Source: Heterodontus francisci (lineage: Eukaryota). From it: a stretch of 64,000 nucleotides of DNA. The notes beneath the pieces are model-generated. The model was not told where the DNA came from. It saw only the letters and a list, made by a program, of their open reading frames with translations, and made no database searches. The DNA lies in NCBI RefSeq assembly GCF_036365525.1, contig NC_090399.1, positions 49,508,430 through 49,572,429 of the forward strand. The letters are read 5' to 3'. Of the stretch, positions 1 to 64,000 are shown piece by piece. The position numbers were made by a program, and so were the translations under genes. How positions within the stretch are numbered: the stretch's first letter is position 1; each line of letters starts with the position of its first letter.

Positions 1-59
1 CGATCTGAGTGAGTGAGGATCACTAGTGGTCAATGGTGGGAGCTGATGAAATGTTTAAT

Positions 60-400
60 TACCTGCACCCCCTTCCCCCACCCCCTCCCCCCCCCCCCGT
101 TCCCCACTCCCCCCTCCCAACTCACCCCACTCGCACCCCCTTCCCCCTCTCCCTCGCACCCCCTTCCCAGCTCCCCCCCTCGCACCACTTCCCCCTGCAC
201 CCCCTCCCCTACCCCCTGCAGCCCCCTTCCCAGCTCCCCCTCGCACCCCTTTCACTCCACCCCTTCCCACCGCATCCCCCCCCCCCCGCCCCCGCACCCC
301 CTTACCCCCGCCTCACCCCCCCCCCCGCACCCTCCCGCACCACCCCCGCACCCCCTTCCTCCCACCTCCTCTCACCGGTATCCACCTATCCCTGAGCAGG
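60..400. repeat. C-rich low-complexity tract (degenerate CCCCTTCCC/CGCACCCC units)
   Basis: Almost pure C-rich runs; the Pro-rich and Gly-rich ORFs here are compositional artefacts. Confidence 0.85.
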
Positions 401-404
401 GGCC

Positions 405-3400
405 CTAACAACCCCACTGCCTTGTGGGCATCTCGGGAGAGACCAAGGCTAAGAGAGTAAATCCTAACAGAAAATCTGGAGCGGAACCCCGATGCCGGTC
501 ATGTGTCACCTTTGGCATGTTTCCGACAGTTCCTGCAACCATACCGGTGCCAAATGTCGTGCTCTGCACTCCTTTGGACCCCACCAGGAAGGCTGAGAGG
601 GCGGGTTTTGATGCTTGGGCAACTCACAACCTCCATGCATCCACCCAGGCATGCGCTATGGAGAGGTCTCTCCATAGTCGCCTCACAGCGACTAAAACAA
701 CATGGAAGCCAGCAGTTATGGGTTTTAAGTCCAGCTCAATTGGCATAGAGATTGGGCGCCACAGGTTGCCTTTGTCAGTGGGAGAGGTCATCGCATCTCA
801 CTGGACAGCGACCGCCTTCCTCAAACCGGGCAGCCTCCAGTCAGTAAGGTTCTGTCCCGCTACAGTCCACCTGCTTCAATGGGTGCTTGGAGCTCAGGGT
901 CATTGCCCGACAAGTGGACTGGAACACCACACCAAACAGCACGACCAAAAAAGGAAAGAAGGTACCAGCCCTTTATTTTGCAAGCTGGAACGTCAGAACT
1001 ATGTGGCCTGGCCTGTCGGAAGACCTTACACAAATCAACGATTCTCGGAAGACCACCATCATTAACAACAAGCTCAGTAGACTCAATGTGGACATTGCAG
1101 AACTTCAGGAGACACGCCTCCCTGCGAGCGGATCTCTAATAGAGCAAGACTATACCTTCTTCTGGCAGGGTAGGGATCCTGAAGAACCAGGACAGCATGG
1201 AGTGGGCTTCGCCATCAGAAACTCTTTGTTCAGCATGATAGAGCCACCCTCAAATGGCTCAGAATGCATACTGTCCATCCGACTGCTCACCGCCTCTGGT
1301 CCAGTACACCTACTCAGCATCTATACTCCAACACTCTGCTCCCCACCTGAAGATAAAGACTAGTTCTACCAGGAACTCCATAATATAATTAATAGCATCC
1401 CCAATACCGAACACCTGCTCGTGCTGGGGGACTTTAATGCCAGAGTTGGGGCCGACCATGACTCATGGCCCTCCTGCCTTGGGCGCTATGGCATTGTAAG
1501 GATGAATGAGAATGGACAGAGACTGCTTGAGCTGTGTACCTATCATAACCTCTGCATCACCAACTCGTTCTTTCACACTAAACCCTGTCACCAGGTTTCT
1601 TGGAGGCACCCAAGATTACGTCGTTGGCACCAGCTGGACCTCATCGTCACAAGGCGAGCCTCTTTAAACAGCGTTCAAATAACATGCAGCTTCCACAGTG
1701 CGGACTGCGACATCGACCACTTCCTGGTGTGCAGCAAGGTTAGACTCAAACCAAAGAAGCTGCATCATTCCAAGCAGAAGGGCCACCCGCGCATCAACAC
1801 TGGCAGAATTTCTCATCCACAGCTGTTACATAAGTTTCTAAATTCACTTGAAAAAGCCCTTCAAAACAGTCCTTCAGGGGATGCAGAGACCAAGTGGGAT
1901 CACATCAGAGACGCCATCTATGAGTCAGCTATGACCACCTATGGCAAACGTGTGAAGCGGAATGCAGACTGGTTTCAATCTCGCTTTGAAGAGCTGGAAC
2001 CTGTCATAGCCGCGAAGCGCATTGCACTGCTGAACTGCAAGAAAGCCCCCAGCGAGTTAACATCCGTAGCACTTAAAGCAGCTAAAAGCGCTGCACAAAG
2101 AACAGCCAGGCGCTGCGCAAATAATGACTGGCAACCCCTATGCAGTCATAATCAGCTGGCCTCTGACACCGGAAACATCAGAGGAATGTATGATGGCATT
2201 AAGAGAGCTTTTGGGCCAACCATCAAGAAGATAGCCCCACTCAAATCTAAATCAGGGGACACAATCACTGGCCAACGCAAGAAAATGGACGGCTGGTTGG
2301 AGCACTACCTAGAACTGTACTCCAGGGGAAATGCTGTCACTGAGACCGCCCTCAATGCAGCCCAGTCTCTGCCAGTCATGGTTGAGCTGGACAAACAGTC
2401 AACAAAATCGGAACTCAGTGATGCCATTGATTCTCTAGCCAGCAGAAAAGCCCTTGGGAAGGACGGCATTACCCCTGAAATAATCAAAAGTACCAAGCCT
2501 ACTATACTTTCAGCACTGTAAGAACTGCTTTGCCTGTGTGGGACGAGGGAGCAGTACCACAGGACATGCACGATGCCAATATCATCACTCTCTGTAAGAA
2601 CAAGGGTGACTGCGGTGACTGCAACAACTGCCGTGGAATCTCCCTGCTCAGCATAGTCAGGAAAGTCTTCACTCGAGTCGCTTTAAACAGGCTCCAGAAG
2701 CTGGCTGAGCGTGTCTACCCTGAGGCACAGTGTGGCTTTCGAGCAGAGAGATCCACCATTGACATGCTGTTCTCCCTTCGCCAGCTATAGGAGAAATGCC
2801 ATGAACAACAGATGCCCCTCTAAGTTTTCATTGATCTCACCAAAGCCTTTGACCTCGTCAGCAGACGTGGTCTCAGACTACTAGACTACTAGAAAAGATT
2901 GGATGTCCACCAAAGCTACTAAGTATCATCACCTCATTCCATGACAATATGAAAGGCACAATTCAGCATAGCGGCGCCTCATCAGACCCCTTTCCTATCT
3001 TGAGTGGCGTGAAACAGGGTTGTGTTCTCGCACTTGCACTGTTTGCGATCTGCTTCTCCCTGCTGCTCTCACATGCGTTCAAGTCTTCAGAAGAAGGAAT
3101 TTTCCTCCACACAAGATCAGGTGGCAGGTTGTTCAACCTTGCCCGTCTGAGAGTGAAGACCAAAGTACGGAAAGTCCTCATCAGGGAACTCCTCTTTGCT
3201 GATGATGATGCATTAACATCTCACACTGAAGAGTGTCTGAAGAGACTCATCGACAGGATTGTAGCTGCCTGCAACGAATTTGGCCTAACCATCAGCCTCA
3301 AGAAAACGAACATCATGGGACAGGACGTCAGAAATGCTCCATCCATCAGTATCGGCGACCACGCTCTGGACGTGGTTCAAGAGGTCACCTACCTAGGCTC

Positions 3401-4185
3401 AACTATCACTAGTAGCCTGTCTCTCGACACAGAAATCAACAAGCGCACGGGAAAGGCTTCCACTGCTATGTCCAGACTGGCCAAGAGAGTGTGTGAAAAT
3501 GGCGCACTGACACGGAACACAAAAGTCCGAGTGTATCAAGCCTGTGTCCTCAGTACCTTGCTGTATGGCAGAGAGACCTGGACAACGTATGTCAGCCAAG
3601 AGCGACGTCTCAACTCATTCCATCTGCGCTGCCTCCGGAGAATCCTTGCCATCAGGTGGCAGAACCGTATCTCCAACAGAGAAGTCCTCGAGGTGGCCAA
3701 CATCCCCAGCATATACAGCCTACTGAGCCAGCGGTGCTTGAGATGGCTTGGCCATGTGAGCCGCATGGAAGATGGCAGGATCCCCAGGGACACATTGTAC
3801 AGCGAGCTCGTCACTGGTATCAGACCCACCGGCCGTCCATGTCTCTGCTTTAAAGACGTCTGCAAACGCGACATGAAGTCCTGTGACATTGATCACAAGT
3901 CATGGGACTCAGTTGCCAGCAATTGCCAGAGCTGGCGGGCAGCCATGAAGGCGGGGTTAAAGTGTGGTGAGTCCAAGAGACTTAGCAGTTAACAGGAAAA
4001 AAGACAGAAGCGCAAGGAGAGAGCCAACTGTGTAACAGCCCCGAAAGCCAATTTTATTTGTAGCACCTGTGGAAGAGTCTGTCACTCTAGAATTGGCCTT
4101 TATAGCCACTCCAAGCGCTGCTTCACAAACCACTGACCACCTCCAGGCGCTTACCCATTGTCTCTCGAGACAAGGAGGCCAAAGA
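405..4185 (+). mobile_element. RTE-clade LINE, near full length, ORF broken by stops and frameshifts
   Basis: APE motifs (ASWNVRT, ELQETR, LGDFNARVG) in ORFs 887-1363 and 1421-2521 (same frame, TAG at 1361); RT motifs (RGISLLS, QCGFR, GVKQGCVL, LLFADD) in 2530-2790 and 2949-3992; C-terminal CSTCGRVC..HSKRC finger at ~4055-4125. Confidence 0.92.
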
Positions 4186-5345
4186 AACATCTGATGTAAA
4201 ACTGCATCACAGCCATCCTAAACTAAAGGTACAAATAAAAAAACAAAATACACTAACAATTTGGAGAATTATTCTGCGGGATAAATTTCATTCGATCAAG
4301 GAAGGAATGTTAAACTTTAAACGGTGTATTTGAGACAGAACTGGTTGTTTAAATTCTCTATTTTCCCAATTTCGTCTTATTGTATTTCGCTGTTTGAGCC
4401 CAGCCCGATCGAACCCTCCTTCACAAATAATGCAATTTCAAATGAATTATGAGCTGTTAATTCTTTAAATGTAACATTCAATGTCATTCACAAAAGTGAA
4501 CAAAACATTTTGTAACGATTTATCATTTAATTTATCTTCTGATTGTAAAACCGCCAGTTTGATTCTGGACTTGAGAATGAATTCACAAATCTCGTCGATC
4601 TTTCAACCTTTGGAAAGCTGTAAATGAGTTTGTCGTGAATTACAGTCCATCTCGGAGATTTGAATAATCAGATTATAATTTCTTGACCCAGTTTTAGGAC
4701 CGAGACACAAAGTGACTCATAATCTAAAGATGTTTCCTCTTCCAATGCAGTAATGGCTTGAAAATTACAAATTCAATTCCGTTATCAATCACAAGAACAC
4801 ACAAAACCGCCCAGAGGCAGTTCACATGAACGCAATCAAACAAAATTTGACACTGAGCCAAATCACCAGACATTAGGAAGGATGACTAAAAACTTGGGCC
4901 AAATAGGTAGTGTCTTCGTGGGGGAGAGAGGTGGAGGGGGTGGGTCTTTACAGGAACAATTCACAGAACACAGGCTCGAAGCCTAAAGGCAGAGCCGCCA
5001 ATTTTGGAACGAATTAAGTGGAGGGGGAAGGAGGAAGACAAACAAGAGGCTGCACGTGCAGCAACGCAGAGTTCTCGGAGGGTTATATATAGGGCTAAAG
5101 AGGGTACTATGATAGGGAAGAGAAAGGCGATTGAAAGATTTGAGCATTAAGATAAAACACTTTAAAGTCGAGGCGCTGTTGGACTGGGAGTCAATACAGG
5201 TCAGCAATGGGTGTACAAGACTAAGTACAAGTTAGGACACGAGAACCAGAGCTTTGAATTAGTTCACATTTATGGAAGGTGCATGATGGGAAACCAGCCA
5301 GGAAAGAATTGGAATAATCAAATCTGCAGATAACAAAATTATTTA
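4186..5345 (+). repeat. Segmental-duplication unit, partial copy 0
   Basis: Collinear similarity to ~9305-10810 and ~24410-25540 (e.g. ttcgtct.attgtatt...tgagccca.ccc.atc, then the same L2 end). Confidence 0.8.
4790..5345 (-). mobile_element. L2 LINE 3' fragment (old)
   Basis: Typical L2 3' region in reverse; paralogous to 10280- and 24960-. Confidence 0.6.
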
Positions 5346-8300
5346 TGAGAACTCGAGAGTGCATATTTTGTGATATTTGGGAAATCCAGGGCACTTCATA
5401 TGTCCTGCATAACCATATGTGCAGGAAGTGTCGTCAGTTGCAAAACCTTGAGTTCTGGGTTTTGGAACCTGAGCAGCTGGCATCCCTCTGGTGCATCCAT
5501 GAAGTTGAGAGCATCACGGATGTGGTCACCCCACAGCATAAAAGTATGCAGAGACAGAGGGAATGGGTGACCAGCAGTCAAGAAGAAACAGGCCGGTCGT
5601 ACCGGAGTCCCCTCAGTGCATCTCTCTTTCCAACCAGTATTCAGTTCGGAAAAGGGATGAAACTGATGCGTCCTCTGGAGAGTGCAGCCAGATTCCAGTC
5701 CGTAGCATGATGACTGGCTGAGCTGCACAGGGTGGGTGGGGGGAGGGTGTACAAAGAGGACTGGAAGAGCAAAATGATAGGACATTCAGTAGTTCAAGTA
5801 TACAAGCGTTTCTACGGTCATAGACGTGAATCCAGGATAATGTGTTGCGTCCCTGGTGCCAGGGTCAAGAATGTCACTGAACGGCTGTGGAGCACCTTGA
5901 TGGAGGAGGGTGAGCAGCCAGCAGTTGCAGTCCACATTGGTATGAGCGACATAAACAGAAAGAGAGGTGTGATCCTGCAGTCAAAGTTTAGGGAGCTAGG
6001 TAGGAAATTAGCATGCAGGACCTCAAATGTAATAATCTTTGGATTACTGCTAATTTTAATTAACGATAATATTGCCATGCTAGAGAGGATGTCTGGGGGT
6101 TGGGAGGAGAGGGGTAAGGAGAACATCTATTTGGCTGGAGCTAAGGACAAAAAGGGGGCATTTATATTGTTTGGTGTAGTCGATTTGGCCACCAACTGTT
6201 GGGAAAGATGCAGATGAACAAATGTGCAAGGAAATTACAGAGAGGTGCAGGAATTATAATGCAGTTATAATGGAGGACTTTAATCATCTGAATATAGACT
6301 GGGATGGTAGTAGTGTAAAGAACAGAGAGCTGCAAGAGTTCCTCGAATGTGTTAAGATTAACTTTCTACAATAGTATGTTTCCACTCCAAACAGATAGGA
6401 GGCACTGCTGGACCTGGTGCTTGGGAATGAGGTGGGCCAAGTGGATCAAGTGTCAGAAGGGGAACATTTAGTGACAGTGATCATTGTATCATAGGTTTAA
6501 ATTGGGTATGGAAAAGGACAAGGAAAAATCAGAGTAAGAAAATTTAACTGGAGAAATGCCAACTCTAATGAGGTAAGAATGGATCTGACTCAGATAAGCT
6601 GGAATCAAAGGTTGGCAGACAAAACGGTAATGGCTGGTAATACGAAAGAATAGATATTTCGGGCACAGTCTAAGTAGAGTAAAGGTAGAGCAATAAAAAG
6701 AATCCAAAGCTCCCTGGATGATCAAAGAGATAGAAATTAAGATGAAGAAAAAGTGTGCTTATGACAGATATCAGTTGGATATAGAAGGTTCAGAGCGAAA
6801 GTGAAAAGGCAAAGAAGAGAAGCAAAGGCATAGTATGTAAAGAGACTGGCAGCTAACATTAAAGGGAATCGAAAAGTCATCTACAGGCATATTAATAATA
6901 TAATGTTGGTAAAAGGACGAGTGGGGCCGATTAGGGACCAACAGGGGGATTTATGCATGCAGACAAGGAACTTGTCTGAGGTTATAAATGAATAATTATC
7001 ATCTGTCTATACCAAGGAAGAAGATGCTGCACAGGTCATGGTGAAAGGGGAGGTAATTCAGACACTTGAATGATTTAAAATTGATAAAGAGAAGGTTTTG
7101 AATAAGCTATCTACTTAAAGCTGATAAGACACCAGGACTGGATGAGATGCATCCGAGGATACTGAAGGAAGTGAGAGTGGAACTTGCGGAGACAATGGTC
7201 ATAATTTTCCAGTCCTCCTTAAACTCAGGGTGGTGCCAGAGGACTAGAAAATTGCAAATGTTAGACTCTTGTTCAAAATAAGGGTGTAAAGATAAGCCCA
7301 ACAACTACAGGCTAATCAGTTTAACTTCGGTGGTGGGGAAACTTCTAGAAATGATAATTTGGGACAAAATTAATAATCACTTGGGCAAATGTGGGAATGT
7401 GGGTTAATTAAGGGAAAATCGTGTTTTTTTAAATATGGTTTCATGGGTTGTGGGTGTCGCTGGCAAGACCAGCATTTGTTGTCCATCCCTAATTGCTCTT
7501 GACATCTGAATGGCTTGCTTGGCTATTTCACAGGGCAGTTAAGAGTCAACCACATTTCTCTAAGTCAGGAGTCACATGAATGCCAGACCAGGTCCAGACA
7601 GCAGATTTCTTGCCCTAAAGAACATTAGTGAACCAGATGCGTTTTTACAGCAATTGGTGATAGTTTCACAGCACCATTGCTGAGACTAGTTTTCAATTCC
7701 AGATTTTTATTAATTAATTGAATTTAAATTCCACCGGGTTCCATGGTGGGAGTTGAACCCATGTCCCTAGAGTATAAACGTGGGCCGCTAGATTACTAGT
7801 TCAGTGACATTACTGCGACACCACCATTGTCTCCATCTGCACGTTTAACTAATGTGCTGGAGTTTTCTTGATGAGGTAATAGAGAGGGTTAATGAGGGTA
7901 ATGCTGATGATGTGGTGCACATGGATTTACAAAAGGAATTTGATAAAGTGCCACTCAACAGAATTGTGAGCAAAACTTTAGCTCATGGACAGGAGCAACA
8001 TGGATACAACATCGGCTGAGTAGCAGGAAACAGATGATTGTGGTTACTGGATGTTTTCTCAGACTGGCAGAAAGTTTGTAATGGAGATCCCCAGGGGTTG
8101 ATGTTCGGACCCTTGCTCTTCCTGAAATTTTAATAATATCGACCTTTGTGTACAGGGTTCAATTTCAAAATTTGTAAATAATACGAAAGTTGGAAGCATT
8201 ATGAACTGAGAGGAGGATAGCGTAGAACTTCAAAAGGACATAAACAGGTTGGTGCAATGGGTGGACAAATGGCAGATGAAATTTAGTGCAGAGAAGTGCA

Positions 8301-8530
8301 AAGTGATTCATTTTGGTAGGAAAAACGCGGAGAGATAATATTAAAAAGGTACAATTATAAAGGGGATGCAGGAGCAGAGGGACCTGGGTGTACACGGGCA
8401 TAAATCATTGAAAGTGGCAGAACAGGTTGAGAGTGGTTAATAAAGCATACTGTATCCTGGGCTTTATTTATAGAGGCGTAGAGTACAAAAGCAAGGCCGT
8501 TATGTTAAACGTGGTCAAAACACTGCTAAA
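5345..8530 (+). mobile_element. CR1 LINE, degraded (ORF1 zinc-finger/esterase and ORF2 remnants)
   Basis: ORF1 CIFCDIW..CRKC and CCVPGARV..VHIG; ORF2 remnants (DLVLGNE, PGLDEMHPRILKEV, MDLQKEFDKVP, RDLGV, KAYCILGFIYRG). Confidence 0.85.
7425..7826 (-). mobile_element. tRNA-derived SINE (SacSINE1-like) inserted in CR1
   Basis: Minus-strand head ggtggtgtcgcagtaatgtcactg...gggttcaactcccacc (A/B boxes); 3' tail shared with the LINE ending at 19177 and 38833. Confidence 0.7.
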
Positions 8531-9845
8531 AAAATGTTTGCTTTTCCTCACTGGCTTCCTGAAAACAGAATGGTGGAATCTTGGTTTAATGCCTCATCAG
8601 GAGGATGGCCCTATTCCTCATGCAGCATTTATTCAGATCCACCAGTGCGTTAGTTTTGTGCACCTTGCAAATAGTTCCCTTGACACACAGCCCATATATA
8701 CAAGGCATTTTTGTACAATTCTACGGACAGGTGTTTTGTTTTCACACGAGGTATCAATATTACATATGAAAAAAAATGGGCAGGTGTGGTGTGTGGGGAA
8801 GTTTCAATTATCCCATAATTTAACGCATTACTTATCTGATTTGAATGAAATGGGTGGGAGTGTTTACTATGGAGCAACTCATCCCAATGCTCCTTTGGTG
8901 TTTTTGATTTAGGGATACCTTTTGACCAGGAAATGCTGAAAACTTCACATTAACGTGACCGAAACAGAAAGATGATTCCTGGGTCAATGTGTGCTTCATC
9001 AATTACAACATCTGTTCATGATAATGTCGATGTTCGTGCATTTATTTTGTTAGAAATGTTCATATATTCTGACCAGCTTTCATCTGAATTTATGACCAGC
9101 AATCCCGCCTTGGCTAACTCTCACGCTGCGGCATTGTGAAAAATGTCCCCTTATAATTCTTTGTCAACCCCGACTATTCTGCATTCGTGATAATAGTTCC
9201 AGCTGCAATTGAACTTTTTTATGCAAACTGATCGTTTGAAAAAGGACACGAATGAAACGGGTTTGGTGACGCAATGTGCGCCCATATTTCAATTTTCCTT
9301 CAAACAATCTAATGTAAAACTACTTCAGCAGCCGTCGTCAACTGAAGGTAGAAATAAACTATCGAAATACATTAATGCTTTAGCGGTTTTTTAGCGCTCT
9401 GTATATTCCATTCAGAGGAAATATTTAAAAAATGAGATATTTGACACACAACAGATAATTTTAATTCTCTTATATGCTAACTTCGTCTAATTGTATTCCC
9501 ATGCTTGAGCCCATCCCCATCAAATCTTCCTTTTTCAAACAACGCAATTTCAGTTGAATTATGCACTGTTATTTATCCAATATGCAATACCATTTACAAA
9601 AATTAACTAAACCCACATTTTTCAACAAGAGGAATCATTTCATTATTCTCCTGATTTTAAAACTGCCAGTTTGATTACAGACATAAGAATAAATAAACCA
9701 TTTCTCATCTCATTGATCGTTCTTTCAGACTTTCAAAACCCGTAAATGACCTTGGCGAAAATTACACTCTTTATCAGGGTTTGCATAATCAGGTTGTATG
9801 TCACTGATGAAGTTTTAAGACCGTTCCACAAAGTCGCTCATAATC

Positions 9846-10213
9846 AGAACAAAGAACAAAGAACAGTACAGCACAGGAACAGGCCATTCGGCCCTCCAAG
9901 CCTGCGCCGATCTTGATGCCTGCCTAAACTAAAACCTTCTGCACTTCCGGGCACGTATCCCTCTGTTCCCATCCTATTCATGTATCTGTCAAGATGCCTC
10001 TTAAACGTCGCTATCGTACCTGCTTCCACCACCTCCCCCGGCAGCAAGTTCCAGGCACTCACCATCCTCTGTGTAAAGAACTTGCCTCGCACATCCCCTC
10101 TAAACTTTGCCCCTCTCACCTTAAACCTATGTCCCCTAGTAACTGACTCTTCCACCCTAAGAAAAAGCTTCTGACTATCCACTCTGTCCATGCCGCTCAT
10201 AACTTTGTAAACC
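9846..10213 (-). mobile_element. CR1 3' fragment with 5-bp TSD (taatc)
   Basis: ORF 9844-10200 is the CR1 C-terminus (TRGHRFKV..FFTQRMV..WNLLP); taatc at 9841-9845 and 10214-10218; empty site cataatctgcagattc in the paralog at ~24896. Confidence 0.9.
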
Positions 10214-10279
10214 TAATCTGCAGATTCTCCCTCTTCCCTTGTGGTCACGCCTTGAACGTTATAAAATCCTTTCCGCCAT

Positions 10280-11950
10280 CAATCACAGCAAGAGAAAGCA
10301 CGCCAAGGCACTTTACAAGAGCGTAATTAAACAAAAAAAATGACTCTAACTCAAAGGACAAGATATTAAAATAGAGGACTAGAAGCCTCAGCCAAAGAGG
10401 TCGATTTTAAGGATTACCTTCAATGGGGAGAGGTCGGGGTGGAGACCTTTACGGAAAAAATTCCACAGTTCAGGGCCTCAATGGCTGCCTCCAATGTTGG
10501 AACGAATTAAGCGGATGTCGAAGGTGGAAAGGTCAACCAAAGGCCGGATCTGGAGGAACGCAGAGTTCTCAGAGGGTTATGGGACTGAAGGAGGTTACTA
10601 TGATTGCGAAAGGAAAAACAATTGAAAGATTTCAAGAGTAAGATTAAAATTGAGGCACTGATTGACTGGGATGATAATCATGGTCAGGAATGATAGCTAA
10701 ACGAGACTTAGGTTGGGTTAAGTCACTGGAAGCAGAGTTTTGAGTTAGCTCAACTTTACGGAAGCTGGATGATAGGAATGCAGCTGGGAATGTAAAAGTA
10801 TTTATGAGAATTCTAATACTTCTGGCAGGCAATGTTACAGCAGTGGATATAGTTGGTCTTTGTGGTGGAGGTGATATGAAGTTGGAGTCTCAACTCAGGC
10901 TCACACAGAACGCCATGGTTACGAACAATCTGGTTCGGCCTGAGACAACGGCCAAGGTGATCGAACCGGTCGGTAGCGAGCAGAGTTTCTGGCAGGGTCA
11001 GAACTATTTTCTTCAGTTTCCCAATGAATAAATGGAGAAAAACAAGGCTCACTCAGGAGTTAATATTTAACAAACAATCTGACAATGCATAGACAATGCT
11101 GCGGTGGAAAGACGTTTCGGTGAGGTAGAACTGGGTGCCCTCAGCGGAAATAGAGAACCTCGTGTCATATGTTCTGATGCTGTCACTTAGGGTCAAGTTG
11201 TAGATGTGAAGCAGGAAGGGGGCCAGGATAGTTCCTTGTGGGCTCCAGAGCTAAGGGCGTACGGGAGGGATGAGAACTCGTTGCAAGAGATTCTCTGGGC
11301 ATAACTCGGTAAGGGAGAGTTTAACCTGCCGACAGATGTCTCACGCAGCTGGACAATGGAGCAGAGTTGTTGTCGGAGGATGGCATATTCATCCCTATCA
11401 TAGTTAGTAGACAGGTCGATAAGGAAGATGTGAGGTGGTACACCACGGTCACAGCCACATAGGTTGTCCTTTATGATATGGTAACCTGATTGTAGAGGTG
11501 CAAACAGGGAGTTGTGCATATTTTGGAGCAGACAAGCCGATGAAGAACGTTGAAGAGGCAACAGAGGTTGGAGATGGAGAAGCAGTTTAATAGTACAGCA
11601 GTGACAAGGTCGGAATTTCTGAGCAGGGGGTGATGACGGCAGATTTGAATGGAAGGAACAAAGTATCAGAGTAGATTCAAGTTTTCACAATATCGGAGAG
11701 CACGGGACTGCGGCAGAAAAGCTGGTTGGTTCACAGTGTATTGAGAAATTATAAAGAGCGAGAGATATTCTCTAGAACAAGGTGACATCAGAGTTTACAT
11801 GAGGGAAGAGAGGAAACTAAAAACGCGAGCTGAAGGCTAGGGCAAGGGTTGGGACTTTGAAGGACCTTTGACTTGGTGTGAAGGTGAAATTGAAGAATGC
11901 TATGGAGGCAGTTGAACAGTTCTTAGGGTCAAAAACTTTCCTGAGCTCCT
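10280..11950 (-). mobile_element. L2 LINE remnant
   Basis: Degenerate RT CGCDRG..FLIDLSTNYD..ILRQQL (ORF 11193-11561). Confidence 0.7.
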
Positions 11951-12284
11951 TGCATTTGTGGGAGATGCATATGGTGGGGACAGGATTGAGGGGCTTCTTT
12001 AACGAGACAAATGGCACTCAAATAAAAATGCAGGGAGTTATCTTTGCATTCAAGGATGTTACTGGATTACTTAGAGTATTTCACAAAGGGGACCATTGTG
12101 CTTGCTCAAGAACCGATGCTTTATGGGTTCCTACCATATGCAGTGCTGAATGGCTAAACCGGTTTTGCACCATGTATGTTTAAACCTGAGCCCGTTCTCC
12201 TTCAAGGAACAAAGATGATGGACATACCAAAGGGAACAATGAAGATGGAAAAGAGTAGGCTTTCAATGCGGGACAAGAGCATCA

Positions 12285-12700
12285 AAGAATATAAGAATAC
12301 AAGAACATAAGAAATAAGAACAGGAATAGACCATACGGCCCGTTGATACTGTTCCACAATTCAAAAAGATCATGGCTGATCTTCAGCTTTAAATCCACTT
12401 TCCCACCCGCTCCCCTTGTCTCTTGATTCCGCGAGAGACCAAAACTTTGTCTCTCTCAGCCTTAAATATATTCAAAGATCGAGCATCCACAACAATCTGG
12501 GGTAGAAAATTCCAACGATTCGCAACCCAAAGTGAAGAAATTTCTGCTCATCTCAATCTTAAATGATGAGAGCCATATCCTGAGACGGTGCCTCCATGTT
12601 CTAGATTTCCCAGCCAGGGTAAACAAACTCTCAGTGTCTATTCTGTCAAGCTCCATCAGAATCTTTTGTAATGCTCATTCTTCTAAACACCAGAAAATGA
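12285..12700 (-). mobile_element. CR1 3' fragment
   Basis: aagaacataagaaataag tail; ORF 12462-12656 (LDRID..SRTWRHRLRI..RNFFT). Confidence 0.75.
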
Positions 12701-14554
12701 CAATTTCCTCAGCCTCTCATCATACAACCACCCCCTCAGCCAAGGGATTAAGTTCTGCTGAGGATGCTATTGAAAACATCAGTAGCTGTAGAAACATGGG
12801 GGTGAATGAGTATTCCAAAGACCCACAGGACCTGTCCAGGCATCTGATCTATGAGTTTAGCATGATGATAGTATACTCCATAACGAGATGCAAAATTGCT
12901 TGGAACTTGTTGAATTTTATTTTGTAAGGCACTTTTTACGGCATCATATACCATCACTGAAGTGGCTACCATAGAATACAGGAATCCAGATATACACTTT
13001 CCTTTGGCCCTGGGATATATGCATCATTCTGGACTGGATCAGTACGTAAGGATTGAAAGCAACAATCCAACCTTTTAGTTAGCTTTGACGTGTGAATTAC
13101 AAGAGAACAAACTGATGACTCACTCAAATGTTGTGCTTCATCGAGTTGGTTTATTTTGTACCCACAAGTACAGATTTAAAAGTGGCACTGATTTGTAATT
13201 ATTACACTAAAATTAAAATGGTTACAGAAACTGATTAGATTTAAAATGTTGAGATAAGAAGAGGAAAGAAAATAGTAATAAACAACAGGTGAGTTATGTT
13301 GCTAACGAGTCATACAATCACTCAAGCTGGCCATTCCCGTTGAATGTAAGTTTTGTTCGCTGTGATTAGCTATGTGCATTCTCCTTAAGCTCTCAACCCC
13401 TCAACAGCGGTATTTGTCTCCAGCTCCTGTAGTAAAGATTGTGTTCAAACATTTATCCCCTTTTTCAGGGGATTGGCTTAGTTGAATACATTGATGGGCC
13501 ACACCAGCTTATGAAGCTTCTTTTTGAAAGCACAATGCCCAATTATGTTCTGCACTCTTTGTTTAAACCATGGTTTGAATCCGCCCATAAAGCTCTCTGT
13601 CTTCCTTTCACTTTCTCCAATACTCTTCCATTATATGAATTATAGTCAAGTATTGTCCATTATAGTTAATCTTACATTAAAAAAAAAGATGCTTTTATGT
13701 TGTTGGAACTTTGTGCTTCACCTTATCCAGGTCCAAGGTGTAGTGTTCATCAACTGAAGCACTTGTGTCACTCGCTGACCTGTATGGTTCATCAAGTTTA
13801 ATTTTAAATGATTGACAAACCCAAGTCATGCTGATGAAATGTCAAACTTTTAAATTATGTCAAAAGGCGTTTAGTTCTACATTAGGAAGGAAATATGGCA
13901 GACTCCTAGATATAGCCAGGTGATGGGCATCGGTTAATGGTTGACTTTTAACTTTACAACTTGCTTCTGAAAGGGCCTAGCAAGCCATGCAGTTGCATAA
14001 AACTGCTACAAAAAAGCATTATAAGGTTAAGGTTTGCTCCAACGTCCCTCATTAGACATTTTCAACCCATTTATGGTGCCCATGCAATAGGGTTCCACTC
14101 AATTTTCCTGAAGCCACACTACTCTGAAATGTCTGAAACCAATGAGCCAGCGAAACTTCAGTCCCTGTATATCTGGAAACGCTGGTACTGCAACTTTTAT
14201 CATTCAGCAAAACCTTATATAATCAAATACCTCTTATTTGCAGTTGCTAATATGAACACAGGAATGAAAGCCTTCACCTCCGATCGATATGTCCTATGAT
14301 TCAGTGACTGCAACATTCAAAATAACAAAAAAAATCCAAAATAATTTAAATGATATTTTCATATTCGTGTTTCTCATTGCCACTGGGAAATGGGAGTAAA
14401 AACAGCTGCTTAATCAATGTGTTCTGTGACGAAAGCCAATTAATGTCTGACTTAATTGTCTCACTTGAGATTTCTCAAAAGTATAAGTTGGACTCATTTC
14501 ACCATTTCTCATCAGTGTATGAATCATACAAAGAGCTGCAATTCTCCTCAAAAA

Positions 14555-14624
14555 ATGGGACCATATATACTTCCACAGATAGAAGCAGTTTACTATCCCA
14601 TCCTCGCACTGGTTGGTGTGCCTG
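14555..14624 (+). CDS. GPR139-like GPCR gene 1, coding exon 1 (MGPYILPQIEAVYYPILALVGVP)
   Basis: ATG at 14555, phase-1 donor G|gtaggt at 14625; homologous to exon 1 of gene 2 and to the GPR139 N-terminus (VYY..LL.LGLP|AN); joins 22498 in frame. Confidence 0.85.
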
Positions 14625-15433
14625 GTAGGTTGGAACGAATTATTCCTTTTATATCAGAATGTGACTGTGTTAATGTTCTTGCTGCCAGTGAAAAGTGTTA
14701 GTTTTTATTCATTATAATTCAACTTCGTTTCAATGTTGTTATGTTATGCTAATATATGTTGTTAAAACGTGAACAGTCTCATTTACATAGCACGTAATGA
14801 TGGAGGTGGTCATTTCATCGAATGAGTCATGAAAGGAGACTAGTCTCTCAAATCGCACTGCTGGAGAAAATCTAATTCTGCAGTTCCAACAAGGAACCAG
14901 AGATTCAGGAAGGCGTACTGAATACTAAATCAGAAAATCGTCACTGAAACATGTGCCACAGCGATTTTAATTTTACCGTATGGCAAACTCGATATTTTAG
15001 GGTTTTTTTCTTGTTTGATCCGTTTGCATTTCTCTTGCTTTTATTTTTGGAATCCGCGCAATGTCGTGCTATTCTTTGAACGCGTTTCACAAATTAAATG
15101 ATCTGACAATGAAACTTTAAGAACTGGGACATTTCTTGACATTTGGAGCAGTTTAATGCCGTGGACAAGCTGACAATTTGAATTGCTAATCTTGTATATT
15201 CCTTAGTATTTCTATAAAACTATGCGCTGTATACTGAACAGAGAGTGTTGGCCCAAGCTGTGCAATTCTAAAAAGAGATGTAATTTCCCCCTTATATTGA
15301 GCACGGTACTGAGTGGCGGGCAGGTTCCAGTAAAGACATCGAAGTAAAAGAGTGGCTGTTCGTAAACTGAGCTCTGGGTGCTTAAGATCAATGAAGAGAT
15401 AAATTGTACACTGAATAAAAATGAACAATGTAT

Positions 15434-15767
15434 GGCACAGTGGCGCAGTGGTTAGCACTGCAGCCTCACAGCTCCAGGGACCCGGGTTCGATTCCGGGTA
15501 CTGCCTGTGTGGAGTTTGCAAGTTCTCCCTGTGTCTGCGTGGGTTTTCTCCGGGTGCTCCGGTTTCCTCCCACAAGCCAAAAGACTTGCAGGTTGACAGG
15601 TAAATTGGGAATAATAAATTGTCACTAGTATAGGTAGGTGGTAGGGAAATATAGGGACAGGTGGGGATGTTTGGTAGGAATATAGGATTAGTATAAATGG
15701 GTGGTTGATGTTCGGCACAGACTCGGTGGGCCGAAGGGCCTGTTTCAGTGCTGTATCTCTAATCTAA
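15434..15767 (+). mobile_element. HE1-type V-SINE
   Basis: tRNA head (ggcgcagtggttagc..gggttcgattcc), V-domain (gtggagtttgcaagttctccc..gtgctccggtttcctccc), CR1-like tail; absent at the paralogous site ~31395. Confidence 0.9.
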
Positions 15768-15999
15768 AAAATTCGATATAGTCCATATCTAGATGGGAAT
15801 CAAAAGAAACAAACCAGCAGAGAGGTTTTGTCTTTAAAGACTTTTAACGTCCAAGTATTGTCCGAAATGTGCAAATCATAATTCACATATGCAAGTTAAA
15901 CAATTCGTACTGTTCACAATGAATGTGACGGATGACGCTGTATGTTAAAGAATAGGCACAAATTCTTTGGAGAGATAGGTGATCGGTTGAGTCCTAAAT

Positions 16000-17000
16000 T
16001 GTTTTCTGCACAAAGGCACTGACGATACCTCGATTTTGTGCCGGTGCATGATGAAACCACTTTCGCACATGTATTTTAAAACAAACGGTATAAAAATCTT
16101 GACAACCTTATCTGACAAATTTGAGAAATCTGGTTCTATTTGGAGCCAAAACTGGACAACTGCTTTTGGCGGAACTCGGTTTTCAGTCCGTCATTATTTG
16201 AGAAGGTGCGCTGTGTTTTTCTATTGACATTTCTTGCAGCATAGGTACTGCAGAACAATCTGTGAAAGAGTTGGGGACCCAACAGTTTGCATTTCTCATT
16301 GAGGGAAAGGAATCACATAATTTCCTCGCAAGTTTAGTCAGATTTAGCTTGATATCACCTTTAACACTGTCCTGCAACTGTAGTCATTGGTTATCAGGAA
16401 CGAAGGCCTGTTTGGGAAACTTCCAGTGCTGTTTTGCTCCAAAAAGCGAGCCCAGAATTCAATCGTTTTGGCCATTGACTCAGTTTAATTTTGCGCATCT
16501 AATATGGTTGCACTCAACCGTTGAAGTGCTAAATTAAGCTCCTCCTGGCGAGACAATATATCTGAAAAGTATCCTAAACGTACGAGCCAGGCTTTATCCT
16601 GCAGGCATTGAAATAGTGGAAATGCGTGTTCTGTAAAGAATAACTTGACCACAGAGTGAAATTCACAGAAACGTGCCAAGGTCATGTCACGTGTCAGCCA
16701 TCAAAGCTCCATGTGGAGCAATAAATTAAAGTGCATGCCACACAATTAATGGTTTCGTGAAGAAAATATTGTGGACCGCAAGGCTTGAGCTTTTGTAAAG
16801 TTCATTATCTGCATAGCATTGTCCAGTTGGTAGGCATGCTTTTAGTAGCATTGCTTCCAAATGCAGATGGAAATGCCACCATAATGCATTGGAAGCGACT
16901 GCTTTGATATGATCACTATTCCATTCAGCCTACCGATCATCGACTTTGACCCAGCATTGCAGATGCCAAGATATTGGCCCGGTTTTTGTACTCATCGGTG
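16000..17000 (-). mobile_element. hAT (Buster/Charlie-type) transposase remnant
   Basis: ORF 16485-16685 LARFCE..WLVRLGYFSDI..ELNLALQ matches the Buster/ZBED5/SCAND3 core; paralog at 31630-32520. Confidence 0.7.
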
Positions 17001-17429
17001 AGTTGGCTGTGTCTGCACTGAAAAATTCGCACTGATGTAGTTTGATGACGGGAGCGAGATTTTTAACGTCTGGCTGTATCTTGGGCTGACAACACGAGGA
17101 ACAGCGAGACCGTAAAGTAAAGTTCATTCTGGGCGAAACCATGCACCGAAAACACGTTGATTAAGTCGAAACTCAGCTGAGTATTCTACAATGATTTCAA
17201 AATCATTTAAACACAGTTTAAAAAATTACAAACAGTCATATACTTTGTAAGCCATTGCAAGAAGATTAACATAATCTCATAAACCTTTTAACAGTCTTTT
17301 AAAAACTTTAAAAACTTAAAAATAAATGGGAAAATGCATTCGGGACATTAAAAAGACGAGACAGCTTTTCTGAAAAGCATTTATTTACACAGTTACTTCT
17401 TCACCGAAAAGACGTTGGCACCGCAACAG

Positions 17430-17665
17430 ACAGATAAGAGAAACAGATGTCATAACTTCAGTAAATAAGACCTCTACACAATTCTCAATGAGGTGGAGGC
17501 AAAGTGTCACCAGCTTATTGGTAACATTAAGTGTAGTGTGTCCAGCATAGTTAGCATCTTAGTGTGGAAGGAGGTCACAGAGGCTGTGAAAGCTAACAGC
17601 ACCGTTCCATACACCAGAAAGCAATGTCACAAGAAATTGAATGATTTAATGCAATCTACCGTGCT
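17430..17665 (+). mobile_element. PIF/Harbinger Myb/SANT ORF remnant
   Basis: WKEVTEAVKANS..YTRKQCHKKLNDL resembles the Myb_DNA-bind_5 trihelix signature. Confidence 0.55.
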
Positions 17666-17929
17666 TAGCAGAGCTCTTTTTTACTTTATGTTCTGTGTAA
17701 GATTTTAAAGTTTATTAAACGAAGACCTTGTTTTTGTGTGGATGAGGCATTCAGGGTTACATGACGTCAAGTTGTTGTACAATTCACTTGCCTTTTGAGA
17801 CAGGGCTCACTAAGTGCTTAGAAAGATCTATTATCTGCACCGCACAAAGTGGAATGTGAAACTATCTCCAACCCACCCAACAAGTATTACCCAAACCACC
17901 AAAGAGGCACCAAGTGATACTTATTTTGC

Positions 17930-18360
17930 ATGTTTGTTTCGAGTAAAATGGCGTTCATTGACTGGCGTTGATGTGGCCTTTCTGAAGGATCTTCGTTTCT
18001 TGGTGTCATCTTCTTCCAGAAGGTTGATTGCCATGGATCTCTACCTCTGTCTATCCTGTGCTGTCCTTACACATTCTGCACAGGTCAACTGCATCCAGTC
18101 TATTATATATTATATCTGTCATCCATTTTCTTCTCTGCTTTCTTGTCCTATGTTTTCCATCGATCTTTCCGTCCAATAATTGTCTCTGTCTACGTTCTGC
18201 TCTAATGTTGTGACCAAAGTAATGTATCTTTTTCTCTTTGATGCTATGCACTAATTTCCTCTTTTCTACAGCCATTTCTAGCACTTCCTCATTAGTCTTT
18301 TTGTCTGTGTAGGATATGTGGAAAATTCTCTGATATGTCCACATCTCTTTCGTCCATGTT
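17930..18360 (-). mobile_element. RTE (BovB/Expander-like) 3' fragment
   Basis: ORF 18051-18344 ISYTDKKTNEEVL..YFGHNIR..LLDGKIDGK..RKQRRKWM. Confidence 0.8.
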
Positions 18361-18389
18361 TGTACCGAGGTATAATGAGGCCAGGAGTT

Positions 18390-19177
18390 GAGTGGCCCTG
18401 GCAGAACCCAAACTCAGTGCCACAAAAGTGCCAGGCAATGACCATCTTCAACAAGAGAGAATCCAATCATCTCCTTTTGACATTCATTCACCATCACTGA
18501 ATCCCGCACCATGAACATTCTGGGGATTACCATGGACCAGAAAATGAACTGGACAAGCCATATAAGTATTCTGGCGACACGACAGGTCAAAGGCTCTGAA
18601 TTCTGCAGCGAGTAACTCATCTCCTGACTCCCCAATGCCTGTCCGCCATCTAAAAGATACAAGTCACGACTGTGATGGATTAATTTCCACTTGCCTGGAT
18701 GGGTGCAGCTCCAACAAAACTCAAGAAGCTTGTCCCCATCCAGGACAAAGCAACCCCCAAGATTGGCACCCCAGCCACAACCTTCAACATTCCCCTTCAT
18801 CACTGATGCTCAGTTGCAGCAGTGTGAAGCATCTATAAGATGCACGCAGCAACTCACCAAGGGTCTTTTGGCTGCACCTTCCAAATCCGGTCGCACTTCC
18901 AAGGATAAGGACCGCAGACGCATGGGGACACCACCACCTGCAAGTTCCCCTCCAAGCCACACACCATCTTTACTTGGAACTATATCGCCGTTCCTTCACT
19001 GTCACCAGGTCATAATCCTGGAACTCCCTTCCTAACAGCACTGTGGGTGTTCCTACCCCACATGGACTGCAGTGGTTCGAGAAGACAGCTCACCACCACC
19101 TTGTCAAGGACAATTAGGGATGGGCAATAAATGCTGACCTGGCCAACGTCGCCCAAATCCGTGAAAGATTAAAAAAT
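18390..19177 (+). mobile_element. L2/CR1-superfamily LINE 3' fragment (same family as 36490-38833)
   Basis: Collinear with 37730-38833; tail caattagggatgggcaataaatgctg..cgccca.atcc. Confidence 0.8.
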
Positions 19178-19788
19178 AGATATCAATGATGGGATGATTG
19201 CTGTGTTTACAATATCGATAATTAGCAATTTGGAAAATAGAACTCCACCTCTAAAACTAACCAGCTACAAGTTAGAATATACCCAAATCAATGAGGACTC
19301 GAGAGATCGTCTTGTAATTCTTTTGCATGTTACTGTCGGGAAACATTTGAGTTGCCAAAGGGTTAGGTAGATTCCTGCACGTGCGATTGCTTGTGGATTA
19401 TCGGCTGTATCAATCTGCTTCAATGGCAGTCAAGGTATATATTATTCAAATACGCCTTGGCGGGGTGGAGTGGGGCTTTCCGGGGTTTGGGGGGGGTGGG
19501 GAGGGGGGCATGGGAAGGGGCATGGATTTATCAAAGTGCTTCGAACACGGATAACAAACATTAAATAAAAGCGGTTAATAATCAAAGGGACGATATTCCA
19601 CACATTGAAATATGATTGGTCAAATTGGAATTCCTTCTATTTTAAAGCGGCATAGTGCTGTGGCTGCCGTGGAATACGCCTTGATGTGGATTGGAGTCTA
19701 GAAGCTAGACAAAGGAAAGCGTGAATGACCTGCCAGTGTCATGTAAATGAAAGCAATAACAGGGAGAAATGTTTGTCTGTATTTTCTT

Positions 19789-21076
19789 TGGAAATTAGTC
19801 TTAAACACCATTCAAAAATTTGTGCTGCAGGCTCAATGTTGCTGAAAAATGGGAATGTGGCCCATGATATACTTTAACACATTTACGATCTGGAATTTTA
19901 CTTTTTGGAGCTGGGGGGCAGGGGTGTGATGGGGTTATTGCGTATTGGCATGTCAAACTAGAAACAGTGTTACTTATCAATAACATTGTTTGATGCAGTG
20001 AAACATCAATTATCTGAGCTGACAGGGCAAATGGATGTTCATGGGTAATGAAAGTACTGATCAATAAAGAAAATCAAAGTGAATCATGACAACCTTGGCA
20101 GCGCTGACGTCATCAGGCTGCGCCGCGGTGCGCACATGCGCACACGGTCACCTGCTCTCTGTGCATGCGCTGCTGTCCGGCTTGCCAGGGCCGTTTTGCG
20201 CATGCGCAGATGGCGTCATCGCGTAACGTCGTCTTCCTCGGGCAACGCGCCAGGTTGGCCTAAAGATGGCGCTGCTCAAAGAATCACACAGAGGAAACCT
20301 AACAAACACGTGGCAGCATAGAATGGCCGGAGTGAGAGAGTGGAGCGGGCCGGGGAGAGCAGCGCGGGGGGCGGGGAGACCAGCGGTGGCGGGGGGGGTA
20401 AAGAGGGAGAGAGGGGGGGGGAAAGAGGGAGGGGGGAGAGGGGGGGGGGAGAGAGGGGGGGAAAGAGGGAGAGAGGGGGGTAAAGAGGGAGAGAGGGGGG
20501 AAGAGGGAGAGAGGGGGAAGAGGGAGACAAGGGAGAGAGGGGGGAAAGAGGGAGAGGGAGAGAGGGGGAAGAGGGAGAGGGAGAGGGGGAGGGAAGAGGG
20601 AGGGAGGGGAAGAGGGAGGGGGGAAGAGGGAGGAGGGGAGGGAGAAAGGGAAGGGGTGGCGGAGAGGGAGGGGGTGGGGGAGAGGGAGGGGCGTGGGGGC
20701 GGGGGAGAGTGGGGGGGGGGAGGCAGCCTGATGACGTCAGCGCTGCCAAGCGTTGTCATGAATCACTTTGATCTTCTTTATTGATCAGTACTTTCATTAC
20801 CCATGAACATCCATTTGCCCTGTCAGCTCAGATAATTGAAGTTTCACTGCATCAAACAATGTTATTGATAAGTAACACTGTTTCTCGTTTGACATTCCAA
20901 TACGCAATAACCCCATCACACCCCTGCCCCCCCCCCCCCCCCCCCCCCCCCCAGCTCCAAAAAGTAAAATTCCAGATCGTAAATGTGTTAAAGTATATCA
21001 TGGGTCACATTCCCATTTTTCAGCAACATTGAGCCTGCAGCACAAATTTTTGAATGGTGTTTAAGACTAATTTCCA
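19789..21076. repeat. Long near-perfect inverted repeat (arms 19789-20121 and 20723-21076) around a CpG-rich and polypurine core
   Basis: Arms are reverse complements (mirror ORFs 19801-20064 - and 20781-21032 +); few substitutions; G6 versus ~C26 run. Confidence 0.95.
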
Positions 21077-21649
21077 CACCTCTAATGCAAGCCTGAGCAA
21101 CTCAACCCTCCCGGCAACATTGCCTGTGCATAATGAAATATTTTCTCTCAAGATTATCGACATGACAATTCATATGGACAAAGGATCAATAAAAATGGCA
21201 AACCAAATTTATGTTTTGGTGCTGCGAGTTTACATAAATTATTCTATAATTATCATTGGCGTTTACAGTTGCCATAACCTTATTATAAAAGCCTGAAACG
21301 TACATCTTGATCCGATGATGTGAACGGATTAGGCTCATTCTTACTGCGACACACAACAGTTTTTAAGGGCATAAAATGAAAACAAAATTACTCCGTTCCT
21401 CCAGAAAACCAGCATTTAATGGATAAATATAGGCCTATTTCGTTAAACAACATAAAAATAAATCACTGAATTTATGTTGGAAGTCAAACGAGACAATTTA
21501 AATGAGACTTTCCATCCAATTCAGGTTCATTGAAGTGGTAAAATGCTGTGGATGCCGGAGAGTACGGTATGATGTTGTAGGAGCCTAGAATTTAAACAAG
21601 ATAGTTAGTAGGATAGAGTGGACGGGATGTGCAAGAGAATCCGGCAGAG

Positions 21650-21700
21650 ATGTCTCATCTGCCCGAAGGCGTACGCGTACTATAGTTTGGGAAATGCTCA
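21650..21700. mobile_element. Probable hAT Charlie/Buster terminus (paralog ~34640-34688)
   Basis: gtacgcgtac..agtttgggaaatgct resembles Charlie-type subterminal and TIR sequence. Confidence 0.4.
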
Positions 21701-22497
21701 TTTAGCATAACTGCGAGATAGTAAATTCACCCCCTACGCAAGATATGTTCTACCAATTGTTTTGTTGCTTTGCAATGTCATGAACACTGATTCATTCATT
21801 GAGTTTTTGATTCTCTGATTCTGTGATTCCTGGATTGACTGATTTATTGGAGGAATTTTGACTTTCGTCGATCCCGTTAAATGAGCGACTTCGGATCAAC
21901 CACTTGTTCTACATTTCTCCCAATGTTTATTTCCTTTTAGTCCAATAGAAAGGAAAATCAAGAGAGAATAATAATGGCCAGCTGATCCGATGTCTCACAT
22001 TTTACACTATCCCCCGTATTTACATCTTTCCCGATTGTATTTCCATATAAGTAACTGGAAAGGAAAATGGAGAGACATGTAAAGTAAGCTGCTCGTCGCA
22101 ACCTTTCAGTTACACTCTTACACAAAGTCAATATCGTCCCAAGGTCATCACAGCTTCCTTCTTATAGGTTCCTATTAATTGTAAGGAAGGTGCACAATGT
22201 GTCTGATCAACATTGTCTGTGGAAGACAGATTTACCTGGGAAATATCAATCCATTCTGCAGCATTTATCTATTAGAGGTAACATAAGCTGTACAGAGCGT
22301 GAAAATGGCTGCTGAATCATGCTGAGTCGGTTTCGAGCTACTGCCTGAGATCCATTGCACATTATTACCCGAAGCAAAAGGAAACGGAGCAACTGCACAA
22401 AACATTTGGAGTTCAATTCCATATAGCATATTGTCAAACTGATCATTCCAGTGAATTGAGTGCAATTAGTATTTTTCACTTTCATTTTTTCTTGTAG

Positions 22498-23417
22498 GTA
22501 ATCTATTGTCGATTGTGATTCTCTGTCGTGGAAAGTGTGGACTTTCTAAATGTATCACTCGTTACATGGTGGCCATGGCAGCGGCAGATCTACTGGTGAT
22601 AATATTTGATGTGATATTGTATGAGATTAATTACATGTATTTCTCATATTCGTTCTTGGATTACACGCCAGTTTGCAGTCTAAACATGGCTCTGATTGTT
22701 GCAACCATAGATTGTTCTGTCTGGTTAACTGTCGCTTTCACCTTTGATCGATTCATCACTATTTGTTGCCAGAAATTGAGAGTCAAATATTGCACAGGAA
22801 GAACGGCGGCCATAGTTATAGCCACTGTCTTTGGACTGAGCTTTGTAGAAAACATTCCAATTTACTTTGAAACTGAACATCTGGAAATGATTAACAATAC
22901 AGCGTGGTCCTGCCGTTTAAAGTCAACCTCCTCGAGTTCACCTGCATCGATAGCATATTTCTTCTTTGACATTACCTTAACACCATTTGCACCATTTTTG
23001 CTGATTGTGTTGCTCAATGCACTGACGATCAGGCACATTGTACGGGCCAGTAGAGTGAGGAGGGGACTCCGGGAAAACAATAATAGTGAGATACACAATG
23101 ATCCAGAGATGGAGAACCGAATGAAATCCATCATATTACTGCTCGCCATCTCTAGCTCTTTCATCCTTTTATGGATGGTAACATTTGTTTATTATATATG
23201 TACACACTTTGCGGGCATTCTGTTTACGCTCACAGATTACAATGATCCATTCGCCATCATGGAGCACACTGGATACATGCTTCAGCGTTTGAGTTCATGT
23301 ACAAACACATTTATCTATGCAGTGGCTCAGGCTAAATTCAGAGAGGAATTGAAAAATCTCCTTAAATATCCCTGGTCTCAAATTGTTAGGTTAGTGGCTT
23401 CAAAAATTAAAACTTAA
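22498..23417 (+). CDS. GPR139-like GPCR gene 1, exon 2 (TM1 end to TM7); spliced protein 329 aa
   Basis: Acceptor ttttttcttgtag|GT; AAADLLV, PVCSL, TFDRF, ENIP, ECL2 Cys, DPEMENR, LLWM, SSCTNTFIY; uninterrupted to TAA. Confidence 0.93.
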
Positions 23418-23510
23418 TGTCATCTGAATTCAATGCAGCAATTCCCCAACATAGATCACAATATTCATTCTGAATCCATTGATAATCATATGGCACTTTA
23501 TCTTTCCAGC

Positions 23511-23514
<4 letters not shown>

Positions 23515-23550
<36 letters not shown>
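23515..23550. repeat. (TC)18 microsatellite
   Basis: Direct reading. Confidence 0.95.
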
Positions 23551-23553
<3 letters not shown>

Positions 23554-24959
23554 GTCCCTCTTTCTCTAACATATTAATAAGTGAGAGAACAAATTTTCTG
23601 AAGGAATGTGTCGCGTGACTGAATCCAGGTAAAGTCTTGCAGGGTGAAATTATTTTTGGGCAGCATCGCAGTTTGAGCGATAACAAAGCATCCGAAGCAT
23701 CCGCAGTATTTTGTTTTTATTATAGAAGGCATATGTTCTGTGCAATCGTACAGCCATGTATTTAATTTTCCTACAAGGGTGGTGTGTGTGTGGGGAGGGG
23801 GGATTTAATAATTTTACAGAGTGAGGACTATCTGAGTGCACATTAAGATCTCCAAAATTACTTTTAGCACTATACCAGAATCATGAAGCATGCCATACCT
23901 GAATATATCGGGCATCTGGTTTGAATGAAGAGGGAGGGAGTGTTTAATTTGGATCAACTTATCCCAATACTCCTTCGCTGGTTTTGATTTAGGGATATCA
24001 TTTTATCAGGAAATGGGGAAAACTGACATCTATTTGAATGCTCCCATAAGGACATAAGGTGGCCCAGAACAGAAAGATGACTCATGGGTCAACATATCGC
24101 TTCATCAGTTGCACCACCTTTCCAGAATAATTTCGATGTTTGTCTTTTACTTTGTTAGAATTTTTAAGTTATTCTAAGCAGCCGACATCTGAATTTAGGA
24201 TAAGCAATCTTGTGTTCGCTAACTCTCATAATCAGGCACTGGGATGAAAATGTCCCATTATTATTGTTTTCCAGACCCGACTATTCCGTAGTAATGATAA
24301 AGTTCCAGCTGTAATCGTTCGTTTTTAGTCAAATTGACAGCTTGAAAAAACGGATGAAACGGATGTGATGACGCAATCTCCCGAACATATTACAATTTTC
24401 CTTCATCAAATTCAAGTTAAAACAACTTCAGCAGGCGTCTGAAACTGAAGGTTGAAATAAAATATCAAAATAAAATAAAATAAGATTTGGCGATTCATTC
24501 CGGTCAATCCTGGAGGAAATAGTAAAGTATAAATGATATATTTGACAGCCAACAGATTGTTTTAATTCTTTATTTTCCTAATTTCGTCTAATTGTATTTA
24601 CCTGCATGAGCCCAGCCCATCAAATATTCATGTACAAACAACGCGACTTCAAATGATTATGCAGTGTTATTTCTTTAAATTCAACACCGTTCAGAAAAGG
24701 GGACGAAGCATACTTGTTATAACTATATTTATCATTTCACTTATTTTCTGATTTTAAAATTGTCAGTTTGAATTAATAAACTAATTCTAATCTCATCTAT
24801 CTTTCCTACGTCGTGAATTACACACCCTCCCAGCGATTTGAATGATCAGAATATAGGTTACTGACCCAGTTTTAGGTCCGGTACACAAAGTCACCCATAA
24901 TCTGCAGATTCTCCCTCTTCCTATGTAGTAAATTTGAAAGTTATAAATTCTTTTCCGTT

Positions 24960-27400
24960 AACAATCACAATGCCAGGCAAACCGCCCCAAGGCGCTTTAC
25001 AAGAGCGTAACCAACCAAAAAATCACTCTGAGCCAAAGGACAAGGTATTTGGCCTTGGGCCAAAGAGGTGGAATTTAAGGGTGGTCTTAAAGGGGAGATG
25101 TCGAAGAGGAGACCTTCAGGAAAGAAATTCTACAGCTTGGGGCCTCGATGGCTGAAGGCACAGCCGCCAATGTTGGAAAGAATTAAGTGTAGAGCTGAGG
25201 GGGAAGGTCAACTAAAAGCCGGATTTGGAGGAACGCAGAATTCTCAGAGAATTGTAGAGCTGGGGGTGGGGGTGCCGGGGGGTTACAGAGACAGGGAGGG
25301 AAGAAGAAACTGAAAGATTTTAAGAGAAAGATTAAAATCGAGTGGCTGATGGACTTGGAATAAATGCAGGTCAGCGAACTCAGGAATGATGGGCGAACGA
25401 GACTTTGCGCGAGTTAGGATACTGGAACCAGAGTCTTTATTTCGCTCAAATATTTGGAAGGTGGATGTTGAGAAACCAGCTAGGGTACTTCTGTAAAAAT
25501 CAAACCTGAAGATAACAAAAGCATTTATAAGAATTCTATCAGCTTAGACAGGCAATGTAACGGAAGTGGATATAGTTGGTCTTTGCGATGGACATGGTAT
25601 GAAGTTGGAATTTCAACTCAGATTCAAATAGGACGCCACAGTTTCGACCAATCTGATTCAGCCTGAGACAACGGCCAAGATTATCGAATTGGTAGGTAGC
25701 AAAGCTTGTGTAGGGTCCAGGATTTTGGTTTTGGTTTTCCCAATGAATAACTGGAGAAAATTAGGGCTGATTCGGGATTTAATATGAAACAAGCAACCTG
25801 ACAATATACAGACAGTGCTAATGTGGAAAGGGGTGGGTGTGAGGCCGAGCTGGGTGGCCTCAGCGGAAATATAGAACCTCATGCCATATATTCTGATGAT
25901 GTCCCTGAAGGTGAAGTTGTAGATATGAAACAGGAAGGGGACAAGCGGCTCCGGAGCAACTGGCATAGGAGAGGGATGAAAACTCATTGAAGGAAATTCT
26001 CTGTCTGTAACTCGATAAGTGAGAGGTTAACCTGGCGACAAATGTTACATTAGGCTAGGCAATGGAGGAGAGTTGTTGTAGGAGAATGGTACAGTCAACC
26101 CTATCAAAGTCAGCAGGCAGTTCGAGGTGAAAGATGAGGGATATTGCACCACGGTTACAGGCACATTGGATGTCATTTGTGGCCTGGAAACCTGATTGGA
26201 GAGATCCAAACAGGAATTGTGGGAAAAATGGGTGCATATGTTGGCGGAGACAAAGCGATGAAGGACTGTGAAGCTGAACCAATGGTTGGTGATGGAGCAG
26301 CAGTTTGATCATGCCGCGATTCAAGGTCGGAATTTTTGTGGTGGGGGTGATGACGTGAAATTTAAAGGGAAGTACCAGAGGTGATTCAAGTGTGAATAAT
26401 CAGTATGGGGCCTCAGCAAGACAGTTTGGTATTTAACAGTTAAATGGGGAGAAGTTAGAAAGATCAGGAGTTATTCTCTACAACAAAGTATTACCGAAAC
26501 TTGCCTGAGGAGAGAGAGAGTAGAGAAGCTAAAGGCACGAGTTGAAGGGCTGGGGTTAGGGCCTCGAAGGACCTTTGACATGGTATGAAAGGGAAATGGA
26601 AGAATATGTCACCTGAATCTGAACAAATCTTCCTGTCAAAAAGGTCCCTCGCACTTGTTGGAAGTGCATATGGTTGGGACGGGAATGGGGAACTCTTTAA
26701 GAAGATGATTGGTGCTCGAAGAAAGAAGCGAGGGCTATCTCTGTAGTCCATGATGTCTTGAGCACTGAGCAGATTTTGCAGAGGAAGGTGGATGTGAGTG
26801 GTAAAGGATAGAAAGCAGTTATCAGAAATGGTCTTGCCTCTCATTGGGATGGTAGGAATTGGAAAGATACGTGAGATGGAAGTTTAAAGCTGTGGTCGTG
26901 AATATGGGCAGAAAATTTTAAACAAGCACGACAGCGATGTAATGAATTCAGAGGGAGAGCAAAGTGAATTGAATAGGAGGTTCAAATCAACAAGGCTGTG
27001 AAGATACTCCGTGCAGATGCTGAGGGATGCTGAGGGACCTCAGCAGTGGAAATATGAATCTATACCTTGTGTGAGCGATAATGAGGATTTAAAACGATAG
27101 GAGTGAAACAAGCTGAGTTCCTGCAAGGAGGCGTTAGTGTCAGGTGAGTATGGATACAGATCAAGTTGAAAATTAATGATAATGGCCACATCACCCATGT
27201 CAGTTTGGGCTGGGCAGGTTTTGGAAAGAACAGCAGACAGCCTGTTACTTGGGAATATCAATGACGGAATGGAATAGGAGATGAAACAACTAATGAATTG
27301 ATAGGGCTTTCAGAGAATACCAACAGAGGCCCAGTGGGAGTCTGTCGCATTTCCTAGCGACCGTCAAGCCTGAGTTGCAGCAAGAGAGTAGGAAAGTCCA
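24960..27400 (-). mobile_element. L2 LINE remnant
   Basis: ORF 26055-26324 QSGFQ..TNDIQCAC..LELPADFDRVDCTILLQQL is a degenerate L2 RT. Confidence 0.75.
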
Positions 27401-28703
27401 GGAATATGAAAGGAATATAGCAGGGATTAGGGAGAGGGGTGGTCAAAGTACCTGCGAAGAGAAAAACCAAGCACGACAAGTTACGGGAAATAAAGGAGAG
27501 AGGAGAGCAGAACCCGAGAAGTAGAGAGGAAAAAAATTAAAATTGTAGATAGAATTGATAGACTCTAGGCCGGTAAAGCAACGAAAATATTCTGACGAGT
27601 GAACAAAGATAAACTCAGATTCCATACGCATGGAAAAAATTAGAATAAATATGAGGACGGTAAAGAGACAATAGAGATAGATCAAAGTTACAGTGAGGTG
27701 ACCCGCGGTGGGATAAAGCTAACTTGTTGACCGGGTCGATTTAGCGTGGCGGAATGCCAAACTCATCTCTAGATTCAGAGAAGTATGGAAGGCGAGTAAA
27801 TGTGTTTGAGGGGCAGAATATCAGTGGGCGCACTGGCAGAGGTATTGTTTTCCAAAATCGATCCAGCGGCAGGCAGGATGCATGGGATGTACATAATGCA
27901 CAGTTCAAAAAGTCGCATTTTGCTCTTTTCTCCCAACTAGATTAACCAGACATGTGCAGATTTCTGCATCCACAGACCTCTATTCATACCTGTCCTTCAC
28001 ATCAGTCGTTGCCATTTATAATACATTTTCGTCACAATTAACTGTCATTGTTTTGTTCTTCCTTAAAAAGAATCGATGTGCTAATACTCACAGTTGCCAC
28101 AATGGAACTCAGTTTGACCCCAATATTCAGAATTGATCTATCTCGCTGTTTGGTCAAGGGCAATTTATGGCAATTTTCAATGTTGGTTGTTTATCCTCGC
28201 CAATGTTTTACTCAAGGATTTCCCTTTCGGCATTGTTTGTTTTCACCGATCCTTCCCTGATAATGCAGAGGTCCCACTGGATGTTTTACAACATAAGGAA
28301 AACTCATTCGATTCAAACTGAACAAGCACAGAGTGCAGATATTTTTCCTGCAATTTACAAGTACCTTAAATAATATAATTGCATTTCACAAATTAAGTTA
28401 AGCTATCCAACATGCGATATTGTCACGCACACCAGAAGTGTGATGATACAACAATCATGGAATAAACCTGAAGAAATATTGTTAAAAAACTATGTTTGAA
28501 CCTTTATTTTAAAAAGTGAGCAATGGTCAAAAATGGCCACCGAAGAAAAAATGGATTGGCCTTTTTGTATTCAAATTGTCTGACAAGGACAAAGGATAAA
28601 TCTTCAAAGCCAAGAAGTGTCAATTGAACCCCATCCTTAAGCATTCCAGAATTGGATGTCTTCTTCTGAAATAAAGAAGGTGTGAAGCCGCCACCATTCA
28701 GGG

Positions 28704-29369
28704 TCATTACGCAATCACCATGGGGAAGAGACCAGAGTTTATCCTAACAGGAGATGAGAAATAATAGAGCTTTAACTTTAATAAGAATGAAAGAGAGAGA
28801 AAGAACATCCAGCAGCTTGTTTTCCAGCCAGCTAGCATGCACATGCCCTGCTGTAGGATCCTACATCTAAACTCGACAGCAGGGAACTAGAAGAGATCCA
28901 CCGTCGCCAACAGAACTTTGAATCACGAGAGAAATCTACAATCATCTCAGCCCTGCACCCACTGAGAACTTGATTTCCAAGAGAGTTCAACAGGATAATC
29001 ATGAGCTCCCTACACCCAGCGCCACCTCCCACCACCAACCCCCTCCCCCATCCCCACCCCCCCACCCCCCCAAACCCCCACTAACAATCACTTCCTCTTT
29101 TTCCCTCCCTATCTTTCTCTTCTTGTGTGTGTGTGCGTGCATAAGCAAATGAGTGAGTGGATGCAAATGCAACAATACGGTATAAGGCATACTGATCAAT
29201 AAACAATTGATTTTCTGATTTTTAAACCTTCAAGAAAATCTGTCGCTGTCTGGTTATTTGAAAAATAAAACACCATGAGATTAAACCCTGATGACAAAAT
29301 GCACTTGCTGTGGTCAGGTTGGGAGTTAAGCAATGGGAACCACCCACATTGCACCACATGGCCATAACA
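28704..29369 (+). mobile_element. Possible solo LTR
   Basis: AATAAA near 29198 and an LTR-like end ..catggccataaca; no TSD or clean TG start seen. Confidence 0.3.
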
Positions 29370-30364
29370 ATGTAAATGTAATTATGCATCAAGAAATTCT
29401 CCTCAATCCATACACCTGACAGTAAATTTGGCAGGTAGAACACTGCACATCTACAAATTGCCCTTTTTTTTAGACGCCTTGTTAGGATGATGGTCACAAG
29501 ATCAGGAGGCCACATCAGACACAGCCACGATTATTTGGAATATATTTCCAGCCACCGTGACTACGCCAGGGTCTGAGAAAAAAAGAATTAAGTTCTACAC
29601 AAGTAGAAGAGCACTTACTGGCACCTAGGGTAAGATCAAATTGTTACTTAAGTACTCTGATCAAATATTAAGGGTAAAATTGCACTGGAAAATAAATTCG
29701 AGAGGTGTACAAACCAGACAAACTATGCCCAGCGATAAATGTGATAAATCACTATGAAATGATTGAAGATTTTCAGGGAACTGATAATTCAGGCAATGTT
29801 ACTGATAAATACCGTGTGGGCTCTGTGCGTATAATGTAGTAAAGTGTCACTTGAATGGCGAAACATGGCCCAATACCTGTCAATGCCTCAGTGGTATCTC
29901 ATATATACTTCTGGAGAAGGGATCTGCTTTAAAGTTGCTTATGATATTTCAGACTGTGGATAAGGCGCTGTCATCAGCATCTTGTGGGTCTTTCAGAAGG
30001 AAAGGTTTTGCTTCAGTTTGTTCCATGACATTTAGTTGTTGCAATGGTTGGACGTGAGCATCTATACATGTAGCAGACAGCACCATTGTGGATTCCAGAG
30101 CCAAAGCTTATTCCGAAGTCTCACAGAATCTGTCCATGCATCTGACCTGTGACTTTAGCATCATGACAGTATACTCCATAATGACGCGCAAAATGGTATG
30201 GAACTGCACAAAATTTGTTTGTAGGGCATTTTGTTCTGGAAATACACAGGGATCATTAACCGTTCCTAAAGTGGCTATCCCTGGCATCCAGCAATTCAGA
30301 TGTAAACTTTCCTTGGACCCTGTAATGTACGAAGCATTCTGAACTGTATCTGTATGAAGGAATT

Positions 30365-31030
30365 ATACGAAAATAAGAATGGGGAGCGGGAGTAGGCCAC
30401 CAGACCCCTCGAGCCGGCTCTGCCATTCAATAGGTTCATGGCTAAACTGATTACTCCACATTTCCACCTCCCCAAATAACCTTCCACCCCCTTGCTTATC
30501 AAAAATCTATTTATCTCTGCCTTAAAAATATTCAAAGATTCTGCATCTACAGCCTTTATAGGAAGAGAATTCCAAAGAGTCACGACCCTCTGAGAGAAAA
30601 AAATTCTCCTCATCTCTGTCTTAAATGGGTGATCCCTTATTTTTAAACAGTGACCCCTAGCTCTAGATTCTCCCACAAGAGGAAACATCCTTTCCACATC
30701 CACCCTTTCAAGATCCTTCAGGATCTTATATGTTTCAATCAAGCCGCCTCTTACTCTTCTAAATTGCAGCGGATACATGTCTAGCCTGTCCAATCGGACC
30801 TAATAAGACAGCCCACCTTTTCCAGGTATTAGTCTAGTAACAAAAGAAAAAAACAACATAGGAAATAGAAACAGGAGTGGGCCATTCAGCCCCTCAAGCC
30901 TGCCCCGACATTCAATAAGATCGTGGCTGATCTGCCCAGACCTCAACTCTTCTTTCGTGTTAGCTCTTCATAACCGTCAACTCCCCGTTATTTCCAATAT
31001 CTATCGACCTCCTCTTTAAAAACTTTCAGT
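30365..31030 (-). mobile_element. Two adjacent CR1 3' fragments (30365-30840, 30845-31030)
   Basis: ORF 30296-30793 is the CR1 C-terminus; second tail aacataggaaatagaaacaggagtgggccattcagccc. Confidence 0.85.
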
Positions 31031-31629
31031 GTCCGAGTGTGAATCCATACTATTAATTAATTAATTAATATTAATTAATATCTGGGACATTTCTTGATCT
31101 TTTAAGTAGTTTAATGCAATGTACAACTTAACAATTGTATTTGCCATTCTTGTCTATTCTTTACTGTTTTTATAAAAGTATGCGCCTTCTTAATGGAGCG
31201 AACAGAGAAGGTTGGCCCCAGATGTACAATCCGAAAAGATGTAATCCGCCTTACATATCGCAAGGTACTCAGTCTCGAGAAGATTCCAGTAAAGATATAG
31301 AATTAAATACTGACCGTTAATAAAACGTGGACTGAGTATTTAAGACGGTTCAATGGCAAGATAAATAGGATACCGAAAAAAATTACTGGCGTGTGGTACA
31401 AATTCCGTATAGTACTTATGCGAGTCATATGAAACAAACCAGCATATGGTTTTAATATTTTAACCCAATTAATATTCAAGCATTGTTCAAAATGTACAAA
31501 TTATAATTCACATATACAGCATAAACAATCGTTCAATAGTTCTTATTCGCTATTAAGGTGACGGATGAGATTGTTAAACGGGTGCATATTGTTTTGAGTC
31601 ATGGGTGAGAGCTTGAGTCATAAGTTGTT

Positions 31630-32520
31630 TTCTGCACAAAGGCAGTGACGATACCTCGAGTTTATTTCAGTGGCGGTGCAAATCCATTTTCACACATGTC
31701 AGTCATAGCAAACGGTATCAAAACCTTGCGAAAACCGTCTGACAATTCGGGGAATTCTGTTCGCACTTGGACGCAAAACTCAGGCAACTGCTTTTGTTGG
31801 AACTCATCATTTGGAAGCGCAATAGGTTCTCTTGTTCTTTTATCGACAATTCTTGTGACATGGATACTGCAGAAAAATCTGTTAAATTGTCGTGGATCCA
31901 ACTGTTTGCATTTCCCATTAAGCCAAAATAATCAAGTAATTGTCTCACCAGCCAGATATTGCTTGACGTCAAATTTACCACTGCCCTGCAACTGCAGTTC
32001 ATTGGTTGCCATGAATTCAAGCATGCTTGGGAAAATTCCAGTGCTGTTTTCTCCACAAAGCGAGACCAGAATTCCAGCTTTTTTTCCATCAACTCAATTT
32101 TTTCCTGGGCATTGACCCTTGAAATCCAAAGTTTAGCTGATTTAGGCGAGAGAATATACTGACAAGTAGCCCAATGGTGAGGCCGTGTCATGCAGAGACT
32201 TATATAGTGGAAATGTGTGTTCTGTAAAGAATAACCTTGAGCTCAGAGTGAAGTTCCAAAAGACGTGCCCAGAAAATATCCTGGAATTCAAGGGTCCAGC
32301 TATTTTTTCGAATGTTTACCATCTGCCTGGCATTTTCCAGGATCTTCTTCGAGTTGGTAGGCATATTTTTAGCAGAGTGCTTCCCTATGCATACGTCACT
32401 ACACCCAGATTGTATTGGAAGGGAGTGCTCTTATACGAGTCGCTACTCCATTGTAACTGGCAGTCATTGACGCGGGCTGTAATAACTCAGTAGTTCTCCG
32501 TGTCTGGAGATGTACAGGGC
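31630..32520 (-). mobile_element. hAT (Buster/Charlie-type) transposase remnant
   Basis: C-terminal dimerisation motif LPEFCVQVRTEFPELS..KVLIPFAMTDMCENGF (ORF 31662-31901). Confidence 0.75.
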
Positions 32521-33184
32521 ACAAATGACGCAGCAAACACTTATTGAAGCTTCCAGAGCGACTGGGTTACTTGAAACGCGGCCCAGATCATGACGATGAT
32601 GTCACACCAATCTTAGTTCCTTTTTTTTGGTACAGCAGTAACATCAGAGACCTCTCACGCGATTCACTGCCAAGTCAGTTCATTTCAGGCTGCTGTAATA
32701 TCGACACTACTCCGTGTTGGAAAGGGGAACATCGACCAGGATGACCAGCTATTGTGCTGGACTTAGCATCAGATTGTTTTCTTTTCAATTGAATTTCTTT
32801 TGAATCAAGCTGCCGAAAACATTCTGGAGAGTTTATTTCTGTAATCTGACATTTCCCATCACCAAAGAAACTGATCTCAAAGACGGCAATGATAAGATGA
32901 TTGATGTATTTATAAAATTGATATATAGCATTCTGGAAAACAGAATGTCGTCTTTAAAGCTAGTCCGCTACAAATCACAATATTCCCAATCCTAAATGTT
33001 GCATGTTATTCTTTTCCCAGTGGATACGTAGCCGTTGTGCAATTGTTTGTGGATTATAAACTGTATCAATCTGTCCCTGTCCTTTGATGTTAGCCGCAGT
33101 AAGAATTGTTTATTTTGTTCAAATACGCCTTGGGGGCAATGAATTAATAATCAAAGAGTTTTGAGCAAGGAAACCAAATAATCA

Positions 33185-33450
33185 ATAAACAACAACGACA
33201 TGTGTGTATATAGTGCCTTTGACGTAATAAAACGACACAAGACGCTTCACGGGAGCATTAAGTCAGATGACCAAAAGCTTGCTCAAAGAGGTAGGTTTTA
33301 AGGAGTGTATTAAAGAAAGAAAGTGAGACGGAGACGTGCAGGGAGGGATGTCCAGAGGTCAGAGCCCAGGCAACAGAAGGCACGGCCACCAACGGTGGAG
33401 AGAGGTAAAAGGGAGTACTCGAAAGGCCAGAATTAGGTGAGCACAGACCA
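33185..33450 (-). mobile_element. L2 3' fragment
   Basis: LLKTYLFEQAF C-terminal motif (ORF 33258-33656) and aacaac tail. Confidence 0.7.
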
Positions 33451-34861
33451 AAAATGGTTGTTGGTCCAAGGAACGACCTTTTGCACCTTGAATCATAATT
33501 AGTCAAATTAGAAATTCCTTGTATTTTTAAATGAGACTTGCAGCCCAATTCAGGGTCTTTGAAGGGGCTAAATGCTGTGGATGCCATAGAATACGCCATT
33601 AGTTTGGAGTTGAGAAGCAAGCCAATTAGTGCGTTAAACACGTCAGTATCATGCAAATAACACCAATAACAAGAAAAAACAGGTTGTAGAGGTGTTCTTT
33701 ATTGATCAGAACTTTCATTACCCAAAACCTGTGAATTATCAAAACATGTCCTGACCCAGTTAGCTCAGATAATTAAACTTCCGCTGCAACAAAGAATGTT
33801 ATTGTTCAGTGGCACTGTTTGAGACTGAACAAACCAATGCGAACTAATCAGATCTCACCCCGTCCCCTAGCTTCAAAAAAATAAAATTGCAGATAGTAAG
33901 CATTGTCCATAATATTATATGGCACATTCCTCAGGATGCTTGCTATATTTCCGTAACATTAGCCTGTAATGCAACACTTTGAGTGGGGTTTACGCAAAGT
34001 TCAACACCACAGAAGCCAGCCTTTGCAATTCTCCCCCTCCCACAAGCGCCGTTCCTGCATAATGCAAAACAAAATCTCTGCACGATAAATCGACATACTA
34101 ATTTATGTGGGCAATAGATCAATAAAAATGGCAGACTCATGTTATGTTATAATGGTAGGAACTACCTATATTATGGTCATCCAAACTTGTAGAAATTGTC
34201 CTATAATTCTCGCTGAAGCTTTTACAATGAAATTATGGCAAATGTAAAGGGCAAAAGTACATCATGATCTGCTGATGTGGCAGATTAGGCGCATTTCCAT
34301 TCTTACTCAATATTTATTATTTTAAGGAAATAAAATGAAAGCAAATTGACTCGGTTCCTTTTGGAATCCAGCTTTTACTGGATAAGTGCAGTTCTATTTC
34401 AGCAAAACAAATAATAAATCACTGAATTCTTCCTGTAAGTCAAATGAAAGGATTTAAATGAGACTTGTCACTCAATTCAGGGTCATTAAAAGGGCAAATT
34501 TCTGTGCATGCTGGAGAATACGCCATGATGTAGTTGGAGTCTAGAATTTAGCCAAGGGAGTGTGTGAGAACGGTTGGAGGAGAGGAGCAAGAGGATACAC
34601 CGCCATTTCACAATTTCTTCAGCGTATCCCCCAGGGATGTCTCACGTATCCCCCAAAGGCACACGTACCACAGCTAGGTAACTGCTGATTTAAACCAACA
34701 TGTTGACATAGTTGATTCCACACGCATGTTAAGATCTATTCTATCATCTGCATTAGTATTTTGCAATGTTATGAATACTGATTCATTGATTGATTCGTTG
34801 ATTTGTCGATTCTTTTATTCTGTGATTTCAGGATTGACTAATTCATTGGGACAGTTTTGAT

Positions 34862-35000
34862 AAAAGCAAAATACTGCGGATGCTGGAAATCTGAAATAAA
34901 AACAAGAAATGCTGGAACCACTCAGCAGGCCTGGCAGCATCTGTGGAACGAGAAGCAGAGTTAACATTTCGGGTCAGTGACCCTTCTTCGGAACAAGCAA
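34862..35000 (-). mobile_element. Penelope-like element terminal fragment with degenerate hammerhead
   Basis: Minus: ccgaagaagggtcactgacccgaaatgttaactct..acagatgctgccaggcctgctgagt..ccagcatttcttgtttttatt. Confidence 0.6.
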
Positions 35001-35289
35001 ATATTAGAAATGTCAAACCTGAAGGTGGCTGGACAATTCGACAAGTTAGTCAAGAAGGCGTACTGGATACTTGCCTTTATTAGCTGAGGCATAGAATATA
35101 AGAGCTGGGAGGTTATGCTGGAACTGTATAAAACACTAGTTAGGCCATAGCTGGAGGACTACGTGCAGTTCTGGCCAGCGCACTTGACAGGATAGAGAGG
35201 ACATTCACAAGGATACAAAAGCAAAATATGGGAGATGTTGGAAAGCTGAAAGAAAAATAGGAAATGCTGGAAATGCTGAAGAAGCGAAT

Positions 35290-36460
35290 TTCTATCTACT
35301 CACCTTGCTGACAACTCCCCTAAACCAATTCCCGGGAGTAAGGGGAGGGTGAACAATGGGAAGGGTCCACTTGTGGTGGAGTGCTGTCGATCCACATTAA
35401 TTTCCGAATAAATAAACATCTTCTCAGTGGTTATTTTCAGCTAGGCCGCAGCACGATGCAGAAAACCTAAGTGTAACAGGGCCAATGCCCATTCAGATCA
35501 GGGCAGCCCAACCTCTCGGAAAGGTCCAAAGAAAGGCATTGCCCAGTCAGTAGAAGATACAAGGCGCCTAACCTTTGCTTTACCGGACAGGACACTTGAA
35601 AAACGATGGAACCAATTTCAGGTCCGACATCCTTGGGGCGCTGGTTGATAGTTCCTGAAACCGAGGCATGTTGCATTTTTTGTCAGCCATAAAGTACGTG
35701 CCATTGGGTTCAATTTCTGCACCTCGATCTATTTCACGGCTGGGCCTATAGGCAACTGAATGCAAAACATTACGAGGTAGGCCAACGAGGACTGGAATGA
35801 TTCAGAGACCTCAAATATTGCTTGGCATCGTGACGTCACTGCTGCAGGAATTGTGGGGAGAGTTCAGAAGGTCAGATGGACGGTCTCAGGAAATATACAA
35901 CAATCCACTTAGATTGCCCTCTTTGGGAAGGGAAGGCTTTAAACACATTGTCCCGGTTCAAAGCCTGAAAGGGGCAACTTGTTCCGTACATTCTGGAGGC
36001 CGGCTACCGACGGGTGGAGGATAGATGTTATTGCAGAAGCCGCAACAATCCTCACTTCGCTATTGCTCCTTCACCCCATTGCAAGCAAATACAGGGAGAG
36101 GCGGAGGGAGAATGTAGTATTAACCCTGAAACCTCAGTGGCAGGTGGAATGACAAAACTTTCTGCACCAAACTCATTGCCCGGATAAATCTTCCAAGTCG
36201 TTCAGTATCAATTTACTAACAGCTGCACGGCTGCCAATAGCAGACCGATAAAATCAACACTGTATTGTCCACAACCACTTGCAATGGAATTCCCTGGCAG
36301 CTGGAGCTGGAGGTCGGGCTCATTTTTGTAGGTGTCTCCAATATTCCAAAAATACACGAATTCCTGCATAACGCCGGGAGAAAAATGAGCACACTGGCGG
36401 CATCTGGAAGCAGTTTGTTGGATGTTGGCCCCAGAAATGTCAGCAGCAGAGACCACAATT
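35290..36460 (-). mobile_element. Degenerate Gypsy-type integrase/chromodomain remnant
   Basis: Fragments ADKKCNMPRF..LST, LKLVPSFF (cf. KLAPRF.GP), VVVD; heavily mutated. Confidence 0.45.
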
Positions 36461-36489
36461 TTCAACTTCACCTCCTGACAGATCCCTCA

Positions 36490-38833
36490 CTCCACCATTA
36501 CCTTCAAATCTTGGTTCAATGAGGAGTGTAGTGGAGCATGCTACGAGCAGCACCAGGCATACCTAAAAATGTGGTACCAACCTGGTGAAGCTACAAGGCA
36601 GGACGACATGCTAAAGAGTAGAAGCAGCATGCAATGGACAGAGCAAAGCAATCCCACAATCAATGGATAAGCTCAAAGCTCTGCAGCCCAGCTACATTCA
36701 GCCTTGAATGGGGGTGGATAATTAATCAATGGGAGGAGGAGGCTCCACGAACATTCCCATCCAGAATGATGGTAGAGCCCAGCACGTCAGTGTAAAAGAC
36801 AAGGCTGAAACTTTTGCAACCACCTTCAGCAAGAAGTGCCGAGTGGATGATCTATCTCAGCCTCCTGCTGAGGTTCCCAGCATCATAGCTGCCAGTTGTT
36901 AGCCAATTCGATTCGCTCCATAAGATATCAAGAAACAGCTGAGTGCCCTGTACACAGGAAAGAGTATGGGCCCCCACAAGATCCCACCTGTCTTGCTGGA
37001 GACTTCTGCTCCAGCGTAGCCATGCCTCTAGATGAGGTGATCCAGTACAGCAACAACATTGGCATCTGTTCAACAACTGGCAACTTACCCAAGTATGTCA
37101 TGTACTCAAAAAAAACAGCACAAATCCAATCCAACCAATTACTGCCCCTTCAATCTACTCTCAATCCTCAGCAAAGTGATGGAAGGTGACATCAATAGTA
37201 TTATCAAGCTGCACTAACTTGGCAATAACCTCATCACAAATCCTCAGTCTGGGTTCCACCAGGACAACTAGACTCCAGATCTCATTACAGCATTCGACCA
37301 AACATGGAAAAAAGAGCTGAATTCCAGATGTCAGGTGATACTAACTACCCTTGACATCAAGACAGCATTTTGCCAAGTGTGGCATCAAGACGACTGAGTA
37401 AAATTGTAGTCAATGGGAATCAAGGGTAAATTCTCCACTCGATGGAGTCATAACTAGAACAAAGGAAATTTTTGCACTTGTTGGAAATCGATCATCTCAG
37501 TCATTGTTGTAGCAGTTCCTTAACATATGTCCTGGGCCCAACCATCTTCAGCTGCTTCATTAATGACTTTCCCTCCATCATAAGGTCAGACATGGGGATG
37601 TTTGCTGATAATTGCACAGTGTGCATTCCCATTCATAGCTCCTGAGATGATGAACTAGTCTGTGCCGGAATTCAGCAAGGCCTGGACAATATTCAATCTT
37701 GGTCTGATAGGTGACTACTTATATTAGCCACACACAAGGGCCAGGCGATGACCATCTCTAACAGGAGAGTATCTAACTATCTCCCCTTGATGTTCAACAT
37801 CATTACCATCACCAAATCCCCTCCGATCAACATCCTGGGGTTGTCATTGACCAGAAATTTAACTGGACCAGCCACATAAATACTGTAGCGACAATAGCAA
37901 TCAGGGGCTTGGAATTCTGCAGAGCGTAACTCACCTTTTGACTCCTCAGAGCCTATCCACCATCCCAGAAGGCACAAGTCAAAGTGTAATGGAATAGCCC
38001 CAACTTCCCGAGACGAGTCGAGCTCCAATGACTTTCAAGAAGATCGACACCATCCAGGACAAAGCAGCACAATTCTTTGGCACCCCATCCAACACCTTAA
38101 ACGTTGATTCCCTCCACCACCAGTGCACAGTGGCTGCAGTGTGTATCATTTACAAGAGCCACTGCAGCAACTCACCAAGGACCAGCTCAACAGCTCCTTC
38201 CAAACCCGCAATCTTTACCATCCAGAAGACCAAGGGCAACACCACATGGGAACACCTCTACCCGCAAGTTCCTCTCCACCACACATACCATCCTGACTAG
38301 ATTACACAGTGGCGCAGTGGTTGTGCACCGCAGCCTCACAGCTCCAGGGACCAGGGTTCGATTCCGGGTACTGCCTGTGTGGAGTTTGCAAGTTCTCCCT
38401 GTGTCTGCGTAGGTTTTCTCCGGGTGCTCCGGTTTCCTGCCAAAAGACTTGCAGGTTGGTAGGTAAATTGGCCATTATAAATTGTCACTAGTATAGGTAG
38501 GTGATAGGGAAATACAGGGACAGGTGGGGATGTTTGGTAGGAATATGGGATTAGTGTAGGATTAGTACAAATGGGTGGTTGGTGGTCGGCACAGACTCGG
38601 TGGGCCGAAGGGCCTGTTTCAGTGCTGTATCTCTAATCTGATTACCATTCCTTCACTCTCACTGGGTCAAAGTTCTGGAACGCCCTCCCTCACTGTACTT
38701 TGGTTGTACCTACAGCACACGGACTGCAGCAGTTGAAGAAATCGGCTCACCACCATCTTCTCGTGGGTAATTAGGGATAGGCAATAAATGCTGGCCTTGC
38801 CAGCGATGCCTAAATCCCATGAATGAATAAAAA
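36490..38833 (+). mobile_element. L2/CR1-superfamily LINE, 5'-truncated and degraded
   Basis: RT remnants (LDIKTAF..VWHQ, LGPTIFSCFIND, MFADNC); tail gcaataaatgctggccttgccagcg..atcccatgaatgaataaaaaa. Confidence 0.82.
38305..38640 (+). mobile_element. HE1-type V-SINE nested in LINE
   Basis: Near-identical to 15434-15767; possible TSD gattac (38300-38305 and 38640-38645). Confidence 0.9.
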
Positions 38834-39354
38834 AGTCCTTAGAAGTGGGATGGGGAGGCAGGGCCCAGGAGGGGCATTGCAGGCCAGCGGTTTATTGTTT
38901 CCAGAGGAGAACTCTTGCTCCACAGTATCAAATATACCTTTCAGGGCCTTTGCCAACACTAATGGAACTGCTAGAACGTGCATGGAGCCCAACGTTCATT
39001 CCAAATGATCCACCAAGGACTGGCCCGAGGCAACATTACCCTGGCTACATTGACAGCAGGGATGGACTAGTCAGTAATTCTGCACCAATTTAGGGATTTT
39101 TTCCGCCCTTGTTCAGTTGGGTGGTTGACCTGATTATTCAGTCCTGTACAGTCCATGCAATATGTCTCAAAAGCAAATAGCATCAATCGCCTATGCCACC
39201 AATAGTAATTATTTTTCCCCACAGAGCCTAGAATCGTTGTTTGCTTTTGCATTCTATCTCAGATAATGGCCCCCTTCTGTTACGTATCATAACCTAGAAT
39301 TTCAGTCCAACGTTCTTCCTTCTTAAGGCAGTACTAACAATAACTTATTGTATT

Positions 39355-39580
39355 TAATAAAAACAAAAAATGCTGGAAACAATCAGCAGGTCCGACAGCA
39401 TCTGTGGAGAGAGATGCAGGGTTAACGTTTCAGGTCAGTGACCTTTCATCAGAACTGGCAAAGATTAGAAATGTAATAGGTTTTAAGCAAATAAAGCGAG
39501 GGTGGGGCAAGAGATAACAAAAGGGAAGGTGTTGATAGACCAGAGGGTCAGAGAATACCTGACAGGAAGGCTCTTGGAGG
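39355..39580 (-). mobile_element. Penelope-like element terminal fragment
   Basis: Same family as 34862-35000; carries a CTGATGA..GAAA core. Confidence 0.6.
39418..39457 (-). ncRNA. Minimal type I hammerhead ribozyme motif (PLE-associated)
   Basis: Minus: cagtt CTGATGA a aggtca-c-tgacct GAAA cgtt aac; palindromic stem III (aacgtt). Confidence 0.55.
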
Positions 39581-40489
39581 ACAAGAGCTGGAATTCTACC
39601 TGAAGAAGTTCAGAGTTTTGAAGAAGTTTGTGGTTGTTCAGTGCCATCTATTGTTGTATCTGGTAATTAATGTGTAATCTGTAAATCATATATATTGACT
39701 GTGATTTATCTGTTAATCATTAATTTATGTTGATTTTGCTTTGATGTTAGAGTAGAAGTTATAAAAGTGGAATCCTGTCCATTTTTTTTTTATTTTCGGT
39801 AAATTCGGTTCCTTTTGTTTATTGATCTCCGCGAGGCTCATAACAGTGTTTGTGCATCTGTATGTAACGCTGTGTTTTCCTGTGCATAATACTGACCTGG
39901 GAGTACTAGAAGGTATCTAGTTCCACGCACCGGTAGCCCTCACCTTAAGGATGATAAAGGAGAAAACATGAAAATTCTAACACACTTTTTAATGTGTTTA
40001 ACAGTAACGTTCAAGGGGGTGATCAAGCAATGGAAAATGTAATTAAAACACAATAGATATACCAGAAAATATAAATTGGTGCTTTAATGTTTAGAAAAAA
40101 TGAAGCCCCGTTTAGGATTACTCTGTTCCTTGGTGTGATGTAGCGTTTTTACTGATGATACTAAACAACAACTGTGAATGCCCAAATCTCAGAAGGATCA
40201 CACCAGTTAATTTGGATCTTTCAACAAAAAAAAATGCTAAAAAGTCAACGTGACATTCTGGCTGTTTTTAATAGATGTTTGCATCACTAGTGGGATGAAA
40301 CGTATTCCCTAATCATTATTGCACCAAGAGCAGGTACATAATATGCTTATTCATACAGCTGTAACTAATGTTAATTACTATGTAATCATCTCATGAGACC
40401 TTTGTTAGATATATATATATATAAAAATGTGTGTGTGTGTGTGTGCATGAGGGTTTGATCTGAATACATTTCGGCCCTGCTCATAGAAA

Positions 40490-40559
40490 ATGGGAAGTTC
40501 AATACTGACACAGATAGAAGAAATCTACTACCCTCTTCTTGCACTGCTTGGTATTCCTG
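40490..40559 (+). CDS. GPR139-like GPCR gene 2, coding exon 1 (MGSSILTQIEEIYYPLLALLGIP)
   Basis: ATG at 40490; consensus phase-1 donor G|gtaagt at 40560; same 70-nt length as gene 1 exon 1. Confidence 0.9.
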
Positions 40560-40600
40560 GTAAGTTATTCTCAGTAATTGTTTATCTTTGCGAGTGTTTA

Positions 40601-41345
40601 AGAACAAAGAACAAAGAAAATTACAGCACAGGAACAGGCCCTTCGGCCCTCCAAGCCTGCGCCGATCCAGATCCTCTATCTAAACATGTCGCCTATTTTC
40701 TAAGGGTCTGTATCTCTTTGCTTCCTGCCCATTCATGTATCTGTCTAGATACATCTTAAAAGACGCTATCGTGCCCTCGTCTACCACCGCCGCTGGCAAC
40801 GCGTTCCAGGCACCCACCACCCTCTGCGTAAATAACTTTCCACGCATATCCCCCCTAAACTTTTCCCCTCTCACTTTGAACTCGTGACCCCTAGTAATTG
40901 AATCCCCCACTCTGGGAAAAGCTTCTTGCTCTCCACCCTGTCTATACCTCTTATGATTTTGTACACCTCAATCAGGTCCCCCCTCAACCTTCGTCTTTCT
41001 AATGAAAATAATCCTAATCTACTCAACCTCTCTTCATAGCTAGCGCCCTCCATACCAGGCAACATCCTGGTGAACCTCCTCTGCACCCTCTCCAAAGCAT
41101 CTACATCCTTTTGGTAATGTGGCGACCAGAACTGCACGCAGTATTCCAAATGTGGCCGAACCAAAGACTTATACAACTGTAACATGACCTGCCAACTCTT
41201 GTACTCAATACCCCGTCCGATGAAGGAAAGCATGCCGTATGCCTTCTTGACCACTCTATTGACCTGCGTTGCTACCTTCAGGGAACAATGGACATGAACA
41301 CCCAAATCTCTCTGTACATCAATTTTCCCCAGGACTTTTCCATTA
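40601..41345 (-). mobile_element. Young CR1 3' fragment in GPCR2 intron
   Basis: Nearly identical to 47957-48690; ORFs 40871-41305 and 40680-40910. Confidence 0.92.
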
Positions 41346-42006
41346 ACTGTGCTGCTGCTTTCTGCCTGTGCAATAACGACATCATCTCAATCTGTCTATT
41401 CATTGATTTTAATGGTTTCAGAAAGACGGAAAACATGTTATCAATTCCCAATTCCCGCATATTCTTCTAAATAAATTATATTATTAGGCCATAATACTTA
41501 ACTTTTGTTGGACATTTATCAGCGTCAAACACAAAGGACAGGATTGAATATTAAGAGATGATTAATACTGTTACATTATTATAAGTTGCAATGGAAAATA
41601 ACGAAGGTTAGTTGCAGAAAATACACAAAAGCATTTGTAGATCCGTTTTATGTTATCATTGAAGTAATGCGTAAACAAGGCACTGAATCTGTAAGGGCCC
41701 TGCTGTAAAATCTGCGTGATCCCTGATTTGAGTCTAAAGTGTCTGAACAACTAAATGGCAAATGACTATTAAGCTCCAAATGTTACCCAATTTCACAAGT
41801 TGTTGTTTTCCTTTGAGGTAACAGCCAATAAATGATGTGGCGTGGATTGCTAAATAGTTATGCCTCCTCAGGATTTCCACATTTACGCGGACAGAGTGAA
41901 TGATTTGAGTGAAAGAAAAATCAGCACTAATTATTACAGTTTATTTTGTTCGAATTATTCGTCAAGTCTATGCTCCTGATTTATTTCATTACTCCCCCAC
42001 TTGCAG

Positions 42007-42893
42007 CCAACCTGGTGACCATTGTGATTCTCTCCCGAGGAAAGTGTGGCCTCTCCAAATGCATCACTATTTACCTGGTGGCCATGGCAGCGGCGGATCT
42101 CCTGGTCCTGATAGTTGATGTGCTCCTGTATGAGATGAATGAAATTTATTTCCCAGAATCATTCCTGGACTACACTCCCGTCTGTAGTCTGAATTTCTTC
42201 CTAATTTTTGCTTCTATTGAATGTTCTGTCTGGTTAACTGTCGCTTTCACTTTTGATCGATTTATCGCCATTTGTTGCCAAAAAATAAGAACACATTATT
42301 GCACCGAAAGAACTGCGGCCGTGGTTGTGGCAACGATGTGGGGATTGAGTATTTTGGAAAACATTCCAATCTCCTTTACATTTGAACCTCGCATAATAAT
42401 TGACGATGTATTGTGGTTCTGCAATGTAAAATCAAGCCTCTATACTGTACCGATATGGGTTGCATTCTTGTGGGTTGATATAGCTTTAATGCCTTTTATT
42501 CCATTTCTCTTGATTCTGATATTCAATGGTCTGACCATCAGACATATTCTATTGACAAACAGGATCAGGAGGGGTCTCCGGAGCAGCAGCAGCGACCCAG
42601 AAATGGAAAACCGAAGGAAGTCCATCGTTTTACTGCTGGCCATATCTGGCAGTTTTATTCTGTTATGGATGGTGACTTTCACTCATTATATATGTGTACA
42701 AATTTTGGATATTCAATATTTGCATACAGACTACAGTCATCCTTTCACCATCATGGAACAAACTGGATATATGCTGCAGCATTTGAGCTCCTGCACAAAC
42801 ACCATCATTTATGCAGTGTCTCAGACTAAATTCAGACTGCAGTTAAAGAATCTGTTTAAATATCCGTTGGTGTTAATTAAGTTCGGGAAATAA
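42007..42893 (+). CDS. GPR139-like GPCR gene 2, exon 2; spliced protein 318 aa
   Basis: Acceptor cccccacttgcag|CC gives ANLVTIVIL; AAADLLV, PVCSL, TFDRF, DPEMENRRKS, SSCTNTIIY; intact to TAA. Confidence 0.93.
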
Positions 42894-44394
42894 CTTAAAG
42901 GTCTGAGTCTAACCAGAATTGGCGACCGGGAATTGAGACTCGCTTCCATCTAAATTAGGCAAAATGCGCAGGAGCCGATCAGATGTGTTGTGCATCCCAC
43001 ACGATTTTCTTTTCCATTGAATTTGAAGGAGAGGAAAATAGGACGGGATGTGCAATGAGTGGGTGAGCTGCTCCCGCCTGTTCTGCACCGCAGCTGCAGG
43101 TAGATTTGTCTAGCCGGATGATACATCCAACTGCAGAGGCGACCGAAGTGAAAATCAGGCGGTATTGTTAAACGTCAGTCGAAGCCTTGCAGTGAGTTTT
43201 ATGCCCCACCCTGATGTTTAACCTTCCCTCTAAAGTATTCACTAAATCCATTGTAGTTGTGCGACAGCTTAACTTTCAATTTCACTATCTGGGTATGATG
43301 TTCAACTTGCCTCTGCGGCTTTGCAAATTGGCCACCGGTTAGAGAAAGTGTCTTATTCTCACTCCCATTACAATCATGGCCTAGCAGCAGAGGTGCTACA
43401 TGAGCCTCGTTCCCTTCAGTTAGAGAAGGAAAAGAAGCCTTGGGTTTGCTTGGGCCCACTGTACTGGGGACGCTGCTGATGAAATGTGTGTGTGGAAAGG
43501 ATGAGCTCGGCTGTGTTCCAGTAGTTGACAAGAGTTTCCATGATCACTGTTGTAGCTCACAAGTAGAGACTTGAGGTCAATGTTGGAGAAATTAAGCTTA
43601 TGTTTATTAGGAGTGCATTAATATTTACAAAATATATTTAAAATGCCAGAAGCGTATTTATTCCGCACAGCTGTTATGTAATATAAAGCGATAGCAGTTG
43701 CAATTATGGATCAGATTTGGCAATGTTCCTTCAACACGAAACAAGTTACTAATATTTTAATAAAGTGATTGAAACCTCGTGCATGCGCTTATACAAACAA
43801 CTTTGCTTTCCTCAGAAAAAAAATCATTGACAACCATTTCTTTGTGTTCTTGGATCCAATTCAAGTCTGGCGTTCGTCCCTCTCAGGTACTGGTTAAACA
43901 GCATTGTAAGCTAGGGATGAAAAATAATTGTTAGGCAATCCAGAGGTGATACTGCAGAGCACAGTGTGGTGAACTTATTCATTCTCTTTTCATGATAGTT
44001 CCCTTTACTCTGCTAGCTACAACAGTGCAACTATCTTCTGTCAATGCTACTCCACAGTCAATTATATTGAAAATAGTTGGATAGCTTCATTTCCTATTTC
44101 CCCTCAGTGGCAATGGGTACCATCTGCAGCTCTCCTTCTTTGATGGTACGACTGAAATCAGGAACTCAGAGCTTCTACTTGAAAATGACTAAGTAGAATG
44201 ACTTGCCATTCACAAATACTTGACTGCAACCTGTCGCCTTCTATTAATTGGATGCTCGAATTCCAACAAGGACATCCAGCTGTTAGCAAACATTAGGGAG
44301 AAATTGATTCAAAGGCCAAAACTTAATGACAAAAAGGTTCGTCTTTACTGGTGCTGATTGCGCTGGTGAATGCGGGTTGGCTTTCGGGGAGTTA

Positions 44395-47300
44395 GAAACA
44401 TAGAAAAATACGAGCGGGAGCAGGCCATTCGGCCTTTCGAGCCTGCTCTGCCATTCAGTACGATCATGACTGATCATCCAAACTCAGTAACCTGTTCCCG
44501 CTTTTCCCCCGTATCCCTTGATCCCATTACCCTAAGAACGATATCAAACTCTTTCTTGAATATATTTAATGATTTGGCCTCAACTAATTTCTGTGGTAGA
44601 GAATTCCACAGGTTCACCACTCTCTGAGTGAAGAAATCTCTCCTCATCTCAGTCCTAAATGGCTTACCCCTTATCCTTAGACTATCACCCCTGGTCCTGG
44701 ACTTCCCTGCCAACGGGAACATCCTTCCTGCATTTAGTCTGTCCAGTCCTGTTAGAATTTTGTAAGTTTCTATGAGATCCCCTCTCATTCTTCTAAACTC
44801 TAGTGAATACAAGCCTAATCGACCAAATCTCTCTTCATACATCAATCCTGCCATCCCAGGAATCAGTCTGGTGAACCTTCGCTGCACTCCCTCCATAGCA
44901 AGAACATCCTTCCTCAGATAAGGAGACCAAAACTGCACACAATACTCCTGATGTGGTCTCACTAAGGCCTGGTATATTTGCAGCAAGACATCTTTGCTCC
45001 TGTACTTGAATCCTCTCGCTATGAAGGCCAACATACCATTTGCCTTCTTAACTGCCTGCTGCACCTGCATGCTTACTTTCAGTGACTGGTGCACAAGGAC
45101 ACCCAGGTCTTGCTGCACCTCCCCCTTTCCCAATCAATTGCCTTTCAGATAATAATCTGCCTTTCTGTTTTTGCCACCAAAGTGGATAACCTCACATTTA
45201 TCCACATTATACTGCATCTGCCATGCATTTGCCCACTCATGCAACCTGTCCAAATCACACTGCAGCTTCTCTGCATCCTCCTCACAGCTCACACTCCCAC
45301 CCAGCTTTGTGTCGTCTGCAAACTTGGATATATTACATTTAATTCCCTCATCTATATCATTAATATATATTGTGAAAAGCTGGCGTCCTAGCACTGATCC
45401 CATATGGTACCCCACTAGTCACTGCCTGCCACTCAGAAAAAGACCCGTTTATTCCTACTCTTTGTTTCCTGTCTGCCAACCAGTTCTCTGTCCATGACAG
45501 TACCTTACCCCCAATCCCATGTGCTTTAAATTTGCACACTAATCTCTTATGTTGGACCTTATCGAAAGCCTTCTGAAAGTCCAAATACACCACATCCACT
45601 GGTTCTCCCTTATCTATTCTACTAGTTACATCCTCAAAAAATTCCAGTAGATTTGTCAGGCATGATTTCCTTTCATAAACCCATGTTGACTTTGTCCGAT
45701 CCTGTCATTGTTTTCCAAGTGCTCTGCTATTACATCTTTTATAATGGACTCTAGCATTTTCCCCACGACTGATGTCAGGCTAACTGGTCCATAATTCCCT
45801 GTTTTCTCTCTACCTCCTTTTTTAAATAGTGGGGTTACATTGGAGTCTGTAGAATTTTGAAAAATGACCTGAAGCACATCTACTATTTCTAGGGCCACTT
45901 CCCTAAATACTCTGGGATGTAGATTATCAGGCCCTGGGGAATTATCGGCCTTCAATCCCATCAATTTCCCTAACACCATTTTCCTAATAATACTGATTTC
46001 ATACAGTTCCTCCTTCTCACTAGACCCTATGTTCCCCAACATTTCTGGGAGGTAATTTGTGTCCTCCTTTGTGAAGACAGAACCAAAGTATGTATTGAAT
46101 TGGTCTGCCATTTCTTTGTTCCGAATTATAAATTCCCCCATTTCTTACTGTAAGGGGCCCACATTGTCTTCAATAATCTTTTTCTCTTCACATATCTATA
46201 GAAGCTTTTACAGTCAGTTTTTATGTTCTCTGCAAGATTACTCAAATACTCAATTTGCCCCTTCTTAATCAATCCCTTTGTCCTCCTTTGCTGAATTCTA
46301 AACTGCTCCCAATCCTCAGGTTTGCTGCTTGTTATGACCATTTCATAATTCTCCTCCTTGGATCTAATACTATCCCTAATTTCTTTTGTAAGCCATGGTT
46401 CAGCTTCCTGTTTCATTTTTGCACCAGACAGGAATGAACAATTGTTGTAATTCATCCATGTGCTCTTTAAATGCTAGTCATTGCCTATCCACTATCAACC
46501 CTTTAAGTAACGTTCCCCAATCTATCATAGCCAACGCACACCTCATACCTTCATAGTTTTCTTTATTTAGATTCAGGATCCTCGTCTTGGAATCAACTCT
46601 CTCACTTTCCATCTTAATGAAGAATTCGATCATGTTATGGTCGTTCTTCCCCAAGGGTCCCCGCAGAACAAGATTGTTAACTAATCCTTTCTCATTACAC
46701 AATAACCAGGCTAGGATAGCCTGTTCTCTGGTTGGTTCCTCAATATATTGGTCCAAAAAATCAACACGTACACACTCCATGAATTCCTCCCCTACAATAT
46801 TATTGCTAATTTGGTTTGCCCAATCTATATGTAGATTAAAGTCAACCATAATTACAGTTGCACCCTTATTGCATGCATATCCTGTTTAATGCCATCCTCT
46901 ACATCACCACTGCTGTTTGGGGGTCTATGTACAACCCCCACCAATGTCTTCTGCCCCTTGGTTTTTCTTAGCTCCACCCATACAGATTTCACATCAGGAT
47001 TCTCTGAGCTAATATCCTTCCTCACTATTGCATTGATTTCCTCTTATACGAACAATGGTACTCCACCTCCTTTCCCTTTTTCCCTGTCCTTCCTTAATTT
47101 TATTACCCTTGGATGTTCAGTTCCCATCCTTGGTCACCCTGCAGCCATGTCTCCGTAATCATAACTATATTGTCTCCATCCATTACATCTATTTGAGCGG
47201 TCAGTTCGCCTGCCTTATTACGAATTCTCCGCACATTGAGGCACAATGCCTTTAGGCTTGTCTTTTTAACATTGTTAGTCATCTTAGCATTAGTTCGCAC

Positions 47301-50300
47301 TATGGCCCTATTTGTTTCTCACCCTTGATTTCTATGCCTTCCACTTTTGTCTTTTTGTTTCCTGTCTTTCGTTTCTATCCTTGTTTCCTCCTCCTCAGTC
47401 ACCCCACTCAGGTTCCCATCCCCCTGCCATTCTAGTTTAAATCCTCTCCAACAGCATTAGCAAACGCCCCTGCGAGGACATCGGTTCCAGTCCTGCCTGG
47501 GTGTAACCCATCCCACTTGTTCAGGTCTCACCTTCCCCAGAACAGGTCCCAATGTCCCAGGAATCTTAATCCCTCCCTCGTGCACCATTTCTCCAGCCAC
47601 ACATTCATCTGGTGAATTCTCCTGTTCCTATACTCACTAACAGGTGGCACAGGAAGTAATCCTGAGATTACTACCTTTGAAGTCCTGCTTTTTAATTTAG
47701 CTCCTAATGCCTTAAATTCATCTTGCAGGACCTCATCCCTTTTTCTGCCTATGTCATTGCTACCAACATGGACCACGACCAACGGTTGTTCACATTCCCC
47801 CTTCAGAATGTCCTGCAGCTGCTCCAAGACATCCTTGACTCTAGCACCAAGGAGGCAACATACCATCCCGGAGTCTCAGTTGCAGCCACAGAAACGCCTG
47901 TCTGTTCCCCTTACAATTGAATCTCCTATCACGATGGCTCTCCCAGTCTTTTTCAAAGATACAAAGAACAAAGATAATTACAGCACAGGAACAGGCCCTT
48001 CGGCCCTCCAAGCCTGCGCCAATCCAGATCCTCTCTCTAAACATGTCGCCTATTTTCTAAGGTTCTGTATCTCTTTTCTTCCTGCCCATTCATGTATCTG
48101 TCTAGATACATCTTAAAAAACGCCATCGTGCCCGCATCTACCACCTCCGCTGGCAACGCGTTCCAGGCACCACCCTCTGCGTAAAGAACTTTCCACGCAT
48201 ATCCCCCCTAAACTTTTCCCCTTTCACTTTGAACTCGTGTCCTCTAGTAATTGAATCCCCCACTCTGGGAAAAAGCCTCTTGCTATCCACCCTGTCTATA
48301 CCTCTCATGATTTTGTACACCTCAATCAGGTCCCCCCTCAACCTCCATCTTTCTAATGAAAATAATCCTAATCTACTCAACCTCTCTTCATAGCTAGCGC
48401 CCTCCATACCAGGCAACATCCTGGTGAACCTCCTCTGCACCCTCTCCAAAGCATCCACATCCTTTTGGTAATGTGGCGACCAGAACTGTACGCAGTATTC
48501 CAAATGTGGCCGAACCAAAGTCCTATACAACTGTAACATGACCTGCCAACTCTTGTACTCAATACCCCGTCCGATGAAGGAAAGCATGCCGTATGCCTTC
48601 TTGACCACTCTATTTACCTGCGTTGCCACCTTCAGGGAACAGTGGACCTGAACACCCAAATCTCTCTGGACATCAATTTTCCCCAGGACTTTTACATTTA
48701 CTGTATAGTTCACTCTTGAATTGGATCTTCCAAAATGCATCACCTCGCATTTGCCCTGATTGAACTCCATCTGCCATTTCTCTGCCCAACTCTCCAATCT
48801 ATCTATATTCTGCTGTATTCTCTGACAGTCCCCTTCACTATCTGCTACTCCACCAATCTTAGTGTCGTCTGCAAACTTGCTAATCAGTCCACCTATACTT
48901 TCCTCCAAATCATTAATGTATATCACAAACAACAGTGGTCCCAGCACGGATCCCTGTGGAACACCACTGGTCACACGTCTCCATTTTGAGAAACTCCCTT
49001 CTACTGCTACTCTCTGTCTCCTGTTGCCCAGCCAGTTCTTTATCCATCTAGCTAGTACACCTTGGACCCCATGCGCCTTCACTTTCTCCATCAGCCTGCC
49101 ATGGGGAACCTTATCAAACGCCTTACTGAAGTCCATGTATATGACATCGACAGCCCTTCCCTCATCAATCAACTTTGTCACTTCCTCAAAGAATTCTATT
49201 AAGTTGGTAAGACATGACCTTCCCTGCACAAAACCATGTTGCCTATCACTGATAAGCCCATTTTCTTCCAAATGGGAATAGATCCTATCCCTCAGTATCT
49301 TCTCCAGCAGCTTCCCTACCACTGACGTCAGGCTCACCGGTCTATAATTACCTGGATTATCCCTGCTACCCTTCTTAAACAAGGGGACAACATTAGCAAT
49401 TCTCCAGTCCTCTGGGACCTCACCCGTGTTTAAGGATGCTGCAAAGATATCTGTTAAGGCCCCAGCTATTTCCTCTCTCGCTTCCCTCAGTAACCTGGGA
49501 TAGATCCCATCCGGACCTGGGGACTTGTCCACCTTAATGCCCTTTAGAATACCCAACACTTCCTCCCTCCTTATGCCGACTTGACCTAGTGTAATCAAAC
49601 ATCTGTTCCTAACCTCAACATCCGTCATGTCCCTCCCCTCGGTGAAAACCGATGCAAAGTACTCGTTTAGAATCTCACCCATTTTCTCTGAGTCCAAGCA
49701 TAACATTCCTCCTTTGTCCTTTAGTGGGCCAATCCTTTCTCTAGTTACCCTCTTTCTCCTTATATTTGAATAAAAGGCTTTGGGATTTTCTTTACCCTGT
49801 TTGCTAAAGATATTTCATGACCCCTTTTTGCCCTCTTAATTCCTCGTTTCAGATTGGTCCTACATTCCCGATATTCTTTCAAAGCTTCGTCTTTCATCAG
49901 CCGCCTAGACCTTATGTATGCTTCCTTTTTCCTCTTAGCTAGTCTCACAATTTCACCTGTCATCCATGGTTCCCTAATCTTGCCATTTCTACCCCTCATT
50001 TTCACAGGAACATGTCTCTCCTGCACGCTAATCAACCTCTCTTTAAAAGCCTCCCACATATCACATGTGGATTTACCTTCAAACAGCTGCTCCCAATCTA
50101 CATTCCCCAGCTCCTGCCGAATTTTGCTATAGTAGGCCTTCCCCCAATTTAGCACTCTTCCTTTAGGACCACTCTCGTCTTTGTCCATGAGTATTTTAAA
50201 GCTTACGGAATTGTGATCACTATTCCCAAAGTAGTCCCCTACTGAAACTTCAACCACCTGGCCGGGCTCATTCCCCAACACCAGGTCCAGTATGGCCCCT

Positions 50301-52620
50301 TCCCGAGTTGGACTATTTACATACTGCTCTAGAAAACCCTCCTGGATGCTCCTTACAAATTCTGCTCCATCTAGACCTCTAACACTAAGTGAATCCCAGT
50401 CAATGTTGGGAAAATTAAAATCTCCTATCACCACCACCCTGTTGCTCCTACATCTTTCCATAATCTGTTTACATATTTGTACCTCTATCTGACGCTCACT
50501 GTTGGGAGGCCTGTAGTACAGGCCCAACATTGTTACCGCACCCTTCCTATTTCTGAGGTCTGTCCATATTGCCTCACTGCTCGAGTCCTCCATAGTGCCC
50601 TCCTTCAGCACAGCTGCGATATCCTCTTTGACCATTAATGCAACTCCTCCACCCCTTTTACCTCCCTCTCTATCCCACCTGAAGCATCGATATCCTGGGA
50701 TATTTAGTTGCCAATCATGCCCTTCCCTCAACCAAGTCTCAGTAATAGCAATAACATCATACTCCCAGGTACTAATCCAAGCCCTAAGTTCATCTGCCTT
50801 ACCTACTACACTTCTTGCATTAAAACAAATGCACCTCAGACCACCAGTCCCTTTATATTCATCATCTGCTCCCTGCCTGCTCTTCCCCTTAGTCACACTG
50901 ACTTCATTATCTAGTTCCTTACAGGCTTTTGTTACTACCTCCTTACTGTCAACTGACCTCCTCAATTGGTTCCCATCCCCCTGCCACATTAGTTTAAACC
51001 CTCCCCAACAGCGTTAGCAAAAGCACCCCCAAGGACATTGGTTCCAGTCCGGCCCAGGTGTAGACCGTCCAATTTGTAATAGTCCCACCTTCCCCAGAAC
51101 CGGTCCCAATGTCCCAAAAATCTGAACCCCTCCTTCCTGCACCATCTCTCAAGCCACGCATTCATCCTGACTATTCTTTCATTTTTACTCTGACTATCAC
51201 GTGGCACTGGTAGCAATCCTGAGATTACTACCTCTGAGGTCCTACTTTTTAACTTGGCTCCTAACTCCCTAAACTCTGCTTGTAGGACCTCATCCCATTT
51301 TTTACCTATATCATTGGTGCCTATGTGCACAATGACAACTGGCTGTTCACCCTCCCCCTTTAGAATGTTCTGCAGCCGATCTGAGACATCCCTGACCCGT
51401 GCACCTGGGAGGCAACATACCATTCAGGAGCCTCGTTTTCGACCACAGAACCGCCTATCTACTCCCCTCACAATCGAATCCCCTACGACTATAGCCCTTC
51501 CACTCTTTTTCCCGCCCTTCTGAACAGCAGAGCCAGCCACGGTGCCATGGACCTGGCTACTGCTGCCTTCCCCTGGTGAGCCATCTCCCTCAACAGTATC
51601 CAAAACGGTATACTTGTTTTGGAGGGAGATGACCGCAGGGGACTCCTGCGCTGCCTTCCTGCTCTTTCTCTGCCTTCTGGTTACCCATTCCCTTTCGCCC
51701 TCAGCAATCCTAATCTGCGGTGTGACCAATTCACTAAACCTTCACTTTTCCTCCCCTGCTGTGCAGCAGAGCCATCCGTGGTGCCACAAACTTGGTTGCT
51801 GTTGCTTTCCCCTGGGAGGCCATTCTCCACCTGACAGTATCCAAAGCAGTATATCTGTTTGAAAGGGGGATGGCCACAGGGGACTCCTGCACTACCTGTC
51901 TGCGCCTACTACTCCGCCTGGTGGTCACCCATCCCTTTTCTGCCTGTGCAGTCATTACCTGCGGTGTGACCACCTCGCTAAATGTGCTATCCATGATGTC
52001 CTCAGCATCACGGATGCTCCACAGTGAATCCACCCGCAACTCCAGCTCCGTAATGTGGGTAGCCAGTAGCTGCAGATGAATACACTTCCTGCACACATGG
52101 TCGTCAGGGACACTGGAAGCATCCCTGATTTCCCACATAGCGCAGGAGGAGCATATCACGGGGCTGAGCTCTCCTGTCATGATTTACCCTTAGGTTAATT
52201 AGTTACTCCCTTTAAAAAATACAAATTACACTGGGGGCCTTGTTCTACTCCAAACACTACCCACTACAATCTAAGTCCTTAATAAATTGCACTAATTTAA
52301 AAAAAAACACTTTAGTCGTACTAACCTTAACACTTATAAGGTAGGTTTAAAAAATAACTTTCTCCTGATTTTTTAAGCTATTTCCAGGCACTAACGGCTG
52401 TTACTCACCAACCAATCACCTTGCAGCTTTCCTGTGATGTTGCTGTTGACTTTATTTTCAAACTCCGGTGCACCTGGACTGCTCTCACAAAGGTCCACTC
52501 CCAGAAGATAAATGACTGGGCCTCGACCCTCAGGCTCAATTTATCCTCTTCTTTCACTTGGCATTCTCCCAACAGGTCCGCTCCTCTCTGCTTCGCTCCC
52601 GGAAGGTCAGTCATTACCTC
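44395..52620 (-). mobile_element. CR1 element A (near full length, degraded), split by nested element B; A = 44395-47955 + 51740-52620
   Basis: Ordered RT, APE and ORF1 fragments; ORF1 esterase breaks at 47955 and resumes at ~51740 (ORF 51734-52180 with CSSC..CRKC finger); 5' UTR motif at ~52403. Confidence 0.85.
47957..51738 (-). mobile_element. Young CR1 element B, 5'-truncated, few lesions
   Basis: ORF1 51729-50989 (GDSI..SGNH esterase, one stop at ~51424); ORF2 50989-49760 (APE) and 49706-48138 (RT, KFADD), frameshifts at ~49790 and ~48170. Confidence 0.95.
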
Positions 52621-53229
52621 CAGGATTCTTTTCCTAGACTCGGAATCTAAACACTGACTGCTTCTTGATTGCCATCCAGTGACTCCGACAGGAAGGTGCG
52701 GCTCTGTGAGACATGGTTGAGGTTAACTCCTCCGAGTCTCAGGGAACATTAAGGGCTGAATTTTGCGGCCCCCGTAGGTGGGATCGGAGGTGGGTGCGGC
52801 ACTACGTATCGCAACAAGGGAAGGGGGCGAAGGGCCTATCGGCCAGCGATCTTCCCGGGGGTGGACTAGGCTGATGACGGCCTTCCCACACAGAGACCAA
52901 TTGAGGCCCTTAATTAGACTATTAAGGACCAATTAAGGGCCTCTTCTCACCGCCACTGAGGTCTTACCGGGAACGGTGGGGTGGGGGGGGGAGGGGAAAT
53001 GGGGGGGCGGCCTTGACCACGCGGGGAGGGTGCCTTGTAAAACGAGGAAATAAGTGAAATGACATGACAGACAACATGATGGGAATGGACTATGACTGGA
53101 AAGAATAAGAATTGAAAATGTATTCAGATTAATGCGCATGTAGAATTCTATAGAGTTTTTTCTGCCCGTTTCTTTTCCGCTGGCAACTTGGTCATTCCCA
53201 GCCACCGGCAACCCTTGGCCATCTGGTCT

Positions 53230-56005
53230 TTTCCCTTCTTTTCCCTTCCTCTATTGGTTTCTTGGTCATCCTTGCTGGATTCTAAATTGCTCCCAATCCT
53301 TGGACTTACCACTTTTCTGGCAACCTTATTAGCCACTTCCTGTGATCTAATGCAATCTTTAACTTCTTTTGTTGGCAACGGTTGATTAATCTTTCCTGTT
53401 GTTTTTTTTGTGTCTTACAGGAATGTATATTTATTGGCAACCATGTAATACTTCTTTAAATACTCGCCATTGCCTGTTTACCGCCAAATCTTTTAGTGTA
53501 TTTTCCCAATCCATCATAACCAACTGGCCCTTCATACCTTTTGTTCAGATTTAGGACCCTAGTTTCAGAATGACTATATCACTTTCAAACTTAATGTTGA
53601 AATTTATATTATAGTCACTATATCCCAAAGCCTCATTTACAGCAAAGTTATTAATTATTCCTTTCTTATTACATAATACTAAATCTAAAATAGCTGAAAT
53701 CCAAGTTGGTTCTTCTACATACTGCTCCAGAATACCATCTCGCACACACTCCAGGAGTTCATCTTCACTCCTTTACTGCTGATTAGATTTACCCAGTCAA
53801 TATGTAAATTGAAGTCACGCATTATTCTCCATGTTTCATGCACCTCTAATTTCCTGATTTATACCATGTCCAACATTACCACTACTGTTTGTTGACCTAT
53901 AAACAACTCCCACCAATGTTTGCTGCCCCTTGCTGTTGCTTAGCTCCACCCAAATTGATTCTGCATCTTGATCTTCGATCTAGGATTCTCTGTCGCTAAT
54001 GTAGTGATCCCATCGTTTAGTAAGAGCGCTACCCCACATCGTTTTACTTTTTGCCTATTCTTCCTAAATGACGAATATCCTTGAATATTCAGTTTCCAGT
54101 CTTTCCAGCAGCAATGTCTCTGTAATGGCAATTAAATCATAGCCATTTACCTCCATTTGCGTCTTCAATTCATTTGTGAATGCTGCATGCATTCAGATAT
54201 AGTGCCCTTAACTTTGTCTTTTCAATATTATTCCGCATTCTGATTCAATTTGATGCTTGCCTCCACTTTGTTTTCTAATTTCGCTTACTGCTTTTCGACT
54301 TCATGATACCAGTCTTGCTTCCCTCCAATTTTCCCTTCTTGCTATACTCAGATTGTCAATTCCCTTATTGCTACATTGCTCTCTTGCCTTCTCCTCTCTT
54401 TAAATTATCACATCTTCCCTCACTTGATCCCTTGTCCCCACTATTTATTTTAAAGCCCTCTCCACTGGCCTAGTTATATGACTCACCAGAACACTTGTCC
54501 CAGCAGGTTTCAGGTGAAGACCATCTCACCAGTACAGCTCCCAGTTTCCACAGCTTGTGCTGGTGCCCCACAAATCGAAACCCATTTCTCCCACACTGAA
54601 CTTTGATCCATGCATTTAACTTTAATCTTATTTACTCTATGTCAATTTGCCCGTGACTCAGGTTCCAGAGATTATTACATCTGAGATTCTGCTATTTAAT
54701 TTATCCCCTAGTTGCTCATACTATCTATGCAAAACCTCTTTCCTAGCCCTGTCTATGTCATTGGTACCAACGTGGACCACGACAACAGGATCCTCCCCCT
54801 CACACTGCGGTTCCTCTCCAGCCCTGAGCAGATGTCCTAAACCCCGGCACTAGGCACACAACACAGGCTTCTGGACTCTTGCTCTTGGCTGCAGAGAATG
54901 GTGTCTATCTCCCTGACTATACCGTCTCCTACGACTACTACATTCCTATTTACTCCCGCATCTTGAATGGCTTCCTGTACCATGGTGCCTTGGTCAATTT
55001 GCTCATCCATCCTGCAGCCCTCTCTCTCATCCATACAAGTTGAAAGAACCTCAAACCTGTTCGACAATTGTAAGGGATGAGGCCCCTCCACTTCTGCCTT
55101 CTCGATCCAATTACCTGCCTTACACGCAGTCACATCCTCCTGTTCTTGACCACTGACCAAATCAGATGACCCTGTCCGAAGGGGTGTGACTGCTTTCTGG
55201 AAAACGTGTCCCGGTAGCTTTCTCCTCCCTGATACATTGCAGTGTCTGCAGCTTGGCCTCCAGCTTATCGACTTTGAGCCGAAGTTCCTCGAGCCACAGA
55301 TACTTACAGCAAACGTGGTTGCCATGGAGCACACTAGTGTCCACAAGCTCCCACATACTGCAGCCACAATACATCACCAGTCTTGTCATCCTTATTGTGA
55401 TTTAATGAACTAATTAATTACTTTCTTAATTGATTGTTTAATTCATGCCTCTCCTCACCACCACTTACTATACTAATTTAAATCTGTGTAATACAATAAA
55501 CCTGACCATTTAAAAAGAGCAAAAAACAATAGACTCACCAGTTCATTGTTTCTCTTCTGCTTGTGTCCCTTAATTAATAAAGTAGCTACTTCAGGCTTTT
55601 TTTTTAATTACGCTTTTCTAATTTGCAGCTACTTACAGACACTCCCTAAAAGCAGTTATTCACCAACCAATCACCTTACAGCTTTCCTTTGATGTCATTT
55701 TCTTTTTCAAGCTCAGTCAGTGGGCACCAAATCCTGAAGGTAAATTGCTCTGCCACCACCTCGGGCCTCGCTTTACCTTCTCCTCAATGGTTTCCCCACA
55801 GGTCCGCCACTCTGTCACCACCTCTCCCGTCTGTCTCCAGGTGAGTGAAGGCCCCAAGCCGGGGCCTCGTTTTACGTTCTCCTCAGTAGTTTCCCCACAG
55901 GTCCACACTCTGCCACCACCTCTCTCGACTGTCTCCAGATGTGTGAAGGCCCCGAGCCTGGGCCTCACTTTACCATCTCCTCAGTGGTTTCCCCATAGGT
56001 CTGCC
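53230..56005 (-). mobile_element. CR1 element C (5' UTR, ORF1, APE part of ORF2), degraded
   Basis: ORFs 55162-55389 and 54837-55367 (CCGC, LSNRFEVL, VVGDGIVR), 53940-54131, 53551-53745 (ILDLVLCN). Confidence 0.8.
55760..56005. repeat. ~99-bp tandem repeat, ~2.5 copies
   Basis: gggcctc..tttac..tctcctca.t.gtttcccca.aggtc recurs at ~55763, ~55862 and ~55960. Confidence 0.85.
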
Positions 56006-56009
56006 ACTA

Positions 56010-57210
56010 GCAATTTGTGCACTAAGACACCCAGATGCCTCTACATCTCAGAGCTCTGCAATCTCTCACCATTTAGATAATATGCTTCTTTTTTATTCTT
56101 CCTGCCAAAATGGAGAATTTCACATTTTCCCACATTATACTCCAATTGCCAGATCTTTGCCCACTCACTTAACCTATCTATGTCCCTATGTCCTTATGCC
56201 CTCTTCACAAGCTACTTTTTAATTTATCTATGTGTCATCAGCAAATTTAGCAACCATACCTTCAGTCCTTTCATTCAAGTCATTTATATAAATTGTAAAA
56301 TGTTGAGGCCCCAGCACTGATCCCTGTGGCACACTACTGGTTACATCTTGCCAACCAGAAAATGAGCCATTTATACCTACTTTCTGTTTCCTGTTAGCTA
56401 GGCAATCTTCTATCCATGCCAATAGGTTACCCCCTACACCCATGAGCTTTTCTTTTTCTGAATAACCTTTGATGTGGCACCTTATCAAATGCTTTCTGGA
56501 AATCTAAGTACAGTACATCCACCAGTTCCCCTTTATCCACAGCACATGTAACTTCCTCAAAGAACTCCAATAAATTGGTTAAACGTGATTTCCCTTTCAC
56601 AAAACCATGTTGATTCTGCCTCATCACCTTGACTTTTTCTAAATGCCCTGCTATAACCTCTTTAATAATATTATCTAATATTTTCCCGATGACAGACGTT
56701 AAGCTAACTGGCCTGTAATTTCCTGCTTTCTGCCTCCCTCCCTTTTTGAATAAAGGAATTACATTTGCTATTTTCCATCTAATGGAACCTTCCCCAAATC
56801 TAGGGAATTTTGGAAAATTTAAACCAAAGCATCAACTTATCGCCAGCCACTTCTTTTAAGACCCTAGGATGAAGTCCATCAGGACCCGGGGACTTGTCAG
56901 CCCACAGCTCCAAAAATTTGCTCATTACCACTTTCCTGGTGATTGTAATTTTCTTCAGTTTCTCCCTCCCTTCCATTTCCTGATGGACAGCTAATTCTGG
57001 GATGTTACTTGTATCCTCTACAGTGAAGACCGATGCAAAGTACTTGTTCAATTCATCTGCCATCTCCTTATTATGTATTATTAATTTTCCCAGACTCACT
57101 TTCTATAGGACCAACACTTACTTTGATAACTCTTTTCTTTTTTAAAATATCTATAGAAACTCTTACTATCCATTTTTATATTTCCAACCAGCTTTCTCTC
57201 GTACTCGTAA
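56010..57210 (-). mobile_element. CR1 internal RT fragment D
   Basis: ORFs 56800-57099, 56427-56627, 56228-56488 (QHGFVKGKS, YLDFQKAFDKVPH, VPQGSVLGP, KFADDT). Confidence 0.88.
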
Positions 57211-57221
57211 TTGCTCTAACT

Positions 57222-57797
57222 GAGGTCCAGACCACATCTGGAGTATTGTGTGCAGTTTTGGTCTCCTTATCTGAGGAAGGATGTTCTTGCCATGGAGGGA
57301 GTGCAAAGAAGATTTACTAGGCTGATGCCTGGGATGGCAGGATTGACGTATGAGGAGAGATTGGGTCGGCTCGGCCTATATTCACTAGAGTTTCGAAGAA
57401 AGAGAGGGGATCTCATAGAAACCTGTAAAATTTTAACAGGACTAGACAGGCGAGATGTTGGGAAGATGTTCCCGATGGCTGGGGAGTCCAGAACCAGGGG
57501 TCGCAGTCTCAGGATATGGGGTATGCCATTTAGAATCAGGATCAGGAGAAATTTCTTTATTCAGAGGGTGGTGAACCTGTGGAATTCTCTACCACAGAAA
57601 ACAGTGGAGGCCAAGTTATTCAATATATGTAAGAAGGAGATAGATATATTTCTTAATGTCAAAGGGATCAAGGGATACCGGGAGAAAGCGGGAACAGGGT
57701 ACTGAATTAGACAATCAGCCATGATCTTTTTGAATGGCGGAGCAAGCCCGAAGGGTCGAATGGCCTACTCCTGCTCCTATTTTCTATGTTTCTATGT
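57222..57797 (+). mobile_element. CR1 3' fragment E
   Basis: ORF 57250-57705; tail ctcctattttctatgtttctatg. Confidence 0.9.
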
Positions 57798-58042
57798 ATT
57801 TATGCAGGCTACTCATTATTTCTTGACTTTTCTATTCTGTTATGCTTCTGATTGAACCTAGAATTGCAATAGTAAACCTTTCCTCAATAACATTCTAGTT
57901 CTTGCACAAGTTAAGCCATGGACCAATTGTCACTCCATAACTGATGCTTAAAATTCAAGTATAATCCTGGGTTGGGGTGAGAAGGGATTTTTTGCAAAAG
58001 GTACAGTGTCATAACTTTTAAAAAAATATTCCCTTGCCTTAC

Positions 58043-58147
58043 CTCTTCGTCTTCTCCTCCACATATAAATTAAAACAATAATTGCCAACGACAACAATAC
58101 AAGCATGACAATCAGCCCCACATGTCTTTCTTTCTTTACTTTTTCTT
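58043..58147 (-). CDS. MHC class I-like heavy chain, connecting peptide and TM exon
   Basis: tttttcag|..G|gtaagg, 105 nt, phase 1-1; (E)EKVKKERHVGLIVMLVLLSLAIIVLIYMWRRRRR. Confidence 0.85.
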
Positions 58148-60216
58148 CTGAAAAATATTAGAAACAGTTTTATAATTAGACATGTGGATGGACAGTCATA
58201 TGGCACTGCTCATGGTAAGTGAAATTAGACATTTTTGCTATGAATAGTATTCCCATACTATATGGCCCATAAAATATTACCTTATTTAGAAAGAGGAAGG
58301 GGAGGAAGAATGAGAACTTGAATGTGTGAGGAGACAGTGAGAGACGAGGGAAAGGAGAGGGCAAAGTGGAGAGAAAGCAGGTCAGAGAGGTGAAGGAATG
58401 AGTGAAGGAGAGAGGGAAGAGTGATAGAGGATGACTAGAAGGGAGGGAGATGGGGAGGTAACAGTCAGTGGGTCAGGAAAGATTTCCCTATTCAATGATG
58501 GGTTAGCATGAGCCTAATTCCATTCACCGCTCCATTCATTGGGCTTAGGTGCATGGTTTGAAATGTTCATGGGGGTTGCGGGGAGAGAAGACCAAACAGA
58601 TGAGTTACTCCGCTTGGTGGGTCAGTAACATTAGGGAGGGAGAGTTCTTTGGGAGTAGAAGGTCCTGATTGCTGCTCAGTGTGTTAGGGAAGTCTTAAAT
58701 ATACAAGATGTGCTCTTTACTACTGGGAGGGCAAACGATGATATAAGGATGCATAGAGGGAGTGGAAGGTCATGAAGCTGGCTAGTGAGGGGGAATGCAG
58801 TGTTAAAGTGCTACTCAGTGACATGGGGGAGCGTTTGGGGGGAAAGTGAACAATGTTGGAGGGTAGGTGCTTCACCATCTGGGAAAATTACATCAGTGAC
58901 GGAGGTTCGGCAGTCTAACTGCTGCCTGGTTTGAGGAGAACACGTCAATTGTCAACTGTGGGGGAATCAAGTGATGGGGAATGGAAGAATGGGCAGAGTC
59001 AGGGAGGTAGGGCTATTCACTTGGAGTGGAGCTTTGGGACATTGAGGAACAAAGAAGGGTAGCGAAAATATTGCTTCATTAGGGGACAGGTCACCAAGTT
59101 ATAGGATCTACTACATGGTAGGAGGAGGAGGGGGAAACGAGGCCTAAGTTGGTGATCAGTGCTGAGTGAGAATGAAGGATAACTCCTTGAAAAGCTCCTC
59201 ATGGTGAAGAGGAAGCAACAGCAATGGCCCTGGTGAATGGGAGGGGGGAGCTGGGACAAAGGCAAGGTTCCTGGTGAATGTAGGGTTGGGTAGAAACAAT
59301 ATGGATGGGCCTAGTGAGTGTGGTGGGACAAAAGCAATGGTCCTGGTGAATGAGAATAATGAAAAAGGCAATGGTCCTGGGGAATGGGGGCAGTAGAGAG
59401 GCTCTAAATGGGCCTGGTAGAAAATTACATCGCTTACTAGTGAAACATGGTTTCCAGAGTAGTCACAACAGGTCACAAATATAAATATGCTGCTGGAAGG
59501 CCCATGGGAAATGATTGTGGTCACGGTGCTCAGTGAGACAGGGGTAAAGCTCATGTCTCCTGACTTGGCTTACTGGTTGGGCCATGGAGCCAGTAGCCAT
59601 GTGGAAGAAGCCTGTGTCTGCAGGGTCTGGTGAAAGGGGCAATATGAGGGGCAGTTGAATAGTTGATGCTCAGCACGCCAGCTCTCAGGGATGAGGGATA
59701 GAGCTTCTGACCATTCCCAAACATCTCTGTGTTGGAACTTTTTGGGTCGGGACTCACGGTGCAAAGTTACAACTCCTAAAAATGTAAAAGACTAAATTAT
59801 CTGCATAAAATTTGCATTTAGTTAAAATAGTTAAATTCTTACCTTCTTTTACTTATACCATTGCACAGCCTGCAATTGCATACAGACTTTAATACCACAG
59901 CTCAATTTAGTGCAAGGTCCACTTTGTACTATCATGTAACATTAGCTAGTACCCTATCATCTTCAATCTGTCACATAATGTTATGTTTACAAGTCTCACT
60001 ATTGGTACAGCAGTTTTGGAATCTCACCATTTTCAAGTTAGGTAAATAGACACACAGACAGAGAGACAGATGGAAATATGATTATATGAGTCTGTGTATA
60101 CACAGAAAAGCATACCTTTAATGAGCCGGTAGCTGTTATTACCTAATTAAAGGGATTGTATAAAACAACACGTGACATGCACACATTGGGCTGCTGCATC
60201 ACGAAATTGTCCTTAC

Positions 60217-60483
60217 CCCAGGGGACAGTCTTTCCACCCGGCAAGCTGCTGTGCTCAATATGACAGGAATAACTTTTCCCATCGTATGGATCAAATTCAA
60301 GGAATTTCGTTATTTGATAGGTTCCATCTTCATTGGGTAATAACCCGGTAGATTTGGACTCAGAGACGTGTTCTCCATTCTTCAACCAGGTCACACTGAT
60401 GGACTGCGGATAAAATCCAGTCACAATGCAGTGGAGAAACCAACGATGGCCACTTCTGGCAATAACTAAGACCTTGGGAGAAA
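60217..60483 (-). CDS. MHC class I-like heavy chain, alpha3 (C1-Ig) exon
   Basis: catttag|..G|gtaagg, 267 nt, phase 1-1; LHCIVTGFYP, VTWLKNG, LLPNEDGTYQ, YSCHIEHSSL, VPW. Confidence 0.93.
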
Positions 60484-60710
60484 CTAAATGATAGAAAGAT
60501 AATTATTTTCAACTTCAATAAAAATCGCACATTTCATGACAAAATCAAGGGGATAATTTTAGCTTTTGCTGCTGGAATTAAATGGGAAATATTGGATCAG
60601 CCACCTGTGAAAGGAATCTGGGAAGAGGTATAAACGGAAGCAGATCCAATATCATCCGTCGTACACTATCGCCAAACTTTAAAGTTACCCCCAGCTTGTT
60701 CTGAACTTAC

Positions 60711-60986
60711 CTTTTCGGGTTAGTGATGCCTTTCCGACTGAATAGTATGTCCTCCATAAATCCACACAGTCCTTTTCTAACAGGCTCTTGAAATAGAGGT
60801 CCATCTTTTTTTCGTTATCCCATTTCACTTTGAAGGTCTGAGCTATTGGATCATGTACAGTCCAAACCAATTTGTCTTTATCAAAACTAAATGCGTATCT
60901 TCCATCATAAGCAAACTTCAACACCCCTCCACTCGGATTGGTATCATTCAGCACACAACCAAATATTCCTTGAATGTAGTGAGCAT
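60711..60986 (-). CDS. MHC class I-like heavy chain, alpha2 exon
   Basis: tgtttcag|..G|gtaagt, 276 nt, phase 1-1; HYIQGIFGC, FAYDG, KVKWD, LEKDCVDLWRTY. Confidence 0.93.
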
Positions 60987-61899
60987 CTGAAACAATAATT
61001 CAGTCAATAAGTAGTTACAAATTTATCACAGCAAATCTGAGAATTTCAGTTATTTTCTGGTCACTTCACATCCAGTCACTCTTTTCATTACTAAGGGGAG
61101 AAATGGAGTTAAGTAGGTAAAAGAATATCATTAAATAGGGACATAGAATGTAAAGCACAGAAAGAGAACAATTGGTACCAAAGTTAAGCTGAAACTGTTT
61201 GTTCTAATCATACTTCTCTGCCAATGCTCATTTCCTTCCATAATCTTCCTTTTGCATGTCGTTATTGAGTTCCCTTTCTAATGATGCTGTAGGAGCTGCC
61301 TCAGTAACACTGCAGATTCTAATGGGGGGAAAAGTCCTAATTTCTACCATTATTCTTCCAAAGTCTGTTTGCCCCTGATTAATGATCCAGCAGCCAGGGA
61401 AAATAATCATTCACGGGTACCCTCTCAAAAATCCACATAACTTCAAAAACATCTCACATCTGCCACTAACCTTATCTATTTTTGTGAAAATGAACCCCCA
61501 TTTTTCTTGTCTGTCTTCATAACTGCAACCACTCATTCTTGTGAATGGTTTCTCCATAGCTCTAATAATCTTGCTATAGCAAGTATTCAAATCTGCATGC
61601 AAAACAACAACAGTGCCATAGCCAATGCCTTCTTTCAGTCATCATCACATTCAATGCCCCTATGATTGAAAAAGCTGACAGTGTGAAACTGGTCTTGCTA
61701 GTTGTATGACATGGGCTCATAGCAAATCAGCAGTTTGTTTTACACTCCACCCTTTCTTTTCTGTTGACTTCAAAAGTTGAAAATGGACTGCCGATGGACT
61801 CTGACTTCAATGGAAGATAATATTAGGAGCTGCGTATAATGTTTGACTGGTCCAATGTCGCACGTGTTACACTGCCACCAATAGTTAAAAGTTTTTGAA

Positions 61900-64000
61900 G
61901 TGTGGTCAGGAGAACTTTTTTGACATTTCTGGCCCAATAGAAAGAAGGCACTGCTGCATCTGGTTCTGCAGAATGAGATCGGTCAAGAGAATCAAGTGTC
62001 AGTAGGGGAACGTTTAGGGAACAATGATCATAGTATCATCATGTTTAGATTAACTTTGGAAAAGGTCAAGGAGAAACTGGAGAAAAATATAGAATGGGAG
62101 GAGGACCAATTTCAGTGGGTTGAGGACCAATTTCAGTGGGTTGAGAATGGATCTGTCCCAGGTAAATTGGAATCAAAGATTGGCAGGCAAATCTGTAGTC
62201 TATAATATGCCTTTAAAGATGGGATGGTTTAGATACATTCCAAGTACAGGGTGAAAGGTATGGAAGAAAAGCCAAAGCTCTCTGGATGATGAAAGAGATA
62301 GAGGGTAAGATGAAGCAGAAGAAGGGTGCATATGACAAGTTTCAGGTTGATAATACAAATGAGAACCAGGCTGAATATAGAACGTTCAGAGGGAAAGTGG
62401 CAAAAGAAATGAGGGGAAAAGAAACAGTACGAGAAGAGACTGGCAACTAACATAAAAGGGACTTGAAAAGTATTCTATAGGCATATAAATAGGAGAAAGG
62501 AGATATGAGTAGGCTAAAAATTTATAAAGAGATAGTATTAGAGAGGCTGACTGTACTTAGAGTTGATGTTACCAGGACTACATGGGATGCATCCAAGGAT
62601 GCTGAGGGAATTAAGGTTGGAAATTGCAAAGGCAATGGCCATAATCTTCCAACCCTCTGTAGATACAGGGGTGGTGCCAGAGGACTGGAAAATTGCAACT
62701 GTTACACCCCTATTCAAAGTAGGTGTCAGGATTAGACTAGCAACTACAAGCCAGTCTGTTTAACCTCAGTGGTAGGAAAGGTATTAGAAACAGTAATCCG
62801 GGATAAAGTTAATAGTCACTTAGACAAGTGTTGATTAATTAAAGGAAAGCCAGCATGGATTTGTTAAAGGCAAATCATGTTTAGCTAACTTGATTGAGTT
62901 TTAAGAGGTAACAGAGATTATTGATGATGGTAATGCGCTTGATTTGTTGTATATGCACTTCCAAAAGGAGATTGATAAAATGCCACATTATAGGCTTGTC
63001 AGCAAAGTTGCAGCTTATGGAATAAAAGGGACAGTGGCAGCATGGATACAAAATTATCTAAGTGACAGGAATGAGAGAGGAGTAGTGGTGAACTGTTGTT
63101 TATTTTTGGACTGGAGGAAGATATACAGTGGGGCTTCCCAGGAGTCAGAGCTAGGACAACAGCTTTTCCTGATTAAATATTAATGACTTGAACTCGGGTG
63201 TACAGGGCATTTTCAAAATTTTCAGATGAAACAGTACTTGGTGGCATAGTGAACTGTACAGAGGATAATGATAGATTTCAAGAGGACATTGACAGGCTGA
63301 TGGAATAGGTGGACACATGGCTGATAAAATTTAAAGGAGAGAAGTGCAAAGTGATACATTTTGGTAGGATGAACAAGGAGAGGCACTATAAAGTACAGGT
63401 TACAATTCTAAAGAGTGCAGAAACAGACAGACCTGGGGATATACGTACACAAATCATTGAAGGTGGCAGGGCAGGTTGAGAAAGTGGTTAAAAAGACAAT
63501 AAGGGATCCTCAGCTTTATAAATAAAGGCATGGAGTACAGAAGCAAGGAAGTTATGGTAAACCTCAACTGGAGTATTGTGTCCAATTCTGGGCATGCATT
63601 TAGGAACAATGTGAAGGCTTTAGAGAGGGTGCAGAAAAAAATTAACGAGAATGGTTCCAGAGATGAGTAACTTCAGCTATGTGGAATAGATTGGAGAAGC
63701 TGGGGCTATCTTCCTGAGAGATGACAAGGTGAGAGGAGATTTGGTAGAGGTGTTCAAAATCATGAGGATTCTAAATATAGAAATAAAGAAACTGCTCCCA
63801 TTGTCAGAACAGTTGGGAACTAGAGGACACAGATTAAAGTGATTGGCAAAAGAAGCAAAGGTGACATGAGGAAAACCCTTTTTATGCAGAGAGTGATTAG
63901 GATCTGGAATGCACTGCCTGATGATGGAGGCAGATACAATCATGGCTTTCAAAAGGGAACTAGATAAGCACCTGAAGGTTAAAAATTTGTAGGGCTATGG
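61900..64000 (+). mobile_element. CR1 ORF2 remnant with internal deletion (in the presumed MHC-I intron upstream of alpha2)
   Basis: LGNNDH, HPRMLREL, VPEDWKIA.VTPLFK, YMHFQKEIDKMPH and 3' region; 21-bp tandem duplication at ~62101-62142. Confidence 0.85.

Follow-up and report, generated by a model that had tools for sequence, protein, structure and literature searches.

An inverted-end mini-element in a GPCR intron of Heterodontus francisci lies next to a backwards copy of its own downstream flank

Within the 64-kb stretch of Heterodontus francisci DNA analyzed here (the window), the intron of a GPCR gene contained a 696-bp element with inverted ends (20075-20770), and 286 bases of the neighboring DNA were duplicated in inverted orientation beside this element. 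The element was likely a non-autonomous cut-and-paste transposon (MITE), and the flank duplicate was likely a one-off scar rather than a new kind of element. The data pointed to fold-back primed by the terminal repeat of an inverted-end element. In the favored account, which we regard as evenly poised between right and wrong, only the left end of the MITE was cut, the free end snapped back to pair with the right terminal repeat, copying proceeded outward, and the product was rejoined at the edge of the left duplication (coordinates in Table 1).

Table 1. Features of the GPCR intron insertion and of its in-window counterpart
Feature	Position	Strand	Remarks
GPCR exon 1, coding part	14555..14624	+	in-frame join to exon 2, GT donor
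GPCR intron harboring the insertion	14625..22497	+	7,873 bp
Left target-site duplication copy	19781..19788	+	8 bp; 9 bp with 19789; empty homologue has the site once
Inverted copy of right host flank 20779-21076	19789..20066	-	arm alignment; X1 records 2 and 4
Target-site duplication, inverted third copy	20067..20074	-	same letters as left copy
Left terminal repeat	20075..20121	+	47 bp; outer part likely recopied from right end
Module A: subterminal GC-rich part plus spacer, high-copy family	20122..20260	+	strand-switch joints between 20208-20210 and 20260-20261; depth
Module B: high-copy segment, then purine tract (~20330-20722)	20261..20722	+	987 X24 reads with other sequence before 20260
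Right terminal repeat	20723..20770	-	48 bp; carries the family letters at the two positions that distinguish the repeats
Right target-site duplication copy	20771..20778	+	one later substitution, 20773
Host flank, template of the inverted copy	20779..21076	+	collinear with paralogue from 33700
GPCR exon 2 (7tm_1)	22498..23417	+	domain match
In-window paralogous empty site	33680..34010	+	comparison within the 64-kb window

The arms 19789-20121 and 20723-21076 matched at 327/333 aligned bases (6 substitutions and one 1-base gap), which bore out the first-pass annotation of the extra DNA as an inverted copy of the downstream flank plus an ~700-bp core bounded by inverted repeats of ~47 bp. Of the 6 pairs within 3 kb that were listed for the window, only this one was inverted and longer than 50 bp, and a C run had 26 bases in the host flank 20779-21076 versus 6 in the inverted copy. 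The end motif of the element occurred twice in the window versus 0.08 times expected, and the purine tract of module B was 94% purine and rich in G runs. The insertion lay, as annotated, within the intron of the first GPCR gene (GPCR1), which contained both the element and the arms; this gene was intact and encoded a 329-aa rhodopsin-family GPCR.

The direct repeat 19781-19789/20771-20779 matched at 8/9 bases (chance ~2e-4 for a fixed pair of places), an inverted third copy at 20066-20074 was identical to the left duplication, and the two element ends each abutted copies of the same target duplication and flank. Because base 19789 could belong to the direct repeat or to the inverted copy, two readings fit: (i) a 9-bp duplication plus a 1-base microhomology and (ii) an 8-bp duplication without any; the direct repeat first annotated as 9 bp can also be read as 8 bp. 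The only new junction was 19788/19789, a host-to-host joint at the edge of the left duplication. The in-window paralogue, diverged by 23-25%, had the site once, as had been claimed; the paralogous stretch at 33695 was located upstream of the second GPCR's first exon (~40490) and not within that gene's intron. The two bases flanking the element on each side read alike, a point in favor of a host-only inverted duplication having formed first, with the element inserted later into its tip with a 2-bp duplication. This order of events was considered very improbable: it would need insertion at the exact center, it would leave unexplained both the 8-9-bp direct repeat and the variant shared by the two terminal repeats (see below), and it would place switch point 4 before point 1, a class unobserved in the accessible part of PMC5453318.

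The segment 19530-20345 was aligned to 4 of the 24 listed sequencing runs: X1, which may be the sample from which the window was assembled; X24, which was another sample; and X5 and X6 (other organisms; 7% of words), to which nothing from 19530-20345 aligned. Four X1 contigs were informative: (i) record 2, a 277-base contig with a depth of 4.1, ran across the left junction with 0 differences, reaching 29 bases inside it, under the 31-base bar for bridging; (ii) record 4, a 130-base contig (19789-19918), had a depth of 7.06, as two collapsed arms would give, and ended at the G run that marks the divergence of the arms; (iii) record 1 (depth 3.95) joined 19783 to 20073 on the opposite strand, so that the two flanks met directly, with differences at 18/244 and 16/146 bases; and (iv) record 3 (depth 12.2) joined 19667 to 20071 on the opposite strand. 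Records 1 and 3 were empty homologues with 7-13% divergence, much closer than the in-window paralogue. The inner junction 20074/20075 was covered by none of the X1 contigs listed, and the depth of 6.07 at this place was explained by the two empty homologues. Since the arm differences at 19860 and 20005 were absent from the X1 contigs, some of the arm differences may be assembly errors or dropped variants.

An artefact of assembly or of fold-back reads was held to be hardly credible. No listed contig spanned the whole stretch, X1 was possibly the source sample, and both the C26 run and some arm differences may be errors; against this, the junction contig carried no differences at its depth, the shared arm contig started at 19789 and stopped at the very G run of arm divergence, and the sequence resumed the collinear flank at a target duplication. 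The observed structure was confirmed as real. The empty homologue may be a second haplotype, diverged by 7-13%, rather than a paralogue, and the insertion would then be polymorphic. Two further observations were made on these runs: in X1 (19540-20073; records 1, 2, and 5), the depth of the junction contig (4.1) was like that of the empty homologue (3.95 and 4.33), and in X24, the empty homologue's letters were found in 3/3 reads at five listed places within 19573-19604.

High copy number marked the core, which belonged to an abundant family, and did not extend to the host part of the arms: over 20090-20345, the depth was 6,308-48,754 in X1 and 195-1,382 in X24, versus 6-31 and 0-3.5, respectively, over the flanks and the host arm, depth being a rough guide to abundance and no copy count. 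The whole 330-bp arms were not the terminal repeats of this family, a possibility that the first-pass annotation had put up for checking, because the X1 depth was 11-31 over their host part versus thousands over the core. The strand turned at 20208-20210/20260-20261 in 17/2,619 X24 reads and 1/952 X1 contigs, the shorter side of these joints spanning up to 67 bases. Another 103 X24 reads and 6 X1 contigs exited the window after 20261 into sequence resembling the inverted left arm, and the X1 consensus past 20261 matched the reverse complement of 20124-20143 at 18/20 bases with one gap in a by-eye comparison. The other members looked like hairpin-shaped, inverted-end mini-elements, as MITEs do, and partial reads suggested a native right terminal repeat in other copies. 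The copy in the window was likely chimeric, with parts of two subfamilies joined at 20260/20261; most reads from each side of this module boundary ran into other sequence, and the right part was likely of separate origin because 987 X24 reads carried other sequence before 20260. Tandem copies of an 89-bp unit were present in 3 contigs and 6 reads.

The assignment as a MITE was consistent with a short, non-coding element with inverted ends, with a high copy number in two runs, and with a target-site duplication of which the empty site had a single copy. No Pfam match was obtained for frame 20061-20318, the scan leaving out the low-complexity frames of the purine tract; a transposase or THAP domain was found in 0 of the 131 open frames of at least 85 aa in the window; and Rfam gave 3 matches on 17000-24000, all far below the gathering score. 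A hammerhead was found neither by Rfam nor by pattern search, no tail or coding remnant was found in the core, and folding of the core's unique part was no better than that of shuffles (z -1.3 and -0.8). The end-motif scan of metagenome contigs gave 0 matches; single matches in a viral and a prokaryote contig covered 19-23 bases only and were rejected as chance. The element words at 20105, 20198, 20263, and 20732 were presumably CRE, NRF1, and YY1 binding motifs, and judging by such words, the element might act as a portable promoter. Separately, the NRF1-like word and the 9-base YY1-like word were seen nowhere else in the window.

A retro-element origin was also weighed, in which a Penelope-like or other target-primed cDNA folded on its own start while integrating and the 47-bp repeat, rather than being a terminal repeat, was part of the same copy. 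Penelope-like insertions with inverted pLTR ends and 8-10-bp duplications are known from the accessible part of PMC3846280 and share both of these features with the present insertion; no host flank in the inverted copy was described there, however, and the present core had neither hammerhead nor tail nor coding remnant. The other family members looked hairpin-shaped around an internal spacer, and this origin was regarded as quite improbable. No pLTR-linked RT/GIY-YIG frame was found in the window.

The superfamily may be P or hAT. The terminal five-base pattern was compatible with the patterns of both, and the intact left duplication argued weakly against a hairpin-type donor end as in hAT elements. 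The duplication, read in one copy, fit the P range of 7-9 bp (8-bp) at either 8 or 9 bp; in the sources as far as available, an 8-bp duplication fits both P (PMC1562414) and hAT (BuT4, PMC2775673). Compared to P MITEs and foldback-like Galileo in the accessible parts of PMC1562414, PMC3698922, PMC2775673, and PMC7776569, the element shared a non-coding nature, the 200-2,500-bp size class, terminal repeats, a duplication readable as 8 bp, a chimeric interior, high copy, and an internal tandem unit in some members, but (i) its repeat was 47 bp versus 27-31 bp in Anopheles and Drosophila P, (ii) no partner transposase was found here, and (iii) a flank copy of this type was not described in those parts. 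No description of the geometry or the family, and no high-copy P-type MITE in the lineage of Heterodontus francisci, was found in the literature searched, with older and subscription papers largely outside the search.

Transposon-linked duplication of flanking DNA, inverted in the sister-chromatid case, was shared with Ac/Ds sister-chromatid transposition (PMC3239180) and Composite Insertions (PMC4270019). As described in the accessible parts of these two papers, such systems depend on a pair of elements or on a fractured element, and their transposon ends lie either at the new target or on the outer sides of the insertion; sister-chromatid transposition in particular joins a transposon end to the new target (PMC3239180). 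Here, unlike in those systems, there was one element with both ends inside and a host-to-host junction. Two candidates were rejected: Ac/Ds sister-chromatid transposition, as 19788/19789 was host-to-host with no transposon end at a new target, and Composite Insertion, as the transposon termini were not on the outside of the duplicated segment. The first-pass annotation had offered either a TIR element with sister-chromatid transposition or fold-back/template-switch synthesis; the inverted-end element and the fold-back were favored, the sister-chromatid junctions misfit, and the two alternatives were better merged.

Evidence on the copying tract came from the outer terminal repeats. Among the rows listed (a further 168 loose-end and 84 variant rows stood outside them), the left ends of the family began like the 20075 copy but mostly differed in 20094-20103; other letters before 20104 and 20107 were carried by 120 and 106 X24 reads and by 42 and 10 X1 contigs, respectively. 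The X24 depth of 0.54 per direction over the bin 20062-20089 corresponded to one read each way whose alignment reached exactly 20075 (15/28). The outer-repeat variant was therefore rare among family left ends, yet it was present at both ends of the 20075-20770 copy. Because a rare variant was shared by both ends, the simplest reading of these letters is that a single copying tract, templated by the right end and its flank, would have renewed the outer left repeat and produced the flank copy; the sharing would also be explained if a subfamily carried the variant at its two ends.

The favored single-end account would comprise four steps: (i) the element inserted with an 8-bp (or 9-bp) duplication, as the empty homologues show; (ii) a break, probably an abortive single-end transposase cut, would have fallen exactly between the left duplication and the element, to judge from the junction; (iii) the free 3' element end, probably trimmed, would have annealed to the right terminal repeat and, on this presumed priming, repair synthesis would have copied the outer repeat, the duplication, and ~280 bases of flank, which is the product seen in the arms; and (iv) end-joining to the left flank would have used 0-1 base of microhomology, as the observed junction indicates. 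P-element ends are cleaved asynchronously and left with 17-nt 3' single strands in the accessible part of PMC7776569; by analogy, P-type cleavage would supply the free end for such a snap-back because the ends are cut one after the other.

Replication template switching without a transposase, in which, following an ordinary insertion, the nascent strand folds at the terminal repeats or jumps strands, copies ~300 bases, and returns, was considered rather unlikely, even though its product would be identical to that of the snap-back. The four-point events of PMC5453318, as far as the paper was available, shared with the present case a local reverse-complement copy forming an inverted repeat, two switch points, and the same order of these points (type 1-4-3-2, mirror 3-2-1-4, accounting for 31% of human-chimp events); the 47-bp repeat would give homology for one switch, and G-quadruplex-type patterns in the purine tract could stall a fork. 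Those events, however, were short-range and accounted for clusters that extended over a few tens of bases, whereas the tract here was 286-333 bp, with one switch in a transposon terminal repeat and the other at the duplication edge; this second, non-homologous switch fell at most 1 base from the element edge, a position explained by a cut and not by a random stall.

Hybrid-end sister-chromatid transposition would have freed a 286-bp piece of the sister by a right-end cut plus a local strand transfer and rejoined it, flipped, at the left break. Hybrid element insertion and sister-chromatid transposition do yield flanking inverted duplications (PMC3239180 and PMC2775673, in their accessible parts), and identical ends could allow the cut ends to anneal. 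In the available part of PMC3239180, however, the known products contain 1-3 element copies derived from an element pair and join a transposon end to the new target, whereas here there was a single element and no element end at 21076; moreover, a half-completed strand transfer would be required, and with P chemistry the conversion would reach only ~17 bases into the repeat, short of the shared variant, which lay 20-29 bases in. This route was accordingly judged improbable.

The remainder of the window contained LINE fragments, two rhodopsin-family GPCR genes, and MHC class I-like exons. The region 30100-34860 was paralogous to the intron of the first GPCR, and a pattern search of it found no first exon; it reads as a rearranged or orphan unit, with the first exon of the second GPCR at ~40490. 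The MHC class I-like exons were on the minus strand at 60688-60999 and 60146-60502 (alpha-2 E 2e-14 and C1-set E 5e-21), and their best solved match was 9ch4_A (E 1e-40); because this match far exceeded those to other class I chains, the comparison suggests a distinct non-classical lineage. The LINE 3' ends at 40600-41350 and 47956-48704 were 95% alike, a sign of recent LINE activity, and a near-intact 558-aa RT frame was present at 48138-49814. A 330-bp repeat, probably a SINE, had two copies (15436-15765 and 38305-38639) that were 90% alike.

The first-pass annotation had called the insertion event recent, and this held in relative terms. The arms differed at 6/333 bases (1.8%), while the nearest empty homologue (within the 7-13% range) differed from the left arm at 32/273 (Fisher p 4e-7); because the arms differed far less than this homologue, the event appears to be young relative to the duplications of the cluster. 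The order of insertion and flank copying was probed through near-fixed differences between the copy and the family: over 242 bp there were 6 versus 2.2 expected (p 0.024), but 2/6 were at CpG and a subfamily effect is possible, so that the comparison did not date the insertion as the earlier event. The region folded in silico into a single 333-bp stem (-743 kcal/mol), and the GPCR pre-mRNA is predicted to carry this stem, most likely without function.

As a single event of modest interest, the insertion would represent a clean fossil of a half-cut transposon under repair, all of whose junctions can be read, and it illustrates a way for a MITE to convert unique intron sequence into a long hairpin. 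A broader proposal, which we regard as a long shot, is that the family recurrently copies its own flank after single-end cleavage, so that, of the hundreds to thousands of copies in the family, many would have planted 200-300-bp intronic hairpins. If the family did repeat such flank copying, the rate of single-end cleavage and the number of new dsRNA loci would be countable in one genome, and if the proposal were true, it would mean a transposon-driven source of host-sequence dsRNA in Heterodontus francisci and possibly an undescribed vertebrate P-type MITE.

What the first reader, a model, noticed from the sequence alone, without database searches (positions are those of the whole stretch)
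47432..54454. Conserved U_UUA_AAC/A slippery heptamer just before the ORF1 stop in three diverged CR1 LINEs: candidate programmed -1 frameshift to an ORF1-ORF2 fusion
Seen (minus strand): element B GGT TTA AAC TAA (heptamer 50992-50998), element A GAT TTA AAC TAG (47435-47441), element C GCT TTA AAA TAA (54448-54454). Each is an X_XXY_YYZ heptamer in the ORF1 frame. In B the -1 frame (TTT AAA CTA ATG TGG CAG) is the long ORF2 frame. In A the aligned frame reads FKLEWQG with no ATG, so B's TAATG stop-start overlap is not conserved but the slippery site is. A G-rich tract (ggcagggggatggg in A and B) follows. Established: UUUAAAC is the coronavirus -1 slip site; LINE ORF2 is usually thought to be made by reinitiation. 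Inference: these CR1s may express ORF2 by a retrovirus-like frameshift. I cannot check whether this is already reported.
Basis: partly seen in the sequence, partly recalled or inferred. Interest (0 to 1): 0.75.

Follow-up and report, generated by a model that had tools for sequence, protein, structure and literature searches.

The report
Conserved frameshift site in CR1 LINEs
Three decayed copies of a CR1 jumping gene in this cartilaginous-fish DNA end their first gene with a retrovirus-type slippery sequence plus a stop, a layout shared by CR1 relatives from sharks to crocodiles, so the copying enzyme in the second gene is likely made when ribosomes slip back one base, though no slip has been measured.

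Summary
Observation confirmed. All three heptamers sit in the ORF1 frame directly before the stop. The -1 frame is the ORF2 frame and is closed five codons upstream, with no AUG between.

The signal reaches far beyond this window:
- 41 of 53 ORF1 homologues end Leu-Asn-stop.
- 17 published CR1-group consensuses, from sharks to crocodilians, show TTTAAAC-TAR at the junction; only 3 have a following AUG.
- In about 14,000 reads from many families, no variant of 5% or more was listed in the heptamer, while the next codon varies freely (AUG at most 37%).
- Distant relatives swap Leu-Asn for Gly-Asn or Lys-Asn, the other X_XXA_AAC heptamers (protein level only).

Best reading: programmed -1 frameshift giving an ORF1-ORF2 fusion (about 0.78).

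Against: no downstream hairpin, element B's family keeps a TAATG stop-start, and no translation was measured.

Ten literature searches found no CR1 report, but the original CR1 papers were not seen. A -1 shift is already stated for Dictyostelium TRE LINEs, and earlier scan notes raise the same idea.

The parts
50992..50998 (-). Element B slippery heptamer U_UUA_AAC (ORF1 Gly-Leu-Asn; -1 frame Phe-Lys-Leu)
   Evidence: no variant of 5% or more listed in run X21
50987..50991 (-). Element B ORF1 stop TAA (50989-50991) overlapping an in-frame ORF2 ATG (50987-50989)
   Evidence: these three ATG bases vary in 48%, 21% and 63% of X21 reads
50968..50986 (-). G-rich conserved tract 5-24 nt after the heptamer (WQGDGN in the -1 frame); candidate stimulator, two-tier G4 predicted
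50968..51012 (-). Junction island shared by many CR1 families (read depth about 14,000 against about 3,500 in the flanks)
   Evidence: tables 2 and 7
51014..51016 (-). Stop codon that closes the -1 frame five codons before the heptamer
50989..52180 (-). Element B ORF1 (N-terminal Cys pairs, coiled coil, SGNH esterase); broken near 51735 and by a TGA at 51424-51426
   Evidence: domain layout from the model of homologue P0001
48138..50998 (-). Element B ORF2 (linker, APE endonuclease, reverse transcriptase); one frame break near 49760-49814
47435..47441 (-). Element A heptamer U_UUA_AAC, then TAG (47432-47434); no in-frame ATG at the junction
47432..47950 (-). Element A ORF1 esterase part (5' end abuts the tail of B)
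44474..47441 (-). Element A ORF2, decayed, in several frames
54448..54454 (-). Element C heptamer U_UUA_AAA, then TAA (54445-54447); no G-tract like that of A and B
54445..55377 (-). Element C ORF1, decayed
53392..54454 (-). Element C ORF2 5' part, decayed; no further match to B's ORF2 beyond about 53390

Best explanation
In these esterase-ORF1 CR1 LINEs a slippery heptamer lies directly before the ORF1 stop with ORF2 in the -1 frame, so a minority of ribosomes likely slip back one base there and would make an ORF1-ORF2 fusion (esterase, linker, endonuclease, reverse transcriptase), as retroviruses make Gag-Pol. Shown: heptamer, frame, a closed -1 frame upstream, an open linker downstream, no conserved AUG, and conservation across vertebrates. 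Inferred: tandem slippage of the Leu and Asn tRNAs from UUA-AAC to UUU-AAA, giving ...Leu-Asn (or Leu-Lys) then Leu-X-Trp-Gln-Gly. Most ribosomes would stop and release ORF1p, which sets a high ORF1p:ORF2p ratio. Least certain: the stimulator, which may be the adjacent stop codon plus the conserved G-rich tract (weak G4 or a protein-binding site) rather than a pseudoknot. The three window copies are themselves dead.
For: (1) Anatomy: in A, B and C the -1 frame has a stop five codons before the heptamer and no ATG between, so ORF2 cannot start upstream. (2) Protein level: 41 of 53 homologues end in LN; most of the other 12 are truncated, fused or end elsewhere. The residue before LN can end in T in 88 of 89 cases, against 54% and 66% at the two preceding positions and 80% over positions -9 to -4 (rows are related). 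(3) Nucleotide level: in run X21, other CR1 families match only the 45-nt junction island (depth 13,975 against 3,637 and 3,442). No variant of 5% or more is listed at 50990-51005, which includes the synonymous positions of the Gly, Leu and Asn codons, while the codon after CTA varies in 48%, 21% and 63% of reads. TTA is only 14% of B's Leu codons. (4) Published consensuses: 17 of 20 TTTAAACTAR hits are ORF1/ORF2 junctions, in alligator, crocodile, bullfrog, coelacanth, bowfin, halosaur, chimaera, ray, sawfish, catshark and dogfish; ATG follows in frame in 3 of 17. Upstream-anchor searches returned 7 rows showing an ORF1 end, all with the heptamer. (5) Linker: 8 of 8 distinct downstream loose-end consensuses are open and ATG-free for about 10 codons in the -1 frame, and all hold stop triplets in another frame (read by eye). 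Four mis-annotated fusion proteins read FKL there, two of them open to the endonuclease over 69 and 108 residues. (6) Covariation: outside the vertebrate clade, 17 of 42 ORF1 proteins end in a slip-compatible tripeptide (shuffle mean 2.3, max 8). Of 21 ending in Asn, the previous residue is G 9, L 6, K 2, E 2, S 2. KN/GN are sisters at 96 support. [quoted passage not shown] (7) LN lies outside the fold: the last helix ends at 311 of 315 and pLDDT there is 63 against 94-98 in the domain. The solved ZfL2-1 esterase 4C1B ends two residues after profile position 306 of 310.
Against: No stable hairpin 3' of any heptamer (z from -1.6 to +2.2), although a 3' structure 5-9 nt away is the usual second element (PMC3542737); no pseudoknot program was run. 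The G4 is two-tier, predicted only, and absent in C. TAATG is a family trait in B's lineage (catshark CR1-1a consensus; contig record 9 of run X14) and in two sister dogfish families. In-frame Met codons occur further down several linkers (A, P0026, P0033). Reads were laid at 80% likeness, so families with a changed junction are under-sampled, and 24 variant rows were hidden. The consensus search was by the heptamer itself and saw only the first 400 nt of each entry. The GN and KN proteins are unnamed, with no DNA seen, so their heptamers and a downstream ORF2 are inferred. No natural full-length in-frame ORF1-ORF2 protein was found (a weak search). No translation data.
Confidence: 0.78

Rival explanations
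1. Termination-reinitiation: ribosomes stop at ORF1 and restart on the overlapping codon (AUG in some families, a near-cognate codon in others) or on a downstream AUG, as described for SART1 and proposed for L1. The conserved island would then be a reinitiation signal. It may also run alongside frameshifting in TAATG families such as B.
For: TAATG in B's family and in two dogfish families. The middle base of that codon is T in 79% of X21 reads, so near-cognate starts (GTG, ATT, ATA) are common in sharks. TURBS-type reinitiation tolerates non-AUG starts (PMC5972666 passages). UGGGA occurs 55-146 nt upstream in all three copies. Downstream Mets exist in several linkers.
Against: In amniote, frog, coelacanth, bowfin and halosaur consensuses the codon is GGT, GCT, AGC, GAT, GGG or GAA, not start-like. 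The UGGGA hits coincide with Trp codons and lie at varying distances. Reinitiation does not explain a fixed heptamer, its swap to other slippery heptamers, or an open linker upstream of scattered Mets.
Confidence: 0.13
2. Protein constraint: Leu-Asn-COOH is a needed C-terminal motif of ORF1p, and the heptamer is a by-product.
For: L and N are invariant in 29 of 29 aligned ORF1s and mostly sit 26 residues from the catalytic DGxH motif.
Against: Synonymous positions are fixed. The preceding residue is limited to T-ending codons. Leu is replaced by Gly or Lys. The distance from DGxH varies from 24 to 39 residues in distant lineages. The dipeptide is outside the folded domain. The conserved island extends 24 nt beyond the stop.
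Confidence: 0.04
3. ORF2 comes from a separate RNA (splicing from 5' UTR donors, or an internal start), or from polymerase slippage at the T/A runs; the island is a splice or transcription signal.
For: Splice-donor-like motifs in B's 5' region (52409, 52421, 52619). CTAG could be an acceptor in TAG families.
Against: About half of the reads have TAA, so no AG. The upstream sequence is G-rich with no polypyrimidine tract. The runs are only three bases long. No RNA run was laid, so this is not tested directly.
Confidence: 0.05

Closest known systems
Viral and retroelement programmed -1 frameshift sites, X_XXY_YYZ (PMC3542737 passages; PMC5009743 passages)
   Same: Canonical heptamer in the upstream frame, polymerase in the -1 frame, short overlap; U_UUA_AAC is listed among the shiftiest sites. 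A stop right after the heptamer is also found in some retroviruses (RSV, BLV; recalled, not retrieved).
   Different: Host is a non-LTR retrotransposon; no hairpin found 5-9 nt downstream; no protease to process the fusion; efficiency unmeasured.
Dictyostelium TRE5-A / TRE3-A (APE-type non-LTR elements)
   Same: A review legend states that both need a -1 frameshift to translate ORF2 (PMC5911963, passage).
   Different: Different host and ORF1. I did not see the primary evidence or their shift sites, so any shared signal is untested.
Penelope-like elements with an ORF1 frameshift and pseudoknot (PMC8557442, Fig. 1 legend); Drosophila HeT-A gag frameshift (PMC5009743)
   Same: Frameshifting in retroelements without LTRs.
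   Different: Not APE LINEs (PLEs), or a shift within gag only (HeT-A); a pseudoknot is drawn for the PLEs and no structure is found here.
SART1 UAAUG translational coupling and L1 reinitiation (PMC5972666, PMC10275272, PMC3894237; passages)
   Same: B's family has the same UAAUG overlap.
   Different: AUG is absent in 14 of 17 junctions; no downstream structure of the SART1 kind; no inter-ORF spacer as in L1.
Vertebrate canonical CR1 with esterase ORF1 (PMC13343379 section 15; PMC3905857 passages)
   Same: The elements are ordinary members: SGNH esterase ORF1, APE and RT in ORF2; B's junction is nearly identical to the catshark CR1-1a consensus.
   Different: Neither paper uses the word frameshift (0 hits). 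The esterase clade that resembles ZfL2-1 lacks the terminal signal (0 of 10).

Membership tests
CR1-clade LINE (vertebrate, esterase ORF1) | ORF2 with APE endonuclease then reverse transcriptase | tested here: met
   Pfam PF03372/PF14529 and PF00078 in B
CR1-clade LINE (vertebrate, esterase ORF1) | ORF1 with SGNH esterase | tested here: met
   PF13472 E 4e-13; PDB 4C1B E 3e-40
CR1-clade LINE (vertebrate, esterase ORF1) | Placement in CR1 by RT phylogeny | not tested
   No RT tree built; assignment rests on junction identity to consensuses labelled LINE/CR1 and an esterase tree
Programmed -1 ribosomal frameshift site | X_XXY_YYZ heptamer in the zero frame | tested here: met
   definition from PMC3542737
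Programmed -1 ribosomal frameshift site | Long ORF in the -1 frame, entered before the zero-frame stop, without its own upstream start | tested here: met
   B's family does have an AUG just downstream
Programmed -1 ribosomal frameshift site | Heptamer conserved beyond protein need | tested here: met
Programmed -1 ribosomal frameshift site | 3' stimulatory structure 5-9 nt downstream | tested here: inconclusive
   No significant hairpin; two-tier G4 predicted 6 nt downstream in A and B only; no pseudoknot program run; pairing to the 3' tail no better than shuffles
Programmed -1 ribosomal frameshift site | Measured frameshifting or trans-frame protein | not testable with these tools
   needs a reporter, ribosome profiling or mass spectrometry
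Stop-start (UAAUG) coupled reinitiation, SART1/TURBS type | AUG overlapping or next to the ORF1 stop, conserved | tested here: not met
   3 of 17 junctions; at most 37% of reads; met for B's family only
Stop-start (UAAUG) coupled reinitiation, SART1/TURBS type | TURBS motif 1 in a structured element, or a SART1-type downstream structure | tested here: inconclusive
   UGGGA present at varying distances, on Trp codons; no downstream structure

The most novel reading that the evidence does not exclude
Programmed -1 frameshifting is the ancestral way in which the whole esterase-ORF1 CR1 lineage, the dominant LINE of most vertebrates and of related unnamed lineages, makes its reverse transcriptase. 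It yields an unprocessed Gag-Pol-like ORF1-ORF2 fusion that would co-assemble into the RNP through the ORF1 coiled coil. It is driven by a heptamer plus stop codon plus a G-rich tract with no pseudoknot, possibly a first natural G-quadruplex or protein-bound stimulator.
Probability: 0.5. Interest if true: 0.85.

Novelty: new variant of a known kind. Interest (0 to 1): 0.68.

Why it matters
How LINE ORF2 is translated is a standing open question (PMC3894237). For CR1, the most abundant LINE of birds, reptiles and many other vertebrates, this gives a precise site and a 60-nt reporter test. If true:
- CR1 ORF2p is mis-delimited in annotations; the real product would be a roughly 1,300-residue fusion.
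- Retrotransposition constructs would need the junction.
- Host anti-frameshift factors could act on LINEs.
- A frameshift kept for over 400 million years without an evident pseudoknot would be a new stimulator type; the 2016 review lists no natural G4 stimulator.

The mechanism class itself is well known and has been stated for Dictyostelium LINEs.

Tried and rejected
- No whole genome is held for the window, so no genome-wide copy survey was possible.
- Scans of metagenome, prokaryote-genome and viral contigs gave 8, 6 and 0 loci, all weak matches. The 8 metagenome loci were translated and none showed a CR1 junction, one giving no readable stop; the 6 prokaryote loci were not examined further.
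- Plasmid and phage collections: no match.
- N-termini of 120 full-length ORF2 proteins: none reach the junction, and called starts are scattered or lie inside the first endonuclease strand; these are gene-caller choices and many are other clades, so not used as evidence.
- Search for natural in-frame ORF1-ORF2 proteins over 1,040 aa: one chimeric host annotation among 667 candidates; uninformative.
- Downstream hairpin: not significant in A, B or C.
- Pairing of the G-tract with B's 3'-tail hairpin strand (-22.9 kcal/mol): 4 of 30 shuffled queries did as well or better and 6 windows lay within 1 kcal; rejected.
- A fold spanning A's junction had z -2.5 but was not reproduced in B or C; rejected.
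- 44 of 52 cluster rows added were not rechecked beyond the FKL scan. The GN/KN proteins looked up carried no informative name, so their hosts stay unknown.
- The careful tree did not finish; the quick tree was used. 46 of 200 proteins lacked a detectable C-terminal motif and were left out; 82 of 152 domains were kept at under 62% identity for the tree.
- Supplements of PMC4316615 were listed but not read. bioRxiv supplements are closed.
Full report
OBSERVATION. The three junctions are as described. Mapping the window with B's own reading frames shows three nested or adjacent CR1-type LINEs on the minus strand. B is near full length (ORF1 from ATG 52180, ORF2 to 48138). A is an older copy whose esterase and ORF2 lie 3' of B's tail. 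C is the most decayed and loses similarity near 53390. All have disabling stops or frame breaks, so none is active. Domains in B are an SGNH esterase in ORF1 and APE plus RT in ORF2. The best ORF1 homologues are from sharks and rays, so the host is inferred to be a cartilaginous fish. In each copy the -1 frame has a stop five codons upstream of the heptamer and no ATG between. ORF2's frame can therefore be entered only within those few codons, or by a start downstream.

PROTEIN-LEVEL CONSERVATION. 41 of 53 homologues of B's ORF1 end in Leu-Asn; named sources include sharks, rays, a mormyrid fish and frogs, and a chimaera protein ends Leu-Asn-Tyr. A profile search added lizard, turtle, swallow and poison-frog proteins that also end in LN. 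Of 200 proteins, 154 had the DGxH motif 18-70 residues from the stop; 89 end in LN. The residue before LN takes 12 identities, but 88 of 89 can be encoded with a final T, as U_UUA_AAC requires; at the two preceding positions only 54% and 66% can. These rows are related, so the binomial p of 5e-8 overstates independence. Four mis-annotated read-through proteins (two from a stingray, one from a turtle, one unnamed) show FKL in the ORF2 frame at this point. LN in one frame and FKL in the other fix the heptamer. An AlphaFold model of homologue P0001 ends its last helix at residue 311 of 315, with pLDDT 63 over the last five residues against 94-98 in the domain. The solved ZfL2-1 esterase chain ends two residues after profile position 306 of 310. 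Leu-Asn is thus not part of the fold.

COVARIATION. In an 82-row quick tree built without the terminal residues, the vertebrate clade (support 96) has 26 of 30 rows ending in a slip-compatible tripeptide. A clade resembling ZfL2-1 (one member named from a cavefish) has 0 of 10. The remaining 42 unnamed rows have 17 (shuffle mean 2.3, maximum 8 in 2,000). Among those 42, the 21 that end in Asn have Gly 9, Leu 6, Lys 2, Glu 2 or Ser 2 before it. [quoted passage not shown] With the published XXX deviations allowed, 30 of 42 have a compatible tripeptide in the last six residues (shuffle mean 13.1, maximum 22). Chemically unlike residues exchanging within the slippery set is hard to explain by protein need. 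Limits: no DNA, host name or downstream ORF2 was seen for these proteins, and the clades were read from the tree by eye.

NUCLEOTIDE-LEVEL CONSERVATION. Four public runs were laid on B's junction at 80% likeness. In raw-read run X21 (21,665 reads laid) depth is about 14,000 over the island against about 3,500 on either side and 5,600 over the catalytic-motif region. The loose ends translate to ORF1 and linker sequence of other CR1 families, so these families share only a 45-nt island. Inside it no variant of 5% or more is listed at 50990-51005 or 50977-50986. The codon after CTA varies at all three bases (48%, 21%, 63%), so at most 37% of reads keep the AUG; B's own family is about a quarter of the depth. 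One non-synonymous A-to-G change (16%) lengthens the G-run. The only listed indel is 3 nt. All 8 distinct downstream loose-end consensuses shown are open and ATG-free for about ten codons in the -1 frame and hold stop triplets in other frames (by eye; 520 further rows were not shown). Caveats: families with a changed island align less well, and 24 variant rows were hidden.

PUBLISHED CONSENSUSES. In Supplementary Table 2 of PMC13343379 (about 1,000 entries, only the first 400 nt of each visible), TTTAAACTAG or TTTAAACTAA occurs 20 times. By eye, 17 are ORF1/ORF2 junctions from 11 species across cartilaginous fish, ray-finned fish, coelacanth, frog and crocodilians; 3 are not junctions. The fourth -1 codon is ATG in 3 of 17: catshark CR1-1a, which is B-like, and two sister dogfish families that resemble C but carry AAC. 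That makes C's AAA probably a copy change. GGGGGATGGG follows in two alligator families as in sharks; some families, such as the halosaur entry, lack a G-run. Anchor searches that did not use the heptamer returned 7 rows showing an ORF1 end, all with it. These consensuses contain visible gaps, so I did not use them to judge open frames.

STIMULATOR. No hairpin beats shuffles in 45-150 nt downstream of any copy; the region is 72-75% purine. No pseudoknot program was run. ViennaRNA places a two-tier G-quadruplex 6 nt after the heptamer in A and B (about -4.8 kcal/mol), not in C. G4s stimulate frameshifting in synthetic constructs, with no natural case known in 2016 (PMC5009743). Long-range pairing to the 3' tail failed its control. 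The stimulator is the weakest step; the adjacent stop and the G-tract are candidates only.

MECHANISM AND RIVALS. A programmed -1 frameshift accounts for the fixed heptamer, its position at the last possible codons, the closed upstream frame, the open AUG-free linker and the swaps among slippery heptamers (0.78). Reinitiation accounts for TAATG in two lineages. Two of roughly 15 lineages is only mildly above the few per cent expected by chance (my estimate, no call), and it may act as a second route in those families, but it does not account for the rest (0.13). Protein constraint (0.04) and a separate or edited RNA (0.05) fit poorly; the latter was not tested on RNA runs.

LITERATURE. Ten full-text searches returned no paper that, in the listings or passages I saw, reports frameshifting in CR1. 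What I saw:
- PMC5009743: passages; only the first 300,000 of 449,034 characters are held; 'CR1' 0 hits.
- PMC3894237: parts 1-2 of 3.
- PMC13343379: passages, section 15 and supplement rows; 'frameshift' 0 hits.
- Passages only: PMC3905857, PMC8557442, PMC5911963, PMC5006619, PMC5972666, PMC10275272, PMC3542737, PMC2734521, PMC2817409, PMC4255032, PMC11835228.
- Not seen: Haas 1997, Kajikawa 1997 and Kapitonov and Jurka 2003 (the last not held), and Repbase entries. Any of these could already note the overlap or the site.

A -1 frameshift is stated for Dictyostelium TRE5-A and TRE3-A and drawn for some Penelope-like elements. Earlier notes of this scan propose the same reading in other genomes; they are repeats of the idea, not evidence.

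VERDICT. A real, deeply conserved junction signal in ordinary CR1 elements. It most likely marks a programmed -1 frameshift: a new variant of a known mechanism, directly testable, with function unmeasured. Interest 0.68.

Noticed in passing
window 52409-52421 and 52619, minus strand: Splice-donor-like motifs (GGTGAGT, AGGTGA, AGGTAA) in or near B's 5' UTR; similar GGTAAGT motifs recur in several catshark CR1 5' ends. Could be U1-binding sites or donors for spliced RNAs.
   Followed up: partly
window 47950-47957 and 52455-52462: TTTGAAAA at both ends of B, a candidate 8-bp target-site duplication. If right, B sits inside A, and A lacks the N-terminal half of ORF1 (no match upstream).
   Followed up: partly
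window 5360-8560, plus strand: A fourth CR1 copy whose junction is deleted: the ORF1 esterase runs into the middle of the endonuclease (about 6031-6126).
   Followed up: partly
window 848-3992, plus strand: A decayed LINE ORF2 of a different kind (RTE-like by appearance, recalled; not tested).
   Followed up: no
window 22470-23417 and 41931-42893, plus strand: Two intact single-exon ORFs of about 315-320 aa that look like paralogous seven-transmembrane receptors (recalled resemblance; not scanned).
   Followed up: no
proteins P0054 and P0005: CR1 proteins filed under bacteria (Carnobacterium, 97% identical to B's ORF2; Pseudomonas), most likely fish DNA contaminating those assemblies.
   Followed up: no
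proteins P0256, P0273, P0295, P0313, P0317: A clade whose ORF1 has Lys-Asn at the usual position but continues 11-13 residues to the stop, suggesting A_AAA_AAC with a longer overlap.
   Followed up: partly
window 57229-57705 (+) and 56017-57090 (-): CR1 ORF2 pieces in opposite orientations that abut, possibly an inverted or twin-primed insertion or two separate copies.
   Followed up: no
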